A DNA stretch of 64,000 nt, taken from the NCBI GenBank assembly GCA_046327845.1, contig JAXLXQ010000008.1, positions 37,202-101,201 on the forward strand, read 5' to 3'. Each line of letters begins with the position of its first letter. Positions within the stretch are counted from its first letter, which is position 1. This DNA comes from Candidatus Eiseniibacteriota bacterium. Lineage in GTDB: Bacteria > Eisenbacteria > RBG-16-71-46 > CAIMUX01. The notes beneath the pieces are model-generated. The model saw only the letters and a list, made by a program, of their open reading frames with translations. It had not been told where the DNA came from and ran no database searches. The position numbers and the translations under genes were made by a program. Shown here in pieces: positions 1 to 64,000 of this stretch.

Positions 1-655
1 TCGCGGCGGGCGAGCGGACGTGATCGAGACCTTGATTGGTCATGGCGTGGTCACCGGTCGAGGCGACGGCGATTGTGGATCGTTGCACCTCACCGCCGAC
101 GGTGCCTACGAAAACGGGTTCGCTTGGGACAATCTTGGTGTGCGCGCGCCCTATTTCGGAGGGTTCGCCGAGTGCTACACCGGGGAAGGCGCGGTCTGCG
201 CGGCGATTTTCGATTTCTCGCAGCTCGGGGCTCAGAGCGACGCGACTCTCGATGTCTATCTTTGGGATGACGAGGGCGGTTGCCCCGGGAACGTGATTTG
301 CGTGAAGCGCGACGTTTCGCCAGGCCCGATTGCATTCTGGCCTCAGGTCAGTCGCCACGAGGTCCCGCTCGCGGACTGCTGTGTGCCGTCGACGTGGTGG
401 ATCGGCTACTGGCCGAACTGGCCGAATCAGGGCATCGCTCAGTGGTTCATCGGCGTCGACACGGACGGGCCGACCGCTGGATGCGCGAAGACCTGCGTGG
501 TGCCGGGTATCGGTTTCCCGTCGGGCTGGCAGGACGTGGCGACCATCTGGCAGAGCCCTTGTCAGGCCCTCGGCATCGGCGCGCGGGTCACGCCGTGCAT
601 GCCGGTGGCGGTTGAACGCGGCACGTGGGGGCGCGTGAAGCTCCTCTATCGCTGA
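1..655 (+). CDS. C-terminal part of a Cys/Trp-rich hypothetical protein, probably secreted; 5' end lies outside the window
   Basis: The ORF is open to the window start with no upstream stop in frame. It is rich in Cys and Trp (CCVPSTWWIGYWPNWPN...) and has no recognisable family. Confidence 0.35.
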   Translation, partial: RGGRADVIETLIGHGVVTGRGDGDCGSLHLTADGAYENGFAWDNLGVRAPYFGGFAECYTGEGAVCAAIFDFSQLGAQSDATLDVYLWDDEGGCPGNVICVKRDVSPGPIAFWPQVSRHEVPLADCCVPSTWWIGYWPNWPNQGIAQWFIGVDTDGPTAGCAKTCVVPGIGFPSGWQDVATIWQSPCQALGIGARVTPCMPVAVERGTWGRVKLLYR

Positions 656-747
656 GCACACCAGGGCTCTTCGGAGCGCGGAGAGCGGCCGTGGTACACT
701 TCTTCCGCGGCCGCTTAACCGCAGATCCCCGGAGAAGGAGCCCCCTC

Positions 748-3540
748 GTGCTTCGCAGCGCTCGCCTTGCCTCGCTTCTGACCCTGGCGTTCACCTTCGT
801 AGCCGCGCATGTCGCGCGCGCCACCACGCTCGGTCCCACGGCCCCCGCCTCCCCCGGCGTCGCGCCGTCGATGGCCGACTACCGCACCCACACCGAAGGA
901 GTCGAACTCGACCGCATCGGCATTCGCTTTGCGCCCGACACCGGCGCGCGCGTGCGCGGCGATCGACTGGTCTCGCTCCGCGGCGTCGATCTCGGCACGG
1001 TGGAGGCGATCGTCGCGGCGACGCCGGGCGCGCGACTGGAGCGGCGCTTCCCCTTCAGCGAAGAACAGTGCGCGGCGCTCACCGCGCGGGCCGAGGCCCG
1101 CACGCTGGAGCGCATGCCCGACCTCAATCTCTTCGCACTAGTCACGCGGCCGGCAGCGACGTCGGTCGAAGAGGGGCGCACGCGCCTGGCGAGCCTGCTC
1201 TCGCAGCTCAACGCCGCGCCCGGTGTCGCCGAAGCATGGGGCTTGGTGAAGGGCGAGGTCGCGACGATGCCGAGCGCGAGCGGCACGATGGAGCTGCTGC
1301 GTAGCTCGACCCCCGACTTCTCACCGCTTCAAGGCTATCTCCACGCGCCGCCCTCCGGCTTCTGGGCCGACTCGGTCTGGACCTTCCCCGGCGGGCTGGG
1401 CCAAGGGATCCAGATCCTCGGCATGGAGTGGGGTTGGCTCTGGAGTCACGAAGACTTCCCGGTGCCGTTCTACACCTACAACGATCAAGGACCGAGCGAT
1501 CACGGCACCGCCACGGTCGGCATCTTCGGGTCGCGCCACAATGGCTACGGCGTGAGCGGCATCGCTGGTGAAGCGTCGATCGGCTCGATCTTCCTCGGCG
1601 ACATCGCGGCCGATATCCTCCGCACCTCGACTGTGCTTCAGCCGGGCGACGTCTTCAGCATGTCGATTCAGGTGGGCGGTCCGGTGGGTTGGATGCCGAC
1701 CGAGTGGTGGCCCGATTGCTTCGCCGCGTTCCAGACGGTGGCAGGCCTCGGCATCCTCGGCTGCCAGGCGGCGGGCAACAGCACGGTCGATCTCGATGAT
1801 CCGCTCTACGGCGGCGCCTTCGATCCCCGCGTGCGCAACAGCGGCGCCTTCATCATCGGCGCGGGGACGCCGAACGGACTCGACGCGGAGTGGTTCAGCA
1901 ACTACGGATCGCGCGTGAACCTGCAAGGCTGGGGCTCGTCGGTCGTCACCACTTGCTGCGGCGACCTGCAAGGCGGCGACCCGACGATCAGCTACACCGC
2001 GGGGTTCAACGGCACGTCGAGCGCGACCCCGTGCGTCGCCGGCTGCCTCGCTTCGCTCGAGGGACAGGCGAAGGCGGCCTTCGGCATCGCGATCACGCCG
2101 GCTCTCGCGAACGAGATCATGCGCGCGACCGGATCGCCGCAGGCAGGCGCGAAGCTGATCGGCCCACGCCCCAACCTGGTCGCAGCGCGCGCGCGCTTGC
2201 TGCAGGGATTCGGCGACGTGGTGGTCACGGTGATCGACGGCGACACGCAGCAGCCTCTGCCCGACTGGATCGTCGAGATCGCCGAGACTGGGCGCATCGG
2301 AAAGACCGGCCCTACCGGGCAAATCGCGATGCAGCTCACCTCGGGCAACCTCACCTTCCACGTGCCGGGCACCTTCTACTACGAGGAGTCGAGCGTTCCC
2401 TTCACGGTGCAGGCGGGCGGGCAGCAGGCGATCACCCTCGAGGTGCATCACCTCCCGACCGGTTCGATCGCGGGGCTGGTGCGCAATCAGCAGGGCGCGC
2501 CCATCGCGGGTGCGCGCGTGCTTCTGATGAACACGCCGATCGCGGCGGCAACGACCGACGCGGGCGGCAGCTACGCGTTCACCGGCGTGCCGATCAACGT
2601 AGGCTACACGGCGGTGGCGTCGAACGTGCCGACCAAGGGCGCGGCCTCGAGCGTGCTGGCGGTGAATGCGGGCGGCACCACCGGCTGGAATCCGATCCTG
2701 GTCGATGCGACCACCTTCGAGGCGAACAACGGCAGCTACACGCCGACCAACGAGTGGCAGTGGGGCACGCCCACCTGGCCGAACGGCACGAACAAGCCGA
2801 TCCCCTTCTCCGGAACGAAGGTTTGGGGTACGGATCTCGCCGGCACCTACGATGACCTGGTCACCTCGGTGCTCACCTCGCCGGTGTACAACCTGACCGG
2901 CACGCACCTCACCTTGAGCTTCCACCACTGGATGTGGATCGCGAATGATGACGGTGGCCAAGTCCAAGTGTGGGACGCTGCGCAGAATCGATGGGTGGTG
3001 GTCACCCCGGTCGGCGGTTACCCCGATCCAAGCATCATCATCTTGAACTACGGACCGGGCTACAACGGGGTGCAGACGCACTGGGAACCGGCGGTGTTCA
3101 ACCTCGACCAGTACGCCGGCCATCCGTTCCAATTCCGCTTCTACTTCAAGAGCAACTTCCAGACGAACGGCATCGGTTGGTACATCGACGACGTTGCGCT
3201 CGATACCGGCAATCAGACGGTGGCGGTCGATCTCGCGCCGCCCTCGGCCGCGCGCGTGTTGTGGGCCGGACCGAACCCGAGCGCGGCCGCGAGCGTGATC
3301 CGCTTTGCCGTCGGCACGAGCGGAGCCGACGGCGCGCCGCGGGGCATGGCGCAGTGTGACCTGTACAACGTGGCGGGTGCGCTGGTGCGACGGCTGTCGG
3401 TGCCCCTTAGCGGCTCGGAGAACGAGATCGTGTGGGACGGACGCGACGGGCGCGGCCAGCCGGTCTTGAGCGGCGTCTATCTCTACCGCCTCACCGCCGG
3501 CGGCGAGTCGATGTCGGGACGACTGCTGCGCGTGCGCTAG
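748..3540 (+). CDS. Secreted subtilisin-like S8 serine peptidase with a MAM/immune-inhibitor-like beta-sandwich and a T9SS/FlgD-Ig-like C-terminal domain
   Basis: A GTG start at 748 sits 7 nt after the RBS ggagaaggag and is followed by the signal peptide LRSARLASLLTLAFTFVAAHVARA. S8 motifs are present (HGTATVG, AAGNS, GTSSATPCVAG). The downstream region FHHWMWIANDDGGQVQVWDA resembles M6/MAM-like domains. The C-terminal ~80 aa (CDLYNVAGALVRRL...GVYLYRLTAGGESMSGRLLRV) is a T9SS-type/FlgD-Ig-like sorting domain. Confidence 0.85.
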   Translation: MLRSARLASLLTLAFTFVAAHVARATTLGPTAPASPGVAPSMADYRTHTEGVELDRIGIRFAPDTGARVRGDRLVSLRGVDLGTVEAIVAATPGARLERRFPFSEEQCAALTARAEARTLERMPDLNLFALVTRPAATSVEEGRTRLASLLSQLNAAPGVAEAWGLVKGEVATMPSASGTMELLRSSTPDFSPLQGYLHAPPSGFWADSVWTFPGGLGQGIQILGMEWGWLWSHEDFPVPFYTYNDQGPSDHGTATVGIFGSRHNGYGVSGIAGEASIGSIFLGDIAADILRTSTVLQPGDVFSMSIQVGGPVGWMPTEWWPDCFAAFQTVAGLGILGCQAAGNSTVDLDDPLYGGAFDPRVRNSGAFIIGAGTPNGLDAEWFSNYGSRVNLQGWGSSVVTTCCGDLQGGDPTISYTAGFNGTSSATPCVAGCLASLEGQAKAAFGIAITPALANEIMRATGSPQAGAKLIGPRPNLVAARARLLQGFGDVVVTVIDGDTQQPLPDWIVEIAETGRIGKTGPTGQIAMQLTSGNLTFHVPGTFYYEESSVPFTVQAGGQQAITLEVHHLPTGSIAGLVRNQQGAPIAGARVLLMNTPIAAATTDAGGSYAFTGVPINVGYTAVASNVPTKGAASSVLAVNAGGTTGWNPILVDATTFEANNGSYTPTNEWQWGTPTWPNGTNKPIPFSGTKVWGTDLAGTYDDLVTSVLTSPVYNLTGTHLTLSFHHWMWIANDDGGQVQVWDAAQNRWVVVTPVGGYPDPSIIILNYGPGYNGVQTHWEPAVFNLDQYAGHPFQFRFYFKSNFQTNGIGWYIDDVALDTGNQTVAVDLAPPSAARVLWAGPNPSAAASVIRFAVGTSGADGAPRGMAQCDLYNVAGALVRRLSVPLSGSENEIVWDGRDGRGQPVLSGVYLYRLTAGGESMSGRLLRVR

Positions 3541-3565
3541 TCACGACCCAAGGAACACCAAGGCG

Positions 3566-3596
3566 GGCGGGGCGCCCCATCGTGAGGCCCCGCCCG
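3566..3596. terminator. GC-rich hairpin between convergent genes (gggcggggc-N13-gccccgccc); putative bidirectional intrinsic terminator
   Basis: A 9-bp perfect inverted repeat lies in the 112-bp gap between the end of the + gene at 3540 and the end of the - gene at 3653. There is no U-tract, which is common in high-GC genomes. Confidence 0.4.
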
Positions 3597-3652
3597 TCCC
3601 GTGACCGAGTCCCGCTCGGTCTCTCCGTGCGGAGATGGCGTTTGGGTCGAGA

Positions 3653-4426
3653 TCAGTAGACGAGATATCCCCGCACGTCATCGTGGCTCGAGGTGACGAT
3701 CAGCTGATTGCGGACCGCCGCGTTTGGAGTCGAGAGCGTCACCGCTCCTCCCGCGATGCTCAGAATCGTCGTGTTGCTGTTGAAGGACGCGGTCCCACGG
3801 ATGATCACGCCCGTCCCATCGATGCCCTGCCAGGCGAGGTTGTAGTCGTTCTCGATGCAGTTGACGTAACCGATGTCGTTGATGTGCGGCGACGCGTGAG
3901 GCGCGCTCAGCACGATGGTGAAGGGCAGATAGGGCGGCGTCGTGATGGTCAGACTCCCGCCTCCACCGGCGATGCTGAAGATGTAGGAATGGGCCATGTC
4001 GGCGGCGTGGAGTCCGTCAACCTTGTCCGCTTCAGCCGCGCGACTGGAGTTGAGCGCTGACGGCGCCGAGGCGAGCATGACCCGCGGTGCGAGTTCCGCC
4101 TCACCACCGACCTGCGTGCTCAGCCAGTACTGATGGTCGAACTCCATCGAGAGCGGCGCCACCGCGCCGAGCGTGGCGTTGAACAGGCCGCGCGAGACCG
4201 CGATGACCTGCGTCTCCGCCCACACCGGCGAACCTCCGGTCGCCGCCTCGTACAGCCGGAAGGTGAGCTGGTAGTTGCCGTCGGGCACGAGGCTGGTGTC
4301 AGCGTTTCTCAGGATGCCTTGGTAGCTCATCGTGCGGGGCACGTCGGCCAATGCGCTGCTTGCGATCGACGCAGTGGCGGCGATCACGAGCAGAGCCAGA
4401 AGCAGGATGCTCTTGGTTCGAGCCAT
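3653..4426 (-). CDS. Secreted hypothetical protein (signal peptide; beta-rich, tail-fibre-like composition)
   Basis: An internal ATG at 4426 is preceded by gggagg and followed by the signal peptide MARTKSILLLALLVIAATASIASSALA. The upstream part of the long track ORF is R-rich junk, so the short form is preferred. Confidence 0.55.
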   Translation of the reverse strand: MARTKSILLLALLVIAATASIASSALADVPRTMSYQGILRNADTSLVPDGNYQLTFRLYEAATGGSPVWAETQVIAVSRGLFNATLGAVAPLSMEFDHQYWLSTQVGGEAELAPRVMLASAPSALNSSRAAEADKVDGLHAADMAHSYIFSIAGGGGSLTITTPPYLPFTIVLSAPHASPHINDIGYVNCIENDYNLAWQGIDGTGVIIRGTASFNSNTTILSIAGGAVTLSTPNAAVRNQLIVTSSHDDVRGYLVY

Positions 4427-4431
4427 GGCGC

Positions 4432-4962
4432 TTACCTCCCACCACGGAGCAGCACGAGCCGCTTCGTGTCGCTTACTCCCGGTGCGGTCATTCGACAGAG
4501 ATAGACACCGCTCGGGAGGTTGGTCACCGGCAGCGCGACACGCGCGATGCCCGGGCCGAGGTCTGCGTCCACCAGATCCTTCCGGACGCGTCCCGTCACG
4601 TCGTAGAGCTTCACGCTGACGTGCGCGCGCGCCGGAAGGAGAAGCGAGATCTCGGAGCCCGGCTGGAGCGGGTTGGGCGCGATCTCGAAGGTGGCGAAGC
4701 GTTCGATAGCCGATTGCGGAGGCGGCGGCGCATCGGAGGTGACCAGTCCGAGGACTTGCCAGTATCCGATGTCGATGCGATGACCGCCTGTCACGACGCC
4801 GATGACCGGTTGCGCCAGCGTCGCGTCGAGCCGGTAACTCGGACCGCTCGACATGACGCCACCGCTCCCCAGCACCGACTGACTCATCGTTGTCTCGGCG
4901 TGGGCCGACGTCACCATCAGCCCGAGCAGAGGCAGGAGCAAAACCAACGTGAGTCTCTTCAT
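4432..4962 (-). CDS. Small secreted protein with a T9SS/FlgD-Ig-like C-terminal domain
   Basis: The ATG at 4962 has a ggagg RBS. The signal peptide is MKRLTLVLLLPLLGLMVTSAHA. The C-terminus (FEIAPNPLQPGSEISLLL...VKLYDVTGRVRK...GVYLCRMTAPGVSDTKRLVLL) matches the same CTD family as the S8 peptidase and the 42487..44106 protein. Confidence 0.6.
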   Translation of the reverse strand: MKRLTLVLLLPLLGLMVTSAHAETTMSQSVLGSGGVMSSGPSYRLDATLAQPVIGVVTGGHRIDIGYWQVLGLVTSDAPPPPQSAIERFATFEIAPNPLQPGSEISLLLPARAHVSVKLYDVTGRVRKDLVDADLGPGIARVALPVTNLPSGVYLCRMTAPGVSDTKRLVLLRGGR

Positions 4963-5310
4963 GGGTTCCTCCAATCGACCGGACGAGTCCGGTCGCGTTT
5001 CTTGAACGTCGACAGGTCGCGAAGATCGGCGCTTCGCGAGCCGAGAGTGGGCGGCCCGCGTTCACTCGCCGTCCGGTGGGCTTGATCGATCGCCATGACA
5101 AGCCTCCAGTGAGAGCAGGGTCACTTCGCTTCGGGAGACTCGGGAGGAGAGGAGGGATCGGCGGCAGAGAGATGCTGGACACCTCGCGGCGGCGCGGTCA
5201 ATCCGCAAAATGCATCCTTCTTCAACTCGCTGGGCCTTGCGGTTTCCGGCTTCGATCAGCCATCTTCTCCCCTCGCCGCGAGCAATCCAGAAGGAGAACA
5301 GCAACTTCGC

Positions 5311-7191
5311 ATGCCCCTGCTCGGCCTGAATGGCGCGACCCTCGCGTTCCACGGTCCACCCCTGCTCGATCAGGTGACGCTCACCATCGACGATGGAGAG
5401 CGCATCGGTCTGCTCGGCCGAAACGGCGCGGGCAAGTCGACCCTGCTCAAGCTGCTCGCCGGCACGCTCAAGCCGGACGCGGGCGACATCGCGCGTCAGG
5501 TGGGACTGCGCGTCGCCGGGCTCGAGCAGGATGTGCCGCTCGACCTGGACGGTGCGGTGCGCGCCGTGATGCTCGAGCAGTGCGGCGTGGCCGAGAGTCA
5601 CCATCCGTGGGAGATCGAGACGCGCGTCGACCAGTTGATCGCCGCGCTTGGGCTCGATCCGGAGGTGCCGATCCCAACCCTTTCGGCTGGATCGAAGAGG
5701 CGCGTGCTGCTCGCCACCGCACTCGCGCTCGATCCTGATCTGCTCTTCCTCGACGAGCCGACCAACCACCTCGACATCGAGGCGATCACCCACCTGGAAG
5801 AGGTGCTGGAGCGACGACGCGGCGCGCTCGTCTTCGTCACGCACGATCGAAGCTTCTTGCGGCGCGTCGCCACGCGCATCCTGGATCTGGATCGCGGCTC
5901 GATTCGGAGTTACCGCTTCGGATACGACGCCTATCTGGAGAAGCGCGAAGACGAGCTGCGCGTCGAAGCGGAGCAGGCGGAGCAGTTCGACAAGAAGCTT
6001 GCGCAGGAAGAGGCGTGGCTTCGTCGCGGGATCAAGGCGCGACGCACGCGCAACGAGGGCCGCGTGCGCGCGCTCCTCGCCTTGCGCGACGAGCGCCGCG
6101 CGCGCCGTGAGGTGCAAGGGCGCGCGTCGGCCCAGCTCCAGGAAGCGGAGCGCTCCGGGCGTGTCGTGCTGCGCGCCGATCGGATCTCCTATGCCTACGA
6201 GCGACCGATCGTGCGCGACTTCTCGACCACCGTGCTCCGCGGCGATCGCGTCGGCATCATCGGACCCAACGGGTGCGGCAAGACCACGCTGCTGCGCTTG
6301 CTCTTGGGCGAGCTCGCCCCGCAATCGGGCGAGCTGGTCACCGGTGTGAAGGTGGAGGCGGCGCACTTCGAGCAGCTTCACGACGTGCTCGACGACACAA
6401 AGACGGTCGTCGACAACGTGGCCGACGGACGGGAGATGCTTTCGATCAACGGGCAACCGCGCCACGCGGTTGGCTATCTCCGAGACTTCCTCTTTACCAG
6501 CGAGCAGATACAAGGCCCGGTCACGCGGCTGTCGGGCGGCGAGCGCCGTCGGCTCCAGCTCGCGCGGCTCCTCTCACAGCCGACCAACCTGCTGGTCCTC
6601 GACGAGCCGACCAACGATCTCGACCTCGAGACGCTCGAGCTGCTGGAAGATCTGCTGCTGGAATTCCAGGGGACGCTGCTGGTCGTGTCGCACGATCGCG
6701 AGTTCCTGAACAACGTCGTCACGTCGACCATCGCGTTCGAAGGGGATGGCGAGTGGCGCGAGTATGTCGGCGGGTTCGACGACTGGGTGCGGCAGCGGGC
6801 GAGCGCGGCGAGAGTCGACGCGCGGGGCGCGGAGCGCCCCAGGCGCACAGGCGCAGGCGCCAAGGAGACGCCGACGCCGAATGCCGCCGGCGTCTCGCCC
6901 GATGACTCGGAGAGCGCGGCGAGAGTAGACGTCCTCGCCTCACGTGTGGATCCGCGACCGCGCAGACTGGGCTTCAAGGAGACGCGCGAGCTCGAGTCCT
7001 TGCCGGGGCGCATCGAGTCTCTCGAGGTGGAGAAGGAGCGGCTGGTCGCGTTGCTTGCGTCTCCCGCCCTCTACACGACCCGCGCCGGTGAGGTCGGGCC
7101 GACCAAGGAGCGGCTCGCGGCGGTGGAGAGTGAACTGCACGCCGCGATGGAGCGGTGGATGGAGTTGGAGAGCATCCGTGACGGTCGATAG
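5311..7191 (+). CDS. uup: ABC-F family ATPase (Uup-like; two ABC domains and a C-terminal coiled-coil)
   Basis: There are two Walker A motifs (GRNGAGKST, GPNGCGKTT) and two ABC signature motifs (LSAGSKRRV, LSGGERRRL). There are no TM segments. The C-terminal coiled-coil tail (ELESLPGRIESLEVEKERL...) is typical of Uup. Confidence 0.9.
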   Translation: MPLLGLNGATLAFHGPPLLDQVTLTIDDGERIGLLGRNGAGKSTLLKLLAGTLKPDAGDIARQVGLRVAGLEQDVPLDLDGAVRAVMLEQCGVAESHHPWEIETRVDQLIAALGLDPEVPIPTLSAGSKRRVLLATALALDPDLLFLDEPTNHLDIEAITHLEEVLERRRGALVFVTHDRSFLRRVATRILDLDRGSIRSYRFGYDAYLEKREDELRVEAEQAEQFDKKLAQEEAWLRRGIKARRTRNEGRVRALLALRDERRARREVQGRASAQLQEAERSGRVVLRADRISYAYERPIVRDFSTTVLRGDRVGIIGPNGCGKTTLLRLLLGELAPQSGELVTGVKVEAAHFEQLHDVLDDTKTVVDNVADGREMLSINGQPRHAVGYLRDFLFTSEQIQGPVTRLSGGERRRLQLARLLSQPTNLLVLDEPTNDLDLETLELLEDLLLEFQGTLLVVSHDREFLNNVVTSTIAFEGDGEWREYVGGFDDWVRQRASAARVDARGAERPRRTGAGAKETPTPNAAGVSPDDSESAARVDVLASRVDPRPRRLGFKETRELESLPGRIESLEVEKERLVALLASPALYTTRAGEVGPTKERLAAVESELHAAMERWMELESIRDGR

Positions 7192-7258
7192 CGAACGGGG
7201 GGAACCCGGGGTCGCCCTGGATGCGCAGGCATCCGTCGGTGCGTGTGACCAGACAGAC

Positions 7259-7441
7259 CTACTGAGTGAAGTCGTCCGGATCGCCGTCACACTCCTGGCA
7301 CGGAGGGGGCGGCGGCGGCCCGTTCTGCCCCATCGGCGTCGAACCGGTCGACGAGATCGGCGAGGTCGGCGAGCCCGCGCCGCAAGCCTGCAGGAGCAAG
7401 CCCATCAGCACTGCCGCGAGAAAGTAGCGCGCTGCTTTCAT
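7259..7441 (-). CDS. Possible 60-aa lipoprotein with a Pro-rich, Cys-containing acidic tail
   Basis: MKAARYFLAAVLMGLLLQAC is a lipobox-like signal. This is followed by PPPPPPCQECDGDPDDFTQ. It is short, so it could be spurious. Confidence 0.3.
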   Translation of the reverse strand: MKAARYFLAAVLMGLLLQACGAGSPTSPISSTGSTPMGQNGPPPPPPCQECDGDPDDFTQ

Positions 7442-7744
7442 TCACTTCACCTCCTTTCACGAGGGAGTCCCCGAGCGGGGCTCTTGCCTTCGATCGCTGG
7501 AGCGACGAGATCGACCGAGTGGGATACCGACGGGGAGTCTCGATCTAACGCGGGCGGTCGGCATGGTGTAGAGCTCGGGCTGTGGGATGCACGCCTGTTC
7601 GTCCCGCTCGGCAAGGAACGCCTACCGGGCGCGGGAGATCGGACGGCCCCGGGGGGCGAGGCAGCGGCAGTGCCGCGAAGGTTGGACCGAGGAAGGAGCG
7701 CCGCGTTGGGGCGCGACGAGGCGCGCGGGTGAGAGGGGAACAGA

Positions 7745-8163
7745 GTGTGGGAATTCCGCGCTCCGACCGCGATTCGCGCCAGCGCAGAGGTGATCTGGGA
7801 CATCCTGGTCGCGGGGGAACGCTGGACCGAGTGGAGCAGCCCAATCCTGGAGCGGGAAGGAGGAATCGCCTGGGGTCAGAGGGTCAGGTCTGGGTGAAGG
7901 CAAACCCCGGGCGGGCTTTCCCCGTCCAGGTAGTTAGGTTTGACCGACCGCATCGCTTGGTCTGGTTGGGCGGCATGCCCTTCGGTCTGTTCAAGGGGGA
8001 GCGCACGTACACTCTAGCCCCGCACGATGACGGTCAGACCGAGTTCGCGATGGTCGAGCGCTTCAGCGGCCCCATGTCCCGCAGGATCGAGACCTCGATT
8101 CCAGACCTACAGCCGACGTTCGAGGAGTTCGCTCGCTGCCTGAAGCAGCGCGCGGAGAAGTAG
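7745..8163 (+). pseudogene. SRPBCC (polyketide cyclase/START-like) family protein interrupted by a -1 frameshift near 7875-7890
   Basis: The N-terminal half reads VWEFRAPTAIRASAEVIWDILVAGERWTEWSSPILEREGGIAWGQ in one frame and ends at TGA 7893. The C-terminal half (GQVWVKANPGRAFPVQVVRFDRPHRLVWLGGMPFGLFKGERTYTLAPHDDGQTEFAMVERFSGPM...) reads in the -1 frame. Confidence 0.6.
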
Positions 8164-8180
8164 CCACCCCGGAGGCAGCA

Positions 8181-8591
8181 ATGGCAGGCAAACAAGCAGG
8201 CACTCGAGAGAATCCATGGACACTCAAGACTCCGCCTGGATCTTCCGAATTCGTCGCCTTCCGCGATGAAGCTCTCGATCCGCCGGCACTGGTCGTGCAA
8301 GTCGGCAAGACTGAACTCCGCTATCAGCTCCGCTGCATCGAGGATCTCCACGTCATGCTCAAGAAGCACGCGGACTGGATGCTGCTCGGCAGCGCGGACG
8401 AACAGAAGGACGCGGCCGAGGGCACGGTCGAGGCGTGGGGACGGTCGCCGAAGAACCCGGTCGGTGGGTGGTACGGGCTCAAGAAGGGTCTGCGCGGGCG
8501 CTTCGGAATGTACGTGCCGCCGGTGCTCGAAGCGCTCGGACTCGCCGAGGTCGAGCACAATCCAAAGAACAACCGGATGCGCGCGAAGTAG
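8181..8591 (+). CDS. Hypothetical protein, 136 aa
   Basis: The ORF has protein-like composition (ENPWTLKTPPGSSEFVAFRDE...HADWMLLGSADEQKD...). No family was recognised. Confidence 0.45.
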   Translation: MAGKQAGTRENPWTLKTPPGSSEFVAFRDEALDPPALVVQVGKTELRYQLRCIEDLHVMLKKHADWMLLGSADEQKDAAEGTVEAWGRSPKNPVGGWYGLKKGLRGRFGMYVPPVLEALGLAEVEHNPKNNRMRAK

Positions 8592-9365
8592 AGGCCGGAG
8601 CGTATCGATCCCGGACTTGGCCCGGGACGAACTCAAGGTGACTCAAGGCGCTCTTCCCGGTCGCGATGCCGTCTGCCTTCCGCCCAGGTGAAGCGGTGCT
8701 TGGATCGGAGATGCAGGGCGGGATTCTTGGTCTTCGACCGCACGCGCCGGTACCCCACCGTCGTGTCCTCGCCGCCTCGACGCCAGGTCGACGCTCCCGG
8801 TCGCGCTGACCAGGAGCGGGTGTTCCCCGCCGGGCGCGTCTGGATCCGACCGAACCTCAGGGCGGGGCTCTGATGCCACCTCGTCAGCGGCGCGCCCTGT
8901 TGGCGCAGTGCTCGCGTCGACCGGCGTCGGGTGGGTCGAGCGCTCGACGCCGCCCCGGTCACGTGGGTACCTTCGTACGAGGGTGACATGAGGTACTGCC
9001 AGGGCTTGGTAAGGTTCTTTTTGGTATCATACGGTTCGCATGGCTCGACCGTCTCCGCGCGGCCAGAGGGTCGCTGCGGGACCGGAATGGTTGTTGGACC
9101 CTTCTTCGGTTGAGGTCCCGTCGACGCATCCAGGCACGCCTGGCCCGCATCGTGCTCGGCAGGCTTCCGTTGACGAGAAGCGTCGAGGGATCGACGACGG
9201 CTGTCGCCGCGCGGTCGACCGGGCCTCGGGGCCGGACGTCCTGCTCTCGAATCCAACGACGGGGCGATCGACCGGTCACGGAACGTCGGGTCACTTTGAG
9301 TCCGTCCCGGGCCAAGTTCAGGTTCGTTTGAGCCCGAACCAGCGCGCGCCAACCATGGAGGATCG

Positions 9366-10103
9366 ATGGATACGCTCGACACGGCGGACGCCGCGCGGCT
9401 CCTGCACGTCAATGTGAAGCGAGTCCAGTCACTCGCGCGATCCGGCGCCCTGCCCGCGATCCGGGTCGGCAAGCGCTGGCTGTTCCGACGCGCCGAGCTC
9501 GAGCGCCTGCTCGCGACACACGTGTGGCCGCCCGAGTATCCAAGCGCCTTCGAAGCACCGGCCGTTGCGCGGGCAGGCCGGCTCGCGGCGGATCTGGAGT
9601 CTGGCCCGCGACCGCCGGTGCCCGCCTCGCCGTCCGGGCGTCGCGTTACCGACAGCGACGTCGCCCGCGCCCTGGGCCTGGACGTCGACGCCTTTCGTGC
9701 CGGGCTCGCCGACCCGAGCGCCGGCCCCGTCGTCCCCGGCCCCGGCCCCGGCCTCGGCTCCGTCCCCGGCCGCGGCCCCGGCCGCGGCTCCGTCCCCGGC
9801 CCTGGCCTCGGCCCCGGCCTCGGCCTCGGCCTCGGCCTCGAGACCAGCGCGCGCAACCTGCTCCGTGCGGAGGTCGCATCGGTCCGCGAGGACGGCATCA
9901 TGGCCGAGGTGACCCTCCGGATCGGTGACCAGGAGCTGGTCTCGATCATCACCGCAGCCTCCGCCAGTCGCCTGAAGCTCACGCCTGGTGCCGCAGTCTT
10001 CGCGATGATCAAGTCGACCGAGGTGATGATCGCCCGGGCCGCGACCGGAGGTGAGAGCGGCGCCAACGCCGCGACTTCCGTCGATCGCGAGAGCATGCGA
10101 TGA
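9366..10103 (+). CDS. Transcriptional regulator: N-terminal excisionase/MerR-type HTH, Pro-Gly repeat linker, C-terminal TOBE (molybdate-binding) domain
   Basis: The N-terminus LLHVNVKRVQSLARSGALPAIRVGKRWLFRRAELERLL is a helix-turn-helix_17-type domain. The C-terminus NLLRAEVASV...AEVTLRIGDQELVSIITAASASRLKLTPGAAVFAMIKSTEVMIA is a TOBE/Mop domain. The gene sits directly upstream of modABC and overlaps it by ATGA. Confidence 0.75.
   Translation: MDTLDTADAARLLHVNVKRVQSLARSGALPAIRVGKRWLFRRAELERLLATHVWPPEYPSAFEAPAVARAGRLAADLESGPRPPVPASPSGRRVTDSDVARALGLDVDAFRAGLADPSAGPVVPGPGPGLGSVPGRGPGRGSVPGPGLGPGLGLGLGLETSARNLLRAEVASVREDGIMAEVTLRIGDQELVSIITAASASRLKLTPGAAVFAMIKSTEVMIARAATGGESGANAATSVDRESMR
9720..9850 (+). 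repeat. In-frame GC-rich microsatellite: two ~30-nt repeats followed by (GGCCTC)x5, encoding a PGPGLGSVPGRGPGRGSVPGPGLGPGLGLGLGLE linker
   Basis: This is a direct tandem repeat read off the sequence. It lies inside the regulator CDS, between the HTH and TOBE domains. Confidence 0.7.
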
Positions 10104-11275
10104 CGGGACGGTCGCGGGAGATCTCGAGCGATTGGGCGCGGTCCGACTGGCGTGCGGCGCCCTCGAGCGCGGGTGAGTCAGCGCCGCCGGCGCGCACCCC
10201 GCGGAGGTGCCCGACCGGGTCACATTGGGTTCGTCCCGGAACGAGTGCGAGGATCTTTGAGCCGCATTTGGATGCGATTCGTCGGGCGATCCGACGCTTC
10301 GGTGGGTGGATCACCACGGAGCTCGTCGCCCCGCACGCCACGCCGCGCGCAGCACGGCGATCCACAGCCTGGGTCACACTGCGCGTCGCCCGTGGCGTCG
10401 CCCTTGGCGTCGCCACGGCGCTGGGTGCCGTTGCATTGCAGCCCTGCTCGGCCTCGGCCCGCCCGATGGTTGACGATCGAAGTGTGCTGCAGGTCTTCGC
10501 CGCGGCGTCTCTCACCGAGGCATTTCACGATCTCGGCGCGGCATTCGAAGCCCTCCACCCTGAAGTCGCGGTGCGCTTCAATTTCGCCGGCTCGCAGCAA
10601 CTCGCCGCGCAGATCGAGCAGGGGGCGCATGCCGACGTGTTCGCATCCGCCGACGAGCGATGGGCACGGGAGCTGGCCAACGAGGGCCTGCTCGCAGACT
10701 CCACCCAAGTGTTCGCGCGGAACCGTCTGGTGGTCATCCTGCCGAGCAGCAACCCGGGTCGAGTCGATCGCCTGCAGGACTTGGCCCGGCCCGCGGTGAA
10801 GCTGGTGCTCGCGGCCGAGTCAGTCCCCGCGGGCGACTACAGTCGCGCAGTGCTCCGGCGCCTCGCCACCGGTGGTGACTTTCCCGCCGACTTCGCCGAG
10901 CGAGCCCTCAAGAATGTCGTGTCCAACGAGGAGAATGTGAAAGCGGTCGTCACCAAGGTACAGCTCGGCGAGGCAGACGCCGGCTTCGTCTATCGAACCG
11001 ACGTGACCGCGCCCCTCGCCCGCCTGGTCAAGATCATCGAGATCCCGGCTGACGCGAACGTGACGGCCAGCTACCCGATCGCCGTGACGCGCGAGGGCGC
11101 GGTACGGCGCACTGCTGTCGGCGCCGCAAACGAGGCGGCATCGACCGCGCCAGGCGAGAGGGACACTACTGCCAACCCTGCGCGGGCGTTCGTCGCCTTC
11201 GTGCTCTCGCCCGAGGGCCAAACCGCGCTGGCCACGCACGGCTTTCTCCCCGCGCACCCAACCGGAGCCCCGTGA
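10100..11275 (+). CDS. modA: Molybdate ABC transporter substrate-binding protein ModA (start uncertain)
   Basis: The ModA fold region is QVFAAASLTEAFHDLGAAFEALHPEVAVRFNFAGSQQLAAQIEQGAHADVFASAD...VLSPEGQ. The ATG at 10100 overlaps the regulator stop (ATGA). The N-terminal ~90 codons look non-native, and the signal-like segment ALGVATALGAVALQPCSASA begins near 10390. No clean internal start was found. Confidence 0.75.
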   Translation: MTGRSREISSDWARSDWRAAPSSAGESAPPARTPRRCPTGSHWVRPGTSARIFEPHLDAIRRAIRRFGGWITTELVAPHATPRAARRSTAWVTLRVARGVALGVATALGAVALQPCSASARPMVDDRSVLQVFAAASLTEAFHDLGAAFEALHPEVAVRFNFAGSQQLAAQIEQGAHADVFASADERWARELANEGLLADSTQVFARNRLVVILPSSNPGRVDRLQDLARPAVKLVLAAESVPAGDYSRAVLRRLATGGDFPADFAERALKNVVSNEENVKAVVTKVQLGEADAGFVYRTDVTAPLARLVKIIEIPADANVTASYPIAVTREGAVRRTAVGAANEAASTAPGERDTTANPARAFVAFVLSPEGQTALATHGFLPAHPTGAP

Positions 11276-12081
11276 ACGCGGATCGAAGCCACGCCCCGCT
11301 GGCGCATGCACTGCTCGGTCTCGTGCTGACCCTCCTGGCCTCGCTCCTGGTTCTGCCGATCGTGGCCCTGATCTTCCGCGTGCCGCCCCTCGCACTCGCC
11401 GCGCGGATGACCGACCGCCTGGTGCTGGATGCCCTGCGCCTCAGCCTGGTCACTTCGCTCGCGTCCACCGCGCTCTCGGTGGCACTCGGTCTGCCGCTTG
11501 CCTGGCTGCTCGCGACGCGACGCTTTCCGGGGCGAAGCCTGGTGCGCACCCTGGTCGAACTGCCGATGGTGCTCCCGCCCACGGTCGCCGGCGTCGGGCT
11601 GCTGCTCGCGTTCGGCCGGAGCGGCTTGGCCGGCGGGGCGCTCCGCGCGATCGGGGTCGAACTCCCCTTCACCACCGCGGCGGTGGTGCTCGCGCAGTCG
11701 TTCGTCGCCGCTCCCTTCTTCATCACCTCGGCCGCGGCCGGCATGGCGGAGGTCGAGCCGCGCTACCTCGCAGTGGCGTCGACGCTGCGCGCGACCCCGT
11801 GGACGGTCTTTCGTCGCGTGCTCCTGCCGCTCGCCATGCCGGCGATCGTGGCCGGCGCCGCCATGTCGTGGGCGCGCGCGCTCGGCGAGTTCGGTGCCAC
11901 GATCACCTTCGCTGGCAACATGCCGGGGGTGACGCAGACCATGCCGCTCGCCGTCTACCTTGCGCTTCAGACCGATCTCGAGGCGGCGATCGCCCTGTCG
12001 GTCCTGCTGCTCGTTCTGTCCTTCGGGCTCTTGTACACGTTGCGGCGCCTCCGCGGAGAAGACGCGCGTGCTGCGAGCTGA
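11272..12081 (+). CDS. modB: Molybdate ABC transporter permease ModB
   Basis: It has 5-6 TM segments and the ABC permease EAA-like region with LPMVLPPTVAGVGLLLAFGRSG. Its GTG start overlaps the modA stop (GTGA). Confidence 0.88.
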   Translation: MNADRSHAPLAHALLGLVLTLLASLLVLPIVALIFRVPPLALAARMTDRLVLDALRLSLVTSLASTALSVALGLPLAWLLATRRFPGRSLVRTLVELPMVLPPTVAGVGLLLAFGRSGLAGGALRAIGVELPFTTAAVVLAQSFVAAPFFITSAAAGMAEVEPRYLAVASTLRATPWTVFRRVLLPLAMPAIVAGAAMSWARALGEFGATITFAGNMPGVTQTMPLAVYLALQTDLEAAIALSVLLLVLSFGLLYTLRRLRGEDARAAS

Positions 12082-13156
12082 GCTCAAGCTTGCACAGGCG
12101 CGATTCCTGCTCGACGCCAGCCTCCGGGTCGAACGCGGCGAAACCCTGGTCGTGGTCGGCGAGAGCGGCGCGGGAAAATCGACGCTGCTTCGCCTGATCG
12201 CGGGACTCGCCTCGCCCGACCGCGGAACCATCCGCTGCGACGAGGAGGTCTGGTTCTCGTCGACCGACGGGGCGGAGCACGGGCGCGTCCCGGCGTGGCG
12301 GCGCGACGTCGGCTACGTGCCGCAGGAGTACGCGCTCTTTCCGCACCTCTCGGTCGCCGAGAACATCGGCTTCGGCCTCCGCGCCCGCGGCGATCGAGCG
12401 ACCGCGATCGCCACCAGGGTTGACGAGCTGCTCGAGATGCTCAAGCTCGGCGAGCTTCGCGGCCGCCGCCCCGCGACCCTCTCCGGAGGTCAGGCCCAAC
12501 GCGTTGCCTTAGCCCGCGCCCTCGCGCTCGCGCCGCGGGTGCTGCTTCTCGACGAGCCGATGGCGGCACTCGACACGGAAACGCGGCGCAGCGTGCGCGG
12601 CGAGCTGCGGCAGATCCTCTCGAGCGCCGAGCGCGCCACGATCCTCGTCACCCACGATCCGATCGAAGCGGTGATGTTTGGCGATCAAATCCTGGTGCTC
12701 GAAGCAGGCAAGGTCACCCAGAGCGGATCGAGCGCCGAGCTGCTTCGCCATCCGCGGACGCCATACGTGGGGCAGCTCCTCGGCGCAAACCTCTTTCGCG
12801 GCCGGCTCGAGCGCGCGAGCGACGCGGCCGACGCCCGTCCGCGCGTGCGCACCGGTGAGGGCACGATCGTCCTCTCGCGCGACGGCGAAGCGGTCGACAC
12901 CTTCGCCGTAATCGACCCACGCGAGATCGTCGTGCACCTCCACGCGCCCGAGGGGAGCGCGCAGAATGTCTTCACCGGACCGATCGTCGAGCTGGTGCCG
13001 GAGCCGCCCTTCGGCGAGACGGTGCGCGTGGTGATCGGGTCCGAACCGGTGCTGGTCGCCGAGGTGACACAGTCGGTGGTCGGCTCGCTTGGGCTCGCGC
13101 CCGGACGCGTGGTGCACGCCGCCTTCAAGGCGACGGGGGTGAGAAGCTACAACTGA
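12069..13156 (+). CDS. modC: Molybdate ABC transporter ATP-binding protein ModC with a C-terminal TOBE domain
   Basis: Walker A (GESGAGKSTLLRLIAG), signature (LSGGQAQRVALARAL) and Walker B (LLLDEP) are present. The C-terminal ~120 aa form a TOBE-like domain. The start is probably the GTG around 12069, overlapping the end of modB. Confidence 0.85.
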
Positions 13157-13177
13157 GCCAACGCCGCGCCGCGAACG

Positions 13178-14662
13178 CTACCCGCGTCCCTCGATCCCGC
13201 ACTTCTTCATCTTTCGATTGAGCTGAAACCGACTCCACCCGAGCTGTCCCGCCGCGCGCGAGATGTTCCAGTCGCACTCCTCGAGCGTCGACCGCACGAC
13301 GTCGCACGACACCTCCTCCGGATCGACCGCTTCGCGCCGGGCGGCGAAGCGAAGTTGCGCCTCGACCTCCGAGGAGAGCCCGACTTCATCGCCGCCACTT
13401 CCGTACAACGCCGAGAGCAGCAGCTGTTCCAGCTCGCGCAGGTTCGCGTTGTACAGGTGGCGCGCGAGCGCATCGATCAGCGCGAGCGACATCGGCACAC
13501 GCCCATCGCGCTCGAGCCGCCGAACGATCGCCCCCTCGCCCTCGCGCGCGGCCATGCGCGCGAGCAGGTGCGCGGCGAGGAGCGGCACATCCTCGGCCCG
13601 CTCGGTCAAAGGCGGCAGCGCGATCACATGCTTCAAGCGGGCGAGCAGGTCCGACTTGATGAACTCGAGCGGTCGATTGGTGGCGCCGACCAACCGAAAG
13701 TCAGAGCGCTGCGGCTCATCGACGCCAAGCCGTCGATAGGTCCCCTGCTCGTCGAGCACGCGCAGGAGCTTCGCCTGGAGATCGGTCGGCAGCATCCCGA
13801 GCTCGTCCAGAAACAGCGTCGATCCATCGGCCGCGCCGATCAGCCCCTCGCGACCGGGCATCCCCGCATTCGGGTAGTTCGCGCGGTTGCCGAACAGCTC
13901 GGCCTCGACCAGCGTCGGCGGAATGTCGGCCGCGCTGTGTGCAACCAAGGGCCGCTTGCTTCGCGCCGACAACGAGTGAATCGCCTGCGCGGCGAGCTCC
14001 TTGCCGCTTCCGGTCGGTCCGGTGACCAGCGCGTGCTGACTCATCTGCGCGACGAAGGCGAGGCGATCGCGGAGCTGCCAAACCGCAAGCGACTCGCCGA
14101 CGATGCCGCACGAGTCGGCCGCGCCGAAGGCCGGCCATGCTTCCGTCGGAAGGAAGCGCGGCGCGTCGAGCTTGATCGGCCGCGGTTGGCAAAGCAGCAG
14201 GACCTCGTCGCCGATCGCGAGCGTGTCGCCCACCTCGAGGATGCTGCCCGCCCCGCTCTCGATCGATAGCTCGCCGTTCACCCGGAGAGGCGCCTTGCCT
14301 AGGTTCTTGACTCGCACGCGGCCGCCCCGTTCGCCGACCAGCTCGAGCTGGCGTCGCGAGATGTGCCGCGCGAACTCGAGCGGTGCGCGCTCCTCGTTCT
14401 TGCCGGGGCGCTGGCGCAACGGCGCCACGAACGCGCTCTCGCCGTAGTCGTAGTCGGGGTCGAAGCGCCCCAGGATCGCGGTGCGCGCGGCGCGCAACGA
14501 GAGCACCTCGCCCGCACGATCCGCCTCGGTCATCGACCAGAGGATGACGAGCGCGGGGTGCAGCTTGGGAGATCCCGCGGCCGCGCCCTCGTCGCGCGCG
14601 CCGGCCGGCCGCTCGATCGTCTCGCGCGAGAGAGTCTGCCGCGTGTTCTTGCTCGAGGCCAT
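13178..14662 (-). CDS. FHA-domain AAA+ transcriptional regulator (NtrC/sigma-54-activator-like core lacking the GAFTGA motif; Fis-type HTH)
   Basis: The N-terminal FHA domain reads ...SRRQLELVGERGGRVRVKNLGKAPLRVNG.... The AAA+ domain has Walker A (GPTGSGKE) and Walker B (LFLDELG). The GAFTGA position reads ELFGNRANYPNAGMPGREG. The C-terminal HTH is CDWNISRAAGQLGWSRFQLNRKMKKCGI. Confidence 0.88.
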   Translation of the reverse strand: MASSKNTRQTLSRETIERPAGARDEGAAAGSPKLHPALVILWSMTEADRAGEVLSLRAARTAILGRFDPDYDYGESAFVAPLRQRPGKNEERAPLEFARHISRRQLELVGERGGRVRVKNLGKAPLRVNGELSIESGAGSILEVGDTLAIGDEVLLLCQPRPIKLDAPRFLPTEAWPAFGAADSCGIVGESLAVWQLRDRLAFVAQMSQHALVTGPTGSGKELAAQAIHSLSARSKRPLVAHSAADIPPTLVEAELFGNRANYPNAGMPGREGLIGAADGSTLFLDELGMLPTDLQAKLLRVLDEQGTYRRLGVDEPQRSDFRLVGATNRPLEFIKSDLLARLKHVIALPPLTERAEDVPLLAAHLLARMAAREGEGAIVRRLERDGRVPMSLALIDALARHLYNANLRELEQLLLSALYGSGGDEVGLSSEVEAQLRFAARREAVDPEEVSCDVVRSTLEECDWNISRAAGQLGWSRFQLNRKMKKCGIEGRG

Positions 14663-14703
14663 CGATCCGATCCTCTGAGGGTTCGCGAATGGATCGCCGG
14701 AAT

Positions 14704-17700
14704 CTACTCGCGGCGCAGTCTCGCCTCTGCCTGGCTCGAGATCAAGCCGTGGCCACGGCTTCGCGCCTCGCGCGCCAGCGATTCGCGGCGGGCGTGACCG
14801 CGGGCGACTTCACCCGAGGCCAGCTCGAGCTCGCCGAGGGCCAGTCGCGCGTCGAGTTCGTGGTCCACCATCGAGGCGCGCGCCGCCGCCTCTCGCGTCT
14901 CCTCGATCAACTCACGCGCGGCGGCGAGGCGGCCGGCGCCACCCAAGGCCGCGAGCACCCGCGCCTCGGTCAGCGCCACCGTGAACCTCGGGGCGACCTC
15001 GTCGAGGCGCGTCAGGATCGCGCGCGCGCGGTGCAGCTCCTGCTCGGCCCCGGCCGCATCCCCCGCGCCGAGCAGAACCCGCGCCAGCGCCACCCGCGCC
15101 CGCAGCGCCTGCGCCGGCCGATGCCGCTCGTCCGCCTCGCGCACCAGGTCGAGCAGATCGCTCCGCACCGCGGCGCCGCGCCCAAGATTCACCTCGTGGT
15201 TCGCGACGCCGATCCGGAGGTTCAAGAGGGCCAGCGCGTCGTCGGCCTCGAGCGAGAGCTGCCGCGACTCCTCGAACATCGCCTCCGCTTCCTCGAAGCG
15301 TCCGCGCGTGGCGAGAAGATCACCGAGGAACACGAGCACGTGGCGCCGTTCGGTCGGTGCCTGGTCCGACTCGCGGAGCGCCTGGCGGAGAATCGCCTCC
15401 GCCTCGTCGTAGCGGCCGACCGCCCGCAGGATCTCCCCCTGCGTGATGCGATTGCGGAGGGTGTCCGCGGCTGACTCACCCGCCTCCTGGGCCGCGATCG
15501 CCTCCTCCATCTGACCGAGGGCGGTGCGCGCATCACCGGCGAGGAAGGACGCCAGCGCCGCGGTCGAGAGGGCGCGACCTAGCCGACCGCGATCCTGCGA
15601 GGTGCGAGCCAGCCGCACCGACTCCTCGAGATAGGGGCGCGCCTCCGCCGATCGCCCCACGTCGATCAAGAGGCCGCCGATCGAGTGAAGCAGTGTGTTG
15701 CTCGTTCGACTGTCCGCCACCGCCTGCGCGGCGGCGAGCCCTTCGCGAAAGAGCGCGGTCGCCTCGTCGAAGTCGCCGCGCGCGGCCAGCATGCTCCCCA
15801 GGTTGTTGAGCGTCGCCGCCTCGAAGCGACGGCTTCCCACCTCGCGGTGCCCGGCCAACGCCTCGCGATAGAGGCGAATCGCCTCGGCCGCGTCGCCGAG
15901 CGAACTCACCGCCATGGCGAGCCCGTGGGTCGACGACGCCGCCTGCTTTCGCCGCCCGACCTCGTTGGCCACGCGAATCGCGTCGGTGAACGTGCGTGCG
16001 GCCAGCGCCGGATCGCCAGCCGAGTAGTGGAGGTTCCCCTCGCTGTGCAGCGCCTGCGCCACGCCGCCGCGATCGCCGTTCGCCTCGTAGACGCGGCGCG
16101 CCTCCTCGAGCAGCGCGCGGCTTGCCGCCAACGACTCGACGTGGCGCGCCGCCAGCGACGCCAGGAAGAGACCGCGCGCGAGGAGCTGTGATGCGCCCAG
16201 CTCGCGTGCTCGCGCGATCAGTCGATCGGCCGCGCGCCGCATGCGGAGGTAGTCGCTCAGCCTCTGGCAGACCTCCGCTTCCCATAGATCGAGACGCACA
16301 TCATCCGAGAGCGGCGGCGGCAGGGACTTCAGCCCCTCGAGCGTCTCCATCGCCTCGCTCGTCCGCCCCGCCTCGAGCTGCGATTCGAGCAGTCGGATCG
16401 CGTAGTCGAGGTTGTCGGGATAGAAGGTAGAGAGGCTGCGATAGAGATCGATCGAGCGACGCCAATCCCCCTCGAGCCGGCGGTAGCGCGCTTCGAGCTC
16501 GAGCCGCTCGGTGCGCGCGAGGCCGGTCGAGCGTTGGAAGGCGAGGCCGATCGCATCGCGGGCGCGCGCCTCATAACCCAAGGTCTCCTCCGCGTCGGCC
16601 AGCGCCGCGAGAACGAGCGGCGAGTCGGGTGAGAACTCCACCGCGCGCGCGAGCGAGTCTCGTGCCTCCACCTCGCGACCGGCGCGAAGCAGGGCGATAC
16701 CCTCGGCGTAGCCGCGCATCGCCGCCAACGAGGACGGGAGGGAAGCGCGCGCGCGGGCCGCGTCCGCATCGCTCGGCGGCGCCAGGCCGATCACCTCGCG
16801 CAGCGCCGCCGCCGCGCGCTCCGCGGTGAGGCCGAGCGTCTCCGACTCTTCCCCCGCCGGGGGCAGCTCGAACCTCTGCTCGAAACGCACCGCGCCGCTT
16901 CCGATGTCCTGCGCGACCATGACGACGCCTTCCGAATCGATCGCGCCCCCCACCACCAGATCGGCGAAGAGTCGCGCGCGCAGGCGGGCCAGGAGATCCC
17001 GCGCGATCGGCGGCGCCGCGGTCAGCGAAAGCTCGCGCGACGCCCGCGCACTCTCGGCGTTCGTCACCACGCGCACCGTTTCGTCCAAGGCCAGCGATCG
17101 CGCCAGCGCCTCCTGTAGCGCGAGGCCGCGCCATCCCGCCTCGTCGCCATCGAGCGGAAGGAGTGCGATCACGCGCGGCTTCGGCGTCGTCTCTTCCGAA
17201 ATGGCGCGCCACAGCTCGAGCGCGCTCGTGAAGCGACGCTCGGGGGCGCGCTCGAGCGCACGGAGGATCGCCGCCTCCCATCGAGGATCGAGTTCCGGCA
17301 CCAGTCGACGAGGCGACGGCGCCTCCGCTTGAAGCCGTCGTCGCGCGAGATCGGCAAAGCCCTCATCCTCGGCGCGCGAGTCGAAGGGCAGGGTTCCGGT
17401 GACCAGCTCGTACAAGAGCACGCCCAGTGCGTAGAGGTCGGTCCACGGACCGATCGGGCCTCCGGTCAGCTGCTCGGGCGCCATGTAGGCGGGCGTGCCG
17501 AGGAAGGCGCCGGCATCGTGGCGCGGCATTCCGTGCGACGCGCGCTGATTGGCCTCGCGCGCGCGGGGCTCCTCGTGCGCGAGACCGAAGTCGGTGATCA
17601 CGGCACGCTCCCCCTCAGGCGTCGGCACCAGCATGACATTTCCGCTCTTGAGGTCGCGGTGAACGATGCCGGCGCGATGGGCGGCGTCCAGCCCCGCGGT

Positions 17701-18216
17701 CAGCTGCCGCAAGAGCGGAAGCGCCTCGCCGCTCTTCCATCGCCCGACGCGCGCGAGCCGTGCGTCCAACGTCTCGCCATGGAGCAGCTCCATCGTGACG
17801 AAGTGGGCGCGGGAGCGACCTCGCGTGTCGGACCAAAGGTCGAAGATGCGGCAGACGTTCGGGTGGGTCACGCGACGCGCCAATTGCACCTCGCGTTTGA
17901 AGCGCTCGATCGCCTTCGGTTCGCGCGCGATCTCGGGACGCACCGTCTTGAGCGCGAGGATCTCGTTCAGTTCGAGGTCGCGCGCCTCGTACACCTCGCC
18001 CATGCCGCCGCGCGCGAGGAAGCGCAGGATGACGAAGCGATCGGCGACTCGATCCCCCTCGCGAAAGGCGCGCGCCTCGGCCACCGCAGGCTTCGTCGGA
18101 TCTAGGCTCGACGGAAGCGCGCCCAGCTCGCCCGAATCGGAGGCGAGGGTCTCCCCCGCCTGCCCCGCGCGAGCGGGCGCCGGGCGTGCGCGCTTTCGGC
18201 CCTTGGGCTGGGTCAT
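14704..18216 (-). CDS. Ser/Thr protein kinase fused to a long TPR-repeat domain (~1170 aa from the internal ATG)
   Basis: The kinase motifs are GGMGEVYEARD, ALK, HRDLKSGNVML, DFGLA and GTPAYMAPE. They are followed by ~700 aa of TPR repeats. The 150 codons upstream of MTQPKGRK... are R-rich junk, so the start is placed near 18216. Confidence 0.85.
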   Translation of the reverse strand: MTQPKGRKRARPAPARAGQAGETLASDSGELGALPSSLDPTKPAVAEARAFREGDRVADRFVILRFLARGGMGEVYEARDLELNEILALKTVRPEIAREPKAIERFKREVQLARRVTHPNVCRIFDLWSDTRGRSRAHFVTMELLHGETLDARLARVGRWKSGEALPLLRQLTAGLDAAHRAGIVHRDLKSGNVMLVPTPEGERAVITDFGLAHEEPRAREANQRASHGMPRHDAGAFLGTPAYMAPEQLTGGPIGPWTDLYALGVLLYELVTGTLPFDSRAEDEGFADLARRRLQAEAPSPRRLVPELDPRWEAAILRALERAPERRFTSALELWRAISEETTPKPRVIALLPLDGDEAGWRGLALQEALARSLALDETVRVVTNAESARASRELSLTAAPPIARDLLARLRARLFADLVVGGAIDSEGVVMVAQDIGSGAVRFEQRFELPPAGEESETLGLTAERAAAALREVIGLAPPSDADAARARASLPSSLAAMRGYAEGIALLRAGREVEARDSLARAVEFSPDSPLVLAALADAEETLGYEARARDAIGLAFQRSTGLARTERLELEARYRRLEGDWRRSIDLYRSLSTFYPDNLDYAIRLLESQLEAGRTSEAMETLEGLKSLPPPLSDDVRLDLWEAEVCQRLSDYLRMRRAADRLIARARELGASQLLARGLFLASLAARHVESLAASRALLEEARRVYEANGDRGGVAQALHSEGNLHYSAGDPALAARTFTDAIRVANEVGRRKQAASSTHGLAMAVSSLGDAAEAIRLYREALAGHREVGSRRFEAATLNNLGSMLAARGDFDEATALFREGLAAAQAVADSRTSNTLLHSIGGLLIDVGRSAEARPYLEESVRLARTSQDRGRLGRALSTAALASFLAGDARTALGQMEEAIAAQEAGESAADTLRNRITQGEILRAVGRYDEAEAILRQALRESDQAPTERRHVLVFLGDLLATRGRFEEAEAMFEESRQLSLEADDALALLNLRIGVANHEVNLGRGAAVRSDLLDLVREADERHRPAQALRARVALARVLLGAGDAAGAEQELHRARAILTRLDEVAPRFTVALTEARVLAALGGAGRLAAARELIEETREAAARASMVDHELDARLALGELELASGEVARGHARRESLAREARSRGHGLISSQAEARLRRE

Positions 18217-18262
18217 CGACTCTCCGCGGTGAATGCCGTGCGTACGAGTGTAGCGCGCGGCC

Positions 18263-21127
18263 TCAGCGCGAGAGAAGCCGCTCCGCCTCGCGGGCCGCCA
18301 AGAGAATGCCGGAACGTTGGGCGAAGGCATGGACGCGTTCCGCCATTTCGCGCGCTTCCGCGCGACGGCCGGCGGCCAGGCCGACCTCGGCGCCGCGCAG
18401 CTCGACCCAGGCGCGCACCACATCGCTCTCGCTGAGAGCGAGCGCGGTTCGCGCCGACGCGAGGTCGGCCTCCGCCTCGTCGATCCGCTCGAGCGAAAGA
18501 TGCGCGAGCGACGCGAGGCTCGCGGCCAACGCCAGGTCATCCTTGCGGCCGAAGCGCGCCGCCCGCTCGCGCGACTCTTGCGCGAGGCTGAGGCACTCGC
18601 GCGGCCGTCCGTCGGCCAGCTCGATCTGCGCGAGGAGGTAGTAGCTCCCGAGCAGGCTCCACTCTTCATTGAGTTCGATCCGGAGGCGCAGTGACTCCTC
18701 CGCTTGCGCGCGCGCCTCGCTCAGGTCGCGGGCCCACAGCGCAACCTCGCCCAATCCGGCGAGGGCCCAACCGGTGAACTGCGGCCGCGCGATCGCCACC
18801 GCTTCCTCGCGCGACTGCTCGTAGCGAGCCCGCGCCGCCTCGAGGTCACCGCGAAGGAGCGCGATCTGTCCGTGCGACAGGCGCGCCGAGGCCAGGCGCA
18901 CGCGATCCCCGACCTCGGCGAAGACCGCGAGCGCCGCTTCCACCTCGCGCTCCGCCTCGGCCAGGCGACCCCACGCGACCAGCGCGAAGGCGCCGAAGAC
19001 CCGCGAGTGCGCGATCTGCACGGGATCGCCCGCCGCCTCCGCCAACTGTCGCGCTTCTTCGGCGCGCAGGTGCGCCTCCGCCTGACGGCCCCAAGTGGCA
19101 CAGGCATTCGCCAGGTTCTGGAGTGCGGTCAAGGTAGAGAGCGGATCGCCCAGCTCGCGTCCCAGGTCGATCGCTTCGCGATAGGCGGCGAGCGCGCCGG
19201 GGAAGTCTCCCTCGGTGCTGATCACGATGGCGTAGAGCGTCAAGGTTCGGACCAGGCTCCGAAGGTTGCCGAGTTCGCGGTGACCGGCGATCGCCTCTTC
19301 GCAGAAGCGGCGCGCGGTCGCGGCGTCGCCCCGCGCCATGTAGATGCCGGCGAGGTTCGAGACGGCGTTGGCGGCATGGCGACGCTGCCCGTGCGCCTGT
19401 GCGATCGCATGCGCCTCCTCGTACAGCGCCTTCGCCTCCTCCACTCGTCCGCGGCTGCGGAGGAGCACGCCCAGTGAGAAGAGGTTGACCGCGGTCCCCT
19501 GCGCGTCGCCGCGGAAGAGTTCGCGCGCGCGATTGAATTGCGCCTCCGATTCGTCGAAGCGACCGAGGTGAAAGAGCGCGGTGGCGAGGAGAAAGTGCCC
19601 CCGCGCCTCCAGTCGAAGCTCGCCTCGCAGCGTGGCCAGCTCGATGGCGTGAGTCGCGATCTCGCACTGCCGCGTGGTCTCGGACGCCAGCCAGGCCTGC
19701 TCCGCCTCGAGCAGCGCGATCCGTGGATCCTCTTCGCGGTCGAGCGTGCGCAGCTCCTCGATCGTCTCGAGCGCGTCCTTGGTCTGTCCGGCGTCGAGCT
19801 GAATCGCGGCCAACTCGAGCTTGAGCTCGACGCTCTCGGGATCGAAGAGCGCGAGCGTGCGCTGCAGCTCGATGGCGCGCGTCCACTCCGCGGCCAGGCG
19901 ACGGTAGCGCGCCTCGACCTCGAGGCGCTCGCGCCGACCCAGCTCGCCCGAGAGAAGGAAGGCCTGTCGCGCCGCCTCGGCCGCGCGCGTGGAGAAGCCG
20001 AGCGAGGAGAGCGCTTCGGCGCGCCCACTGTGGGCCAAGGCGGTGTTCGGCGCGCGCTCGATCGCCTGATCGAAGTGACCGAGCGCCGCCTCCGGCCGAA
20101 GCGCGGCCAACTCGCGCAGCCCCTCGTCAACGGCCGCTGCCGCGTCAAGGTCCAGAGGCCTTGCGCCCGAGTCGAGACGCGCCGCGAGCCAACCTCGATC
20201 CGACGCGCCCGCGGGTGACTCGGGTCTCGCCGCGCCAAGCGGGGCCGCGGGCGGCGCCAACGCCAGCGCCACCTCATCGGCGGAGGAGGGGCGCGCTTCC
20301 TCTCCCTCCGCCAGGCAATGCCGCAGGGTCGCCGCCACTCGCGAGGTCAACGTGGCCAGCCCCGCTTCGAATCGATCGCGATCGTCGAGCGGCGGTCGCT
20401 CGCCGATCAACATCTCGAACAGCACGATGCCGAAGGAGAAGAGATCCGCGGCCGGACCGACCTCGCGTCCCTCCCGCACCTCGGGCGCCAGATAAAGAGG
20501 ACTTCCCCAGCTCGCACCCGCGGCGCCGACCGGCGCGGCGATTCCGAAGTCGGTCACGACGACGCGAGCGGCAAGGAGGATGTTCTCGGGCTTCAGGTCG
20601 CGGTGCACCACGCCGGCCGCGTGCGCCGCCGCAAGCGCCGCCAGCACCTCGCGCGCGATCGGGAGCGCTGCCTCCTCGTCGAGATTGCCCTCTCGCGCGA
20701 GCCGCTGGTCGAGCCGCTCTCCGTCCAACAGCTCCATGGTGAGAAACGGGATCGGCGTCGCACCGCGACGCGGGTGAAGGCCGAGATCGAAGAGGCGACA
20801 GACGCCGGAATGGGTGACACGGCGCGCAAGCTGCACCTCGCTTCGCAGGCGCTCGAGCGCGCGTTCGTCGCCCGCAATCTCCGCGCGAAGGGTCTTGAGC
20901 GCGATCTCCTCGTTCAGCTCGAGGTCTCGAGCGGCGTACACCTCGCCCATGCCGCCGCGCGCGAGGAAGCGGGTGATGCGAAAGCGACCGGCCACGCGCT
21001 GGCCGACCCGGAAAGCGGCGCGAGCCGGCGCCGCCGGTGCGCGGGGCGGCGCCGGCCTTTGCCCCACCTCGAGCGGTACCGTCTCGGCTCCGCCGGGCGT
21101 CGGCGGACTGTCCCCTCGTCGTTTCAT
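18263..21127 (-). CDS. Ser/Thr protein kinase fused to a TPR-repeat domain (paralog of the downstream kinase)
   Basis: The kinase motifs are GGMGEVYAARD, ALK, HRDLKPENILL, DFGIA and YLAPE. A TPR array follows. The ATG start is at 21127. Confidence 0.88.
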   Translation of the reverse strand: MKRRGDSPPTPGGAETVPLEVGQRPAPPRAPAAPARAAFRVGQRVAGRFRITRFLARGGMGEVYAARDLELNEEIALKTLRAEIAGDERALERLRSEVQLARRVTHSGVCRLFDLGLHPRRGATPIPFLTMELLDGERLDQRLAREGNLDEEAALPIAREVLAALAAAHAAGVVHRDLKPENILLAARVVVTDFGIAAPVGAAGASWGSPLYLAPEVREGREVGPAADLFSFGIVLFEMLIGERPPLDDRDRFEAGLATLTSRVAATLRHCLAEGEEARPSSADEVALALAPPAAPLGAARPESPAGASDRGWLAARLDSGARPLDLDAAAAVDEGLRELAALRPEAALGHFDQAIERAPNTALAHSGRAEALSSLGFSTRAAEAARQAFLLSGELGRRERLEVEARYRRLAAEWTRAIELQRTLALFDPESVELKLELAAIQLDAGQTKDALETIEELRTLDREEDPRIALLEAEQAWLASETTRQCEIATHAIELATLRGELRLEARGHFLLATALFHLGRFDESEAQFNRARELFRGDAQGTAVNLFSLGVLLRSRGRVEEAKALYEEAHAIAQAHGQRRHAANAVSNLAGIYMARGDAATARRFCEEAIAGHRELGNLRSLVRTLTLYAIVISTEGDFPGALAAYREAIDLGRELGDPLSTLTALQNLANACATWGRQAEAHLRAEEARQLAEAAGDPVQIAHSRVFGAFALVAWGRLAEAEREVEAALAVFAEVGDRVRLASARLSHGQIALLRGDLEAARARYEQSREEAVAIARPQFTGWALAGLGEVALWARDLSEARAQAEESLRLRIELNEEWSLLGSYYLLAQIELADGRPRECLSLAQESRERAARFGRKDDLALAASLASLAHLSLERIDEAEADLASARTALALSESDVVRAWVELRGAEVGLAAGRRAEAREMAERVHAFAQRSGILLAAREAERLLSR

Positions 21128-21267
21128 GACGGTCCAGTGTACCGAAGTCGGGCCGCAAACAACTCCGTCGCATCACGCCCCGATACGTGGATGACCTCGC
21201 TTCCGGGCTCGCGGTCACCCGAAGGCGGTGGGTATGATTGTCGGTACCTAACCCCGAGGATCGATCG

Positions 21268-24200
21268 ATGCCGGCTTCCTTCGCCACGCCGGGTGGAACG
21301 CGGCCGCGTGCCGCGTGGCCGCTCCTGGTCCTGTTGCTCGCGCTCATCGCGCCGGGTTGCACCCGTGATGCCTCCTCTCCCAAGCGGAATGGCGTGCCGA
21401 TCGCGCTCCATCTGCGCTTCGCGGAGAGCGCCGCGCCGACCGCTGGGCCGACCGCTGCGCCGACCGCTGCGCCGACCGCCGAACGCGGTGTGGAGGCGGC
21501 CGAGATCGATGCCATCGAGCAGCTCGTGATCTCGGCCTACGAGAACGCCGAGTTCCCGGTCCTCCGCGCTAGCCAAACGATCGCGATCGCGCCGGGGCAG
21601 CAGCGATTCAGCGCGGAGCTCTCGGTGCCCCCGGCCGATAGCTACACGATCACCGTGGATGCCAACGGCGTTTTCGGGAGCGGCAACCGCGCCAGCCTTC
21701 CGGGCACGCTCTACTACGGTTCGACCGACCTCACCAACATCACCGCCGGCTCCTCTCCCAGCGCCGAGGTGGTGGTGCGCCGGATCGTACCGACGCCCGT
21801 GCTCGAGCGCAGCGCGGGGAGCAGCTACACCGTGCGCTGGAATGCCATCACCGGCGCCACCAACTATCGACTCCGCGAAACGTCGTCGGGCGCGCCCCAG
21901 GACATCGTGACCAGCGACGTCTCGGTCCCGATCGAGATTCGCGGACTGCGCGAGCGCTTCGGGCCGACCGCCGAGGCGGTGAGCTATCGCGTGCGCGCCG
22001 AGTTCGACGATCGCCTGCGCGAGAACTTCGCCTCGGCCTTCAGTGAGTCGGTGCAGGTGATCCTTCCCGGGAACGTGGCGCCGGCGGCGGTGGCCGATCT
22101 GGTAGTCGCGTCGGTCAGCCCGGACAGCGTGGTGCTCGAGTGGACATCGCCCGGCGACGACGGCACGGTGGGCCAGGCGCAGCGCTATGACCTCCGCTCT
22201 TCCTTTCAGCCGATCACCGAGCAGAACTTCGCGATCGCGACAGCGGTGCTCGGAACACCGGTCCCGAGCCCGGCCGGTCGCCGGGAACGCCTGATCCTCC
22301 GCGGGCTGCTCAACGACACCACCTACTTCTTCGCGCTCAAGACCGCGGACGAGGTCCCCAACTGGTCTCCCCTCTCGAACCTCACTCAGGTCACGACGCC
22401 GAACGCGGCCGATGTCACCCCGCCGGCCGGGGTCACCAACCTGTCGGCGATCGCGCTGCGTGACGGTGAGGTGGATCTCCGTTGGACCGCGACTGGTGAC
22501 GACGGGCAGATCGGCACCGCCGCGCGACGGGAGGTGCGTTGGAGTGCGGACCCGATCACCGAGAGCAACTTCGCGAGCGCGAACCTCGCGCCCGACGCGA
22601 GCGCTCCCTCCGCATCCGGCACGGTCGAGGGCCTGACGGTCCGTGATCTCCCCCGGCGCACGACGCTCAACTTCGCGCTTCGCACCATCGACGAGGCGAA
22701 CAACGCTTCGCCGATCTCGAACGTCCTCACCGTGACGCTGCCCGATCTGACCGCACCCGCCGCGATCACCGATCTGCGCGTGCAGGATGTCGGCGCCGCC
22801 AGCGTGGCCCTTGCGTGGACCGCGACCGGAGACGACGGCACGACCGGGCAAGCGGAAGGATACGACCTTCGCTTCTCCACCTCCGCGATCACCGAGTCGA
22901 ACTTCGGCCAGTCGGCGCAGGTCGGCGGTTTGCCGAACCCGGCACCGAGCGGCGACGAGGAGTCGGTCGTGGTCGGCAACCTCGACCCCAACACCACCTA
23001 CTTCTTCGCGATCCGCGTGAACGACCTCGCGGGGAACCTGTCTCCGCTCTCCAACGTGCCGAGCGCGACCACCGGCAGCCTCGTGCCGGCAGCGCCGAGC
23101 GACCTCATCGCCACCGCGATCACCGATACGACCGTCGCGCTCGACTGGATCGACCACGCGAGCAACGAGACCAGCTACGTGGTGGAGCGGGTGCGCCCGA
23201 GCGATCCGGGCCAGGTGGTCCGCTTCCTTCTCGGCCGGTCGTTCGACGGACACGTGACTTTCACCGACACGCAGGTCATCGATCGCACCGACTACCGATA
23301 TCGGGTGCTGGCTCGAAACGACGCCGGCGACTCCGCGCCGTCGAACGATCTCCTACTGCACACCGGAGTTCGCGCGCCGCGGGGACTCAGCATTTCCGAT
23401 CCGACCACCACCACGCTGCGATTGAGCTGGATCTACTCAGCGCTCGCGCCGGAGTCCTTCCGGATCGAACGCCGCACCGATCTCGGCGCGTGGGGCGTCG
23501 ACACCAGCGTGCAGGGCAGCTCCGTCGGCTACGTCGACGTCGGCCTCGATCCGTCGACCAACTACACGTATCGCGTCGTCGCCGTCGCCGACGGCCTCGA
23601 ATCGGCGCCTTCGAACGAGGCGAGCGGCCGGACGCTCGATCTTCTCGGCGTCTGCGACATCGCGCCCACGTCTCTCGACTTCGGCACGGTGTTCCTGCAG
23701 TCCGACTCGACCCGCACGCTCACGATCGAGAACATCGGGACCGGGCCGCTCGGGGTCGCACCGTCGCTCGAGAGCGGTTGCGTCGACTTCGCCATCGTGG
23801 GCGGCGGCGACCCGGTGACCCTGGGGCCGAACGAGCAGCGCCTGGTGTCGGTGCGCTTCACGCCGAGCGCGGCCGCGGCGCGTTCGTGCGACCTCCTGCT
23901 CGGAAACGACTGCAGCCGCGTTCCGCTCTCGGGCGTCGGCGCGTTGACGCCCGTGTGCGACGTCGCGCCTCTTCGATCGCGTACGGCGACCAGTTGGTCG
24001 GAACCAGCGCGACCCGCAACGTCACCATCCGAAACTCGGGCGGCGGTTTCCTCGACGGCGTGATTGCACAGCTGACCTGCGGTGATTTCGAGATCACCGC
24101 CGGTCTCGGCGCCTATCACCTGGCCGCGGGTGATTCGCTGCTCGTCGCGATCGCGTTCCACCCCGCGCAGGCCGGCGTGCAAGCCTGCAGCTTCGCGTCC

Positions 24201-25892
24201 GGCTGCGGCCTGTCGGTCGATCTCTCCGGCAACGGCGTGCTGGCGCCCCTCTGTCAGGTCTCGCCCCCCGGCATCGATTTCGGTCCGATCGACATCGGCT
24301 CTTCGATCTCCCGCAGCTTCACCATCACCAACATCGGCGGCGGGATCTTGAGCGGCACGGTGAGCGATCCAGGCGTTCCCGGCTTCTCGATCGGGGAAGG
24401 GCTCGGAGCCTACGATCTGCTGAACGGACAGAGCCGCCAGGTGACCGTGTCGTTTGCGCCGGTCGCGACCGGCGAGACGTCGTGCAGCGTCGATCTGGGG
24501 TCGGGCTGCGGCGAGGACGTGTTCTGCCAAGGCACCGGCACCCAGCCTCCGCTCTGCCAAGCTTCGACCTCGCTCTTGAACTTCGGGCTGGTCGACGTCG
24601 GGGACTTCGCCGACGACAGCTTTACCTTGACCAACGGCGGCGGCGGCACGCTCACGGGATCGATCATCCTCTCCGACTGCAACTACTGGACGGTGCTCTC
24701 CGGTGACGGTTCTTACAGTCTCGGCCCGGGCGAGCAGCGCACCGTCATTCTTCGCTTCACCCCGAACGGGCCGGGCGACTTCTTCGAGTGCGTGGTGGAC
24801 TTGGGGTGCGGCGAATCCGTGACGCTCCGCGGAACGGGCGTCGATCCGAATTCCTACTGGCTCGACACCTTCAATACGACGCCGCTCAACAACTACGTCG
24901 CGACGGTGCTCTATCAAGCACCGAATCTCTATGTGGGCGGCGACTTCACCGCAGCCCCGGGATTGCCGATCGATCACGTGGCCGCGTGGAGTGGTGGTTC
25001 CTGGAATGCGCTCGCCAATGGCTTGTCTGGGCACGTGCAGCAGCTCACCGCATGGAATTCGAACATCGTCGCGGTCGGCGACATGTTCGCTGAAGGAAAT
25101 CTCGCCGGCTTCGACGGCGGCGTGTGGGAGCTGCTCGGCGGCGGCACCGACACCGGTACCACCACCGCAGCCGACTTTGGTGGTGACCTGGTGATTGGTG
25201 GCAGCTTCAGCAACATCTTCATCGGCCCCGCCTCTCACGTGGCGCGACTCTCCAGCGCGGGCGGCGTCCTCGATTCGATGGGCACCGGCGTGGGCAATTT
25301 GCCGAACTGCCTCCAGGTGTACAACAACCAGCTCTTCATCGGCGGCTACTTCGGCCCGGAGAGCGCACCGCTCCAAGGCATCGGGCGATGGAACGGATCG
25401 AGCTGGGTCGGCGTCGCAGGCGGCGTCGGCGTGGACGGCAGCGACTGGGTGAACTGCATGACCGTCTGGAACAACCGGCTGGTCATCGGAGGCAGGTTCA
25501 CCACCGCGGGCGGCGTCTCCTGCAACAACATCGTGACGTACAACGGAAGCACCTTCCAGCGGCTCGGCACCGGCACCGACGACATCGTCTACGCCGTGGC
25601 AGTCTACCAAGGTGATCTGATCGCGGCGGGCGACTTCACCTCGGCGGGCGGCGTGTCCTGTTCGCACATCGCGCGGTGGGACGGCTCGCGCTGGAAGCCG
25701 ATGGGGAGCGGCATCAGCGGTGGTCTCGCGCGACCCTTCAGCATCGCGGTGGATGGGGACAACCTCTACGTCGGCGGATCCTTCTCGTCAGCGGGCGGGC
25801 ACTCTTCGCAGTACATGGCGCACTACTATCGACCTGTGCCGGCGGCGCGCGCGCCTTACGGCATTGGCCGCGGCAATTCACCCCAGCGGTAG
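21268..25892 (+). CDS. Giant (~1550 aa) surface lipoprotein with three GDDG-type Fn3-like repeats, two Fn3, at least six ASH/HYDIN-like Ig domains and a C-terminal beta-propeller-like repeat region; the reading frame is broken by a -1 frameshift near 23966
   Basis: The N-terminus is a lipoprotein-like signal (MPASFATPGGTRPRAAWPLLVLLLALIAPGC). Three repeats of ...LEWTSPGDDGTVGQAQRYDLR.S...ITE.NF... are followed by classic Fn3 (PAAPSDLIATAITDTTVALDW). The repeated CD[IV]AP..LDFG......S.T.TI.N.G.G domains continue seamlessly from the 21238 frame into the 22815 frame at ...PVCDVAP|SSIAYGDQLVG.... The C-terminal repeats are of the GG.F.SAGGVS...IA.WDGS.W type. Confidence 0.75.
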
Positions 25893-28438
25893 AGCGCGAC
25901 CAGATCGTCGCTCTCCACTACTCGGAAGTACGCGGTTCGGTAGAGCGCGGAACTCTTGCTTCCCGCGTCGACCGTGACGACGAGTCGATAGATCCCCGGC
26001 TCGAGATCGGTCACGCCGAGTGAACGCGCGACGTTCCACTGCGTCACCTTGCGGTGGTCGAGCCTCCAGCCGGCGCCGCGAAACGTCACGCGGTAGACTG
26101 GATCGCCGTCGTCGTTCAAACGCTCGATCGTGGTCGAGAACTCGACCGCCGGCTTGTCCCGCCCGCCCAGATCGAGGTTGTACAACTCGAAGTAGTAGGC
26201 GATCCGCTCGCCGCGCAGGAAGAGGCGGCTGGCCTTGGGCAGGGCATTCAGCTGTTCGAGGTCCGTTCCGTAGACCGTGAGCCCGGGTCGCAGCTCGCGC
26301 TCTTCCTGATCCGGCAGCGAGTCGCCGAAGGAAGTGAGGAGCATCAGGTCGGAGGCATCGAGGTCCTTGGGCGCGAAGGGGCGAAGGGTCAAGGTGTCGC
26401 CGTTGTCGGCGCTCAGCGCCACTACCCGCTCGCGCGCGTCCCGCAACGTGAGCAGCGAAGCGACGCGTACCCGCCCGGGAGCGACCTGCGTCAGGTGAGT
26501 CATGGCGGCGCGACGACGGAACTCCCAGTTGTCGCGCATCACGTCCTCGCGATCGAGCGTGAATCCGCGCGACGGCCCGGCCAACCATCGCCGCTTTCCC
26601 TCGCGACGTACGATGCGCGTGCTGTCGGGCGCGGCGTCCGGATCGCGGCGATCGCGGGCCCGCTCCTCGCGAAACAGCGTGAGGTCGACCGCGGCGCTGC
26701 CGTCGTAGCGCAGCCCCTGGAAGGGATACCGCACCGCGTAGTTCGGCAGCTCGGTGTCGAGCGCGATCCAGAGCTCCGTGCCGCCCTCCTCATCGCGAAA
26801 GCGCGAGACCTGTGTGTGGTAGTGATAGCCGCGACCGAGAAAGTCGAAGTTGAAGAGACGCTCCGGCCACTTCGGCGCCGTCAAGCTGTCCGGACAGTGA
26901 AACCTCGAAGTACCGGGCAGCTCCTGGAACTGAATCGTGCGCTCACTACGAAGACGATTGGCGGACACGTCGAGCGGGTCGGCGCCGTTGTCCAGAATCT
27001 GGTAGTGAAACCTCCACGTCTGATAGACGCCGAAGTCGAGCGTGGCCTGTGGTGCGCCCGGCAGATCACGCGTCCCGAGATGCTCCCAGCGCGTCGGCCA
27101 ACCAAAGCGGATCACGGCGCGCGCGGGCTCGGTCAGGGGACCGGGCGTGATCGGATGGATGTCGGAGAAGGCGAAGTACGACTCCGCGATTCGCCGCCGA
27201 TATTCGACGCGATTCTCGAGCACTCGCGGCGTCGCCCAGATCGGATCGGTCTCTTCCCAAAAGCGCGCGATCTGCTCGACCCGGTCCGATGCCCGGTCGT
27301 ATTCCTCGCGCTCACGCACGTTCCACTGGTCCCACGGCACGGACAGCCAAGAGGCGAGCTCACCGAGCGAGCGATCCTGCAGCGAGAGCGCAAGAGCGCG
27401 GTCGAGTTGTCGTGAAGCCTCCGGATAGTCGAGCGCGCGCGCTGCGCACAGGCCAAGCATCAGACGGGCCTCGACCTCGGTCGTGTGATCGGAGCGCTCG
27501 AGGCGGAGCGCATCCTGAGCCTCTCGCTCCGCCATCTCGAGGGAATCGGAGAAGAAGGCGAGACGCGAACGCTGCATGTGAACCCAGGGCGCCGCCGCGG
27601 TCCACCCGCCCTGGCGAAGCGCAATGCGCGAGGTCAACTCCTTCGCCCGCACCAAGGCGAGCGAGTCCCCCTCCATCGTCCAAACTCGCTCTTGCTTCCG
27701 CACGCGGGCGAGATCGATGGCGTCGTTCTCGGGGTTCACCCGATCCCAACGGGAGAGACGTTCGATCGCGTTCGAGCGAAAGCCGGCGAGGTCCTCGTAG
27801 GCCGCGAGCAGCAGCACTGGGATCGGGTTCGTCGGATCCCACTCAATCGACTGCTCGATGCGCGCGGCGGCGCCCACGCGCACGTCGACTCTTCCGTCGC
27901 GCCTTTCGACCAGGCCCCAGCGCTGGTAGAGGCGCGCGACTTGGGCGAAGAGGGCCGTGTCCTCCGGGCGCGCACGGTCGAGCCGTTGCCGCATGACCGC
28001 TCCGCCCGAGATCCCGAGGCGGTCGATGGCGGCGCGGATCGAGTCGGCCTCGGTGGAGAGCTCGAGCATGCGCGGCTCGGTGCGGGGGAGCGCGGCCTCC
28101 TGGTAGATGACGCGCATGATCCTCGAGATCGCCGCGAGCAGCTCGGGCGGTGACAGCTCTCCGCTCGCCAGTCTGGCGGGGCCGGTCGCGATCAGCTCTC
28201 GTTCGGGGTAGCTCGCCTCGCGCGGTGGGCCGGCCAAGGGGCGGCCGTTGGGTCCGATGAAGGGGCGATCCGGCACGTACGGCTCGGGGTCGCGATGAAC
28301 ACACCCGGCGAGGAATGCGAGAACGAGGAGCGCGACGATCGCGCCCCCGCGGGCGCCTCGGAGTGGGAACGCTCGACCCGCGTGACGCGGAACGAAGCTC
28401 GGCCCGTGTTGTTCGTCGCCCGTCTGGTCCGGTTGCAC
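25856..28438 (-). CDS. GWxTD-domain lipoprotein with TPR-like N-terminal region
   Basis: The N-terminus has a lipobox (VALLVLAFLAGC). The C-terminal half contains a GWxTD-like block (IRFGWPTRWEHLGTRDLPGAPQATLDFGVYQTWRFHY). The N-terminal half is TPR/helical repeats. Confidence 0.7.
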   Translation of the reverse strand: MQPDQTGDEQHGPSFVPRHAGRAFPLRGARGGAIVALLVLAFLAGCVHRDPEPYVPDRPFIGPNGRPLAGPPREASYPERELIATGPARLASGELSPPELLAAISRIMRVIYQEAALPRTEPRMLELSTEADSIRAAIDRLGISGGAVMRQRLDRARPEDTALFAQVARLYQRWGLVERRDGRVDVRVGAAARIEQSIEWDPTNPIPVLLLAAYEDLAGFRSNAIERLSRWDRVNPENDAIDLARVRKQERVWTMEGDSLALVRAKELTSRIALRQGGWTAAAPWVHMQRSRLAFFSDSLEMAEREAQDALRLERSDHTTEVEARLMLGLCAARALDYPEASRQLDRALALSLQDRSLGELASWLSVPWDQWNVREREEYDRASDRVEQIARFWEETDPIWATPRVLENRVEYRRRIAESYFAFSDIHPITPGPLTEPARAVIRFGWPTRWEHLGTRDLPGAPQATLDFGVYQTWRFHYQILDNGADPLDVSANRLRSERTIQFQELPGTSRFHCPDSLTAPKWPERLFNFDFLGRGYHYHTQVSRFRDEEGGTELWIALDTELPNYAVRYPFQGLRYDGSAAVDLTLFREERARDRRDPDAAPDSTRIVRREGKRRWLAGPSRGFTLDREDVMRDNWEFRRRAAMTHLTQVAPGRVRVASLLTLRDARERVVALSADNGDTLTLRPFAPKDLDASDLMLLTSFGDSLPDQEERELRPGLTVYGTDLEQLNALPKASRLFLRGERIAYYFELYNLDLGGRDKPAVEFSTTIERLNDDGDPVYRVTFRGAGWRLDHRKVTQWNVARSLGVTDLEPGIYRLVVTVDAGSKSSALYRTAYFRVVESDDLVALYRWGELPRPMP

Positions 28439-28513
28439 GGCACGACTCTATCGCGGCGCGATCTCGGCGCGCCACAGTTCCCCACCGGGTTGCCGACCGG
28501 CTAGACTCGGCCG

Positions 28514-30063
28514 ATGGACATCCCAGCCAATCATCGCGCCTTCCTCTCCGACCTCGCGCGTCGCGCCATGGTCGAACGCGGTTTCGAACCGGACTTCTCC
28601 TCGCACGCGCGAGCGGAAGTCGCGCGTTCACGGCCGCCGCCGCTCCGGGCGGCGCGCATCCCTCGGGCGCGCCCGCCGCCCCGCCAGCAACGCCGGATCG
28701 AATGTATGCCGCGGGACGCCGCGACCTGCGGAAGCTCCTCTGGTGCTCGATCGACAACGACGACTCGCGCGATCTCGACCAGCTCACCGTCGCGGAGGCA
28801 TTGCCCGACGGAAGCGCGAAGATCCTGGTGGCAGTGGCCGACGTGAGCGAGCGGGTCGCCGACAACTCGGCCGTCAACGAGCACGCCGAGACCAACACCA
28901 CCTCGATCTACACCCCGGCCGAGATCTTTCCCATGCTGCCGGAGGAGCTGTCGACCGATCTGACCTCCCTCAATCCGTCGGTCGATCGCGGCGCGATGGT
29001 AGTCGAGATGACGGTCGACGCCGGGGGCACCGTGGTCCGTTCGACCGTCTACCCGGCGCTGGTTCACAACTACGCCAAGCTGGCCTACCGCTCGGTCGGC
29101 GCCTGGCTCGAGGGCGAGGGCCCGATGCCGGACGCGATCGAGCGGGTGCCCGGTCTGGCCGACAACCTCCGCGTGCAGGACCGGGTGGCGCAGCAGCTCC
29201 AGGCGCGTCGTCACGAGATGGGCGCGCTCCAGCTTCAGACGATCGAGGCGCGCGCGCAGTTTGACGGCGACGCGATCACCGGCCTCGCCTCTGACGATCG
29301 CAACCGCGCCAAGGAGATCATTGCCGACTTCATGATCGCGGCGAACGGCGTCGTCGCGCGCTTCCTCGAGGCGAAGCGATTCCCGGTGATGCGGCGCGTG
29401 GTCCGCTCGCCCGAGCGTTGGCAGCGCATCATGGACATCGCCGATGACTACGGCACCGAGCTGCCGGCGGACCCGGACGCGCGCGCCTTGAACGAGTTCC
29501 TGCTGGCGCGCCGCGCCGCGGATCCGTTGCGCTTCCCCGATCTCTCGCTCTCGGTGATCAAGCTGCTCGGTCGCGGCGAGTACGTGGCGTCGGCCGCCGG
29601 TGAGTCGGTCGACGGGCACTTCGGCCTGGCCCTCAGCGACTACACCCACTCGACCGCGCCCAATCGTCGCTATCCCGATCTGATCACGCAGCGGTTGCTC
29701 AAGGCGGCGCTGGTCGGCGACCCGTCGCCCTACTCGCCGGAGGAGATGGACGACCTCGCGCGGCACTGCACGATGAAGGAGAACGACGCGCAAAAGGTGG
29801 AGCGGCTGATGCGAAAGGCGGCAGCCGCGTGCCTCCTCGCGTCGGAGCGCGGGCGCGAATTCGACGGGCTCATCACCGGCGCCTCGCCCAAGGGCACGTG
29901 GGTGCGAATCTTCGATCCACCGGTCGAAGGGCGGGTCGAGGAGGGGGCTTCCGGACTCGACGTCGGGGATCGCGTGCGGGTGCGGCTGATCCACACCGAC
30001 CCGGAGCGTGGCTTCATCGACTTCGCGCGGGTCTCCCACGCTCGGGTCGGGCGACGACGTTAG
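28514..30063 (+). CDS. RNase II/RNase R-family 3'-5' exoribonuclease (RNB domain plus C-terminal S1), with an apparent -1 frameshift near 28620-28632
   Basis: The N-terminal segment MDIPANHRAFLSDLARRAMVERGFEPDFSSHARAEVA is in frame 2. It continues in frame 1 as ...RDLRKLLWCSIDNDDSRDLDQLTVAE. The RNB motifs are HFGLALSDYTHSTAPNRRYPDLITQRLL. The S1-like C-terminus is GTWVRIFDPPVEGRV...GDRVRVRLIHTDPERGFIDF. Confidence 0.75.
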
Positions 30064-30071
30064 GCGCCGCG

Positions 30072-30812
30072 CTACTCGGCGAAGCGCAGGCTCAACGTTC
30101 CCCAAACCAGGCCGCGGTCGGCATTGACCGCGCGACTGGCTCGCGCCGCGCCCACCGCCGGCGTGATCGCGAGACCCTGCCACGCGAAGGTCGATCCGAG
30201 CGTGGCACCCGCGTCCTGGAAGCCGAAGTCCTGATCCCAATCGCCGAAGCCCACCCAGGGGCTGATGGCCAGGCTGTGATTCGGCCCGATCGCGATCTCG
30301 GGCGCAAAGGAGAGCGAGACGTAGCCGGCATCCCACTGGTCGAAGTCGTAGTAGCCGCGAAGCGCCGGCGAGAGGGTGCCTCCCAATTCGGCGACGACCA
30401 TCGCTTCGGCGGATCGACGGGCTCCCTTCGTTGCGCTCGGAAAGTTGTACAAGGTCGCGCCCGCCGAGAGGTCGATTGCCCGATCGCCCCAGCTCAGATT
30501 GCGCCAGGTGGTGAGGGTTAGATCCACCTCGTCGGTTGCCTGGTGGTTATTGTGGTCGGCCAAGGTGAGCGAGCCCCACGCGTTCAAGCTCACCGGCGCC
30601 TCGCCCCAAGTAACCGTGGCGGTCGGCTGCAGCGTGGGATGATCGACCACCTGGTAGCCGCGCCAGTAGTAGGTCGTGCAGAGATCGAAGCCGACGTCTT
30701 CCCACGCCAGGCGTGTCTCGTCCTGTGCCGCTCCGGAGAACAGGCCGATCGCGACTACGATTGAGGTGAGTGCGAGTCGGCGGCGGATGAACTCAGACAG
30801 GTGATGCGACAT
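30072..30812 (-). CDS. Secreted protein, possible small outer-membrane beta-barrel
   Basis: The signal peptide is LALTSIVVAIGLFSGAAQ. The body has an alternating hydrophobic pattern and many aromatic residues (W, Y, F), and ends LSLRFAE. Confidence 0.45.
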   Translation of the reverse strand: MSHHLSEFIRRRLALTSIVVAIGLFSGAAQDETRLAWEDVGFDLCTTYYWRGYQVVDHPTLQPTATVTWGEAPVSLNAWGSLTLADHNNHQATDEVDLTLTTWRNLSWGDRAIDLSAGATLYNFPSATKGARRSAEAMVVAELGGTLSPALRGYYDFDQWDAGYVSLSFAPEIAIGPNHSLAISPWVGFGDWDQDFGFQDAGATLGSTFAWQGLAITPAVGAARASRAVNADRGLVWGTLSLRFAE

Positions 30813-30959
30813 GGCGTCCCTTTCATTGCATCCTGTGCAAGGGTCGGCGCCGGGTGTCGAGCTTGGCAGGGATCGGGCGGGTTGATCGCGAAGTCGAACG
30901 CTTCGGTTGGGTGCGCGGGGCGGCGCCTCTCAGGCGGCGCCCCGCGCGTTCGTGATTCG

Positions 30960-33041
30960 TCAGCTCCTTGTTTGGTCCTTGGCCGAGATCTGCGCGCGGA
31001 TCTGCTGGCGCAGGGCGTCAGCCTCCGGGTTGCTCGCGCCGGCGGGCGCGACCTCGACCCCCATCTTCTCGGAGAGCAGGAGTGCGAGGAGCGCCTGGAG
31101 CACGTTGTTGCCGCCGCCCAGCCCATCGCCGCCGTTCTCGCCGTGCCCGCCACCGATCACGACCTTCGGCACGACGTCCACCTTCGCGCCTTCGATCGCC
31201 TCGGCGAAGCGGTTCATCACCTGCTGCGTCAGCTGGAAACGCGGGCCGCCGTAGGCACGCACTTGCTCTTCGATCGCGAGCGCCTGCGCCACACCGATGC
31301 GCGCGGCGCGCTCGGCATCGGCCGAGGCCAGGGCGCGGATCTTCTTCGCCTCGCCCTCGCCGAGGAAGCGGGTGCGCTCCGCCTCGGCTTGCGCGAGGGT
31401 CTGGATTCGCGCCGCCTCCTGCTCGGCGCGCGCGAGCTCGGCCTTACCCTGGTTCATCTGCATCGCGATCGAGATCTCCGACTCGGTCAACGCCTGCTGC
31501 TGGCGCGCGCGCGACTCTGCTTCGCGGAGTTCGCGTTCCTTGACCGCCGCCTTCTCCTGGCGGTTGTAGGTCTCGACCTGCTCCTCCGCGATCTGCCGCG
31601 AGCGGAGCTGGGTGAGGATCTGCTCGATCTGGCCGCCACCGGTGCCGGCGGTCGGCGTGCCGATCAGCACCTCCTGCAGCTCCAGGTTGTAGACGGCGAA
31701 GCGCTCCTTCATCTCATCGCCCGCCACCTGCTGAATCGAGGCTCGATCCTGGAGCAGCTCGATCACCGTGCGGGTCTGCGCCACGTTCTTGAAGTAGGCC
31801 GCGACCATCGGGTCGAGGGTCTGCTCGACCAGCCGCTTGATGTCACCGAAGCGCTGCACCACCAGCGGCGCCTTTCGATAGTCGATGTGCACCACCACCG
31901 AAAGAGGCAGCGATGGCTCGAAGGCGTCCTTCGTGATCAGCGCCACCTCCGCCAGGTTCTGGTCGTAGTCCGAGCCCGAGGCCTGGCGCATCCACTTCAA
32001 GATGAAGTTGGTGGTCGGGACCAGCAGCACGCTTCCGGCGTAGGTGTTGAACGCGTACTTGCCCGGCAGAAGCGGATCGCGCCACACGCCGCGAAGCCCG
32101 CTCGCGACCAGCTCTCCGTGGCTGTAGTCCACGCCCGAAACATCCGAGCCGGTCTCTCCGGTGTAGCTCACCACCACGCCGACGCTGCCGACCGGCACCA
32201 CCGTCTTCGGGATCATCTCGACCGTGGCGAAGAGGCGGTTGATGTAATAGGTGCCCTCGACCAGCACCTGAAGCTGACGGCCGCGCTGGCCGTTGGCCGC
32301 GAGGAAGCGCTCCGGGTCCTGGAAGTTGTTGTGGTAGGTCCTCGCTTCGGTCGCGTTCTCGCCGACCGTCGGGGCGATGATCTGTCCCGGCTGAAGCGAC
32401 GGACCGTCGTGCACCGTCACGATGCCGATTAGGTCGTCCTTATCCTTGATCACGATCGGCTCGAAGCCGCGGCGTTCCTTGATCACCTCGGCCATGCGGC
32501 GCAGAACTTCTTCGTCCGACTTCTCGAGCGCGAGCGCGTAGACGCCATCCGAGGTAATGACGACGAACTGCGCCAGGTTGATGGCGTAGGTGCCTTCGCG
32601 CAGGATCACGCGCTGCGGGCCGCGCTGGCCGCCCTTCTGCAAGAACACGCGTACATCCTGGAAGTCGCTGGTGCCCGCCGCGCGGGCCAGGGCCTGGGTC
32701 GCCGGCAGCGGCTCGCCGTCGCGCGCGAAGACGTAGCCGATCTTCCCCTGCGGAATCGTGACCAACGGGATCACGCGAACGCGATACTGAAACGGCGTGA
32801 AGACGTGCAAGCCACCGCGCAACACGTCCGGTTGAAAGCCGGCCTCTCCATTCAGCGCGATGATGCCGGAAGTGATCGATCCCTTGGGGCTCCAGAGCTT
32901 TTCCGCCACCGCCGCCTTGCTGTTCGTCACGTAGCGGAGCATGCCTGAGATCCACACGAACACCATGATCGCGGCCACCGCGATCACGAACAGTCCGACC
33001 AGGCCCGCCTGTGCGAGAAAGGGCGGCAAGACCCACAGCAT
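30960..33041 (-). CDS. Flotillin-like SPFH/band-7 membrane protein (YqiK/FloT-like) with a long C-terminal coiled coil
   Basis: An N-terminal TM helix precedes the SPFH domain. The C-terminus is an E/A/R/Q-rich coiled coil (EAESRARQQQALTESEISIAMQMNQGKAELARAEQEAARIQTLAQAEAERTRFLGEGEAKKIRA). Confidence 0.85.
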   Translation of the reverse strand: MLWVLPPFLAQAGLVGLFVIAVAAIMVFVWISGMLRYVTNSKAAVAEKLWSPKGSITSGIIALNGEAGFQPDVLRGGLHVFTPFQYRVRVIPLVTIPQGKIGYVFARDGEPLPATQALARAAGTSDFQDVRVFLQKGGQRGPQRVILREGTYAINLAQFVVITSDGVYALALEKSDEEVLRRMAEVIKERRGFEPIVIKDKDDLIGIVTVHDGPSLQPGQIIAPTVGENATEARTYHNNFQDPERFLAANGQRGRQLQVLVEGTYYINRLFATVEMIPKTVVPVGSVGVVVSYTGETGSDVSGVDYSHGELVASGLRGVWRDPLLPGKYAFNTYAGSVLLVPTTNFILKWMRQASGSDYDQNLAEVALITKDAFEPSLPLSVVVHIDYRKAPLVVQRFGDIKRLVEQTLDPMVAAYFKNVAQTRTVIELLQDRASIQQVAGDEMKERFAVYNLELQEVLIGTPTAGTGGGQIEQILTQLRSRQIAEEQVETYNRQEKAAVKERELREAESRARQQQALTESEISIAMQMNQGKAELARAEQEAARIQTLAQAEAERTRFLGEGEAKKIRALASADAERAARIGVAQALAIEEQVRAYGGPRFQLTQQVMNRFAEAIEGAKVDVVPKVVIGGGHGENGGDGLGGGNNVLQALLALLLSEKMGVEVAPAGASNPEADALRQQIRAQISAKDQTRS

Positions 33042-33160
33042 TTTTGTCCTCCTTCATCTCGAGGAGCGCGCGGCCAATGCGTGCCCCCACGCCATTGCTT
33101 ACGCGACCGCGCTACGGGCGTTGCTGAAATCCGGGAGGTTTGCTGCGAATTCGGCGCGGG

Positions 33161-35218
33161 CTACTTCTTGAGCCACCTCCCCAACCACGCGAAATTCCTC
33201 TCCATTCGATCGATCCGTCGATCCGGCCGCCCATTGCGCGACATGCCGTGCGGCTCGCCCGGATAGCGCGCGAACTCGCACGGCACGCCCTTCACCTTGA
33301 GCGCGGCCCACAGCTGCTCGGCCTGCTCGATCGGGCAGCGATGGTCCTCTTCCTGGTGCTCGATCAAGGTCGGCGTCTTCATGTTCTTGAGGTAGGTAAG
33401 CGGCGACATCGCGAGGTAGTGCTTGGGATCTTCCCACGGGCCGGCGCTGCCGAACTCCTGCGGCCAGAAGTAGCCGAAGTCGCTCGAGCCGACGAAGCTC
33501 ATCAAGTTCGAGATCGAGCGCTGCGTCATGGCGCAGGCGAAGCGGTCGGTGTGACCGATGATCCAGTTGGTCATGAAGCCGCCGTACGATCCGCCGGCCA
33601 CGCCGACGCGCTTGCGGTCGACGTGCTTCGCCCGCCGAAGCGCGACGTCGGTGAAGGCCATCAAGTCATCGTAGTCGAGCGTGCCCCAGCGATTGACGAT
33701 CGAGTTCAGGTGCTTCTCGCTGTAGCCGGTGCCGCCGCGTGGATTGCAGTAGAAGACGACATAGCCGCGCGCCGCCAGCGCCTGAAACTCGTGAAAGAAG
33801 GCGTTGCAGTACTGCGCCGCCGGTCCGCCGTGGATGTAGAGCAGCGCCGGGTAGCGGCGGTTGGGATTGAGGCCGGGCGGATTGAGGATCCAGCCCTGCA
33901 GACGATTGCGCGAAGGCCCGTCGAACCAGAGTTCCTCCGGCATGGCAATGGCGCGCTCGGAGAGATACTCGACGTTGAACGACGTGCGGACGACGCGATC
34001 CGGTCCAGGCTTTGCCGCATCGCGCTTCGCGCCCTTCTTCGGCTCGAGTGGGAAGGTCACGACCTCGCCGGGATTCTCGAGCGCGTTCAGCGAGGCGTGG
34101 AGTGCGCCCTTCGCGAAGTCGATCGCGTAGTCGGAGATCACGCCCGCGGGGGTGGCGACCGGCTCCGGTTTGCGATCGCGCGGGGAGACGCGCCAGACCT
34201 CGGTGTTCCCTTCGTTCGTCACCTGGAAGTAGACCCAGCGCGAGTCCGGGCTCCAGACCGGCGCGGTGCCGGCGCCGACGCCGCCCGTGTCGGAGATCGA
34301 GGAGTTGCCAACGCCGCGGTCGAGCCGCTCGGTCAGCTCGACCGGTCGGCCGCCGCTCGTCGCGACGACCCAGAGCTTGTCGTGACGTTGATTCCACGGC
34401 TCGTTCGCCGAGCGCTTGCCGACGAACGCGAGCCACTTGCCGTCCGGGCTCGGCGCAGGCGCGTTCGACGGGCCGTCGAAAGTCTTCACCTTCTCGATCT
34501 TTCCGCCCTTGGATGGGACGCGCCAGAGATCGATCCGCATCAGCTCGCGATCCGGCTCGGGCGTGCGATTGGAGGAGAAGTACACCCACCGACCGTCGGG
34601 CGAGAAGGTCGGCTCCGCCTCGTCGTGGGTGTCGCCCTCGGTCAGCGGCCTGGCCTTGCCGGTCTCTGCGTCGACGTTCCATAGATGCGTGCGTGACTTC
34701 GGCAGGAAGCCGACGCCGTCGAGCTTGAAGCAGAGGCGATCGATCGCGCGGACGACCGGCGCTTCGGTCCCGGGAGCGCCCTTCTTCCGGCGCTCCTCGC
34801 GTTCCTTCGACTCCGGATCTTGCGGCGTGAACGCGACGACCAGGCGCTTCCCCTTCGGGTGCCAGGCGAAGTCGGAGATGTACCCCTGCATCTTGGTGAG
34901 CTGTCGAGCCTCGCCGCCGTCGGCGGGGATGATCCAAAGCTCCCCCTTGCCGCTCCGATTCGAGATGAACGCGATCGCGGTGCCATCGGGTGACCAGCGC
35001 GGGCTCGCGTCCGACCCGTTGCCTTGCGTGAACTGACGCGCCGCGTTTTCGCTCGCGTTGAGGTCGATCATCCAGAGGCTGGAGAGGTTGGCGAGCTTGT
35101 CCTTGTCGGCCCGGCCGACGGCCACGACCAGGCGATCGCCGCGCGGCGAGAGGCGCAGCGTCCCGGGCAGGCGCAGGCGGTAGATGTCGTCGGGCTGAAC
35201 CGGCTTCTTCTTCGGCAT
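33161..35218 (-). CDS. S9-family serine peptidase (prolyl oligopeptidase / acylaminoacyl-peptidase type) with an N-terminal beta-propeller
   Basis: The catalytic region reads GVAGGSYGGFMTNW (GxSxG) ... EDHRCP ... GEPHGM. The N-terminal half contains TolB-like WD repeats. The start MPKKKPVQPDD is at 35218. Confidence 0.88.
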   Translation of the reverse strand: MPKKKPVQPDDIYRLRLPGTLRLSPRGDRLVVAVGRADKDKLANLSSLWMIDLNASENAARQFTQGNGSDASPRWSPDGTAIAFISNRSGKGELWIIPADGGEARQLTKMQGYISDFAWHPKGKRLVVAFTPQDPESKEREERRKKGAPGTEAPVVRAIDRLCFKLDGVGFLPKSRTHLWNVDAETGKARPLTEGDTHDEAEPTFSPDGRWVYFSSNRTPEPDRELMRIDLWRVPSKGGKIEKVKTFDGPSNAPAPSPDGKWLAFVGKRSANEPWNQRHDKLWVVATSGGRPVELTERLDRGVGNSSISDTGGVGAGTAPVWSPDSRWVYFQVTNEGNTEVWRVSPRDRKPEPVATPAGVISDYAIDFAKGALHASLNALENPGEVVTFPLEPKKGAKRDAAKPGPDRVVRTSFNVEYLSERAIAMPEELWFDGPSRNRLQGWILNPPGLNPNRRYPALLYIHGGPAAQYCNAFFHEFQALAARGYVVFYCNPRGGTGYSEKHLNSIVNRWGTLDYDDLMAFTDVALRRAKHVDRKRVGVAGGSYGGFMTNWIIGHTDRFACAMTQRSISNLMSFVGSSDFGYFWPQEFGSAGPWEDPKHYLAMSPLTYLKNMKTPTLIEHQEEDHRCPIEQAEQLWAALKVKGVPCEFARYPGEPHGMSRNGRPDRRIDRMERNFAWLGRWLKK

Positions 35219-35361
35219 GGTTGCTCCTTTCGTTCGGCGCGGAGCATAGCGGGTCGCCGCGAGCGGCACGAGAAAAGACCAAGCCGGTGATCGATGAGTT
35301 TGAAGTTTGGAGTGGAGCCCCGCGCCTTGACGCCCTCGGCTCTAACCTTCACCTTCTTCGC

Positions 35362-36366
35362 ATGAACAGAGAGCTATTGGCAGCGCTTCCCAAGGTTGAG
35401 CTTCACCTCCACCTCGAAGGCGCGATCCCTCCGACAGATCTTTGGCCGCTCCTTGCGAAGTACGGCGGCGATCCCGCTGTGCCGACGCCCGAGGCGATCG
35501 CGGAGCGCCTGCGCTTCCGCACCTTTCGTGAGTTCTTGCAGGGGTGGAATTGGAAGAACGGGTTCCTGCGCGAGTACGAGGACTTCACCTGGATCGCCGA
35601 GGCGGTGGCGCGCGATCTCGCACGTCAGCGGATTGTCTACGCGGAGGTTTTCTGCTCGCCGCCGGACTTCGCGCTGGCGCACGGGCTCAAGACGCAGCCG
35701 TTTCTCGCTGCCGTTCGTGCTGGGCTCGATCGCGTGCCGGAGGTCGAGGTCGCGCTGGTCGTGGATCTGGTGCGCGACTACGGAGCGGAGCGGGCGATGC
35801 GCACGCTGCACGAGACCGACGAGGCGCGCGAGTTCGGCGTGATCGGCGTGGGCATCGGCGGATCGGAGCATCGTTATCCCCCGGACTTGTACACCGAGGT
35901 GTATCACGAGGCGCGGCGCCTCGGCTTCTACACCAGCGCACACGCCGGTGAGGCGGCGGGGCCCGAGAGCATGTGGGGCGCAGTCCGCTCCCTCGCGGTG
36001 GATCGCATCGGCCACGGGACACGAGCCGAGGAAGATGACGCTTTGCTCGAGCACCTCCTGGTCGCGCGGACGCCGCTCGAGATGTGCCCGCTATCGAATG
36101 TGCGAACCGGCACGGTCGAGTCGATCGAGAGGCACCCGATTCGCCGCTACTTCGATCGAGGGCTGTTGGTCACCGTGAATACCGACGATCCGGGGATGTT
36201 TGGCAACTCGTTGGTCGAGGAATTCGATCTGCTTGCTGGACAATTCGGATTCGAGGACCGCGAGATCCTGCAGCTGATGCGCAATGCGATTGATGCGTCG
36301 TGGGCGGACGAGGATCGAAAGGTCGAGTTGCACGCGAGGCTGGCGGCCGCGATTCGCGAGGCGTAG
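35362..36366 (+). CDS. add: Adenosine deaminase
   Basis: The metal-binding motifs LPKVELHLHLEG, ...SAHAGE... and ...TVNTDDPGMF are present. The ATG is at 35362. Confidence 0.9.
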   Translation: MNRELLAALPKVELHLHLEGAIPPTDLWPLLAKYGGDPAVPTPEAIAERLRFRTFREFLQGWNWKNGFLREYEDFTWIAEAVARDLARQRIVYAEVFCSPPDFALAHGLKTQPFLAAVRAGLDRVPEVEVALVVDLVRDYGAERAMRTLHETDEAREFGVIGVGIGGSEHRYPPDLYTEVYHEARRLGFYTSAHAGEAAGPESMWGAVRSLAVDRIGHGTRAEEDDALLEHLLVARTPLEMCPLSNVRTGTVESIERHPIRRYFDRGLLVTVNTDDPGMFGNSLVEEFDLLAGQFGFEDREILQLMRNAIDASWADEDRKVELHARLAAAIREA

Positions 36367-36748
36367 TCGAGCGGTCACGACCTGGCGGCGTGGCGGCCTG
36401 CATTTGTCCGAGGCGAAGTCGGCGGGCACGCGGCAATCCTATACAGTTCGCGAGAGTGCGTCTCGAGTGCCGTTCCGGGGCGAGCCGAGGTCACATTGGG
36501 ATCTCTACGCCCGTTCCGGGACAAGTTGAGGTTAACTTGGGGGCGACATACTCCGTGCAGAAGCAGTTGCGGCTCATCGAGTGGAAGTACTAGTCAGGAA
36601 TTCATCCGCTGAAAGGAGTCAGGTCATTTCGAATGAACCACGCATCCTGAATACCTCCCCGATGGATTCCGATCAGCGTTCGTTCTCTCGCCAGTTGAAC
36701 AGACCATAGTTAGTAGTATTCAAGAAAGGAGGGACAACCCGTCCGCCC

Positions 36749-37189
36749 CTACTCCGCCGCCTGCATCGACTCCGCGACCAGCATCCAATCCCCCGCCTCT
36801 GCACGCCGCCACACGCGGAGATATCCCCCCGACTCCGTCCCCGACGTGTAGCTCCCCCAAGTCGCTCCAAGCTCACCGCTCTCCGCCACGAGCGCCCGCA
36901 CCGGCGTCGTCGACACGGCACGGAGAGGTCCAAGTTCGCGCTCACACGCGGTCAGGCCAAGAAACGGCGCATGCCCGCGCCGGAGCAGCCGGCAGTCCGC
37001 CGCCACCCAGCGAGCGCGCGGCTGCCCTTCGCTCGACGCGTCGAACTCGAGGAGAGGCCCCGACTCCGACGCAAAGGTGCGAGTGGAAGCGGCGGGCGCG
37101 TTCACGGTAGCGGGAACGGGAAGCGCCGAGGGGTGGTGATTCCGCCGTCCGCCGCCGCCTTCCAAGAACCGTCCGCCTGCCGCCTCCAC
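36749..37189 (-). CDS. Second DUF4440/NTF2-like domain ORF, possibly the frameshifted continuation of 37102..37845
   Basis: TFASESGPLLEFDASSEGQPRARWVAADCRLL...GGYLRVWRRAEAGDWMLVAESMQ is NTF2-like. It overlaps the upstream ORF by 88 nt in the -1 frame. Confidence 0.45.
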   Translation of the reverse strand: MEAAGGRFLEGGGGRRNHHPSALPVPATVNAPAASTRTFASESGPLLEFDASSEGQPRARWVAADCRLLRRGHAPFLGLTACERELGPLRAVSTTPVRALVAESGELGATWGSYTSGTESGGYLRVWRRAEAGDWMLVAESMQAAE

Positions 37190-37845
37190 ACTGTGAGATA
37201 GACGCCGGCCGCCACGATGCTGTCGCCGGTCGCCTCGGTCCGATAGTGCCAGGGGCCTAGGGTGTAGCCCAACTCACCAGAACGGGCGATATCCGCGGTC
37301 TCCGCCCACCAGCGCAGCGAACCGTCGAGGTCCTCGCGCTTCTCCCAACTCTCGCGCGCGTTGGTCGGCGTCGGTCGGAAGATCACGCCGTCTTCCGCCA
37401 TGAAGGTGAGGAACGCCGCCCGGACTCCGCGGCTCGCCGCATCGGCGCAAAAGGCCTGCTCCACCTCGACCACCGGTCGCACCCGCTCCGAGCCGTCAAG
37501 CACCAGTGCTGCCCTCGCTGAGCCGCCTCCTGCCATCGCCAGCACAGCCATCTCCAGCATGGCCATCGCCGGCGCGGCCATCTCCAGAACGGCCCTCCAG
37601 CTCAGCGTTCGCGCCGATCCAAGCCCAGGTCGCGCAATCGACCGCCTCGATCCCCCGCCGTATATCCACTCGATGACACCCATCGCACGCACTCCACTCC
37701 GGCGCCCTTCGCGGTCCGCCCGCACGGGCTCGAGACGCCGCCGCCATCCCCTCATTGCCGCGCCGCTAGAGGAGCGGGCCGGCGTCGTCCCGAGCGCGTG
37801 CGGGTGGGATGTGGACAGGGTGCGGCGAGCGCCGACCGCCCGCAA
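37102..37845 (-). CDS. DUF4440/NTF2-like (SnoaL-like) domain protein, probably secreted
   Basis: The C-terminal ~120 aa (VEVEQAFCADAASRGVRAAFLTFMAEDGVIFRP...AAGVYLTVWRRQADGSWKAAADGG) are NTF2-like. The upstream part contains signal-like MLEMAVLAMAGGGSARAA. The true start is probably internal. Confidence 0.5.
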   Translation of the reverse strand: MRAVGARRTLSTSHPHALGTTPARSSSGAAMRGWRRRLEPVRADREGRRSGVRAMGVIEWIYGGGSRRSIARPGLGSARTLSWRAVLEMAAPAMAMLEMAVLAMAGGGSARAALVLDGSERVRPVVEVEQAFCADAASRGVRAAFLTFMAEDGVIFRPTPTNARESWEKREDLDGSLRWWAETADIARSGELGYTLGPWHYRTEATGDSIVAAGVYLTVWRRQADGSWKAAADGGITTPRRFPFPLP

Positions 37846-37947
37846 CGCGGGAGGGATGAACCGGTGGTTCGGAGGGACGAGCGGCCCGTTCGGCGCGAGG
37901 AGGCGGTTTGCGGCGCGCGGCCCAGGCCACGCGCCGCCGGCCGTCGG

Positions 37948-40161
37948 CTAGTCGAGGATCAGCTTCAACGCCGCGCGATGCTCCCCGCGCTCGAGCAGGA
38001 CAATGCGGACGCCACGCGCGGACCGGCTCGACTCCGGCACACCCTCGAGGCGCCAGACACCGTCACCGATCGATCGCACGGTTAGCTCTCCCTCGACGCG
38101 ACCGTCGATCGAGGTAGATCCAGCCGCGAGGCACCGACGCGCGATCGTCCGCGCATCGACCAGGAGCCGCACGCCGCTCCCCGGGTTCGCGTTCTCGACG
38201 CGCACCTCGACGCCCGGCCCGAGCGATCCATGCAGCCACCGCGGGTCCAACGACGCGACGCCGTCGCCACCCACCGCCGCGGGGTTCACGTCGCTGGCGC
38301 GAAGGATCCCGTTGTACCGACTGCCGAAGAGGAAGCCGTCGCTCGTCGTGCAGATCGACGACCCATACCAACCGGATGGCGTGTCGACTTGCTGCCAGGT
38401 CGCGCCCCCATCGCTCGTGATCTGCGCGATCTGACCGAACACGGTCCCGGCCACGCCGTGCAGCGCGTCGCGGAAATCGATCGAGCGCGCGCCCACCCCG
38501 ACGTTGCTCCAGCTCGTCCCGCCGTTGGTCGTGCGGAACATCCCGCCGTCGGTCGCGGCGACGCCGTTGGTCGCGCTCAACCAGTGCATGGCCATGATCG
38601 CGCCGCCCGTGATGCCCGCGCTGGGCACCACGCTCCACTGACCGCCGCCATCGGTCGTGCGCCAGAAGTCCACCGCCCCGAAGTCACCGCCCGCAACGAA
38701 TCCGACCAGCGGATTGATGAAGTCGAGGCAGAAGAAGCGATGCGGCGCGTTGATCCCGGTCATCCGCTCCGCCCAGGTCACGCCGCCATCGGTGCTCTTG
38801 AAGACGAAGTTCACGTTGGTGCCGCCGTAGGTCGCGGCGTAGGCGATGTTCGGGTCCGGTCGATCCAACGCCACCATGCCGCCGGCGTAGGTCGCCCGTA
38901 CCACTTGCAGCGCCCAGCTCACTCCGCCGTCGGTGGTACGCGCCACCTTGCTCGCGCCGCCGCCGGTGTAGCCACCGACCAACCCATCGAGATCGTTGAC
39001 GAAGGAGATGCACGCGGGCCCCGCGATACCCGTGGTAGTCGCCGCGTAGCTCCACGACACCCCGCCGTCGTTCGTCTCGAGCCAGACATTGCTCCCTCCC
39101 GCGAAGCCATGTCCGTCGTCGAGGACCCGGAGCAGATCGATGTCGGCGCGCGCGCCATCCTCGGGACTCTGGGTGAAGTTGATCCAGGTTGTGCCGGTGT
39201 CGCTGCGCAGCAGGTCGCCCGCGGTGGTGACAGCGCAGTAGCCGCCGCCCGAGAGCCGCGCCATCTCGCTCACACCGGTGACATCGATCCGCGAGAAGCG
39301 AACGTTCCAGTCGGTGCCCGCGTTCGTCGTCTCGTAGATGAGCGCCCCCTCGCCGTTGGTCGCGGCGAACCAGTGCGTCGCGCTCAGGAGCATCACCTCG
39401 TCGGTGTAGATCGGGTCATGCCCGAACCCGTGCGTCACATCGGTCCACGAGACGCCGCCGTTGGTCGTGCGAAAGGTGTCGAAGTCGTGGAAGATCCAAC
39501 CGGTCGATGCGTCCAGGAACTCGATGTCGCCCGCCAGGTCGAAGTCGGCGGGCACGCCCGGCACATCCTGCCAGCTCTGCCCCGCATCGGTGGTCTGCTT
39601 GAGGACGAAGGCGCCGAGGATGTACCCGCGCGTCGGGCTCGTCCAAAACTGGTCCGCGATCTGCCCGCTGCCGGGCGGCGAGGTGCGGAGCGCCCAGCTC
39701 GCGCCGTTGTCGGTGGAGCGCATCACGCGGGTGCCGCCCACCGCGAAGAGCGTGCTCGCATCGACGCGGAAGAGATCCTCGAGTTCACTGTTCGCCGGAG
39801 TGCTGACCGCGCTCCAACTCTGCCCCCCGTCGTTCGAGCGGAAGAGCCCCGGCGCCTTGCCCGCCGCGAGCAGCACTCCCGGCGACAGCACGAGCAGGTC
39901 GTTCAAGTGGGTCGCGAAATTCGGAAAGCTCGAGCGGTCGATCCAGCTCTGACCACCGTCGTTGGTGACGAGCGTCGTTCCCTTCGTGCCCACCGCGTAG
40001 CCAACCGTCGCGCTCTCGAAGGCGAGCGAGTAGAGGCCGTTTCCCTGCGGCCTCGGGTTGCTCCAGTTGAAGTCGTAGGGCGCCGCGCTCGCGATCTGCC
40101 CGAGTGGACCCAACGGCGCGAGCGAGCAGGCCAGCCCAAGCAGAGTGAGCAACCCTCGCAT
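37948..40161 (-). CDS. Secreted BNR/Asp-box repeat beta-propeller protein (Ycf48/sortilin-like)
   Basis: The signal peptide is MRGLLTLLGLACSLAPLG. There are more than 12 repeats of the T.DGG.SW pattern (TNDGGQSW, SNDGGQSWS, STDNGASW, TTDAGQSW, TTNGGVSW, TTNAGTDW, TNDGGVSW, TTDGGVSW, STDGGVTW, TTDGGGQW, TTNGGTSW, TSDGGATW). Confidence 0.75.
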   Translation of the reverse strand: MRGLLTLLGLACSLAPLGPLGQIASAAPYDFNWSNPRPQGNGLYSLAFESATVGYAVGTKGTTLVTNDGGQSWIDRSSFPNFATHLNDLLVLSPGVLLAAGKAPGLFRSNDGGQSWSAVSTPANSELEDLFRVDASTLFAVGGTRVMRSTDNGASWALRTSPPGSGQIADQFWTSPTRGYILGAFVLKQTTDAGQSWQDVPGVPADFDLAGDIEFLDASTGWIFHDFDTFRTTNGGVSWTDVTHGFGHDPIYTDEVMLLSATHWFAATNGEGALIYETTNAGTDWNVRFSRIDVTGVSEMARLSGGGYCAVTTAGDLLRSDTGTTWINFTQSPEDGARADIDLLRVLDDGHGFAGGSNVWLETNDGGVSWSYAATTTGIAGPACISFVNDLDGLVGGYTGGGASKVARTTDGGVSWALQVVRATYAGGMVALDRPDPNIAYAATYGGTNVNFVFKSTDGGVTWAERMTGINAPHRFFCLDFINPLVGFVAGGDFGAVDFWRTTDGGGQWSVVPSAGITGGAIMAMHWLSATNGVAATDGGMFRTTNGGTSWSNVGVGARSIDFRDALHGVAGTVFGQIAQITSDGGATWQQVDTPSGWYGSSICTTSDGFLFGSRYNGILRASDVNPAAVGGDGVASLDPRWLHGSLGPGVEVRVENANPGSGVRLLVDARTIARRCLAAGSTSIDGRVEGELTVRSIGDGVWRLEGVPESSRSARGVRIVLLERGEHRAALKLILD

Positions 40162-40331
40162 CGACACGGGAGAGGCCTGGACGCGAACGCGGGAACGAGG
40201 GACTAGCGGAGTGCAAGCCGGGGTGCGTGACATGGACTTCCTCATTCGTGGATGTGGCCGGATGGGAGCGCGGAGACGCGGGGACAAGTCTACCCGCTCG
40301 CACCGGCTCGCCGCGAGCTATCCTGCGCGCC

Positions 40332-41911
40332 ATGATCGATCTTCTCCTCGGCGAACCGCTCTTGTTGCTCTTCTTGGTGCTCGCCGTCGGCTACGCGCTC
40401 GGTCGCGTCTCATTTGGCGGCGTACAACTCGGCGTGGCCGCGGTGCTCTTCGTCGGTCTCGCCGCGGGCGCACTGGACGAAAGATTCGCGCTCCCTCCAT
40501 TCGTACGAAGCTTCGGGCTCGTCATCTTTGTCTACGCGGTCGGCGTGTCGAGCGGGCCCGGGTTCGTCACCTCGCTTAGGCGGCGCGGCATTCGCGATAG
40601 CGCGTGGGTCGCGGCGCTCCTGCTTCTCGCCGCCGGGTTGGCCGAGATCGCGCGACTCACGCTTCACCTCCCCGCCGGTGTGACTGCCGGCCTCTTCTGC
40701 GGCGCGCTCACCAACACGCCCGCGCTCGCCGCCGTGCTCGAGCGCGTGCCGAAGGGAGATCTCGCGCCGGTGGTCGGCTACTCGGTCGCCTATCCGATGG
40801 GCGCGCTCGGCATGCTGCTCGGCCTGGCGGTGGCGAAGCGACGTTGGCGTTCGGAGCTCGATGCCCTCGCCCGCTCCGGCGCGATCGAGCTGCGCTTCGT
40901 CGTCGTCACGCGCGACGCGGTGGTGGGTCGGCCGGTCGAAGAGCTGCTCCAGGAGTGGCAGGTGCGCGCGCGCTTCGTACGACGGCGGCGCGCGGGACAG
41001 TGGGCGCTGCTCAATCCGAACGAGCCGCTCTTGAAGGGCGACCTCGCGACCGTCGTCGGCCTGCGCGACGCACTCGATCGCGTCACCCGCGAGCTAGGCG
41101 AAGAGTCGGATGAAAAGGTCGAGCTTGGACGGAGCGACCTCGACTTTCGGCGCATCTTCGTGTCGAACGGCGCGGTCGCCGGGCGCTCGCTGGCGGAGCT
41201 CAAGACCCTCTCGCGCTACGGCGCCCTCGTCACGCGCGTGCGCCGCGGCGACATCGACCTCATCCCCGACGGTCGCACCGTGCTCGAACTCGGCGATCGC
41301 GTGCGCGTGGTCGCCCCCCGCGAACGCATGGCCGAGGTCACGCGCTTCTTCGGCGACTCCTATCGCGCGCTCGGCGAGGTAGACGCCGTGTCGTTCGGCT
41401 TCGGCATCGGACTCGGGCTGCTGCTCGGCATGGTGTCGATCCCGCTGCCCGGCGGCACGGTGTTTCGACTCGGGCCCGCCGGAGGCCGCTCGTCGCCGGG
41501 CTGGTGCTGGGCGCGATCGGACGCACCGGGCCGATCGTGTGGCAGTTGCCGTACAGCGCGAGCCTCACGCTTCGGCAACTCGGGCTCGCACTCTTCCTGG
41601 CCGCGGTTGGCGTCAGTGCCGGCACTCCCTTCGTGCGCACGCTCCGCGAGGGTGGCGGGCCGTCGCTCTTCGTCGCCGGCACCATCGTGACGCTCGTCAC
41701 CTCGGCGCTCGCCCTCTGGAGCAGCCGCCGTCTGCTCCACGCGCCGGCCGGCATCGCGATGGGGATGACGAGCGGCGTGCACACGCAGCCGGCGGGGCTG
41801 GCCTTCGCCAACGATGCCGCGCCCGACGAGTCGCCGAATCTGGGCTACGCCAGCGTCTCGCCCGTCGCGACGGTGACGAAGATCCTGCTGGCGCAGGTGC
41901 TGCTGGGATAG
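40332..41911 (+). CDS. YidE/AspT/YbjL-family transporter (two membrane domains flanking two TrkA-C domains), with an apparent -1 frameshift near 41484
   Basis: The first membrane domain is MIDLLLGEPLLLLFLVLAVGYALGRVSFGG.... Two TrkA-C-like segments are present (...VRARFVRRRRAGQWALLNPNEPLLKGDLATVVG... and ...DGRTVLELGDRVRVVAP). The second membrane domain (GRTGPIVWQLPYSASLTLRQLGLALFLAAVGVSAG...) reads in the -1 frame after ...LPGGTVFRLGPAGG. Confidence 0.8.
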
Positions 41912-41942
41912 CCCCACCCTCTCGCCGACGACAGTCGCGCGG

Positions 41943-42389
41943 TCACGCCCCGAACTGCGTCAAATGATGATCAAGGTGCTTGTAGCAGAGTCGCCCCCAC
42001 TCCGCGGACGAGAGCGGGCCGAAGGCCGGGTGCACCGCGCGAGCCTCGCCGCGCGCGACCCGCTCCGCGAGCGCGAGGCAGGTCGCGAGATCCTCGTCCC
42101 ACGAAGATGGCGCCGAGAGGAGCATCTCGGGCGCCGTCTGAACCTTTCCGCGCGGCGCCGCCATACCCGTGTTAACCACGAGGTTCTTGAGCAGCAGCCG
42201 CGTCAGGAGATTGTGCGTCGGGCGGGTGGGCGCGTCACCCAGCGCAACCCGCATTTGGTCGCCCAGGTGACAGAGCATGCGCGGCGCGGTGAGCGTGCCC
42301 CAAGCCGGCGCCGAATCCTTCCGCACGCGTCGCAGTCGATCGAGGATGCGCGCGCGATCCGTTTCGTTGAGCAGAGTGCAGAGTGCCAT
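41943..42389 (-). CDS. DinB/DUF1569-like four-helix-bundle protein
   Basis: The C-terminus is HPAFGPLSSAEWGRLCYKHLDHHLTQFG. The size is ~148 aa. Confidence 0.55.
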   Translation of the reverse strand: MALCTLLNETDRARILDRLRRVRKDSAPAWGTLTAPRMLCHLGDQMRVALGDAPTRPTHNLLTRLLLKNLVVNTGMAAPRGKVQTAPEMLLSAPSSWDEDLATCLALAERVARGEARAVHPAFGPLSSAEWGRLCYKHLDHHLTQFGA

Positions 42390-42486
42390 AGATCCCTCCT
42401 GGTCTGCTCGCGTCCGACCGGGATGATCGGAACGAGCCGGAGCAGGTTAGCACCATTCGTCGCCTCCGCACCCGAAGGTCTCGCTA

Positions 42487-44106
42487 TCAGCGCAGGACGA
42501 TCTTGGTCGCGCTCGATTGCCCGGAGTGAATCAGGCGCGCGAAGTACACCCCACGCGGCGCGCGGCGACCGGCGGCGTCGAGTCCGTCCCACGCGATCAC
42601 ATGGCGACCGGCCGGAAGCTCGGAGTGGACCAGCCTTCGCACGATCGAGCCGTCCGCCGCTGTGATGGACAGATCAACTCGAGTGGCCAGCTCGATCTGG
42701 AAGTGAAGGCTCGCGCTGCTCTCCGCCGGATTGGGTAACGCTACGAGGGGCGTACCCGGTGCCTCGGAAGCAGGGACCGCCACGATGGTGCGGCACTGCA
42801 CGTCGGTGAATCCACCACTGAAGAGCGTGTACGGCGCGGTGTTCGTGACAAACGCCGGCGCGGTGACGACAGGGCCGCGCGCGACGACGTCGAGGCTCAC
42901 AGGCCCGGTCGAGGTCGCAGCCGTGGCGCCGAAGCACCCCGCGCTCCCTGTGCTGTCGGTCTTGAGCAGGAGCAGGCTCGTAAACAGCGGGCCGAAGCTC
43001 TTGGCGGTCCCCGTAATCGCGAACCCACCGTCGGGCATCGGCACGGAGCTGTAGCCCAGCTCTTGATCCCCCGCTCCGAAGGTGCGGCTCAAGAGCACGC
43101 TGCCGACCGCGTCAACGCTGACGAAGTAGCCGTCGAGCAGACCCGCGCCGAAGCTCGAGGTCGCGGCGGTCAAGGCGAACCCACCGCTCGGGGTCATTCT
43201 CATCGACACCTTCGATTCTCCGCCTGGTCCGCCGTAGGTTCGCGCCCACTGCACGTCGCCCGTCGCGTTCGTCTTGATCAGGAGGAAGTCGTTCCCCCCC
43301 GCGCCAAAGCTGATGGTTCGGCCCGCGATCGCGAATCCTCCGTCCGCGGTCTGCACGATCCCGGATCCCTCTTCGGTGCTCGCTCCGCCATAGGTCTTGG
43401 CCCAGAGCAATCCCCCGGTCGCGTCGGTGCGCACGACGAAGATCTTGGGCGCGGCCACGCCGAAGCTGGCGGTCGAGCCGGCGATCGCGAACCCCTGATC
43501 GCTGGTCTGGCAGACCGCGAATCCTTGATCCCCGGCCTCGCCGCCGTAGGTGCGGAGCCAGGAGAGATTCCCCGAGGCGTCGGTCTTGAACAGCAGGAAG
43601 TCGTAGTTACCCGCGCCCAGTTCGCTGGTATACCCCGCCGCAATGCACCCGCCATCGCTCGTGGCCTGGAGGCTCCACAGTTGGTCGGAGTGAGATAGAC
43701 CGTAGGTTCGCGCCCACTGGGTCGCGCCCGCCTCGTTCACCTTGATGAGCACCGCGTCGTCGCTGCCCGCGCCGACGCCATTGGTGAAGCCGCCCACGAC
43801 GTAGCCGCCGCCAACCGCCGGAACGACGCCGAATCCGTATTCGTTGCCGCCGAACTGCCAGCGCCGAGTCCACAGCGTGTCGCCCGCGCTGGTGGTGCGA
43901 ACGAGCAGCACGTCGTCGTTGAAGTTGGCGCCGGCGCGACCAGTGATCGCGTAGCCGCCGCTCGGTGACGCCAGGATCGAGTACCCCTCGGAGTAGCTGC
44001 CGAGGCCGATCGTCTCCTGAAAGGTCGTTTGCGCTGTCGCGTCGCCGGGAGCCCCGGCGAGCAGCGCGCCGAGCAGGACGGCGGCGCGCGCCAAGTTCAA
44101 GAGCAT
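42487..44106 (-). CDS. Secreted repeat protein (~40-aa beta-propeller-like repeats) with a T9SS/FlgD-Ig-like C-terminal domain
   Basis: The signal peptide is MLLNLARAAVLLGALLAGAPGDATAQ. Nine or more repeats follow the pattern DGG[FY]...G.T.SFGAG..D.LL.K....G...W..TYGG. The C-terminus is LPNPAESSASLHFQIELATRVDLSITAADGSIVRRL...GVYFARLIHSGQSSATKIVL. Confidence 0.75.
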   Translation of the reverse strand: MLLNLARAAVLLGALLAGAPGDATAQTTFQETIGLGSYSEGYSILASPSGGYAITGRAGANFNDDVLLVRTTSAGDTLWTRRWQFGGNEYGFGVVPAVGGGYVVGGFTNGVGAGSDDAVLIKVNEAGATQWARTYGLSHSDQLWSLQATSDGGCIAAGYTSELGAGNYDFLLFKTDASGNLSWLRTYGGEAGDQGFAVCQTSDQGFAIAGSTASFGVAAPKIFVVRTDATGGLLWAKTYGGASTEEGSGIVQTADGGFAIAGRTISFGAGGNDFLLIKTNATGDVQWARTYGGPGGESKVSMRMTPSGGFALTAATSSFGAGLLDGYFVSVDAVGSVLLSRTFGAGDQELGYSSVPMPDGGFAITGTAKSFGPLFTSLLLLKTDSTGSAGCFGATAATSTGPVSLDVVARGPVVTAPAFVTNTAPYTLFSGGFTDVQCRTIVAVPASEAPGTPLVALPNPAESSASLHFQIELATRVDLSITAADGSIVRRLVHSELPAGRHVIAWDGLDAAGRRAPRGVYFARLIHSGQSSATKIVLR

Positions 44107-44204
44107 GGTGGACTCCTCTCCTCGAGATGCCGGGGTCGGAAATGGCGGTGGGCGCCACGCGCCGCCTGAGGCCGGCGGAGCGACCCGGGGGTGATGGACC
44201 GCCT

Positions 44205-44597
44205 CTATCGGGGAGAACCAGCCGGGCGAGGAGACGTAACCGGGAAATGTGGGGGGCTGATGGAATCGCTGGATCGAGCCTCAGCGTCGGGTGGCGTTCT
44301 GAGGGCGTCGCTTTTGCCGGTCGGAGGCGGTCTGCCCGGCCCCATGCGAAGCGAGGTGCGGGGCGCGTGCTCCGCTCTCACCGCCTCCGCGGCTAACTCG
44401 GCGCACAACGTGCGATACCCGAGGTGGGCGAGAAGGTAGCTCATCTGGGTCATCGGGAGCTTCACGCGGCGGATCTTCTCCGCTCGCGCTCGTTCGGCAA
44501 CTGGGAGTTGGCTGCTGACGCTGTTGACGATCGCGTCGACATGCATCGCGAAGACCGCGCCGGTCCACCCGCCGGTCGCACCGCGCAACAGGCGCAC
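44205..44597 (-). CDS. Hypothetical protein; the frame is open upstream to ~44740, so the start is uncertain
   Basis: The composition is protein-like (...LEEIVRPNWIARKSQEIVEFTTLLFSEAISEAAGRARVRLLRGATGGWTGAVFAMHVDAIVNSVSSQLPV...). No family was recognised. Confidence 0.35.
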   Translation of the reverse strand: MRLLRGATGGWTGAVFAMHVDAIVNSVSSQLPVAERARAEKIRRVKLPMTQMSYLLAHLGYRTLCAELAAEAVRAEHAPRTSLRMGPGRPPPTGKSDALRTPPDAEARSSDSISPPHFPVTSPRPAGSPR

Positions 44598-44741
44598 CCG
44601 AGCGCGGCCGGCGGCCTCGCTAATCGCTTCGGAGAAGAGCAGCGTGGTGAACTCGACGATCTCCTGCGACTTTCTCGCGATCCAGTTTGGCCGGACGATT
44701 TCCTCCAGCGAGTCGAGCAGCGGACCTTCGCGGTCCAGGCG

Positions 44742-45089
44742 TCAGAGCCGGTGCGTCACGGTCTGGAACAGGTATGGAGTCGCCGACGCAAACGCAACCA
44801 GCAGCAGCCAAGCGACGACCGTGGGGGCAGCGGGAAAGAGCTGAGTTTTGCTCAACAGGTAGCGTAACGGCAGGGCCGCATACCATCCGGTCAGGGCGAG
44901 CAAGAAGGAGATCCCCGCCGAGTACAGGGCCGCAGGGACGAGCCGCCACTCGAGCCACTGCGCCAACGGCAGCTTCCACGGATTCCGCTGATAGTGCGCC
45001 GTCACCGCAGAACCCATAACGAACAGGAACGACCCCGCGGCGAGCCCAGATAGCACGACCGAGATCGGCGGATCAAAGCTTGCGGCCAT
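44742..45089 (-). CDS. Small integral membrane protein (3-4 TM helices)
   Basis: The hydrophobic segments are VVLSGLAAGSFLFVMGSAV, LVPAALYSAGISFLLALTGWYAALPL and TVVAWLLLVAFASATPYLF. Confidence 0.4.
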   Translation of the reverse strand: MAASFDPPISVVLSGLAAGSFLFVMGSAVTAHYQRNPWKLPLAQWLEWRLVPAALYSAGISFLLALTGWYAALPLRYLLSKTQLFPAAPTVVAWLLLVAFASATPYLFQTVTHRL

Positions 45090-45141
45090 ACGCGTGCCCG
45101 TCCGGAAGTACTACTTCTGCGTCAGTGGGTGTGCCGCGCGC

Positions 45142-45393
45142 CTATCGAGCGATGCCCCACCTTCGTTCATCGTCGGCATACTCGGCCTCGCAGTGATGCG
45201 GTCGGACGCTAAGCACTCCCGCGCGGCCGAGCGCCTGCAGGACCCGCAGCACGTCGGCGTTCCCGCACACCAGCTCGCGCGCGAGTTCGCTCACGCATTC
45301 CGGACCGTGCGTCCGAAGGCGCTCCAGGATCCGCCGCGCGATCTCAGCATCCGAGAGTAGAGGCGTCGATTGTTGTAAAGCCGGGGTCTTCAT
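45142..45393 (-). CDS. Small winged-helix-like protein (DUF3253-like), 83 aa
   Basis: It reads MKTPALQQSTPLLSDAEIARRILERLRTHGPECVSELARELVCGNADVLRVLQALGRAGVLSVRP.... The rest of the long track ORF upstream is junk. Confidence 0.4.
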   Translation of the reverse strand: MKTPALQQSTPLLSDAEIARRILERLRTHGPECVSELARELVCGNADVLRVLQALGRAGVLSVRPHHCEAEYADDERRWGIAR

Positions 45394-45730
45394 ATGAACA
45401 ACATGGCATCCTACGCCCCCGAGGGGCTGAATAGCGACCCGCGCATGCGAGATCCATCCCGCATCATGCGCGGCGTCGCGGCGAAAACTCGCACGTCGTG
45501 ATCGAGCTGGCAAGTCCCTTGCCATGGCCCGAGCCGGAAACCGCGCCACGCTACCGAAGCACTGACGCGACCACAACGGGATTGGCTTGCGACGCTCTTC
45601 GCGCCCGCTGTTTGCCAGTCCGTGCCGTTGTCCGCCATCGGACCGGGTGCTAGTCTCGCGCTTGGCGCGCCGGACCCGCCAAAACAGCCGGTGCGGAACA
45701 GCAGCTAGAGGAATCCAGCCAGAGGAACCC

Positions 45731-48619
45731 ATGTCCAACGAAGATCGCCTGGCCCCTGCCGACCGCTTTCTCGATCGCCACCTCGGACCGCAGGCCTCGG
45801 ACCTCCCGGCCATGCTCTCGGCGGTCGGCGCCAAGAGCGTCGACGCGCTGATCGAGGAGACGATCCCCGCCGCCATCCGCATGCGTGGCGAGCTGGACCT
45901 GCCCGCCCCCAAGACGGAGGGCGACGTGCTGACCGAGATGCGCGCGCTCGCGGCCAAGAACAAGGTCGCACGCTCCTACCTCGGCATGGGCTACTCGAAT
46001 TGCATCACGCCGGGCGTGATTCAGCGCAACATCCTGGAGAATCCCGGCTGGTATACGCAGTACACGCCGTACCAGGCCGAGATCTCGCAGGGGCGCATGG
46101 AAGCGCTCCTGAACTTCCAGACGATGGTGATCGAACTCACCGCGATGGAGGTGGCGAACGCCTCGCTGCTCGACGAGGGGACCGCGGCGGCTGAGGCGAT
46201 GACGCTCGCGCGGCGCGTGATCGATGGACGTCCCGAGGCGATGACCTTCTTCGTCGCCGATCACTGTCACCCGCAGACGATCGCGGTTGTACAGACGCGC
46301 GCGCGGATGCTCGGCTATCACGTGGTGGTCGGGCCGTACGAGGGCTACGACTTCGCGCAGCCGACCTTCGGTTGCCTGGTACAGTATCCCGCGACCGACG
46401 GGTCGGTGCCGGCGATCGAGCCGTTCATCCAGAGGGCGCACGCCGCCGGCGCGATCGTCACGGTGGCGAGCGATCTGCTTGCGCTGTGCCTGCTGCGTCC
46501 GCCGGGAGAACTCGGCGCCGACATCGTGATCGGCAACTCGCAGCGCTTCGGCGTGCCGCTCGGCTACGGCGGCCCGCACGCGGCCTTCATGGCGGTGCGT
46601 GAGGTGTACGCGCGGAAGATGCCCGGGCGCATCATCGGGATCTCGCGCGACAGCTCGGGACGGCCGGCGCTCCGCATGGCGCTTCAGACGCGCGAGCAGC
46701 ACATCCGCCGCGAGAAGGCGACCAGCAACATCTGCACCGCGCAGGTGCTCCTGGCGGTCACCGCGTCGATGTACGCCGTCTACCACGGGCCCGAGGGACT
46801 CACGCGCATCGCGCGCCGCGTCGCGACGCTCACCGAGGTGCTGGCCGCGGGCGTGAAGGCGCTCGGCCACACGCAGCGGAACGAGCATTACTTCGACACG
46901 CTGCGCGTCACGCCGAAGGGGAAGACGGCGGATGAGGTGATCCGCGCCGCGCTCGAGCGCAGCATCAACCTTCGTCGCTTCGACAACGGCGACGTCGGCG
47001 TCGCGCTCGACGAGACCGCCGGCCCGAAGGACGTTGCCGACCTGCTCGAGTGCTTCGGCGCGAAGCCGCAGCAGTTCGACGTTGTGAAGATGGCGGCGCA
47101 GGCGCCGGCAGAATTCCCGACGGCGGTGCGACGCACCAGTGCGTTCTTGAAGGACCCGATCTTCCATCGCTACCGCACCGAGACCGAGATCCAGCGCTAC
47201 ATGAAGCGGCTCGAGACGCGCGACCTCTCGCTCACCAGCTCGATGATCCCGCTCGGCTCCTGCACGATGAAGCTGAACGCCGCCGCCGAAATGCGCGCGA
47301 TGACCATCCCGGGCTTCTCCTTCCTCCATCCCTTCGTGCCGCTCGAGCAGGCGGCCGGCTACCAGGAGATGATCAAGCGGCTGGAAGGCTGGCTCGCCGA
47401 GATCACCGGCTTCGCCGGCTGCTCGATGCAACCCAACGCCGGGTCGCAGGGCGAGTACGCCGGACTGCTCGTGATTCGCGCGTGGCAGGAGGATCGCGGC
47501 CAGGGACATCGCGACGTCTGCTTGATCCCCACCTCGGCGCACGGCACCAATCCCGCGAGCGCCGTGCTCGCCGGCCTCCAGGTCGTGGCCGTCGCCTGCG
47601 ACTCAGAAGGCAACGTCGACCTCGGCGACCTGCGCAAGAAGGCGGAGCAGTACAAGGACCGCCTCGCCGCCATGATGATCACCTACCCCTCGACCCACGG
47701 CGTCTTCGAGGAGTCGATCAAGGAGATCACCGGCACCGTCCACGAGTTCGGGGGCCTCGTCTACTTCGACGGCGCCAACATGAACGCCATGGTCGGCCTC
47801 TGCCGGCCCGGCGACATCGGTGCCGATGTCTGCCACCTGAACCTGCACAAGACCTTCTGCATCCCCCACGGCGGCGGCGGCCCTGGCGTCGGCCCAATCT
47901 GCGTGGCCAAGCACCTCGTCCCCTTCCTGCCCGGACATCCCGTGATCGCGACCGGCGGCGACAAGGCGATCGGCGCCGTCTCGGCCGCGCCCTGGGGCAG
48001 CCCCAGCATCCTCACCATCAGCTACGCCTACATCGCGATGATGGGGAGCGCCGGACTCGCTCAGGCGACCAAGACCGCGATCTTGAACGCCAACTACATC
48101 GCCTCGCGCCTAAAGGATCACTACCCGGTGTTGTACAAGGGGTCGAAGGGGCGGATCGCGCACGAGTGCATCATCGACCCGCGCGCCATGCTGAAGGGCG
48201 CCGGGCTCGAGATCGACGACGTGGCGAAGCGCCTCATGGACTACGGCTTTCATGCGCCGACCATGTCCTTCCCCGTGCCGGGCACGCTCATGATCGAGCC
48301 GACCGAGAGCGAGTCGATCTACGAACTCGACCGCTTCTGCGACGCGATGATCTCGATCAGGAAGGAGATCGACGAGGTCGCGAGCGGTCAAGCCGACAAG
48401 GCCCAGAACGTGCTCAAGAACGCGCCGCACACCGCGCAGGTCGTGTGCGCCGACGAGTGGACGCGCCCCTACTCGCGCGAGCGGGCCGCCTTCCCCTCGC
48501 CGTCGACGCGCGATCACAAGTTCTGGCCGCCGGTCGGGCGGGTCGACAATGCCTTCGGTGACCGCAACCTCTGCTGCGTCTGGACGCCGGAGTTGAACGA
48601 GGTCAGCGATCCGCACTAG
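45731..48619 (+). CDS. gcvP: Glycine dehydrogenase (decarboxylating), single-chain P-protein
   Basis: The 962-aa product has the N-terminus [25 protein letters not shown]..., the PLP-lysine region [20 protein letters not shown], and a conserved C-terminal domain. Confidence 0.93.
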
Positions 48620-48634
48620 ACACGGGAGGAATGC

Positions 48635-49201
48635 GTGGCGAAGCCTGAAGAAGGCATGGCGAGCATGATCGCCAACTTGAAGACGAACACCGGCAAGAGT
48701 CTCGAACAGTGGGTGAAGATCGCACGGGCGGCGAAGATCTCGAAGCACCTCGAGCTGGTGAACTACATGAAGCGTGAGCACGGGTTCACCCATGGTTACG
48801 CCGCGCTGGTCGCGCGATCGACGCTCCAGACCGCGTCGAGCTTCGCCGAGAGCGGCGACGCGCTGATCGACGAGCAGTACGCCGGCACCAAGGCCGCGCT
48901 CCGGCCTCTCTATGACGCACTCGTCGCCAAGATCTCGAAGTTCGGCGGCGACGTCGAGTTCTCGGCCAAGAAGGCGTACGTCAGCGTGCGGCGGAAGACG
49001 CAGTTTGCCATCCTGCAGCCTTCGACCGCGACGCGCCTCGACGTCGGGATCAAGCTCAAGGGCGCCGCGCCCAGCGGTCGCCTCGAAGTGGCCGGCAGCT
49101 GGAATCAGATGGTCACGCACCGCGTGCGCGTCGAGTCGGCCAAGGAGATCGACGCCGAGCTGGTCGCGTGGCTCAAGGAGGCGTACTCATCGGCGGGATG
49201 A
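48635..49201 (+). CDS. DUF4287 + DUF5655 two-domain protein
   Basis: The N-terminal part (MASMIANLKTNTGKSLEQWVKIARAAKISKHLELVNYMKREHGFTHGYA) is DUF4287-like. The C-terminal part (YVSVRRKTQFAILQPSTATRLDVGIKL...VESAKEIDAELVAWLKEAY) is DUF5655-like. The true start may be the ATG at 48656. Confidence 0.7.
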   Translation: MAKPEEGMASMIANLKTNTGKSLEQWVKIARAAKISKHLELVNYMKREHGFTHGYAALVARSTLQTASSFAESGDALIDEQYAGTKAALRPLYDALVAKISKFGGDVEFSAKKAYVSVRRKTQFAILQPSTATRLDVGIKLKGAAPSGRLEVAGSWNQMVTHRVRVESAKEIDAELVAWLKEAYSSAG

Positions 49202-50669
49202 TCCGCGGAGGGCGGCGCGGCGCGGCAGGCGCGGTCTCGCGCGCTGCCCGGCTCTTGGCGTCGCTCGGACTCCTCGGCGCCCTCGCCTTCGCGGCGGTCG
49301 ATGTCGCGCTGCCCCACGCCGCATCTGCCGCCGAGGAAACGCTCATCCCCTGGGACAACGGCGGCCACGTCGAGCGACTCGACGCCCGCCTCCGCGATCG
49401 CGCCGCGCTCTGGCCCGGGCACTACGACGGCTTTGTCGAAGCGCGGCTCCTGCGTGCGAGCGACGGGACGACCGTGCTTCAGGTGCTCCGTCGGGATCAT
49501 GGACAGACGATGCAGGAGCGCGTGCCGCTCGAGGCCGCGGAGGTCGAGAGCCTGCGCGCCGCGGTCGGTGGTGCGATCGTCGCGCTCGCGCAGGAGGAGG
49601 CCCAGAGGGTCGACGCGCGCGGGCCGTTCCTCGCGGCGACCACGCTCACCGGACTCGGCTTCTACTCGTGGGGCGTGCCGGTCGGCGCGAAGCTGGAAGG
49701 CAAGGCCGCCGTCGGCACCGGCATGCTGTGCGCCGCCGCCGCGTTTGCCGTGCCGTACGCGGTGTCGTCGCAGGTGCATGTCACGCCCGGCATGGCGCAC
49801 CTCGCGTCGTCGGGGTTGTCGCGTGGGGCGGCGACCGGCGCGCTGGTGCATCGCGTCGTTGCTGGGCCGCAGGGCGACAGCGACTCCGGGATCGCCGCCG
49901 CAGTCGTTGGAAGCGTCGCCGAAGCGGCGGCCGGCTTCGAGTGCGCGCGGCGCTTCAAGCTCGATCCCGGGCGCGCCCACTTGATTGAGGCGGGCGGCGA
50001 CCTCGGCGCGCTCGCCGGCGTCGAAACCGAACTCGCCTTCCGGATCGGAGAGCGCGAGGAAGAGACGCTGCCCGGAGGCGGCACCACCTCCGGCGCCGAC
50101 CGCGGCATGGAGTACGTCACCGTGCTCGCCGGCAAGTTCGCGGGTCATGCACTCGGCGCGTGGTATGGCACGCGCGCCGCGCGACGTGGGGCGATGCGGA
50201 GGTGTTTCGCACCGCGTCGCTGCTCTGTCAGCTCACTGCGCTCACGCTGTGGGATCAGGGGACGGATAATAAGGAAGCGATCACGGGCGCGGTGCTCGGT
50301 GCGTCGCTCGTTGGGCCGTACGTCGGGCATCGTTTAACACGCGGGACCGATTTTCGGCCGACGCCGGCGGTGTTGGTTGATCTAAGCACGATCGCGGGTG
50401 GGGCGCTCGGGATGGCGGGGGTGTTTCTGCTGGCGCAGGATGATCCGGAGCCGGAGCAGTATTTGCTCGCGGGGACGACGGGGGCGCTGGCGGGGTTTGG
50501 GTTGAGTTATGCGGGGTTTCGGGGGAAGGCGGGGCGGGGGCTTTCGGGCGTGGAGATGGGCGTGGTGCCGGTGGCGCTCGCGGACCGAGCGGTGGGGCGT
50601 GCGAGCGCGCAAGTGAGGAGTGCGCGGGGCAACGTTCGGCCCGGGGTTGGCTTCACCGCGCGATTCTGA
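49168..50669 (+). CDS. Signal-peptide protein, possibly outer-membrane, whose 3' third reads in the -1 frame after ~50175; the 3' third also has atypical G/T-ending codons
   Basis: The signal peptide is LLASLGLLGALAFAAVDVALPHAASAAEE. ORF 49168..50337 and ORF 50160..50669 join plausibly at ...HALGAWYGT|RAATWGDAEVFR.... The C-terminus ends ...VGFTARF, with an aromatic residue as in beta-barrels. Confidence 0.4.
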
Positions 50670-51178
50670 GTCGGCTGTGTGGAGGCGGGAGTGGTTCCGC
50701 TACGGTGAGGGCTGGCGATTGGCCTTCGTTCGCGAGTGCGCGCCCTCTACCGTTACGCGCGCACCGACTCCCTGAATTCTCGGTTGTCGGAGAGCCGAGG
50801 CTGACGCACAATTGCACCGCCAACCGATTGACAGCCTCGTTGGTGGAGGGGCCATGCCCGGGATCGTCGCCGCGTCGATCCGATCGCCTTCGCGTCAGGC
50901 GTTGGGGTCGCGTGATCCAGAATACGAAGTCGCCATCGAGCGCCGGCGGCGCGGGCCGATAGGCCGCTGGGCGCGATACCTTAAACTAGATAACGTCACC
51001 GCCACGAGGCTGGGAGCACCGGGCTCGCAGTGGGTCGCGCGGACTTGCACTGCGGGCGGCTCATCCGCCCGAGTGTTACGTAGGCGAGTTACGCTGACGG
51101 GCTTACAGCGCTCAGGTGATTACACGGACCAATCGAATAGAAGTTAGGCGGTCTTCCGTGCTCGCATGCGGGGTTTCT

Positions 51179-51616
51179 ATGACCAGACGTGTTGATCTTG
51201 CCGGCGCTTCAGTTCTGTTACTCTTCCTCGTGCTTTCCGGCGGATGTGAAGACTCTACCGCGCCGTCAAATCACGATCCAGTCGTCACGTCGATACTCGC
51301 CTTTCCCATGCAAGTTCAGGAATCCGATTCATTTGCAGTCATTGTGTCAGCATATGATGCTGACGGTGACTCGCTCTTCTACGACTGGATCTGCTCGAAT
51401 CACAAGGCAACAATAGCAGGAGCACCAGCCGAGAACCCGTATCGTCTTATCCACACTCGGGATAATCTCGCGACACTCTACGCTCCGGATAGTCTCGCCT
51501 ATTCACCAAGCGAGGCAACTGTCTTCTGTGATGTTCGCGATGGCAGGGGCGGCCTGAAAACCGTCTACACCTTCGTCCTAATAACCGACAGGAGTGGCAA
51601 GCGATTGGGGCGATGA
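51179..51616 (+). CDS. Small lipoprotein with a He_PIG/cadherin-like (DADGD) Ig domain, carried on a lower-GC gene
   Basis: The signal and lipobox are MTRRVDLAGASVLLLFLVLSGGC. The body has VSAYDADGDSLFYDW. Codon usage is AT-richer than the surrounding genome (tca, aat, tat, ata, att). Confidence 0.55.
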   Translation: MTRRVDLAGASVLLLFLVLSGGCEDSTAPSNHDPVVTSILAFPMQVQESDSFAVIVSAYDADGDSLFYDWICSNHKATIAGAPAENPYRLIHTRDNLATLYAPDSLAYSPSEATVFCDVRDGRGGLKTVYTFVLITDRSGKRLGR

Positions 51617-51742
51617 CCCGACTAACTGCTGCATGGAGCTGCCGGCGGGCGCCGCCATCGTGGGTGAGAGACCTGCTGCGACCGGCCTTGCGCCCGCCGC
51701 AGCTCATGCATACGTTAGGCGGACACCAACCAGAGGTCGCGG

Positions 51743-52702
51743 GTGACAGTGCGGTATCGAGTGGTCACAACCCTATTGGCGGTCCTGGCACTCGCAGCTG
51801 GCGTGCCTCGGCTCGCCGGAGGGCAGACCGCCTGGCAGCCATCGCCAGGACACAGGCAGATTCCGATCTGGCCAGGGGTGCCGCCTGAGGCACGGCCAGC
51901 CGAGGGGCCCGAGGTGTCTGGCACCGTGGTGGACGCCGCTGGTCGAGCAAAGCTCGTAGGCGGTCGTCCGTGGGTCTACGTCGCCAAAGTCTCTGAGCCG
52001 ACGATGACCGTCTACCCGCCAGTTGGATCCAACACGGGAGCGGCGGTGGTTGTGTTTCCCGGCGGTGGCTACAACATTCTGGCGATCGATCTCGAGGGCA
52101 CGGAAGTCTGTGACTGGCTGACATCCAAGGGCATGACGTGTGTGTTGTTGAAGTACCGCGTCCCCTGCGCCAAGACCGGTGAGTATGGGGACTGCCGGAC
52201 GGCTCTACAGGACGCGCAGAGAGCTCTGGGGCTGCTGCGCTTCCAGGCCGCGCAGTGGCAGATCGACCCGCGCAAGATTGGGGTGCTTGGCTTCTCCGCC
52301 GGCGGGCACATGGTTGCCGCGATCAGCACACACTTCGAGAAGCGGCTCTATGACCCTGTGGATGAGGCTGACCTGGAGAGCTGCCGGCCCGATTTCGCGA
52401 TCGCACTCTATCCCGGGCACCTGGCGGTCCGCGCCAGGAACTTCGAGTTGAACCCCGACATTCAGGTCACCAACCGGACTCCACAGACCTTCTTGCTTCA
52501 TGCGGAGAATGACCGCATTGATCCGGTAGAAAACACCACCGTATATCAAGCAGCGCTGAGGAAGGCTGGAGTTCCCGTAGAGATGCACCTGTACAAGAAG
52601 GGCGGGCATGCGTTCGGACTACGGCGTACAGGCTCTCCGATCACCGAATGGCCGCAGTTGGTCGAGAAGTGGCTCGAAGCGATCGACATGATCCCGCAGT
52701 AA
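51743..52702 (+). CDS. Secreted alpha/beta-hydrolase esterase (BD-FAE/acetylesterase-like)
   Basis: The signal peptide is MTVRYRVVTTLLAVLALAAGVPRLAGGQ. The nucleophile elbow is GFSAGGH, and His is present in GGHAFG. The GC content (~62%) is below that of the rest of the window. Confidence 0.8.
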   Translation: MTVRYRVVTTLLAVLALAAGVPRLAGGQTAWQPSPGHRQIPIWPGVPPEARPAEGPEVSGTVVDAAGRAKLVGGRPWVYVAKVSEPTMTVYPPVGSNTGAAVVVFPGGGYNILAIDLEGTEVCDWLTSKGMTCVLLKYRVPCAKTGEYGDCRTALQDAQRALGLLRFQAAQWQIDPRKIGVLGFSAGGHMVAAISTHFEKRLYDPVDEADLESCRPDFAIALYPGHLAVRARNFELNPDIQVTNRTPQTFLLHAENDRIDPVENTTVYQAALRKAGVPVEMHLYKKGGHAFGLRRTGSPITEWPQLVEKWLEAIDMIPQ

Positions 52703-53152
52703 ACACGACCAGCGCACCGCACGCCGCTGTCAGTCAGACACGAGGCACCGACATGCTGCGGTGTTCGCCATCTTAACCGAGCCGCCTAACGAGTCGTTGC
52801 AGCTGACGAGCGATCTCCGGATCGCGCGCACTGCGCACGCGCGCCGATCTATGTCCGCAGTAGTTCAGACCTGAATTGACACCCAGGAATGGGCGCTGAG
52901 CATCGCCTTGCGACCGGAGGAGCCCGGAGGTTACGTCACGATGCTCGACCGCGATGCTTCACTGTCAACTCAGGCCGGAACTACTGCAGATCACCGTTGG
53001 CGCCCTCATGAGTCGGACCTAGCATGCCACCTCAGCGTCGGCCATCCAGTGCCACCGATGCATCAAATCAGGAAGCGGCTCGCACTCCACCGTCGCCAGC
53101 CAAGCCCGCGGCGCCGACGCGGAACCCCGAGGAGAAGCTCAGAAGGCCCCCC

Positions 53153-54175
53153 ATGCCCAACCCAAGTCCCGCGACCGACTCCCCCGCCGCACGCCTGAGC
53201 CAGATGCTCAACTACAACCTCACGCAAATGGTCTACGTCGCGGCCAAGCTGCGTCTGCCTGACCTCCTCGCCGAAGGAGTAAAGAGCGTCGACACTCTCG
53301 CCGTCACTGTCGGCGCCCATCCCGGCTCGCTGCATCGCCTGCTGCGCGCCCTCGCCCGCCAAGGCGTCTTCGCGGAAGAAGCACCGGGAGTCTTCGCCCC
53401 CACACCAATGTCGACGCTGCTCCGATCCGACGTCCCCGACTCGATGCGCCCCTTCGCGCTGTCCTACGGCGAACCGTGGTAGTGGAGTGCATGGGGCGCT
53501 TTGCTGCACAGCGTGCAAACAGGGGAGACCGCCTTCGACTCGATCCACGGTATGGGGTTGTTCGACTATCTCCGTCAATCCCCGGAGGCCACCGAGATCT
53601 TCCACGCCAACATGACCGCGATGACGGTCCAGGAGGCGCAGGCGGTGGTGGCGGCCTACGACTTCTCGAACACCCGCGTCCTCGTGGATGTCGGGGGAGG
53701 CCACCGAGCATTGGCCAACGCCATCCTTCGAGCTCATCCCCAGCTTCACGCTTTGGTCTTCGACCAGCCCTCCGTCATCGAGGGCACACGCATCCGCCTT
53801 GAGTCCGCGGGCGTTCTCGACCGCTGTGCAGTCCGGGGCGGCAGCTTCTTCGATTCCGTACCAGCGGGCGGCGACACCTATACCCTCAAGGACATCCTGC
53901 ACGACTGGGATGACGACGCGTCGCTCGCCATCCTGCGCAACTGCCGCCGCAGCATGAGCAGCTCGGCCCGACTGCTCGTCATCGAGCGCGTCATTCCGGT
54001 CGGCAACGATCCGATGATCGGAAAGCTGATCGACATCGGTATGTTAGTGCTGACCGGCGGGCAAGAGCGCACCGAAGCGGAGTATCGCGCATTGCTGGAG
54101 GCCGCCGGTTTCCGTCAGAGTGCGATCGTGGCCGCAGGCGAAGGGACCAGCGTCGTCGAGACGATCCCGGTCTAA
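53153..54175 (+). pseudogene. Class I SAM-dependent O-methyltransferase (plant/actinomycete COMT-like, with dimerisation domain) carrying an in-frame TAG at 53480-53482
   Basis: The dimerisation domain (LNYNLTQMVYVAAKLRLPDLLAEG...LHRLLRALARQGVFAEE) and the catalytic domain (LVDVGGGHRALANAILRAHPQLHALVFDQP...DTYTLKDILHDWDDD...) are in the same frame. They are separated only by TAG within ...LSYGEPW*WSAWGALLHSVQTGETAFD. Confidence 0.7.
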
Positions 54176-54229
54176 GCGCCTCGCTTGACCTGGAAGAACG
54201 CGGGCGCCGTCTGCAGAAGGGTGGGATCG

Positions 54230-55267
54230 ATGTCCGACTTGATCGACCTGCGGTCCGATACCGTCACCAAACCCTCACCCGCAATGCGCGCGGCCATGGC
54301 CGCTGCGCCCGTGGGGGACGACCAGTTCGGCGAAGACCCAACCGTCAACCTTCTGCAGGAGCGTGTCGCTGGCCTGCTGGGGAAGGAGTCGGCGCTGTGG
54401 CTGCCGACGGGCACGATGGCCAACCAGGTCGCGCTGCGAGTGCTCACGCGGCCCGGCGATGACGTGATCGTGAGTCAGGAGAGCCACGCTGTCTGGCACG
54501 AGACCGGCGCGGGGGCGGTCAATGCAGGGGTGCAATTCACGGCCATTGGTAAGAAGGGCCTCTTCACGCCCGAAGAGTTTGTCGCCGCGATCAAGCCGCG
54601 CGGGCATCTCCTCTATCCGCCGACCGCGCTGGTCGAGATCGAGAACACGCACAACCGCGCGGGCGGGGTCGTCTTCCCGCGCGAGGCGGCCGAGCGCATC
54701 TATGCGGCGGCCGCCGAGCGAGACATCGCGACGTATCTGGATGGGGCGCGGCTCTGGAACGCGGCTGTTGCTTCCGGTCATCGTCCGCTTGAGCTCGCGG
54801 CGCCTTTCGACCTGGTGTCGGTAGCGCTGTCAAAAGGCCTGGGCGCTCCGGGCGGTTCGTTGCTCGCCGGATCGACGGCGGTCATCCAGCGCTGCGTTCG
54901 TTACCGCAGGATGTTCGGCGGCGCCATGCGGCAGGTCGGGATCTTCGCGGCCGCCGGGCTCTACGCCCTCGATCACAACCTGGGGAGAATTGCCGAAGAC
55001 CACGCCAATGCTCGCTTGATCGCGGAGCACCTTTCCTCGAGCGAAAGGATCGCGTTGGACTTGGCCACCGTGCAGACGAACATCTTGGTCTTCGACCTGG
55101 GCGAGGGCGCGCCTGATGCGGCCTCAGTGGTCGCGCAAGCCAAGGAGCGCGGCGTTCTGGTCTTGGCCTTTGGCCCGCGAACGATTCGGGCCGTCACTCA
55201 TCCCGACGTCGCTCGGGAGCAGTGCGAACGAGCGGCTGAGGTGCTTCTGGATATCGTGGGGAATTAG
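54230..55267 (+). CDS. ltaE: Low-specificity L-threonine aldolase (PLP-dependent)
   Basis: The motifs are [24 protein letters not shown]...[19 protein letters not shown]...[11 protein letters not shown]...[15 protein letters not shown]. Confidence 0.88.
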
Positions 55268-55332
55268 GCGTGTGACGACGGGTGGAGCTGGCCGAGTACG
55301 TTCGCTCAGCGATTACGCGAAGGAAACCTCTC

Positions 55333-55851
55333 ATGCTGACAATTGAGCGCCTCACCCCCGCCCTCGCCCTCGCCTTCAAGTCCGCCCGCCTCCGCGCCCT
55401 CCTCGACTCCCCCTCCGCCTTCGCCTCCACCTACGCCAGCGAATCTCCACGGACCGACGCTGAGTGGGCCGACCGCGCCGCGCAAATGAACGGCGACCGC
55501 TCGACCTGCTACCTCGCGTTCGACGGCGACGACGCGTGCGGAATCGTCGCGGGCTTCCTCGATCGCGAGGACGCAACCAAGGCGCACCTCGTCTCGATGT
55601 GGGTCGCGCCGGAGCACCGCGGCACGGGACTCGGCCAACGGCTCGTCGCCATGATCCTCGACTGGGCGCGCGACCGCGGCGTCCGCACCGTCTACCTGAT
55701 GGTGACCTCGAACAATCACGGCGCGGCGCGCTTCTACGAACGACTCGGCTTCACCATGACCGGCCGCACCGAGCCGTACCCGCACGACGCGGCCCTCCTA
55801 GACCTGGAGATGAGCCGGGACCTGCACGGCGCGTCGCCGACCGTCGGCTGA
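55333..55851 (+). CDS. GNAT-family N-acetyltransferase
   Basis: Motif A reads VSMWVAPEHRGTGLGQRLVAMILDWARDRG...LMVTSNNHGAARFYERLGF. Confidence 0.8.
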   Translation: MLTIERLTPALALAFKSARLRALLDSPSAFASTYASESPRTDAEWADRAAQMNGDRSTCYLAFDGDDACGIVAGFLDREDATKAHLVSMWVAPEHRGTGLGQRLVAMILDWARDRGVRTVYLMVTSNNHGAARFYERLGFTMTGRTEPYPHDAALLDLEMSRDLHGASPTVG

Positions 55852-55937
55852 TTCCCCCGCCACAAAATTCCTGCACAATATCCCCCGCACTCATCCGTCT
55901 TCGAAAGTGGAAGCAACGCTCGACCGGATCGGGAGGC

Positions 55938-56486
55938 ATGGAGCGCGAACAGGACCAGCGGATCGCCGACATCGTCGAACGGGAGGGCTCGCGCCTGCGG
56001 GGCTTCATCCGTCGCCGCGTCAGCGACCCGGGGGAGATCGAGGACATCCTGCAGGACGTCTTCTACGAGCTGGTCGAGGCGAACCGACTGCTGGTGCCGA
56101 TCGACCACGCGGCGGGCTGGCTGTTTCGGGTCGCGCGCAATCGCATCACCGACCTCTTCCGCCGGAAGAAGCCGGAGAGGTTCGCGAGCGCGGGCGGCGA
56201 CGACTCGGGCGCCGCGGTCGAGGACCTCTTGCCGTCGCCCGAGGCGGGGCCGGAAGCGCTCTTCGCGCGGCGCGTGCTGATCGAGGAACTCGAAGAAGCG
56301 ATCGCCGAGTTGCCGGACGAGCTGCGCGAGATCTTCGTCGCGCACGAGATCGAAGGTCGGAGCTTCCGCGAGATGGCCGAGGAGAGCGGCACGAACATCA
56401 ACACGCTGCTCTCGCGAAAACGAACCGCGGTCCTCAGGCTGCGCGAGCGGCTTGCGGAAGTTCACGAAGCGTTCCGCGACGCGTGA
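55938..56486 (+). CDS. ECF (group IV sigma-70) RNA polymerase sigma factor
   Basis: Region 2 is ILQDVFYELVEANRLLVPIDHAAGWLFRVARNRITDLFRR. Region 4 is ELPDELREIFVAHEIEGRSFREMAEESGTNINTLLSRKRTAVLRLRE. Confidence 0.88.
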   Translation: MEREQDQRIADIVEREGSRLRGFIRRRVSDPGEIEDILQDVFYELVEANRLLVPIDHAAGWLFRVARNRITDLFRRKKPERFASAGGDDSGAAVEDLLPSPEAGPEALFARRVLIEELEEAIAELPDELREIFVAHEIEGRSFREMAEESGTNINTLLSRKRTAVLRLRERLAEVHEAFRDA

Positions 56487-56496
56487 GGAGAGTACG

Positions 56497-56832
56497 ATGC
56501 GCAAGAAGCTGTTCTGGATCGCACCGCTGGCCCTGACCGCCTTCGCCGGGTTCCTGGCGCTCGGCACCTACGTGGTGATGCGCCTGTGGAATTGGCTCAC
56601 GCCGGAGCTCTTCGGCTGGCACACGCTGACCTTCTTCCAGGCGCTCGGCCTGATCGTCCTCTGCCGGCTCCTCTTCGGCGGGCTCGGCATCTCGCGAGGA
56701 CCGCGGCGCGAGGTTCGCCATCGCTGGCAAGCGCGCTGGGGCGGCATGACGTCGGAGGAGCGCGAGCGGTTCACCTTCGGCATGCGCGGGCCGGGACGGC
56801 ACGAGGCGCCGCCTCCGCCGGCGGGCGTGTGA
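56497..56832 (+). CDS. Small two-TM membrane protein immediately downstream of the ECF sigma (candidate unconventional anti-sigma or partner protein)
   Basis: It reads MRKKLFWIAPLALTAFAGFLALGTYVVMRLWNWLTPELFGWHTLTFFQALGLIVLCRLLFGG, followed by a charged tail. It starts 11 nt after the sigma-factor stop. Confidence 0.5.
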   Translation: MRKKLFWIAPLALTAFAGFLALGTYVVMRLWNWLTPELFGWHTLTFFQALGLIVLCRLLFGGLGISRGPRREVRHRWQARWGGMTSEERERFTFGMRGPGRHEAPPPPAGV

Positions 56833-56893
56833 TCGCCTCGGCGGCCATGCGCTGCTGCTCTCCGACGTTCGCGGGCTGCGCGCGGTTCACGCG

Positions 56894-58411
56894 GTGGGCT
56901 ATCCTCGCGTACCGCCAGCCCGCGTCGTGGACCGGAAGAACGAGCGCCGCCTCGCTGGGTCACCGGGTGAGCGGAGGAGCACACGAGCGCACGCCCGTCG
57001 AGGGAGAACCAAGTTGGAAGACCCAGACCGTTCGGCGCAGCACTCGCCGCTGACCCCTCATCACCTCATCCCGATCGGTGACCTGCGCCTCGCCAACGAT
57101 CACCTGCGCGCAGCGGGCGCCGGACTCCTCGTCGCGCTGCTGACTCTGCTCGTTGCACAACCATCCGGCGCGCAGCAGCAACCGCCGGTACTCAAGGCGA
57201 CCTCGAAGACGGTGGACATCCGCGACGGCGGCAAGCTGCTGAAGGGGATCTGGTCGATCGACCCATCCTCGACGCTCGACATCTACGACGCAGAGCGAAC
57301 GGCCACGGACAAGACCGTGACCTTCATCACGGACATCGACTCCCTCTCGATCCAAGTCCAGCCGGGTCACACCTACGACTTCACGATCCTGCTCGGTGGC
57401 AACGAGGAGTGCCACACGCGCATCTCGACCATGACGCAGCCGTACAGGCGCGCGGTCGCGCGTGAAGCAGCCGGCCCGGACACCATTCCGATCACGATCT
57501 CCCACGGCAAGCTGCACCTCGCCGGGACGGTCAACGGTTCGAAGACGCTCGACCTGATCTTCGACACCGGCGCGAACACCAGCGTGCTTTATCCCTCGGC
57601 AGCCCGCGCGGGGGCGGAGCTTCGGCTAGATGGCGTCACCAACAACGTCGGCACGGGCGGCGCGACCCTGCGCCGGACCAGTCGTGACAACCGACTCGAG
57701 GTCGCGGGGCTTTACTGGGAGCACGAGCCCTTTCTCTACGTGGAGAAGCAAGCCGATCGCGCCGACGGGATCGTCGGGTACCCGGTCTTCCAGGACAAGG
57801 TGGTCGAGTTCGACTACGACCACATGGTGATGATCATCCACCCCGCGCTGCCGTCGCGCGCCTCCGACTATGCGCGGACCGTGATGCGCTGGATTCGCTC
57901 GATCACGGCCGTGGAGGTGGTTCTCGCGCGAGGAGAGCAGACGTGGAGCGGCCCGTTCTTCCTGGACACCGGCGGGACGGGGGCAATGAACGTCTACGAG
58001 GAGTTCTCTCGAACGCACGATCTGCGTCGCGAGCTACGCGGGCTCGGCACGAGCGCCTCTCGCGGCGTGGGAAGCGGCGTCGTCCGGAACGCGATCCTCC
58101 TGCTGCCGGAGTTGCGGCTCGCGGGGTTCACGCTTCGTGACGTTCCGATTCACGCGGAGCTCACGCCGGGGAGCGGCGGCCCCGAGCAGGGCGGCACGCT
58201 CAACATGGAAGTGCTCCAGCGCTTCAACGCCTTCCTCGACTACCCGCGCGACGCGGCCTATTTCAAACCTAGCGCGCGCTTCGGGGCCCCGTTTAAGGTC
58301 CCGCCGACCAGCCTGCCATGGATCATCGGCGGCGCCGTCGCGGGACTCGTCCTCGGCCTCGCGGGCCTGCGGTCGGCGATGGCCAAGCGCGCGACGTCGT
58401 CACGCATGTAG
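56894..58411 (+). CDS. Secreted, C-terminally membrane-anchored aspartic protease with two DTG motifs (pepsin/retropepsin-like); start probably internal, ~57020
   Basis: The signal-like segment is GAGLLVALLTLLVAQPSGAQQ. The two catalytic-type motifs are LIFDTGANTSVLY and FFLDTGGTGAMNVY, about 150 aa apart. The C-terminal TM is LPWIIGGAVAGLVLGLAGL. Confidence 0.6.
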   Translation: MGYPRVPPARVVDRKNERRLAGSPGERRSTRAHARRGRTKLEDPDRSAQHSPLTPHHLIPIGDLRLANDHLRAAGAGLLVALLTLLVAQPSGAQQQPPVLKATSKTVDIRDGGKLLKGIWSIDPSSTLDIYDAERTATDKTVTFITDIDSLSIQVQPGHTYDFTILLGGNEECHTRISTMTQPYRRAVAREAAGPDTIPITISHGKLHLAGTVNGSKTLDLIFDTGANTSVLYPSAARAGAELRLDGVTNNVGTGGATLRRTSRDNRLEVAGLYWEHEPFLYVEKQADRADGIVGYPVFQDKVVEFDYDHMVMIIHPALPSRASDYARTVMRWIRSITAVEVVLARGEQTWSGPFFLDTGGTGAMNVYEEFSRTHDLRRELRGLGTSASRGVGSGVVRNAILLLPELRLAGFTLRDVPIHAELTPGSGGPEQGGTLNMEVLQRFNAFLDYPRDAAYFKPSARFGAPFKVPPTSLPWIIGGAVAGLVLGLAGLRSAMAKRATSSRM

Positions 58412-58633
58412 ACTGCCGGCTGTTCGGAGGAGTAAGCCATGCCACCCGACGCGCCCAGTCCGGTCTACTTCATCGCCACCCTGCGCGTCCGCGATGTCGA
58501 GCGATACCGAAGCGAGTACGGGCGCAGGGTGCTTCCACTCTTGGCGGCGGTCGGCGCGAAGGCGCGAGATCGAGCCCGGCTCGGTGGCCCGCGTCGAAGC
58601 GGAACTCGGTAGCCCGTTCAACGGAGGAAGACG

Positions 58634-59071
58634 ATGCGTTGGATCACACGCACACACATTCATGTCGATCGAGTCGCCTGCCCGTGGTTGATTCGGCGAT
58701 TCGTCGACTCGCAGGCGGAGTTCCTCTTCGTGGCGCGCGAGCGAGTGGGCGCGGTCGCCGCCGAGCATCGCGCGATCCCCTTCGATGTCGCGGACGTGGA
58801 GCTTGGCCATCACGCGGGGAAGTGCTCCTTCGAGGCGATCATGACGAAGTACGCGCTGACCGACCCGGCATTGGAGCGGATGGCGCGCATCGTTCACGCG
58901 GCGGACATCGCGGCCGACTTGGCGACCGATCCGATCGCGCCTGGCTTGGAGGCGATCGCGGCCGGCTTCAGTCTCTTGATTCCCGACGACCACGCGAACC
59001 TCGAGGCGCAGTTCCCGCTCTACGACGCGCTCTACGCCTGGTGTCGTCTGCAGGTGGCCGCGGGCCGATAG
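58634..59071 (+). CDS. Chromate-resistance ChrB-domain-like protein
   Basis: MRWITRTHIHVDRVACPWLIRRFVDSQAEFLFV... resembles the Chrome_Resist family N-terminus. Confidence 0.5.
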   Translation: MRWITRTHIHVDRVACPWLIRRFVDSQAEFLFVARERVGAVAAEHRAIPFDVADVELGHHAGKCSFEAIMTKYALTDPALERMARIVHAADIAADLATDPIAPGLEAIAAGFSLLIPDDHANLEAQFPLYDALYAWCRLQVAAGR

Positions 59072-59105
59072 ATGCGGGGTGGGACGGCACCCGCGGAGGA
59101 GACGT

Positions 59106-59591
59106 ATGAGCCTCTCGACTGACCTTGTGGGCACCTGGATGCTCGAGTCGCGCATTGACGTGGACGGGGCCGGAGTTCCCCACCTCGATCCGCTCTTGGG
59201 CGAAGATCCGATCGCTCTCTTGTTCTACGACCGCTCGGGGCACTTCGCCGCGCAGTTCATGAGGCGCGATCGCTCGGTCGTCGTGGCGAGCGGGCCGGCC
59301 AACGCGGCGAACAACACGCAGGCACAGGGTGGCTACGACGCCTACTTCGGCACCTACAGCGTCGACGATGCGCGCGGCGTCGTGACGCAGCAGCTGCTCG
59401 GATCGCTCTCCGCTGGCAACGTCGGCATGGTGCTCTCGCGGGCGATGGAGGTGAGGGGCGACGCGCTGATCATCCGCTTGGAGACCACTGCGTACGACGG
59501 CGTGCCGGTGGTGCGCACGCTCACCTGGCGTCGGCTCCGAGAGAACGCGCTCGAGCGTGGTTCAGGCGGAACGAGCGGGACCGCGAGCTGA
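59106..59591 (+). CDS. Lipocalin-like domain protein
   Basis: DLVGTWMLESRIDVDGAG... is the lipocalin-like LVGTW motif. The size is ~160 aa. Confidence 0.5.
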   Translation: MSLSTDLVGTWMLESRIDVDGAGVPHLDPLLGEDPIALLFYDRSGHFAAQFMRRDRSVVVASGPANAANNTQAQGGYDAYFGTYSVDDARGVVTQQLLGSLSAGNVGMVLSRAMEVRGDALIIRLETTAYDGVPVVRTLTWRRLRENALERGSGGTSGTAS

Positions 59592-59595
59592 GCCC

Positions 59596-60311
59596 ATGCA
59601 GCCGGACGCGAAGCGGATCGTGGAGGAGGGATACGACCGCATCGCCCATCTCCACGCGGAGTGGGCAGCGCGCGTGCGCTCCGAGGAACGCGCCCGCTAC
59701 CTCGCCGCGTTCTGCGCGCGGGTCCCTGCCGGCGCGAGTGTCCTGGAACTGGGGTGCGGCGCTGGCGGCGCGGTGACGGACGCTCTCGCCGCTCGCTACC
59801 ACCTCACCGCCATCGATCTCTCGCGGCGCGCGATCGAAGCGGCGCGACTTCGCACCCCGCTCGCTCGATTCCTTCATGAAGACATGACGGGAGCCGACTT
59901 CCCGGCCGCGAGCTTTGCGGGAATCGTCGGGTTCTACTCGATCCTCCACGTCCCGCGCGAGGAGCAGGCCGCGCTGCTCTCACGGATCGCCAGTTGGCTC
60001 CAAGTCGGCGGCCTGTTCATGGCAGCCCTCGGCACGGCCGACGAGGCGCGGAGCTACGAAGACAACTGGTTGGGCGTCCGATGGTCTGGAGTTCACACGA
60101 CACCGCGACAACGTGCAGCATGGTGCGGGCCGCAGGCTTCGAGATCGAGAGCGCGGTGGTCAAGTCCGCGGATGAAGATGGCCAGGCGGTGTCGTTCCTT
60201 TGGATCATCGCGCGAAGGCCCGGCGCGGCGGTCGACGCCAATAGCGGCTCCTTGCTTCGAACCGGAGCTGGTCCCAGCGGTGACGGCGAATCACACGCAC
60301 GGGAGGAATAG
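59596..60311 (+). CDS. Class I SAM-dependent methyltransferase with an apparent -1 frameshift near 60070-60080
   Basis: The SAM motif is VLELGCGAGGAVTDAL. The N-terminal part (to ...SYEDNWLG) is in the 59557 frame. The C-terminal part (PMVWSSHDTATTCSMVRAAGFEIESAVVKSADEDGQAVSFLWIIARRP) is in the 59994 frame. Confidence 0.7.
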
Positions 60312-60393
60312 CCGCGGCGTCGAGTCAAGACTGTTGCTCCTCAGACGGCCAATTCACGGACAATTGTGGAAGCGCTTCTCGCGGAGGTAGCCA

Positions 60394-61011
60394 GTGTATC
60401 AACACATCGTCGACCCGGACTTCATGGCAGAGGTCTCCTCGGGAAAGTACACACGCTGGGCATCGACACTCAGCGCCGACACGCTCGAAGCCCTCCTCTG
60501 GCTCATCGGTACCTTTGGCGCGCGATTCAGCGTGCTTCGCAGGGAAATGGGCTTCTACGCGGGACCGGTGTTCTGCTTGCACATGGGTAGCGAACATCGC
60601 GTGCACGGCGCCATCCACGCACTTGCGACGATTCAATCCGGGGAGCCGGTTACGTGGGGCATGTACCTGTTTACACACACGCACTTGTCCTCGGAGCGGA
60701 GGGTGTTCGACTCGGAGTATCAGCAACGATTGGCGCAGCGCGAACAAACCCGCTGGGCAAGCGGACTGGACGAGCAGTCGCTCGCACTGCTGATCTGGAT
60801 GGTGGGCGAGTACAGCGGGCGGGTGCGCAGTCACCTGCCCCCTCCAAGCTTCCCCGTTGCGCCGGATGATGAGTGGACGCTCCGGAACGCGCTCACGTTG
60901 ATCTCGATGATCTACGATGGACGGGAGCTAACCGTACTCGAGGCGGAGAAGTTCATGGCTGACCTGAATGGAATCGCACCTTCATCTTCGAGCCCTGGCC
61001 GATGCGCGTGA
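60394..61011 (+). CDS. Hypothetical protein with an internal duplication
   Basis: Two homologous halves are present (TRWASTLSADTLEALLWLIGTFGARF... and TRWASGLDEQSLALLIWMVGEYSGRV...). Confidence 0.4.
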   Translation: MYQHIVDPDFMAEVSSGKYTRWASTLSADTLEALLWLIGTFGARFSVLRREMGFYAGPVFCLHMGSEHRVHGAIHALATIQSGEPVTWGMYLFTHTHLSSERRVFDSEYQQRLAQREQTRWASGLDEQSLALLIWMVGEYSGRVRSHLPPPSFPVAPDDEWTLRNALTLISMIYDGRELTVLEAEKFMADLNGIAPSSSSPGRCA

Positions 61012-61622
61012 ACGGCGAGAACGGACATCCCGGCAATGCTGACGAGTGCGGTGAACCGTGTGAGGAGCACGAGCGTAAATGGCTGGATTTCACGACAACA
61101 CCCGTCGACACCTGGTCTGACTTCGCCGCCCTCGTCGAGCGGCACAAGGGGATTTGGGGCTGCTCGAACACGCGGCAGGGTGCGCGACGCGCATCGCTGC
61201 GAGAAGAAGGAGTGCCGCGTTCGCGAGGGCACGTCTACGCGGCGCTCGTGTACGACGGCACGACGTGCGTCGGATGGCCGCTCCGGTTCGCCGGAAGAAC
61301 TGCCGCGCATCAAGCACCTGCGCGCCTACAGCGCGAATTCCCGGAGACCCTGCCCGACCGAACGGATCACCTGCTTCTTCGTCGACAAGGCGTACAGAGG
61401 ACGCGGCGTCGCTCGCACTGCCTGGCCGGCGCGCTTCGGGAGATCGCCGCCTCGGCGGCGGCACGGTGGAGAGCTACCCAGAAGACGCCGAGGGTCGTAC
61501 CGTATCGGCCTCCTTCCTCCACAACGGTCGGCTGTCCACCTTCGAGAAGGCGGCTTCGCGCGGTGGTGTTCGGGCAAGAATCACTGGTCGTGGCTAAGGT
61601 CGTCAAGGCGAGCGCACGTTGA
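61002..61622 (+). pseudogene. Degraded GNAT-like acetyltransferase; pieces lie in three frames
   Basis: The fragments are ITCFFVDKAYRGRGVARTA (frame 1), then LAGALREIAASAAAR (frame 0), then GGTVESYPEDAEGRTVSASFLHNGRLSTFEKA (frame 2). The order and spacing fit GNAT motifs A and B, each step being a -1 shift. Confidence 0.4.
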
Positions 61623-61680
61623 CCCGCGAAGTCGCGAATCAAAAGACGCCCTCGCCCCGAATCGAAGGTCGGTAGCTGGA

Positions 61681-62770
61681 TGTTCATCACCGTCGGTGAC
61701 GCGCAGATCTTCTCGGTGGCGTTCGCCCGCCAAGCGCCCCGGCCATCCTCGGCATCGGCGGGTGGATCGGCGTGGTTTCGTGGGCGCTCCCTTCGCTCGA
61801 CTTCCTCCGCCACCTGGTACACGGTTGCTTACGACCACCGAGGTTCGGGCGCCACTGCTGCGCTGCTCCATCGATCACGGTCGAAGCGTTCGACCGCCGA
61901 CTTTCGCGGTGATGGATGCCTACAGGCTCACGCGCTGCTATCTCGCGGCGGAATCGGCCGGCGCGGTGGACTGGGCAAGCTGGAGTGCCGCGTCGAGCGT
62001 CCAGATCGCATCGCCGGGCTGATCCTCGTCGACGGGCACTGTGGCGGCGGCGTTCGCGGCGACGACGACCCCTTCCTCGTCGGGCTGATGTCCAACTACT
62101 CGCCACGCTTGATGCCTTCGTGGAGGCCTGCGTGCCTGAGCCCGACCGCGATTCCGATCAAGCGCTGGGGTCGTCAGATTCTCGGGCGAGCGGAGCGCGA
62201 CGCAGCGATCGCATCATCGCGGCGGCCAGCGTGGCCGACTTCGGCGATCGTCTCCGTATTCGAGCAGCCCACATTGATTCTTCGCCGCGAGCGCGACTCG
62301 ATCAGCCGTCGACTCCGCGCTGCTGAGCGCGACGCTGCCGCGCGCGGCTTGCACTTGCCGGGCGCCGGTCGCCGTGCCGACGATGACCTCGCCTGGACGA
62401 GGTCGCACGCGAGATCGACCGCTTCCTCCGCGCGACGTTCGCCCAAGGTTGAGGAGCGACGAGGAGACCCGATGCACCGCTACGTCTACCTGGGAGTTCG
62501 AGCGCCGAGCGCCGCAACGAGGGCCAGGCGCCACTACGGCCCGAACGGCACCTGGGCGCAGCTCTTCCGCCGCGCCCCGGGCTACCTCGAGACGCTCCTC
62601 CTCGAAGATCAACACGCGCCCACCCGCTTCCTGACGATCGATCGATGGGCGAGAGCAGCGAGGCACACGAAGCATTCATGCGCGCGAGTCGATCGGAGTA
62701 CGAACGCATCGACCGACTCTGCGAGGCGCTCACTGTCAGCGAGCGGAGCCTCGGCTCATACTGGGAGCTA
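61681..62770 (+). pseudogene. Degraded alpha/beta-hydrolase-fold protein; fragments across frames
   Basis: The fragments are MFITVGDAQIFSVAF..., ...YTVAYDHRGSG... and ...PDRIAGLILVDG..., interleaved with out-of-frame stretches. Confidence 0.4.
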
Positions 62771-62861
62771 GCCTCCGACGGGGATTGACCGCGAGTGAAT
62801 CGATCGTGATCGCGCACTCGCGTGGCGTGAGCCACCCCAGGATCGCTACACTCCCCAGCCG

Positions 62862-63251
62862 ATGGCTTCCGTGCAACTGATCGACATCGACTCGTCCGTG
62901 CGCGAGCAGTGCCTGAACCTACGGCTGCGTCCGGACCAGATGGCGTTCGTACCCGACGTCGCATCCTCGCTGGTGCTCGCGACGCGCTACCCGAAGGCGA
63001 GGCCGATGGCCGTGGTGGTCGGCGAGAAGGTCGTCGGATTCTCGATGCACGGAATCGACGAAGCATCAGGTTCGTGGAAGATCTACCGGCTGATCATCGA
63101 CGCGGACTCGCAGGGCATGGGGTTCGGGCGCGCGACCCTGCGCGAGCTGGTTCGCCTCTTGGAGGCTGAAGCCGGCGCCACAACGATTCTCGTGTCGTAC
63201 AACGAGGAGAACGAACTGGCCATCGATCACCGGAGGGTCTCGAAGAGGTGA
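62862..63251 (+). CDS. Small GNAT-like acetyltransferase (C-terminal ~15 aa appear frameshifted)
   Basis: It reads MHGIDEASGSWKIYRLIIDADSQGMGFGRATLRELVRLLEAEAGATTILVSYNEENELAI. The expected ...GF...GE.DG.V.ARW tail is found in another frame (GEADGKVTARW). Confidence 0.5.
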   Translation: MASVQLIDIDSSVREQCLNLRLRPDQMAFVPDVASSLVLATRYPKARPMAVVVGEKVVGFSMHGIDEASGSWKIYRLIIDADSQGMGFGRATLRELVRLLEAEAGATTILVSYNEENELAIDHRRVSKR

Positions 63252-63807
63252 GGCCGATGGCAAGGTGACAGCACGCTGGCGCAGCACCACGCAGTGAATC
63301 GAGCGCGACGCCAGACCTCAAGCGAAGGCGTGGAGACATCGCTTCAGGCGCGCACCCGAGTGCGCACGCGAAGCGCATGACCGCGTCAACGATTCGTTGC
63401 GTGCAATTGAAGGAGGCAAGTCCGCGGCATGACCGAGCCCGAGTTCATCAGCGTCACGCTCGGCGCGGAGCACGACTCCGCGCCAGGGCGCGACTCCTGT
63501 CGGCGGTCGCCGCGCGCGGCGGCAGCATCGTCGAGTCGTCTTACGGCGTCGGCGGTTCGCAGGAAGTCATCGACTACGAGGTGCGCCTGCCCGAGGGTCG
63601 CCTACATCTCGCGTCGGAGACCTACGTCGGCCTCGTCCTTGATCGACGCGCGGATTCTGGTCGACGCGCTCTCGCGAGAAGCGTAGTGCCTGATTCGCGA
63701 ATCCCGGCTACCATCCGCGACGGCACCAGCCGCCCCCGCGTGTGCGCGTAGCGTCCGCACCCGCCTGCGCGACGGCGCGTCTGACGAAACGACTGGAGGT
63801 CCCATTG

Positions 63808-64000
63808 AATCGTCCGCAGCTTCTTCTCTCCGCCATCGTCGCGGTCTCCGGCTGCACGCCGTCCGCGATGTCCGGCTCGAACGATGACCTGGCCGGCGCC
63901 TGGCGTTCGTCGGTGCACTTCGACTCCGGCGACTTCGCCGGACTCTCCGACCTCGAGTTCCTCTACGCGTTCAACTCGGGCGGCACGATGACCGAGTCGT
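63808..64000 (+). CDS. 5' part of a lipoprotein gene (lipocalin-like start); continues beyond the window
   Basis: The RBS ggagg is 6 nt upstream of a TTG start. The signal and lipobox are LNRPQLLLSAIVAVSGC, followed by LAGAWRSSVHFDSG.... Confidence 0.45.

Follow-up and report, generated by a model that had tools for sequence, protein, structure and literature searches.

The DNA analysed here (64,000 nt of a Candidatus Eisenbacteria contig, hereafter the window) contains, from about 50.2 to 53.5 kb, a block of unusual composition, which raises the question of whether this block arrived as one horizontally acquired insert. We consider it likely that the block comprises three distinct features rather than one insert: the 3' end of a native gene, a conserved non-coding stretch, and two integron-type cassettes. 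The coordinates are listed in Table 1.

Composition of the block

In sliding windows of 480 nt, the background GC content of the window is 0.679 (sd 0.032), and the mean GC skew is -0.009 (sd 0.070). The 11 windows with the highest skew all fall within 50.10-50.88 kb, where the skew reaches a maximum of +0.352 at 50251, some 5 sd from the mean; the GC minimum is 0.529 at 51121-51600 (about -4.7 sd). Codon-usage log-likelihoods, with 14 long genes from the window as reference, gave z values of -2.9 for the G-skewed end of a membrane-protein gene (the G-block), -6.9 for the lipoprotein gene, -2.0 to -4.7 for the esterase gene, and -1.4 to -2.5 for the methyltransferase gene; the flanking GNAT and sigma factor genes gave -0.4 and +0.4. 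A preliminary description of the locus had listed these compositional features, and sliding GC, skew, and codon usage place all of them near the positions given there, each as an outlier within the window. The two genes called low in GC are so (lipoprotein ORF 0.532, with GC3 0.54; esterase ORF 0.627, versus 0.64 among its homologues). A non-coding stretch described as about 480 bp and AT-richer is present (478 nt), but it is only mildly AT-richer, at GC 0.644, about 1 sd under the mean.

Table 1. Features of the block and its surroundings, in window coordinates.
Feature	Position	Strand	Evidence
Membrane-protein gene, 491 aa with the missing G restored	49198-50669	+	Full-length homologues, synteny
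1-nt deletion, GCCGGC read as GCC-GC	50178-50179		Extra G and open frame in L014; A at the equivalent site of L002
G-skewed, C-avoiding stretch, last ~150 codons of the gene	50190-50650	+	Skew, codon counts
Three canonical G-quadruplex motifs (G3+ N1-7, four tracts)	50396-50548	+ (coding strand)	Motif search
Unconstrained spacer after the stop codon	50670-50779		71% identical to L002; GC skew ~0
Conserved non-coding element, 368 nt	50780-51147		90.2% identical to L002
attI-like end	51075-51149	+	GTTACG direct repeats at 51075 and 51088; core GTTAGGC at 51143-51149
Cassette 1, 571 nt: 35-nt leader, lipoprotein ORF, attC	51144-51714	+	End of L002 homology at 51147; next core site at 51714
Small secreted protein, 145 aa, probable lipoprotein	51179-51616	+	Signal peptide, invariant Cys23; GC 0.53
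attC of cassette 1, 101 nt	51620-51720	+	R'' GACTAAC, R' GTTAGGC; fold and layout
Cassette 2, secreted alpha/beta-hydrolase (esterase), own attC reduced to inverse core	51715-52790	+	Homology, core sites
Esterase ORF, GTG start, GFSAG serine motif	51743-52702	+	GC 0.627
Inverted GTTAGGCGG (top strand CCGCCTAAC, RYYYAAC type)	52782-52790	-	k-mer match
Imperfect palindrome, 131 nt, between insert and methyltransferase gene	52857-52987		Fold z = -3.75
O-methyltransferase gene, dimerisation and Methyltransf_2 domains	53153-54175	+	Domain matches

A native gene with a G-skewed end

The G-rich coding stretch is not an ORF of its own; it continues the gene that starts at 49198, which the deletion at 50178 divides into ORFs 49168-50337 and 50160-50669. 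The full-length homologues P0001 (86% identity) and P0002 (72%) span both pieces. No Pfam or NCBIfam family matched the membrane protein. The order gcvP, DUF4287-DUF5655 gene, membrane-protein gene is kept in five related contigs (among them L002-L005), and the membrane-protein gene is native to the Candidatus Eisenbacteria genome and vertically inherited. The same skew is found in the intact orthologue of L002, an 86%-identical relative from another sample, whereas more distant orthologues do not have it. The G-skewed stretch belongs to the conserved C-terminal third of this syntenic gene; it is not part of an insert, although this had been proposed.

The stretch encodes Gly/Ala-rich hydrophobic segments, and its C-ending codons are replaced by G-ending ones at four-fold sites and by T-ending ones at two-fold sites. 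Over 130 codons the third-position skew, (G3-C3)/(G3+C3), is +0.56 to +0.65, versus a window-wide mean of -0.09 (sd 0.14, maximum about +0.35). Codons 401-450 have G3 = 0.76, C3 = 0.04, and T3 = 0.20, which matches the pattern of ggg, gcg, gtg, ttt, tat, and gat codons noted earlier. For the C-terminal part, G3/C3 is 0.62/0.15 (window) and 0.60/0.18 (L002), against 0.37/0.43, 0.37/0.41, and 0.30/0.53 in L003, L004, and L005, respectively; among these genomes only the window and L002 carry the skewed gene end.

When changes were polarised with L003 and L004, 11 of 40 ancestral C3 sites were kept, 15 had become G, and 13 had become T; none of the 28 ancestral G3 sites had become C. Shared derived third-position changes amount to 28 gains and 3 losses for G, and to no gains and 29 losses for C. 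At the first and second positions of the weakly constrained tail, G was gained 10 times and never lost. Directly after the stop codon the skew is +0.10 in the window and -0.11 in L002. Three of the five G-quadruplex motifs of the 64-kb window fall in this gene end. Third-position identity to L002 is 0.87 in the G-block versus 0.68 in the N-terminal part (p = 1e-4), which does not prove extra constraint, since the 3' half of the DUF4287 gene reaches a similar 0.80-0.91.

Candidate causes of the skew

In the lineage shared with L002, the sense strand of the last ~150 codons would have undergone a directional loss of C, with G taking its place at sites where all four bases are synonymous and T at sites where just the two pyrimidines are. 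The G runs and G-quadruplex motifs would be products of this loss. It reaches no further than the stop codon and, in the window lineage, seems to have gone on at the 5' edge. As its cause we tentatively prefer selection on the transcript, a plausible candidate that still falls short of being probable. Such selection would favour a C-poor, G-rich, slowly decoded stretch, whose sense RNA would be a poor substrate for Rho and whose antisense RNA would be an ideal one. Known rut sites are C-rich, G-poor RNA segments of 78 nt or more (RhoTermPredict, PMC6407284). Given the GC skew of +0.3 to +0.6 at 50.25-50.65 kb, the C/G ratio of the antisense strand there is about 2 to 4, far over the threshold of 1; the sense RNA, conversely, is poor in C. 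The G-block differs from rut sites in lying inside a translated gene, and the likeness is compositional only.

Conserved rare-codon clusters occur in membrane-protein genes, and under standard wobble rules G- and T-ending codons are read by other tRNA isoacceptors or through G:U wobble. The G-block resembles such clusters in that a run of ~130 codons switches from C-ending to G- or T-ending synonymous codons over hydrophobic segments, with a codon choice common to two diverged lineages. However, codon usage is normal in the hydrophobic segments that come earlier in the protein, and weakly constrained non-synonymous positions drift to G too, which codon selection does not explain.

This drift would be expected if the G-block were free of function and reflected a local strand-asymmetric mutation bias plus the genome's general G+C drive, for example through deamination of C on the non-template strand of an R-loop- or G-quadruplex-prone region. 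This explanation is possible but rather unlikely. The coding strand has more G than C and more T than A, the classical signature of single-stranded exposure, the non-template strand carries the three G-quadruplex motifs, and stable G3 sites alone would raise the identity between the lineages. Against a mutation bias, the excess of G over C does not extend past the stop codon in either genome, although the unconstrained spacer that follows would be co-transcribed, and C has changed to G as often as to T, a pattern that deamination alone does not yield.

We regard as improbable a third cause, in which a mobile element brought a replacement 3' end together with the conserved non-coding element into the ancestor of the window and L002, much as icd receives a new 3' end when e14 (an E. 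coli element) or phage 21 integrates. The change in codon usage in mid-gene is abrupt; moreover, the window and L002 each have both the G-block and the conserved element, L003-L006 have neither, and both stretches are more alike between the two lineages than the flanking DNA. But the two are not one recent tract, because 50546-50779, which lies between the conserved patches, is at neutral divergence (62-71%). Neither a displaced second 3' copy nor an integrase was found within 13 kb downstream, and the divergence of the G-block protein is not raised. C has been lost from the window at 5'-edge sites where L002 retains the outgroup state, which points to a process still under way. A C3 value near 0.05 is not known to us from any genome that could have been the donor.

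A conserved element ends at the cassette junction

Between the spacer and the cassettes lies a non-coding element whose identity to L002 (Table 1) compares with 68-77% at neighbouring third codon positions (p = 4e-12 and 6e-5) and with that of the adjacent spacer; one stretch of 89 nt contains a single substitution. The element was searched for codon periodicity, Rfam or Pfam matches, and exceptional folding energy, and none were found. Its 3' limit coincides exactly with the cassette junction: homology to L002 stops inside the first core site, in which the crossover G/TT falls between 51143 and 51144. Folding gave no hairpin pairing for this core. The direct repeats and core of 51075-51149 resemble those of attI1, including its IntI-binding direct repeats. 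The conserved element may be the landing site of the cassettes, either attI-like or a genomic attG hotspot; the attI reading is based on the core site, the two GTTACG repeats, and a comparison with attI1.

Two integron-type cassettes

The 9-mer GTTAGGCGG occurs three times, versus 0.38 expected, and all copies lie within 1.65 kb: one at each homology breakpoint, and one inverted after the esterase gene. We infer that two cassettes (51,144-52,790) were inserted behind the conserved element by IntI-type recombination at G/TT. The cassette structure, its breakpoints, and the foreign composition are directly observed; the arrival of the two genes would be ordinary horizontal transfer via a known mechanism. 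The horizontal insert of the preliminary description stands for the lipoprotein and esterase genes, but its borders are 51,144-52,790 instead of 50,190-53,500.

The probable lipoprotein contains one Ig-like beta-sandwich with the motif D-x-D-G-D-S-L-F-Y-D-W. Its homologues are located in attC arrays, with a gene GC of 0.31-0.34 on contigs of GC 0.33-0.45, and one of them (P0135), the same protein in L009 and L010, sits behind different upstream cassettes in these two contigs. The cassette belongs to a family otherwise seen on low-GC contigs and has kept its attC, the only intact one in the insert. The layout of this attC, with an R box of 5 bp, unpaired spacers of 3 nt, and two single-base bulges in the L stem, recurs in four attC sites of L009 and in one of L010. 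A compensatory change from C-G to A-U is seen in the R box. Its bottom strand folds at -33 kcal/mol (z = -4.2), and its R'' deviates from RYYYAAC at one position.

Esterase homologues with 74-88% identity form more than 100 protein clusters from several phyla, including Gemmatimonadota and Thermoanaerobaculia names, and the cassette probably came from a widely shared pool, its own attC having been shortened. Homology to the esterase contigs L007 and L008 starts at 51712 and 51713, at the second core site, and both carry GTTAGGC or GTTAGAC ~28 nt ahead of the esterase start codon. The inverted GTTAGGCGG is read as the sole remnant of the esterase attC and as the right end of the insert; no hairpin forms there on folding. 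No obvious attC follows the esterase homologues in L007 and L008, and since the esterase's own attC is unfoldable as well, the gene could be adjacent to an array rather than a cassette.

No integron integrase was found in the 64-kb window with an IntI1 query (an approximate sequence), nor an integrase remnant in the intergenic region; the integrase would therefore have acted in trans or have been lost. This absence and the single attC-like hairpin would also fit acquisition of the two genes by homologous or illegitimate recombination, with the GTTAGGCGG copies and the hairpin as a terminator or the remnant of a repeat element, and the esterase is without its own attC here as in L007 and L008. 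We think such a transfer unlikely: the 9-mer is in excess and coincides with three independent homology breakpoints, the same core site flanks homologues in unrelated contigs of low GC and of 64% GC, the hairpin has the specific attC layout of the five sites in L009 and L010, and the same cassette occurs behind different neighbours in these two contigs.

Comparison with known integron structures

CALIN and SALIN were defined by Cury et al. (2016, PMC4889954), a SALIN being a single attC site without integron integrase, and cassettes insert at genomic 5'-GWT-3' (attG) sites via IntI (Loot et al., bioRxiv 10.1101/2022.09.11.507474). The locus resembles a SALIN or small CALIN: its promoterless ORFs each lie behind a GTTRRRY core, one intact attC has the canonical hairpin, an integrase is absent nearby, insertion after G/TT fits 5'-GWT-3', and the cargo is other than antibiotic resistance. 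It differs in that two related lineages (the window and L002) have different first cassettes at an identical junction, a strongly conserved element precedes this junction and behaves less like a random attG than like an attI platform, the attC of the second cassette is lost, and the host is an uncultured Candidatus Eisenbacteria MAG. With a complete sedentary chromosomal integron (intI, Pc, attI, array) it shares a conserved platform followed by variable cassettes in the same orientation and a core site at their junction; however, no intI gene or pseudogene lies beside the platform, a co-oriented membrane-protein gene being in that place, and no promoter was recognised.

Unlikely readings: a single island or a chimeric assembly

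Every part of 50,190-53,500 is atypical of the window in composition or codon usage, as a single acquired island would be, but that origin is very unlikely. The homology breakpoints at 51147 and 51712 contradict it: 50,190-51,147 is colinear with L002 at 85-97% identity, and a different gene then follows in L002. Codon usage is normal over the 5' two-thirds of the gene; the G-block encodes its most conserved domain, and the protein of the G-block is no more divergent (76% identity to L003/L004, versus 71% for the 5' part). The deviating parts are also unlike each other (G3-rich at normal GC, GC 0.53, and GC 0.63).

A join of DNA from different organisms near ~50.2 kb and ~53 kb is hardly credible: although the frameshift at 50178 coincides exactly with the change in codon usage and the record has further single-base indels, L002, which comes from another sample, has the G-block attached to the same 5' gene part, recombination core sites rather than arbitrary joins are found at 51143 and 51714, and an independent assembly of the same sample and run (L014; Logan, run SRR26348421) is colinear with the window over 49,837-54,657, through every suspected junction, which excludes the mis-join suspected earlier. 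L014 agrees with the window at 4,821 of 4,822 positions, the sole difference being one extra G at 50178, and the deletion there is a consensus error or minor variant and not the mark of a pseudogene. A similar single-base deletion (CCC read as CC) is present at 41486.

Sequences downstream of the insert

The palindrome beyond the insert is not attC-like. The O-methyltransferase gene had been placed at the distal edge of the insert, which is not supported: its codon usage is only marginally atypical, and it lies ~360 nt past the last cassette remnant. The internal stop reported for it is real, as both assemblies have the in-frame TAG at 53480-53482.

Composition of the block and assembly support

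In 480-nt windows, the GC skew of the 64 kb, which belong to a Candidatus Eisenbacteria metagenome-assembled genome, peaks at 50.25 kb (+0.35, ~5 sd) and the GC content of the window reaches its minimum at 51.12 kb (0.53, ~-4.7 sd). The distinct composition reported in the preliminary description was thus borne out. The codon-usage z was -2.9 for the G-skewed last ~150 codons of the membrane-protein gene (hereafter the G-block), -6.9 for the lipoprotein gene, -2.0 to -4.7 for the esterase gene, and -1.4 to -2.5 for the methyltransferase gene; the values for the flanking GNAT and sigma factor genes were -0.4 and +0.4, respectively. The same description had read the whole block as a horizontally acquired insert. 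This holds for 51,144-52,790, which is acquired DNA that arrived via a known mechanism, as integron-type cassettes, but not for the G-skewed stretch, which belongs to the end of a native gene and avoids C in a lineage-specific manner.

The membrane-protein gene is split between two ORFs, 49168-50337 (identical to NCBI protein U0527_03845) and 50160-50669. These are two pieces of one gene, and two homologues that span its full length (481 aa at 86% identity and 459 aa at 72%) align over both. Two Logan contigs from run SRR26348421, an independent assembly of the same sample, match the window exactly or nearly. One contig from this run (L014) is colinear with the window over 4,822 nt; the sole difference from window positions 49,837-54,657 is an extra G at 50178 (GCCGGC versus GCC-GC), and this contig encodes an uninterrupted membrane protein. 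Since L014 covers all suspected junctions, the mis-join or chimeric assembly that had been considered earlier is ruled out; the junction at ~50.2 kb is also repeated in L002, the contig of a relative from another sample.

The frameshift at 50178 is ascribed to a consensus error or a minor variant, because L014 is intact at this position and a second short-homopolymer deletion is present at 41486. The latter (41485-41486, CCC to CC) splits an Asp-Al_Ex/TrkA_C transporter gene (~40149-41950), which two more distant orthologous loci, L003 and L005, carry with an intact frame. As the two deletions are alike, the record probably holds further errors of this kind. At 7.9-13.2 kb on the plus strand and 13.2-21.2 kb on the minus strand, the high-GC3 frame jumps repeatedly between long, overlapping, same-strand ORFs, which may be very large genes broken by more indel errors. 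For annotation, the membrane-protein gene recorded as a truncated 389-aa ORF is in fact intact, gene-breaking short-homopolymer deletions are present in this record, and two "hypothetical" neighbours can now be named integron cassettes.

Coordinates of features in the window and of attC sites in contig L009
Feature	Position	Remark
Frame-switching ORFs, plus strand	9300-10103 / 10055-11275 / 11053-12081 / 11933-13156	
Frame-switching ORFs, minus strand	13178-14809 / 14704-18720 / 18263-21172	
Antisense ORF in the G-block	50382-50612	rejected
G-quadruplex motif, first	50396-50421	sequence motif (four G3+ tracts, loops 1-7 nt)
G-quadruplex motif, second	50471-50501	sequence motif (as above)
G-quadruplex motif, third	50513-50548	sequence motif (as above)
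GTTACG repeats	51075, 51088	3' end of the conserved element
Core copy 1 (GTTAGGC)	51143	homology with L002 ends here (51147)
attC of cassette 1	51620-51720	101-nt imperfect palindrome between the lipoprotein stop and the second core
Core copy 2	51714	DNA homology with the esterase contigs L007/L008 starts here (51712/51713)
Core copy 3, inverted (CCGCCTAAC)	52782-52790	3' of the esterase gene
Imperfect palindrome, 131 nt	52857-52987	between the cassette remnant and the methyltransferase gene
G-quadruplex motif, minus strand	53147-53170	
In-frame TAG of the methyltransferase gene	53480-53482	
attC sites of L009	296-395, 869-996, 4053-4173, 4621-4682	positions in L009

Two integron-type cassettes

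The 9-mer GTTAGGCGG, which includes the integron core site GTTRRRY, occurs in three copies in the window, where 0.38 are expected, and all three are located inside 1.65 kb. Taking as a cassette border the G|TT of a core site at which the DNA behaves as a mobile unit, borders were found at the first two copies, where homology to other contigs breaks.

The attC of cassette 1 carries the R'' box GACTAAC (one departure from RYYYAAC) and the R' box GTTAGGC (which fits GTTRRRY). Its bottom-strand DNA folds at -33 kcal/mol (z = -4.2); in the fold, the R box has 5 bp, the unpaired spacers are 3 nt long, and two single-base bulges interrupt the L stem. The same layout is seen at four L009 sites and one L010 site, both being low-GC contigs that contain lipoprotein homologues, and the R boxes of these sites exhibit a compensatory C-G to A-U change. 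The attC call rests on the consensus boxes, the fold, its z, and this shared layout; a MAFFT alignment of the attC sites did not hold the hairpins in structural register. Contig L009 (ENA ERZ27284154, positions 1-5382, GC 0.33) is itself an array of cassettes and contains four or more canonical attC sites; among the products of its cassettes are the lipoprotein homologue, a CBM/CarboxypepD_reg protein, a Por_Secre_tail (type IX secretion) protein, and DUF4279.

The probable lipoprotein of cassette 1 belongs to a small family. Its nine homologues (47-71% identity) have an invariant hydrophobic N-terminus and an invariant Cys23, although the lipobox, LSGGC, is atypical; the family contains a DGDSLFYDW motif. 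A moderate-confidence model with weak structural matches predicts one Ig-like beta-sandwich. The homologues (gene GC 0.31-0.34) are located on contigs of 33-45% GC, inside attC arrays, and the identical lipoprotein cassette sits after different upstream cassettes in L009 and L010. With a GC content of 0.53 in a genome of 0.68, the lipoprotein gene in the window was most likely imported from a lineage of lower GC and has since been partly ameliorated.

The protein of cassette 2 is a predicted alpha/beta-hydrolase esterase (Abhydrolase_3 / BD-FAE; PaeX-like), with matches to the Pfam profiles Abhydrolase_3 (6.8e-15), Peptidase_S9 (1e-12), and BD-FAE (8.4e-12) and to the esterase/lipase-like protein in PDB entry 6a6o (4.4e-41). 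The nucleophile elbow G-x-S-x-G can be seen in the sequence as GFSAG. The NCBIfam PaeX score of 196 bits falls under the cut-off of 550 bits, and the protein is therefore not a PaeX equivalog. The taxonomic affinity of the esterase, raised in the preliminary description, proved to be broad: the family is very large, with 74-88% identity to more than 100 protein clusters that include Gemmatimonadota and Thermoanaerobaculia names. We infer that sequences from different phyla at this level of identity are too alike for vertical descent. In L007 and L008, contigs with esterase homologues, the DNA homology is limited to the esterase gene and ~30 nt upstream of it, and a GTTAGGC or GTTAGAC is located ~28 nt ahead of the start codon. 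The GC content of the gene (0.627) equals that of these homologues (~0.64). The esterase has no downstream attC of its own, only the inverse core, which forms no hairpin (z = 0.1 to 0.4); we file it as a cassette remnant because its upstream core site is common to L007 and L008.

Published definitions were used for the integron classes (PMC4889954; bioRxiv 10.1101/2022.09.11.507474). When the window was searched for the integrase gene (intI) by tblastn with an IntI1 query, the best E-value was 0.83, and the neighbouring ORFs contain no recombinase domains. Having no integrase or integrase remnant in the window, the locus is neither a complete integron nor a CALIN (cluster of attC sites lacking an integrase) under these definitions; it contains one intact attC and one core remnant. 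The isolated pair of cassettes fits the SALIN class, a SALIN being a single attC lacking an integrase (bioRxiv 10.1101/2022.09.11.507474). The locus provides a natural example of chromosomal, integrase-less integron cassettes, here from an uncultured phylum.

A conserved non-coding element at the junction

The alignment between L002 and the window runs to 51147 and then stops. The first 110 nt past the stop codon of the membrane-protein gene are 71% identical, and this spacer looks neutral, since nearby third codon positions are 62-77% identical. The following 368 nt (50780-51147) are 90% identical (p = 4e-12 against the third positions of the N-terminal part) and include an 89-nt run with a single substitution.

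This element was rejected as a gene or pseudogene: its substitutions show no periodicity (13/13/10 per codon phase), and a six-frame Pfam search of 50670-51150 gave no match. A 97-codon ORF that closes on the TAG of the core site was also rejected, its changes being mostly non-synonymous. As a structured RNA the element was likewise rejected, with a fold z of -1.47 on the plus strand and +0.09 on the minus strand; the folding z of the whole of 50190-51150 is +0.32, and consensus folds carry no weight because they rest on two sequences only. Rfam gave no match, either with the whole window at gathering thresholds or with 50100-51300 at E-values up to 10. Searches for tRNA and tmRNA found none, and no sigma-70 promoters were found in 50000-53200. 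No further copies of the element were detected at the other loci, in the rest of the window, or in viral, plasmid, and phage collections.

The 3' end of the element is a candidate attI, a site type without a general consensus; it has a GTTAGGC core at the junction and two GTTACG repeats upstream of it, and it forms no hairpin. The first cassettes behind the GTTAGGC junction differ between the window and L002. Different genes behind one junction suggest that the element works as an attI-like site or as a preferred genomic insertion site. Different cassettes at one junction in two related lineages are the type of evidence that the recently proposed spread of cassettes by genome insertion calls for.

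The gene behind the element in L002 (2732-3364, at least 151 aa) begins 180 nt past a core-like junction, GTTAGCA. It had no Pfam or PADLOC match; its RNRVAH motif merely recalls HEPN nucleases.

The G-skewed end of the membrane-protein gene

The order gcvP, DUF4287/DUF5655, membrane-protein gene is kept in five related contigs, and the membrane-protein gene is therefore native. Downstream of it, the gene order is different in every relative. Scans of genomes and metagenomes for further close relatives of the membrane-protein gene yielded only relatives at 74% and 44%.

The third-position skew of the G-block (130 codons) is +0.56 to +0.65, against a window-wide mean of -0.09 (sd 0.14, maximum ~+0.35). 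The relative L002, in which the gene is intact, shares it: the C-terminal G3/C3 values are 0.62/0.15 in the window and 0.60/0.18 in L002, whereas L003 (0.37/0.43), L004 (0.37/0.41), and L005 (0.30/0.53) lack the skew. We polarised the third-position changes using L003 and L004 as outgroups. Among 40 ancestral Cs, 11 were kept, 15 changed to G, and 13 to T; none of 28 ancestral Gs turned to C. The derived changes shared by both genomes comprise 28 gains and 3 losses of G, and no gains and 29 losses of C. In the N-terminal part of the same gene, the changes follow the normal trend and favour C. The gain of G extends to the first and second positions of the C-terminal tail (10 gains, 0 losses), where constraint is weak. 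In both genomes, the excess of G over C does not extend past the stop codon: the skew of the spacer is +0.10 for the window and -0.11 for L002. At the 5' edge of the G-block, C was lost in the window where L002 retains the outgroup state, which suggests that the process went on after the two lineages split.

Three of the five canonical G-quadruplex motifs predicted in the window are located in the G-block, and only the first is strictly conserved in L002. Third-position identity to L002 is 0.87 in the G-block versus 0.68 in the N-terminal part (p = 1e-4). Extra constraint on the G-block is suggested, not proven, by this difference, as the 3' half of the DUF4287 gene reaches 0.80-0.91. The antisense ORF in the G-block was rejected as a by-product: A-ending sense codons are nearly absent, so antisense stops cannot arise. 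A weaker skew outlier is present at 37400-37700, in the 5' part of a minus-strand gene (37102-37845); the plus-strand skew of -0.29 corresponds to a G-rich coding strand.

The force behind the G-block acts on nucleotides, is strand-specific, and is confined to the ORF. We favour, with low confidence, selection on the transcript. A Rho utilisation site is defined by a stretch of 78 nt or more in which C exceeds G and is regularly spaced, with a pause site after it and Rho-dependent termination (PMC6407284). The sense RNA of the G-block, C-poor and slowly decoded, would be a poor Rho substrate, and its antisense RNA would be an ideal one by the C > G criterion; judged by composition alone, the antisense matches a rut site (GC skew of the G-block +0.3 to +0.6). 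The main rival to transcript selection is a strand-asymmetric mutation bias. An imported replacement of the 3' end of the gene, of the type known from e14 and phage 21 at icd, is unlikely, because the C-terminal 161 aa match only their own gene in a tblastn search within the window, no integrase was found within the window, and the protein divergence of the G-block is not raised.

Both the G-block and the conserved element are present in the window and L002, and both are missing from four more distant orthologous loci. This joint presence and absence could be read as the mark of an attI-type landing pad that lacks an integrase and became fixed downstream of a housekeeping membrane-protein gene in a single Eisenbacteria clade, with the recoding of the G-block coevolved as a read-through module. 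In the sense direction, such a module would stop Rho from terminating and let the promoter of the membrane-protein gene drive promoterless cassettes; in the antisense direction, it would end transcripts emerging from the cassettes. We consider this combined scenario very improbable. A C-avoiding recoding that is shared between lineages and confined to the 3' end of a gene is unusual in any event, and if selection proves to be its cause, it would be a case of synonymous sites moulded by a function at the nucleic-acid level.

Right of the insert and other variable spots

The 131-nt imperfect palindrome (fold z = -3.75, 24-nt arm cores GCAGTAGTTCnGnCCTGAnTTGAC) is present in one copy in the window. 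It is not an attC, as GTT and AAC are in the wrong arms. An inverted repeat (51146-51169 / 53511-53534) was rejected as the ends of an island because the methyltransferase gene runs unbroken through the second arm. The internal stop noted earlier in this gene is real: the in-frame TAG is found in both assemblies. It falls between the dimerisation and Methyltransf_2 domains, and the gene either carries a true nonsense mutation or is expressed in two parts. The second-strongest skew of the region (53000-53450, C-rich on the plus strand, -0.24 to -0.26) spans the untranslated leader and the 5' end of the methyltransferase gene, and the minus-strand G-quadruplex motif lies within this interval.

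The genes further right encode a threonine aldolase, a GNAT acetyltransferase, an ECF sigma factor, an aspartyl protease, ChrB_C, and a lipocalin-like protein; none has a mobility function. In L004, the gene that follows ~500 nt after the membrane-protein gene resembles the small ABM-domain (antibiotic biosynthesis monooxygenase-like) gene at 62473-62785 in the window. Relative to L004, the variable region may therefore cover 50.7-62.4 kb and exceed the two cassettes. The ABM-domain gene has an apparent frameshift near 62650. A class I methyltransferase ORF at 59557-60387 has atypical codon usage (z = -3.25), and its C-terminal third looks out of frame.

A second variable spot of this neighbourhood is located at 41950-45600, between the transporter gene and gcvP. 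It contains a 596-aa FlgD_ig-domain protein and two small ORFs on the minus strand, and it is missing in L003 and L005, where the two bordering genes adjoin closely.

Follow-up and report, generated by a model that had tools for sequence, protein, structure and literature searches.

Does a membrane-anchored aspartic protease that is encoded behind an ECF sigma factor and a small membrane protein belong to the same regulatory system as its neighbours? The question is raised by a locus in a Candidatus Eisenbacteria MAG, where the open reading frames of the 64-kb window (the whole stretch of 64,000 nucleotides that we analysed) include, as had been claimed, 3 co-directional genes on the + strand, for an ECF sigma factor, a small protein with 2 transmembrane (TM) segments and an aspartic protease. 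The original prediction read this trio as a regulated-proteolysis module. Our analysis makes it likely that the trio represents 2 separate functional units, adjacent through lineage-specific gene order, and both units are further members of already known kinds.

The sigma factor and its two-TM partner

The first gene (55938..56486, + strand) encodes a protein of 182 amino acids, and its designation as an ECF sigma factor was confirmed by matches above the cut-off to Pfam Sigma70_r2 (46.3 bits) and Sigma70_r4_2 (36.1 bits) and to NCBIfam TIGR02937 sigma70-ECF (72.9 against a cut-off of 42.9). We counted as ECF factors (sigma-70 group 4) those that contain only regions sigma-2 and sigma-4 and measure about 180-200 amino acids, and the protein consists of these 2 regions alone. 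Below the thresholds, the best NCBIfam matches were PRK12513, SigZ and the Bacteroides-type TIGR02985. The SigZ match prompted us to consider regulation of the ECF238/SigZ type, a candidate that we rejected given that the sigma factor carries no Cys-rich C-terminal extension.

The second gene (56497..56832, + strand) follows after a gap of 10 nt (GGAGAGTACG), where 11 nt had been given. This gap holds a ribosome-binding site (RBS), and the 2 genes are probably translationally coupled. The encoded protein, a putative non-canonical anti-sigma factor of 111 amino acids, shows hydrophobic segments at about residues 5-28 and 45-64 in hydropathy analysis. This predicts a topology, encoded on the + strand, with an N-terminus of 4 amino acids before TM1 (56509-56580), a Trp-rich periplasmic loop of 16 residues with the pattern LWNWLxPxLFGW (RLWNWLTPELFGWHTL; 56581-56628), TM2 (56629-56688) and a basic cytoplasmic tail of about 47 amino acids with two short helices, 10 K/R and 5 D/E (56689-56829). 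An AF2 model of moderate quality (pLDDT 68, pTM 0.32), with helices at residues 2-39, 46-60, 69-82 and 86-96, agrees with the hydropathy-based topology, and the family alignment shows that R76, W81, M84 and R89 of the tail are invariant.

Searches of Pfam and NCBIfam returned no match at all for the two-TM protein, hence no zinc-finger anti-sigma domain. Class I anti-sigma factors (ZAS/RsrA/RseA-like) were defined by an N-terminal cytoplasmic domain of about 80-90 amino acids, often with an HxxxCxxC zinc motif, and the two-TM protein has neither room for it, with 4 residues before TM1, nor an anti-sigma match in these 2 databases. The original description of a non-classical partner of ~110 amino acids, with 2 TM helices, a charged tail and no canonical or zinc-finger anti-sigma domain, was therefore accurate. 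Against Pfam Metal_resist (PF13801) the protein of the window gave no match at E<=10. Among 21 of its relatives, 9 matched this model weakly and below threshold (best E 0.025), and the Pfam scan of the relatives yielded sub-threshold similarity to Metal_resist and DUF3106 and nothing stronger. The family is large, with at least 7548 clusters, mostly from Acidobacteriota.

Conservation and promoter of the pair

Among 80 metagenomic loci with a two-TM gene, 63 could be judged, that is, they had room upstream, and all 63 carry a sigma ortholog (E 1e-60 to 1e-79) immediately 5' of the two-TM gene, ending about 10 nt before it. Single two-TM loci that we inspected have the same pair arrangement, which is followed in relatives by unrelated or convergent genes; next to the closest two-TM relative (81% identity) comes a convergent Peptidase_M6 gene. 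The genes 3' of the pair are not conserved, with the largest cluster reaching 5 of 61 loci.

From 50 distinct upstream regions of orthologous sigma genes we derived a position weight matrix (PWM), whose consensus reads CTACAATAT-N12/13-TTCGTCTAC. The sole match above 8 bits on both strands of the window scores 23.1 bits and lies at 55873..55902 (+ strand), as GCACAATAT-N12-ATCCGTCTTC with CAATA at -35 and CGTCT at -10, a predicted autoregulatory ECF promoter. Of the 80 two-TM loci, 61 contain a single copy of this promoter, and a search of the two-TM loci for extra copies, indicative of a local regulon, found none.

The pair fits the ECF241 group

Judged by partner architecture and promoter, the sigma/two-TM pair fits the published group ECF241 (Casas-Pastor et al. 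2021, NAR 49:986, PMC7826278; supplement bioRxiv 10.1101/2019.12.11.873521), and the statement that the locus is not a described signalling architecture is wrong for this pair. In ECF241 the partner is encoded at position +1 or -1, has a short N-terminus, two consecutive TMs and, C-terminal to them, a long cytoplasmic part rich in charges, and typically matches Pfam Metal_resist PF13801, and the autoregulatory promoter reads CAATA at -35 and TCT at -10 (bioRxiv 10.1101/2019.12.11.873521). The authors propose a C-terminal anti-sigma domain in the partner and suggest that the protein may serve both resistance and regulation (bioRxiv 10.1101/2019.12.11.873521).

Like the ECF241 members, our sigma factor adjoins a protein with a very short N-terminus (4 amino acids), two TMs (residues 5-28 and 45-64) and a charged cytoplasmic C-terminus (47 amino acids), and its predicted autoregulation involves the same promoter motif, which we derived independently from the 50 loci. 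Further likenesses are the lack of conserved context outside the pair and the presence of Acidobacteria among the host phyla, and the weak, sub-threshold Metal_resist similarity of some two-TM relatives may be another. The differences concern the phylum, since Candidatus Eisenbacteria is absent from the ECF241 list, the N-terminus of the partner, which measures 10-20 amino acids in the published group, and the two-TM protein of the window, which itself does not match Metal_resist; its tail of ~47 amino acids is about as short as the published range of 50-260 allows.

From its position, its strict co-occurrence with the sigma factor and the published prediction, we infer a putative anti-sigma role for the two-TM protein. 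The first unit would thus be a self-contained, autoregulated two-gene operon formed by an ECF241-type sigma factor and a two-TM hairpin protein. We propose that the tail of this protein holds the sigma factor at the membrane by means of a C-terminal anti-sigma domain such as that proposed for ECF241, that a perturbation of the membrane or envelope sensed by the hairpin and its loop would lead to sigma release, and that the freed sigma factor would then direct transcription from CAATA-N-CGTCT promoters, its own included.

The two-TM protein might instead be a co-transcribed membrane effector, acting for example in metal or membrane stress, with the sigma factor controlled otherwise, and we regard this as unlikely. 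Such an effector would be consistent with the lack of a recognisable anti-sigma domain, with the weak Metal_resist or DUF3106 similarity of the relatives and with the dual role suggested by the ECF241 authors, but several features argue against it: the +1 position is strict in 63/63 loci, with some 10 nt and an RBS between the two genes, the cytoplasmic tail is basic and conserved, with R76, W81, M84 and R89 invariant, and the sigma factor, at 182 amino acids, has no alternative regulatory extension.

The third gene encodes a tandem retropepsin-like protease

The GTG at 56894 is merely the start of the longest ORF of the protease gene. The protein most likely starts at the TTG at 57014, because the N-termini of homologues, an RBS (GAGGGAG, 57000-57006) and calls of 465 amino acids in two independent assemblies point to this codon. 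The gap to the two-TM gene is therefore 181 nt and not the ~60 nt of the original prediction, and this intergenic spacer (56833..57013, + strand) separates the sigma/two-TM operon from a protease gene at 57014..58411 (+ strand).

The predicted protein of 465 amino acids begins with a signal peptide (57014-57172), followed by an N-terminal beta-rich domain (57185-57448), lobe 1 (57461-57865), lobe 2 (57866-58288) and a C-terminal TM (58307-58378), all on the + strand. The N-terminal signal-like segment and the hydrophobic stretch of residues 432-455, after which comes a basic tail, support the earlier view of a secreted protein with a single C-terminal TM anchor. The two DTG motifs that had been noted are present, at residues 184-186 (57563-57571) in lobe 1 and 318-320 (57965-57973) in lobe 2, and are spaced by 134 amino acids and not by about 150. 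In 21 relatives, with identities down to 32%, both Asp residues and the Thr of the second motif are invariant, and the Thr of the first motif shows a conservation of at least 90%. As read from these alignments, the DTG pair is no chance tripeptide.

The HMM searches that had been suggested gave a positive result for one model. Lobe 1 has the hydrophobic-hydrophobic-D-T/S-G-A/S signature and matched Pfam PF13650 Asp_protease_2 (44 bits; gathering score 24.3), which places it among the retropepsin-like proteases of clan AA. TIGR02281 clan_AA_DTGA reached 16.7 bits (E 0.0065), under its cut-off of 57.95, Pfam A1 (PF00026) gave no match at E<=1, and no PDZ or other sensor domain was detected with Pfam. 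Lobe 2 was not detected by Pfam, which recognised the first lobe only; hhalign aligned it to lobe 1, DTG on DTG (E 5.5e-4), and its D318-T319 is invariant. With two homologous lobes that contribute one conserved Asp each, the protease has a single-chain bilobal (pseudo-dimeric) architecture, and the proposed pepsin-like arrangement holds.

Such proteases had been described as rare in bacteria, a statement that does not apply to this family, which counts 2457 representatives and includes a solved structure from B. fragilis. That structure, PDB 9IY9 (Bacteroides fragilis 'Exported protein / putative endopeptidase', released 2025-08-06), shares 13-18% identity with our protease, and our literature search turned up no article that describes 9IY9 or any bacterial retropepsin-like enzyme with two lobes. 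The similarity to pepsin family A1 (pepsin, renin, plasmepsins and polyporopepsin) is of fold only, at 10-16% identity; unlike these enzymes, the protease has retropepsin-sized lobes matched by the retropepsin-like PF13650, and it is extended by a beta domain at its N-terminus and by a membrane anchor at its C-terminus. Rickettsia APRc (PDB 5C9B) and Pseudomonas RloA/PA0462 (PDB 9G59) have one lobe per chain and form homodimers, whereas the chain of our protease joins two lobes that have diverged from each other.

The second unit would accordingly comprise a stand-alone gene whose product, exported by its signal peptide, is predicted to be held in the inner membrane by the C-terminal TM, with a periplasmic body formed by the N-terminal beta-rich domain and two fused retropepsin-like lobes, each of which would provide one predicted catalytic Asp to a cleft like that of pepsin. 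Its most likely role is that of a general envelope or periplasmic endopeptidase, as opposed to a signalling protease reserved for the sigma factor.

No support for a coupling of the protease to the sigma system

If the trio were one module, the protease should be found with the sigma/anti-sigma genes, in conserved adjacency or co-occurrence at their loci, and we did not observe this in either direction. The two-TM gene was absent from all 80 genomic loci of protease relatives (0/80), and the protease from all 80 metagenomic two-TM loci (0/80). A sigma-like ORF was contained in 6 of the 80 protease loci at relaxed thresholds, never adjacent to the protease gene, which has no conserved neighbour of any kind (the largest cluster reaches 4 of 54 loci). 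The closest non-trivial relative of the protease (63% identity) resides in a locus without sigma or two-TM gene, and the trio is retained only in a relative that is 94% identical and syntenic over the whole region.

The promoter analysis pointed the same way. No sigma promoter precedes the protease gene, the best PWM score in the spacer being -21.9 bits, and upstream of protease genes at 81 other loci there were weak matches alone, mostly in AT-rich Bacteroidota. Within the 181-nt spacer, our scans found neither a sigma-70-like promoter nor an intrinsic terminator, its folding is no more stable than that of shuffled sequences (z -1.46), and it has no Rfam match.

The regulated-proteolysis module is thus not supported: its claim fails because the gene neighbourhood is not conserved in relatives, an outcome that the original prediction itself had named as refuting. 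The nearest non-trivial relatives of the protease and of the two-TM protein are encoded apart, and no sigma promoter stands before the protease. With Sigma-E/RseA/DegS the trio would share the idea alone, namely a periplasmic protease that starts the breakdown of a membrane anti-sigma factor; unlike in that system, nothing conserved, be it genetic or regulatory, ties the protease to the anti-sigma in the examined loci, and Pfam detects no PDZ or other sensor domain in the protease.

A weaker form of coupling would be that, in this Eisenbacteria lineage, transcripts from the sigma promoter read through into the protease gene, whose product would then be an effector of the ECF stress response, comparable to DegP under sigma-E, without any part in signal transduction. 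Both genes lie on the same strand, and a spacer without a detectable terminator, own promoter (in both scans) or structured RNA would allow it, but simple scans overlook many promoters and terminators in DNA of 68% GC, 181 nt is long for an operon junction compared with the 10 nt between the sigma and two-TM genes, and the unrelated or convergent genes that come after the pair in relatives imply that the two-TM gene is as a rule the last of its operon. We consider read-through quite improbable.

In Caulobacter, the periplasmic retropepsin-like protease PerP cleaves PodJ as the first step of a regulated proteolytic cascade. Despite this precedent, the co-directional and adjacent genes with no terminator detected between the last two, and the predicted periplasmic location of both the protease body and the conserved two-TM loop, it is highly improbable that the protease acts as a site-1 protease on a two-TM anti-sigma factor to free the ECF sigma factor, given that co-occurrence at loci is nil both ways, that the two-TM gene is missing beside the closest protease relative and the protease gene beside the closest two-TM relatives, that the sigma/two-TM pair occurs without an adjacent protease in thousands of lineages, that the periplasmic loop offers about 16 residues only and that the sole relative keeping the trio, being 94% identical and syntenic, provides no independent support.

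Discussion

Two separate units thus remain the preferred reading of this locus, and as a signalling module the trio carries no weight, because its coupling is not conserved. The interest lies in the units themselves. The two-TM family is very large and yet has no Pfam or NCBIfam model. The anti-sigma domain proposed to lie C-terminal to its TMs should be easy to test, given tail residues that are invariant and a promoter that is sharply conserved. Single-chain proteases built of tandem retropepsin lobes, arranged as in pepsin, have a wide distribution among bacteria, and a crystal structure now exists for a family of which we found no published biochemistry.

On a more speculative note, to which we attach a small chance, the protease gene may have been captured behind the ECF241-type operon, with read-through from the sigma promoter, and, separately, its family may have arisen by an independent duplication and fusion of retropepsin lobes. 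If the capture were true, an envelope-stress sigma factor would have gained a new protease output, or its two-TM anti-sigma factor a new site-1 protease. If the second idea were true, with the duplicated and fused lobes giving a pepsin-like enzyme within bacteria, the family would offer a present-day counterpart of the event from which pepsins are postulated to have arisen.

Gene layout and the start of the protease

Three genes on the plus strand lie within 55938-58411 of the window (GC ~68%), encoding an ECF sigma factor (55938-56486, 182 aa), a two-TM protein (56497-56832, 111 aa) and an aspartic protease with two DTG motifs (TTG 57014 to 58411, 465 aa). Their co-directional arrangement was borne out as described in the original prediction, save for the start of the third gene and the sizes of the gaps. 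The sigma stop codon is separated from the two-TM start by 10 nt, not 11, and this spacer (GGAGAGTACG) includes a ribosome-binding site. The N-termini of homologues agree with TTG 57014 as the protease start, GAGGGAG at 57000-57006 provides a ribosome-binding site ahead of it, and the protein was called as 465 aa in two independent assemblies. This start gives a product of 465 aa and places the protease 181 nt after the two-TM gene, instead of the ~60 nt proposed. GTG 56894 was only a mechanically listed start, and TTG 57014 was favoured over it. The flanking genes, a GNAT acetyltransferase upstream (55282 to 55851, plus strand) and ChrB_C, Lipocalin_5-like and class I methyltransferase genes downstream (58634-60390, plus strand), are not related to the sigma system.

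The sigma factor and the two-TM gene form a conserved pair separate from the protease

The first gene is indeed an ECF sigma factor, with Pfam Sigma70_r2 and Sigma70_r4_2 each over cut-off and NCBIfam sigma70-ECF at 72.9 bits (cut-off 42.9). The three genes had been proposed to form a regulated-proteolysis module coupling the protease to the sigma factor and its membrane partner, and their co-occurrence across genomes was analyzed from both sides. On the protease side, 80 genomic loci from different species were examined, with flanks of as much as 6 kb; in 70 of them the sequence upstream exceeded 1.5 kb. The two-TM gene was absent from all 80; a relaxed search found 6 sigma-like ORFs, none adjacent to the protease and the nearest ~1.4 kb away, and no conserved neighbour of the protease emerged (largest cluster, 4 of 54 loci). 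On the two-TM side, 80 metagenomic loci were taken from at least 462 matches, and none encoded the protease. In every one of the 63 loci with enough upstream sequence, an orthologous sigma gene (E 1e-60 to 1e-79) ends ~10 nt before the two-TM gene. The genes 3' of this pair vary, with the largest cluster comprising 5 of 61 loci and examples including a glycoside hydrolase, convergent DUF4037, convergent Peptidase_M6 and DinB_2.

The closest informative relatives behave in the same way: neither a sigma gene nor a two-TM gene precedes a 63%-identical protease, and an 81%-identical two-TM protein has its own sigma factor and no aspartic protease. The trio was found again only in a 94%-identical relative, which is not independently informative because synteny extends over the whole region, starting at the acetyltransferase and running through the ChrB_C, lipocalin and methyltransferase genes. 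The neighbourhood is therefore not conserved, with co-occurrence failing in both directions (0 of 80 and 0 of 80 loci), and a regulated-proteolysis module is not supported. The sigma factor and the two-TM gene form an invariant pair, closely spaced and preceded by a conserved ECF-type promoter.

This promoter, CTACAATAT-N12/13-TTCGTCTAC, is sharply conserved in the aligned upstream regions of the orthologous sigma genes, and 61 of the 80 two-TM loci contain it exactly once. A PWM built on 50 distinct sites scored 23.1 bits at 55873-55902 (plus strand), and no other position in the 64-kb window exceeded 8 bits on either strand. Ahead of the protease the score peaked at -21.9 bits, and scans of other protease loci gave weak matches only.

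An in-frame ATG is located exactly 10 nt past the -10 CGTCT in about 50 of 61 distinct orthologous sigma loci (among relative loci L087-L166), suggesting from sequence that these mRNAs may be leaderless or near-leaderless, with a start 9 codons ahead of the conserved one. In the window (55903-55940) the counterpart of this ATG is GTG 55907, which is out of frame; the sole usable start is ATG 55938, from which the preceding GGGAGG is separated by an unusually short 1 nt.

Neither a sigma-70-like promoter nor an intrinsic terminator was found in the 181-nt spacer, so read-through transcription of the protease in this organism, though unlikely, could occur. A search of the spacer against Rfam gave no match, and its fold was not more stable than that of shuffled sequence (z -1.46). 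Read-through, if real, would arise by chance from the gene order at this locus rather than from a conserved design.

The two-TM protein resembles the partner of ECF241 sigma factors

The two-TM protein, 100% identical to an NCBI protein from a Candidatus Eisenbacteria MAG, matched nothing in Pfam and NCBIfam scans, in agreement with the predicted lack of a zinc-finger anti-sigma domain. Its expected size and charged tail were also confirmed: two hydrophobic stretches (aa 5-28 and aa 45-64) are joined by a 16-residue loop, RLWNWLTPELFGWHTL, and followed by a 47-residue tail with 10 K/R and 5 D/E. The AlphaFold model, of moderate confidence (pLDDT 68), contains helices at 2-39 and 46-60 and short tail helices at 69-82 and 86-96. 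The topology is that of a hairpin in the membrane ending in a basic tail, in which the family alignment identifies R76, W81, M84 and R89 as invariant. Grouped at 90% identity, the family comprises no fewer than 7548 clusters, its named sources are mostly Acidobacteriota, every copy is annotated 'hypothetical', and neither Pfam nor NCBIfam has a model for it. Its signature, shared by 56497-56832 and relatives P0113-P0249, is VVMRLWNWLTPxLFGW...QALGLLxLCRILFGGFG...RMxERWExMTPEEREKFR, and weak Metal_resist matches were obtained in 9 of 21 relatives.

In the published group ECF241, the protein encoded beside the sigma factor has two TM helices in succession, preceded by a short N-terminus and followed by a charged C-terminal region in the cytoplasm; it often weakly matches Pfam Metal_resist, and was proposed to carry a divergent anti-sigma domain located after the TM helices (PMC7826278; bioRxiv 10.1101/2019.12.11.873521). 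The group is autoregulated (-35 CAATA, -10 TCT), its context beyond the pair is not conserved, its hosts include Acidobacteria, and its sole studied member is BCAL2462 of Burkholderia cenocepacia (PMC7826278; bioRxiv 10.1101/2019.12.11.873521). The pair in the window has the same partner architecture, its independently derived promoter agrees with the published motif, and its context is likewise not conserved. On these three features we consider it ECF241-like and probably a member of the group.

The protease belongs to a widespread bilobal family

The protease carries a signal-like hydrophobic segment in its N-terminal part and, toward the C-terminus, a hydrophobic helix (aa 432-455) with a basic tail after it; these features predict a periplasmic body with an inner-membrane anchor, as originally proposed. 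Pfam detects only its first retropepsin-like lobe (Asp_protease_2, 44 bits), and TIGR02281 scores far under its cut-off. When 21 relatives with identities as low as 32% were aligned, two residues of each motif proved invariant (D184 and G186 in the first, D318 and T319 in the second), and T185 is at least 90% conserved. Profile-profile comparison aligned the two lobes DTG on DTG and GIVGYPVF on GTLNMEVL (E 5.5e-4). The invariant D318/T319 and this alignment show that the second lobe is genuine, and the alignment marks the two lobes as an internal duplication. The fold was also compared with Foldseek, and by sequence the family profile found 9iy9_A, a putative Bacteroides fragilis endopeptidase, across both DTG lobes (E 9.7e-8). 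The protease is a bilobal protein with one Asp per lobe plus signal and anchor segments. The pseudo-dimeric, single-chain reading was correct; of the pepsin-like description, the bilobal arrangement holds, but its descent makes it a tandem retropepsin-like protein of clan AA, outside family A1. Nor is the protein rare in bacteria: among 1.84 billion representatives, 2457 proteins matched at E<=1e-3, with 121 reaching E<=1e-30, and most of the matches spanned almost the whole protein. Phyla with relatives include Planctomycetota, Acidobacteriota, Eisenbacteria and Bacteroidota.

Ahead of the lobes, family members share a conserved N-terminal beta-strand domain (aa 58-145; 57185-57448) with a nearly invariant Cys133 and weak PDB fold matches. 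Bernardetia sp. (locus L045) carries two tandem paralogues (4015-5235 and 5905-7158), and a relative of 852 aa (P0253) matches the query in two stretches, resembling a fused double protease. Another (P0092, 488 aa) has an ABC_tran (PF00005) match beside its aspartic protease domains, which probably results either from a fusion or from an artefact of assembly or gene calling on its 2.6-kb contig.

Proposed roles

We infer that the two-TM tail would sequester the sigma factor at the membrane, and that a perturbation sensed via the hairpin and its Trp-rich loop would free it to switch on distant targets as well as its own operon. The protease would act independently, as an envelope endopeptidase. 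The sigma/two-TM pair and the protease each belong to an already known kind; the value remaining lies in a widespread single-chain, retropepsin-derived protease family, for which we found no published biochemistry, and in a large class of putative C-terminal anti-sigma factors.
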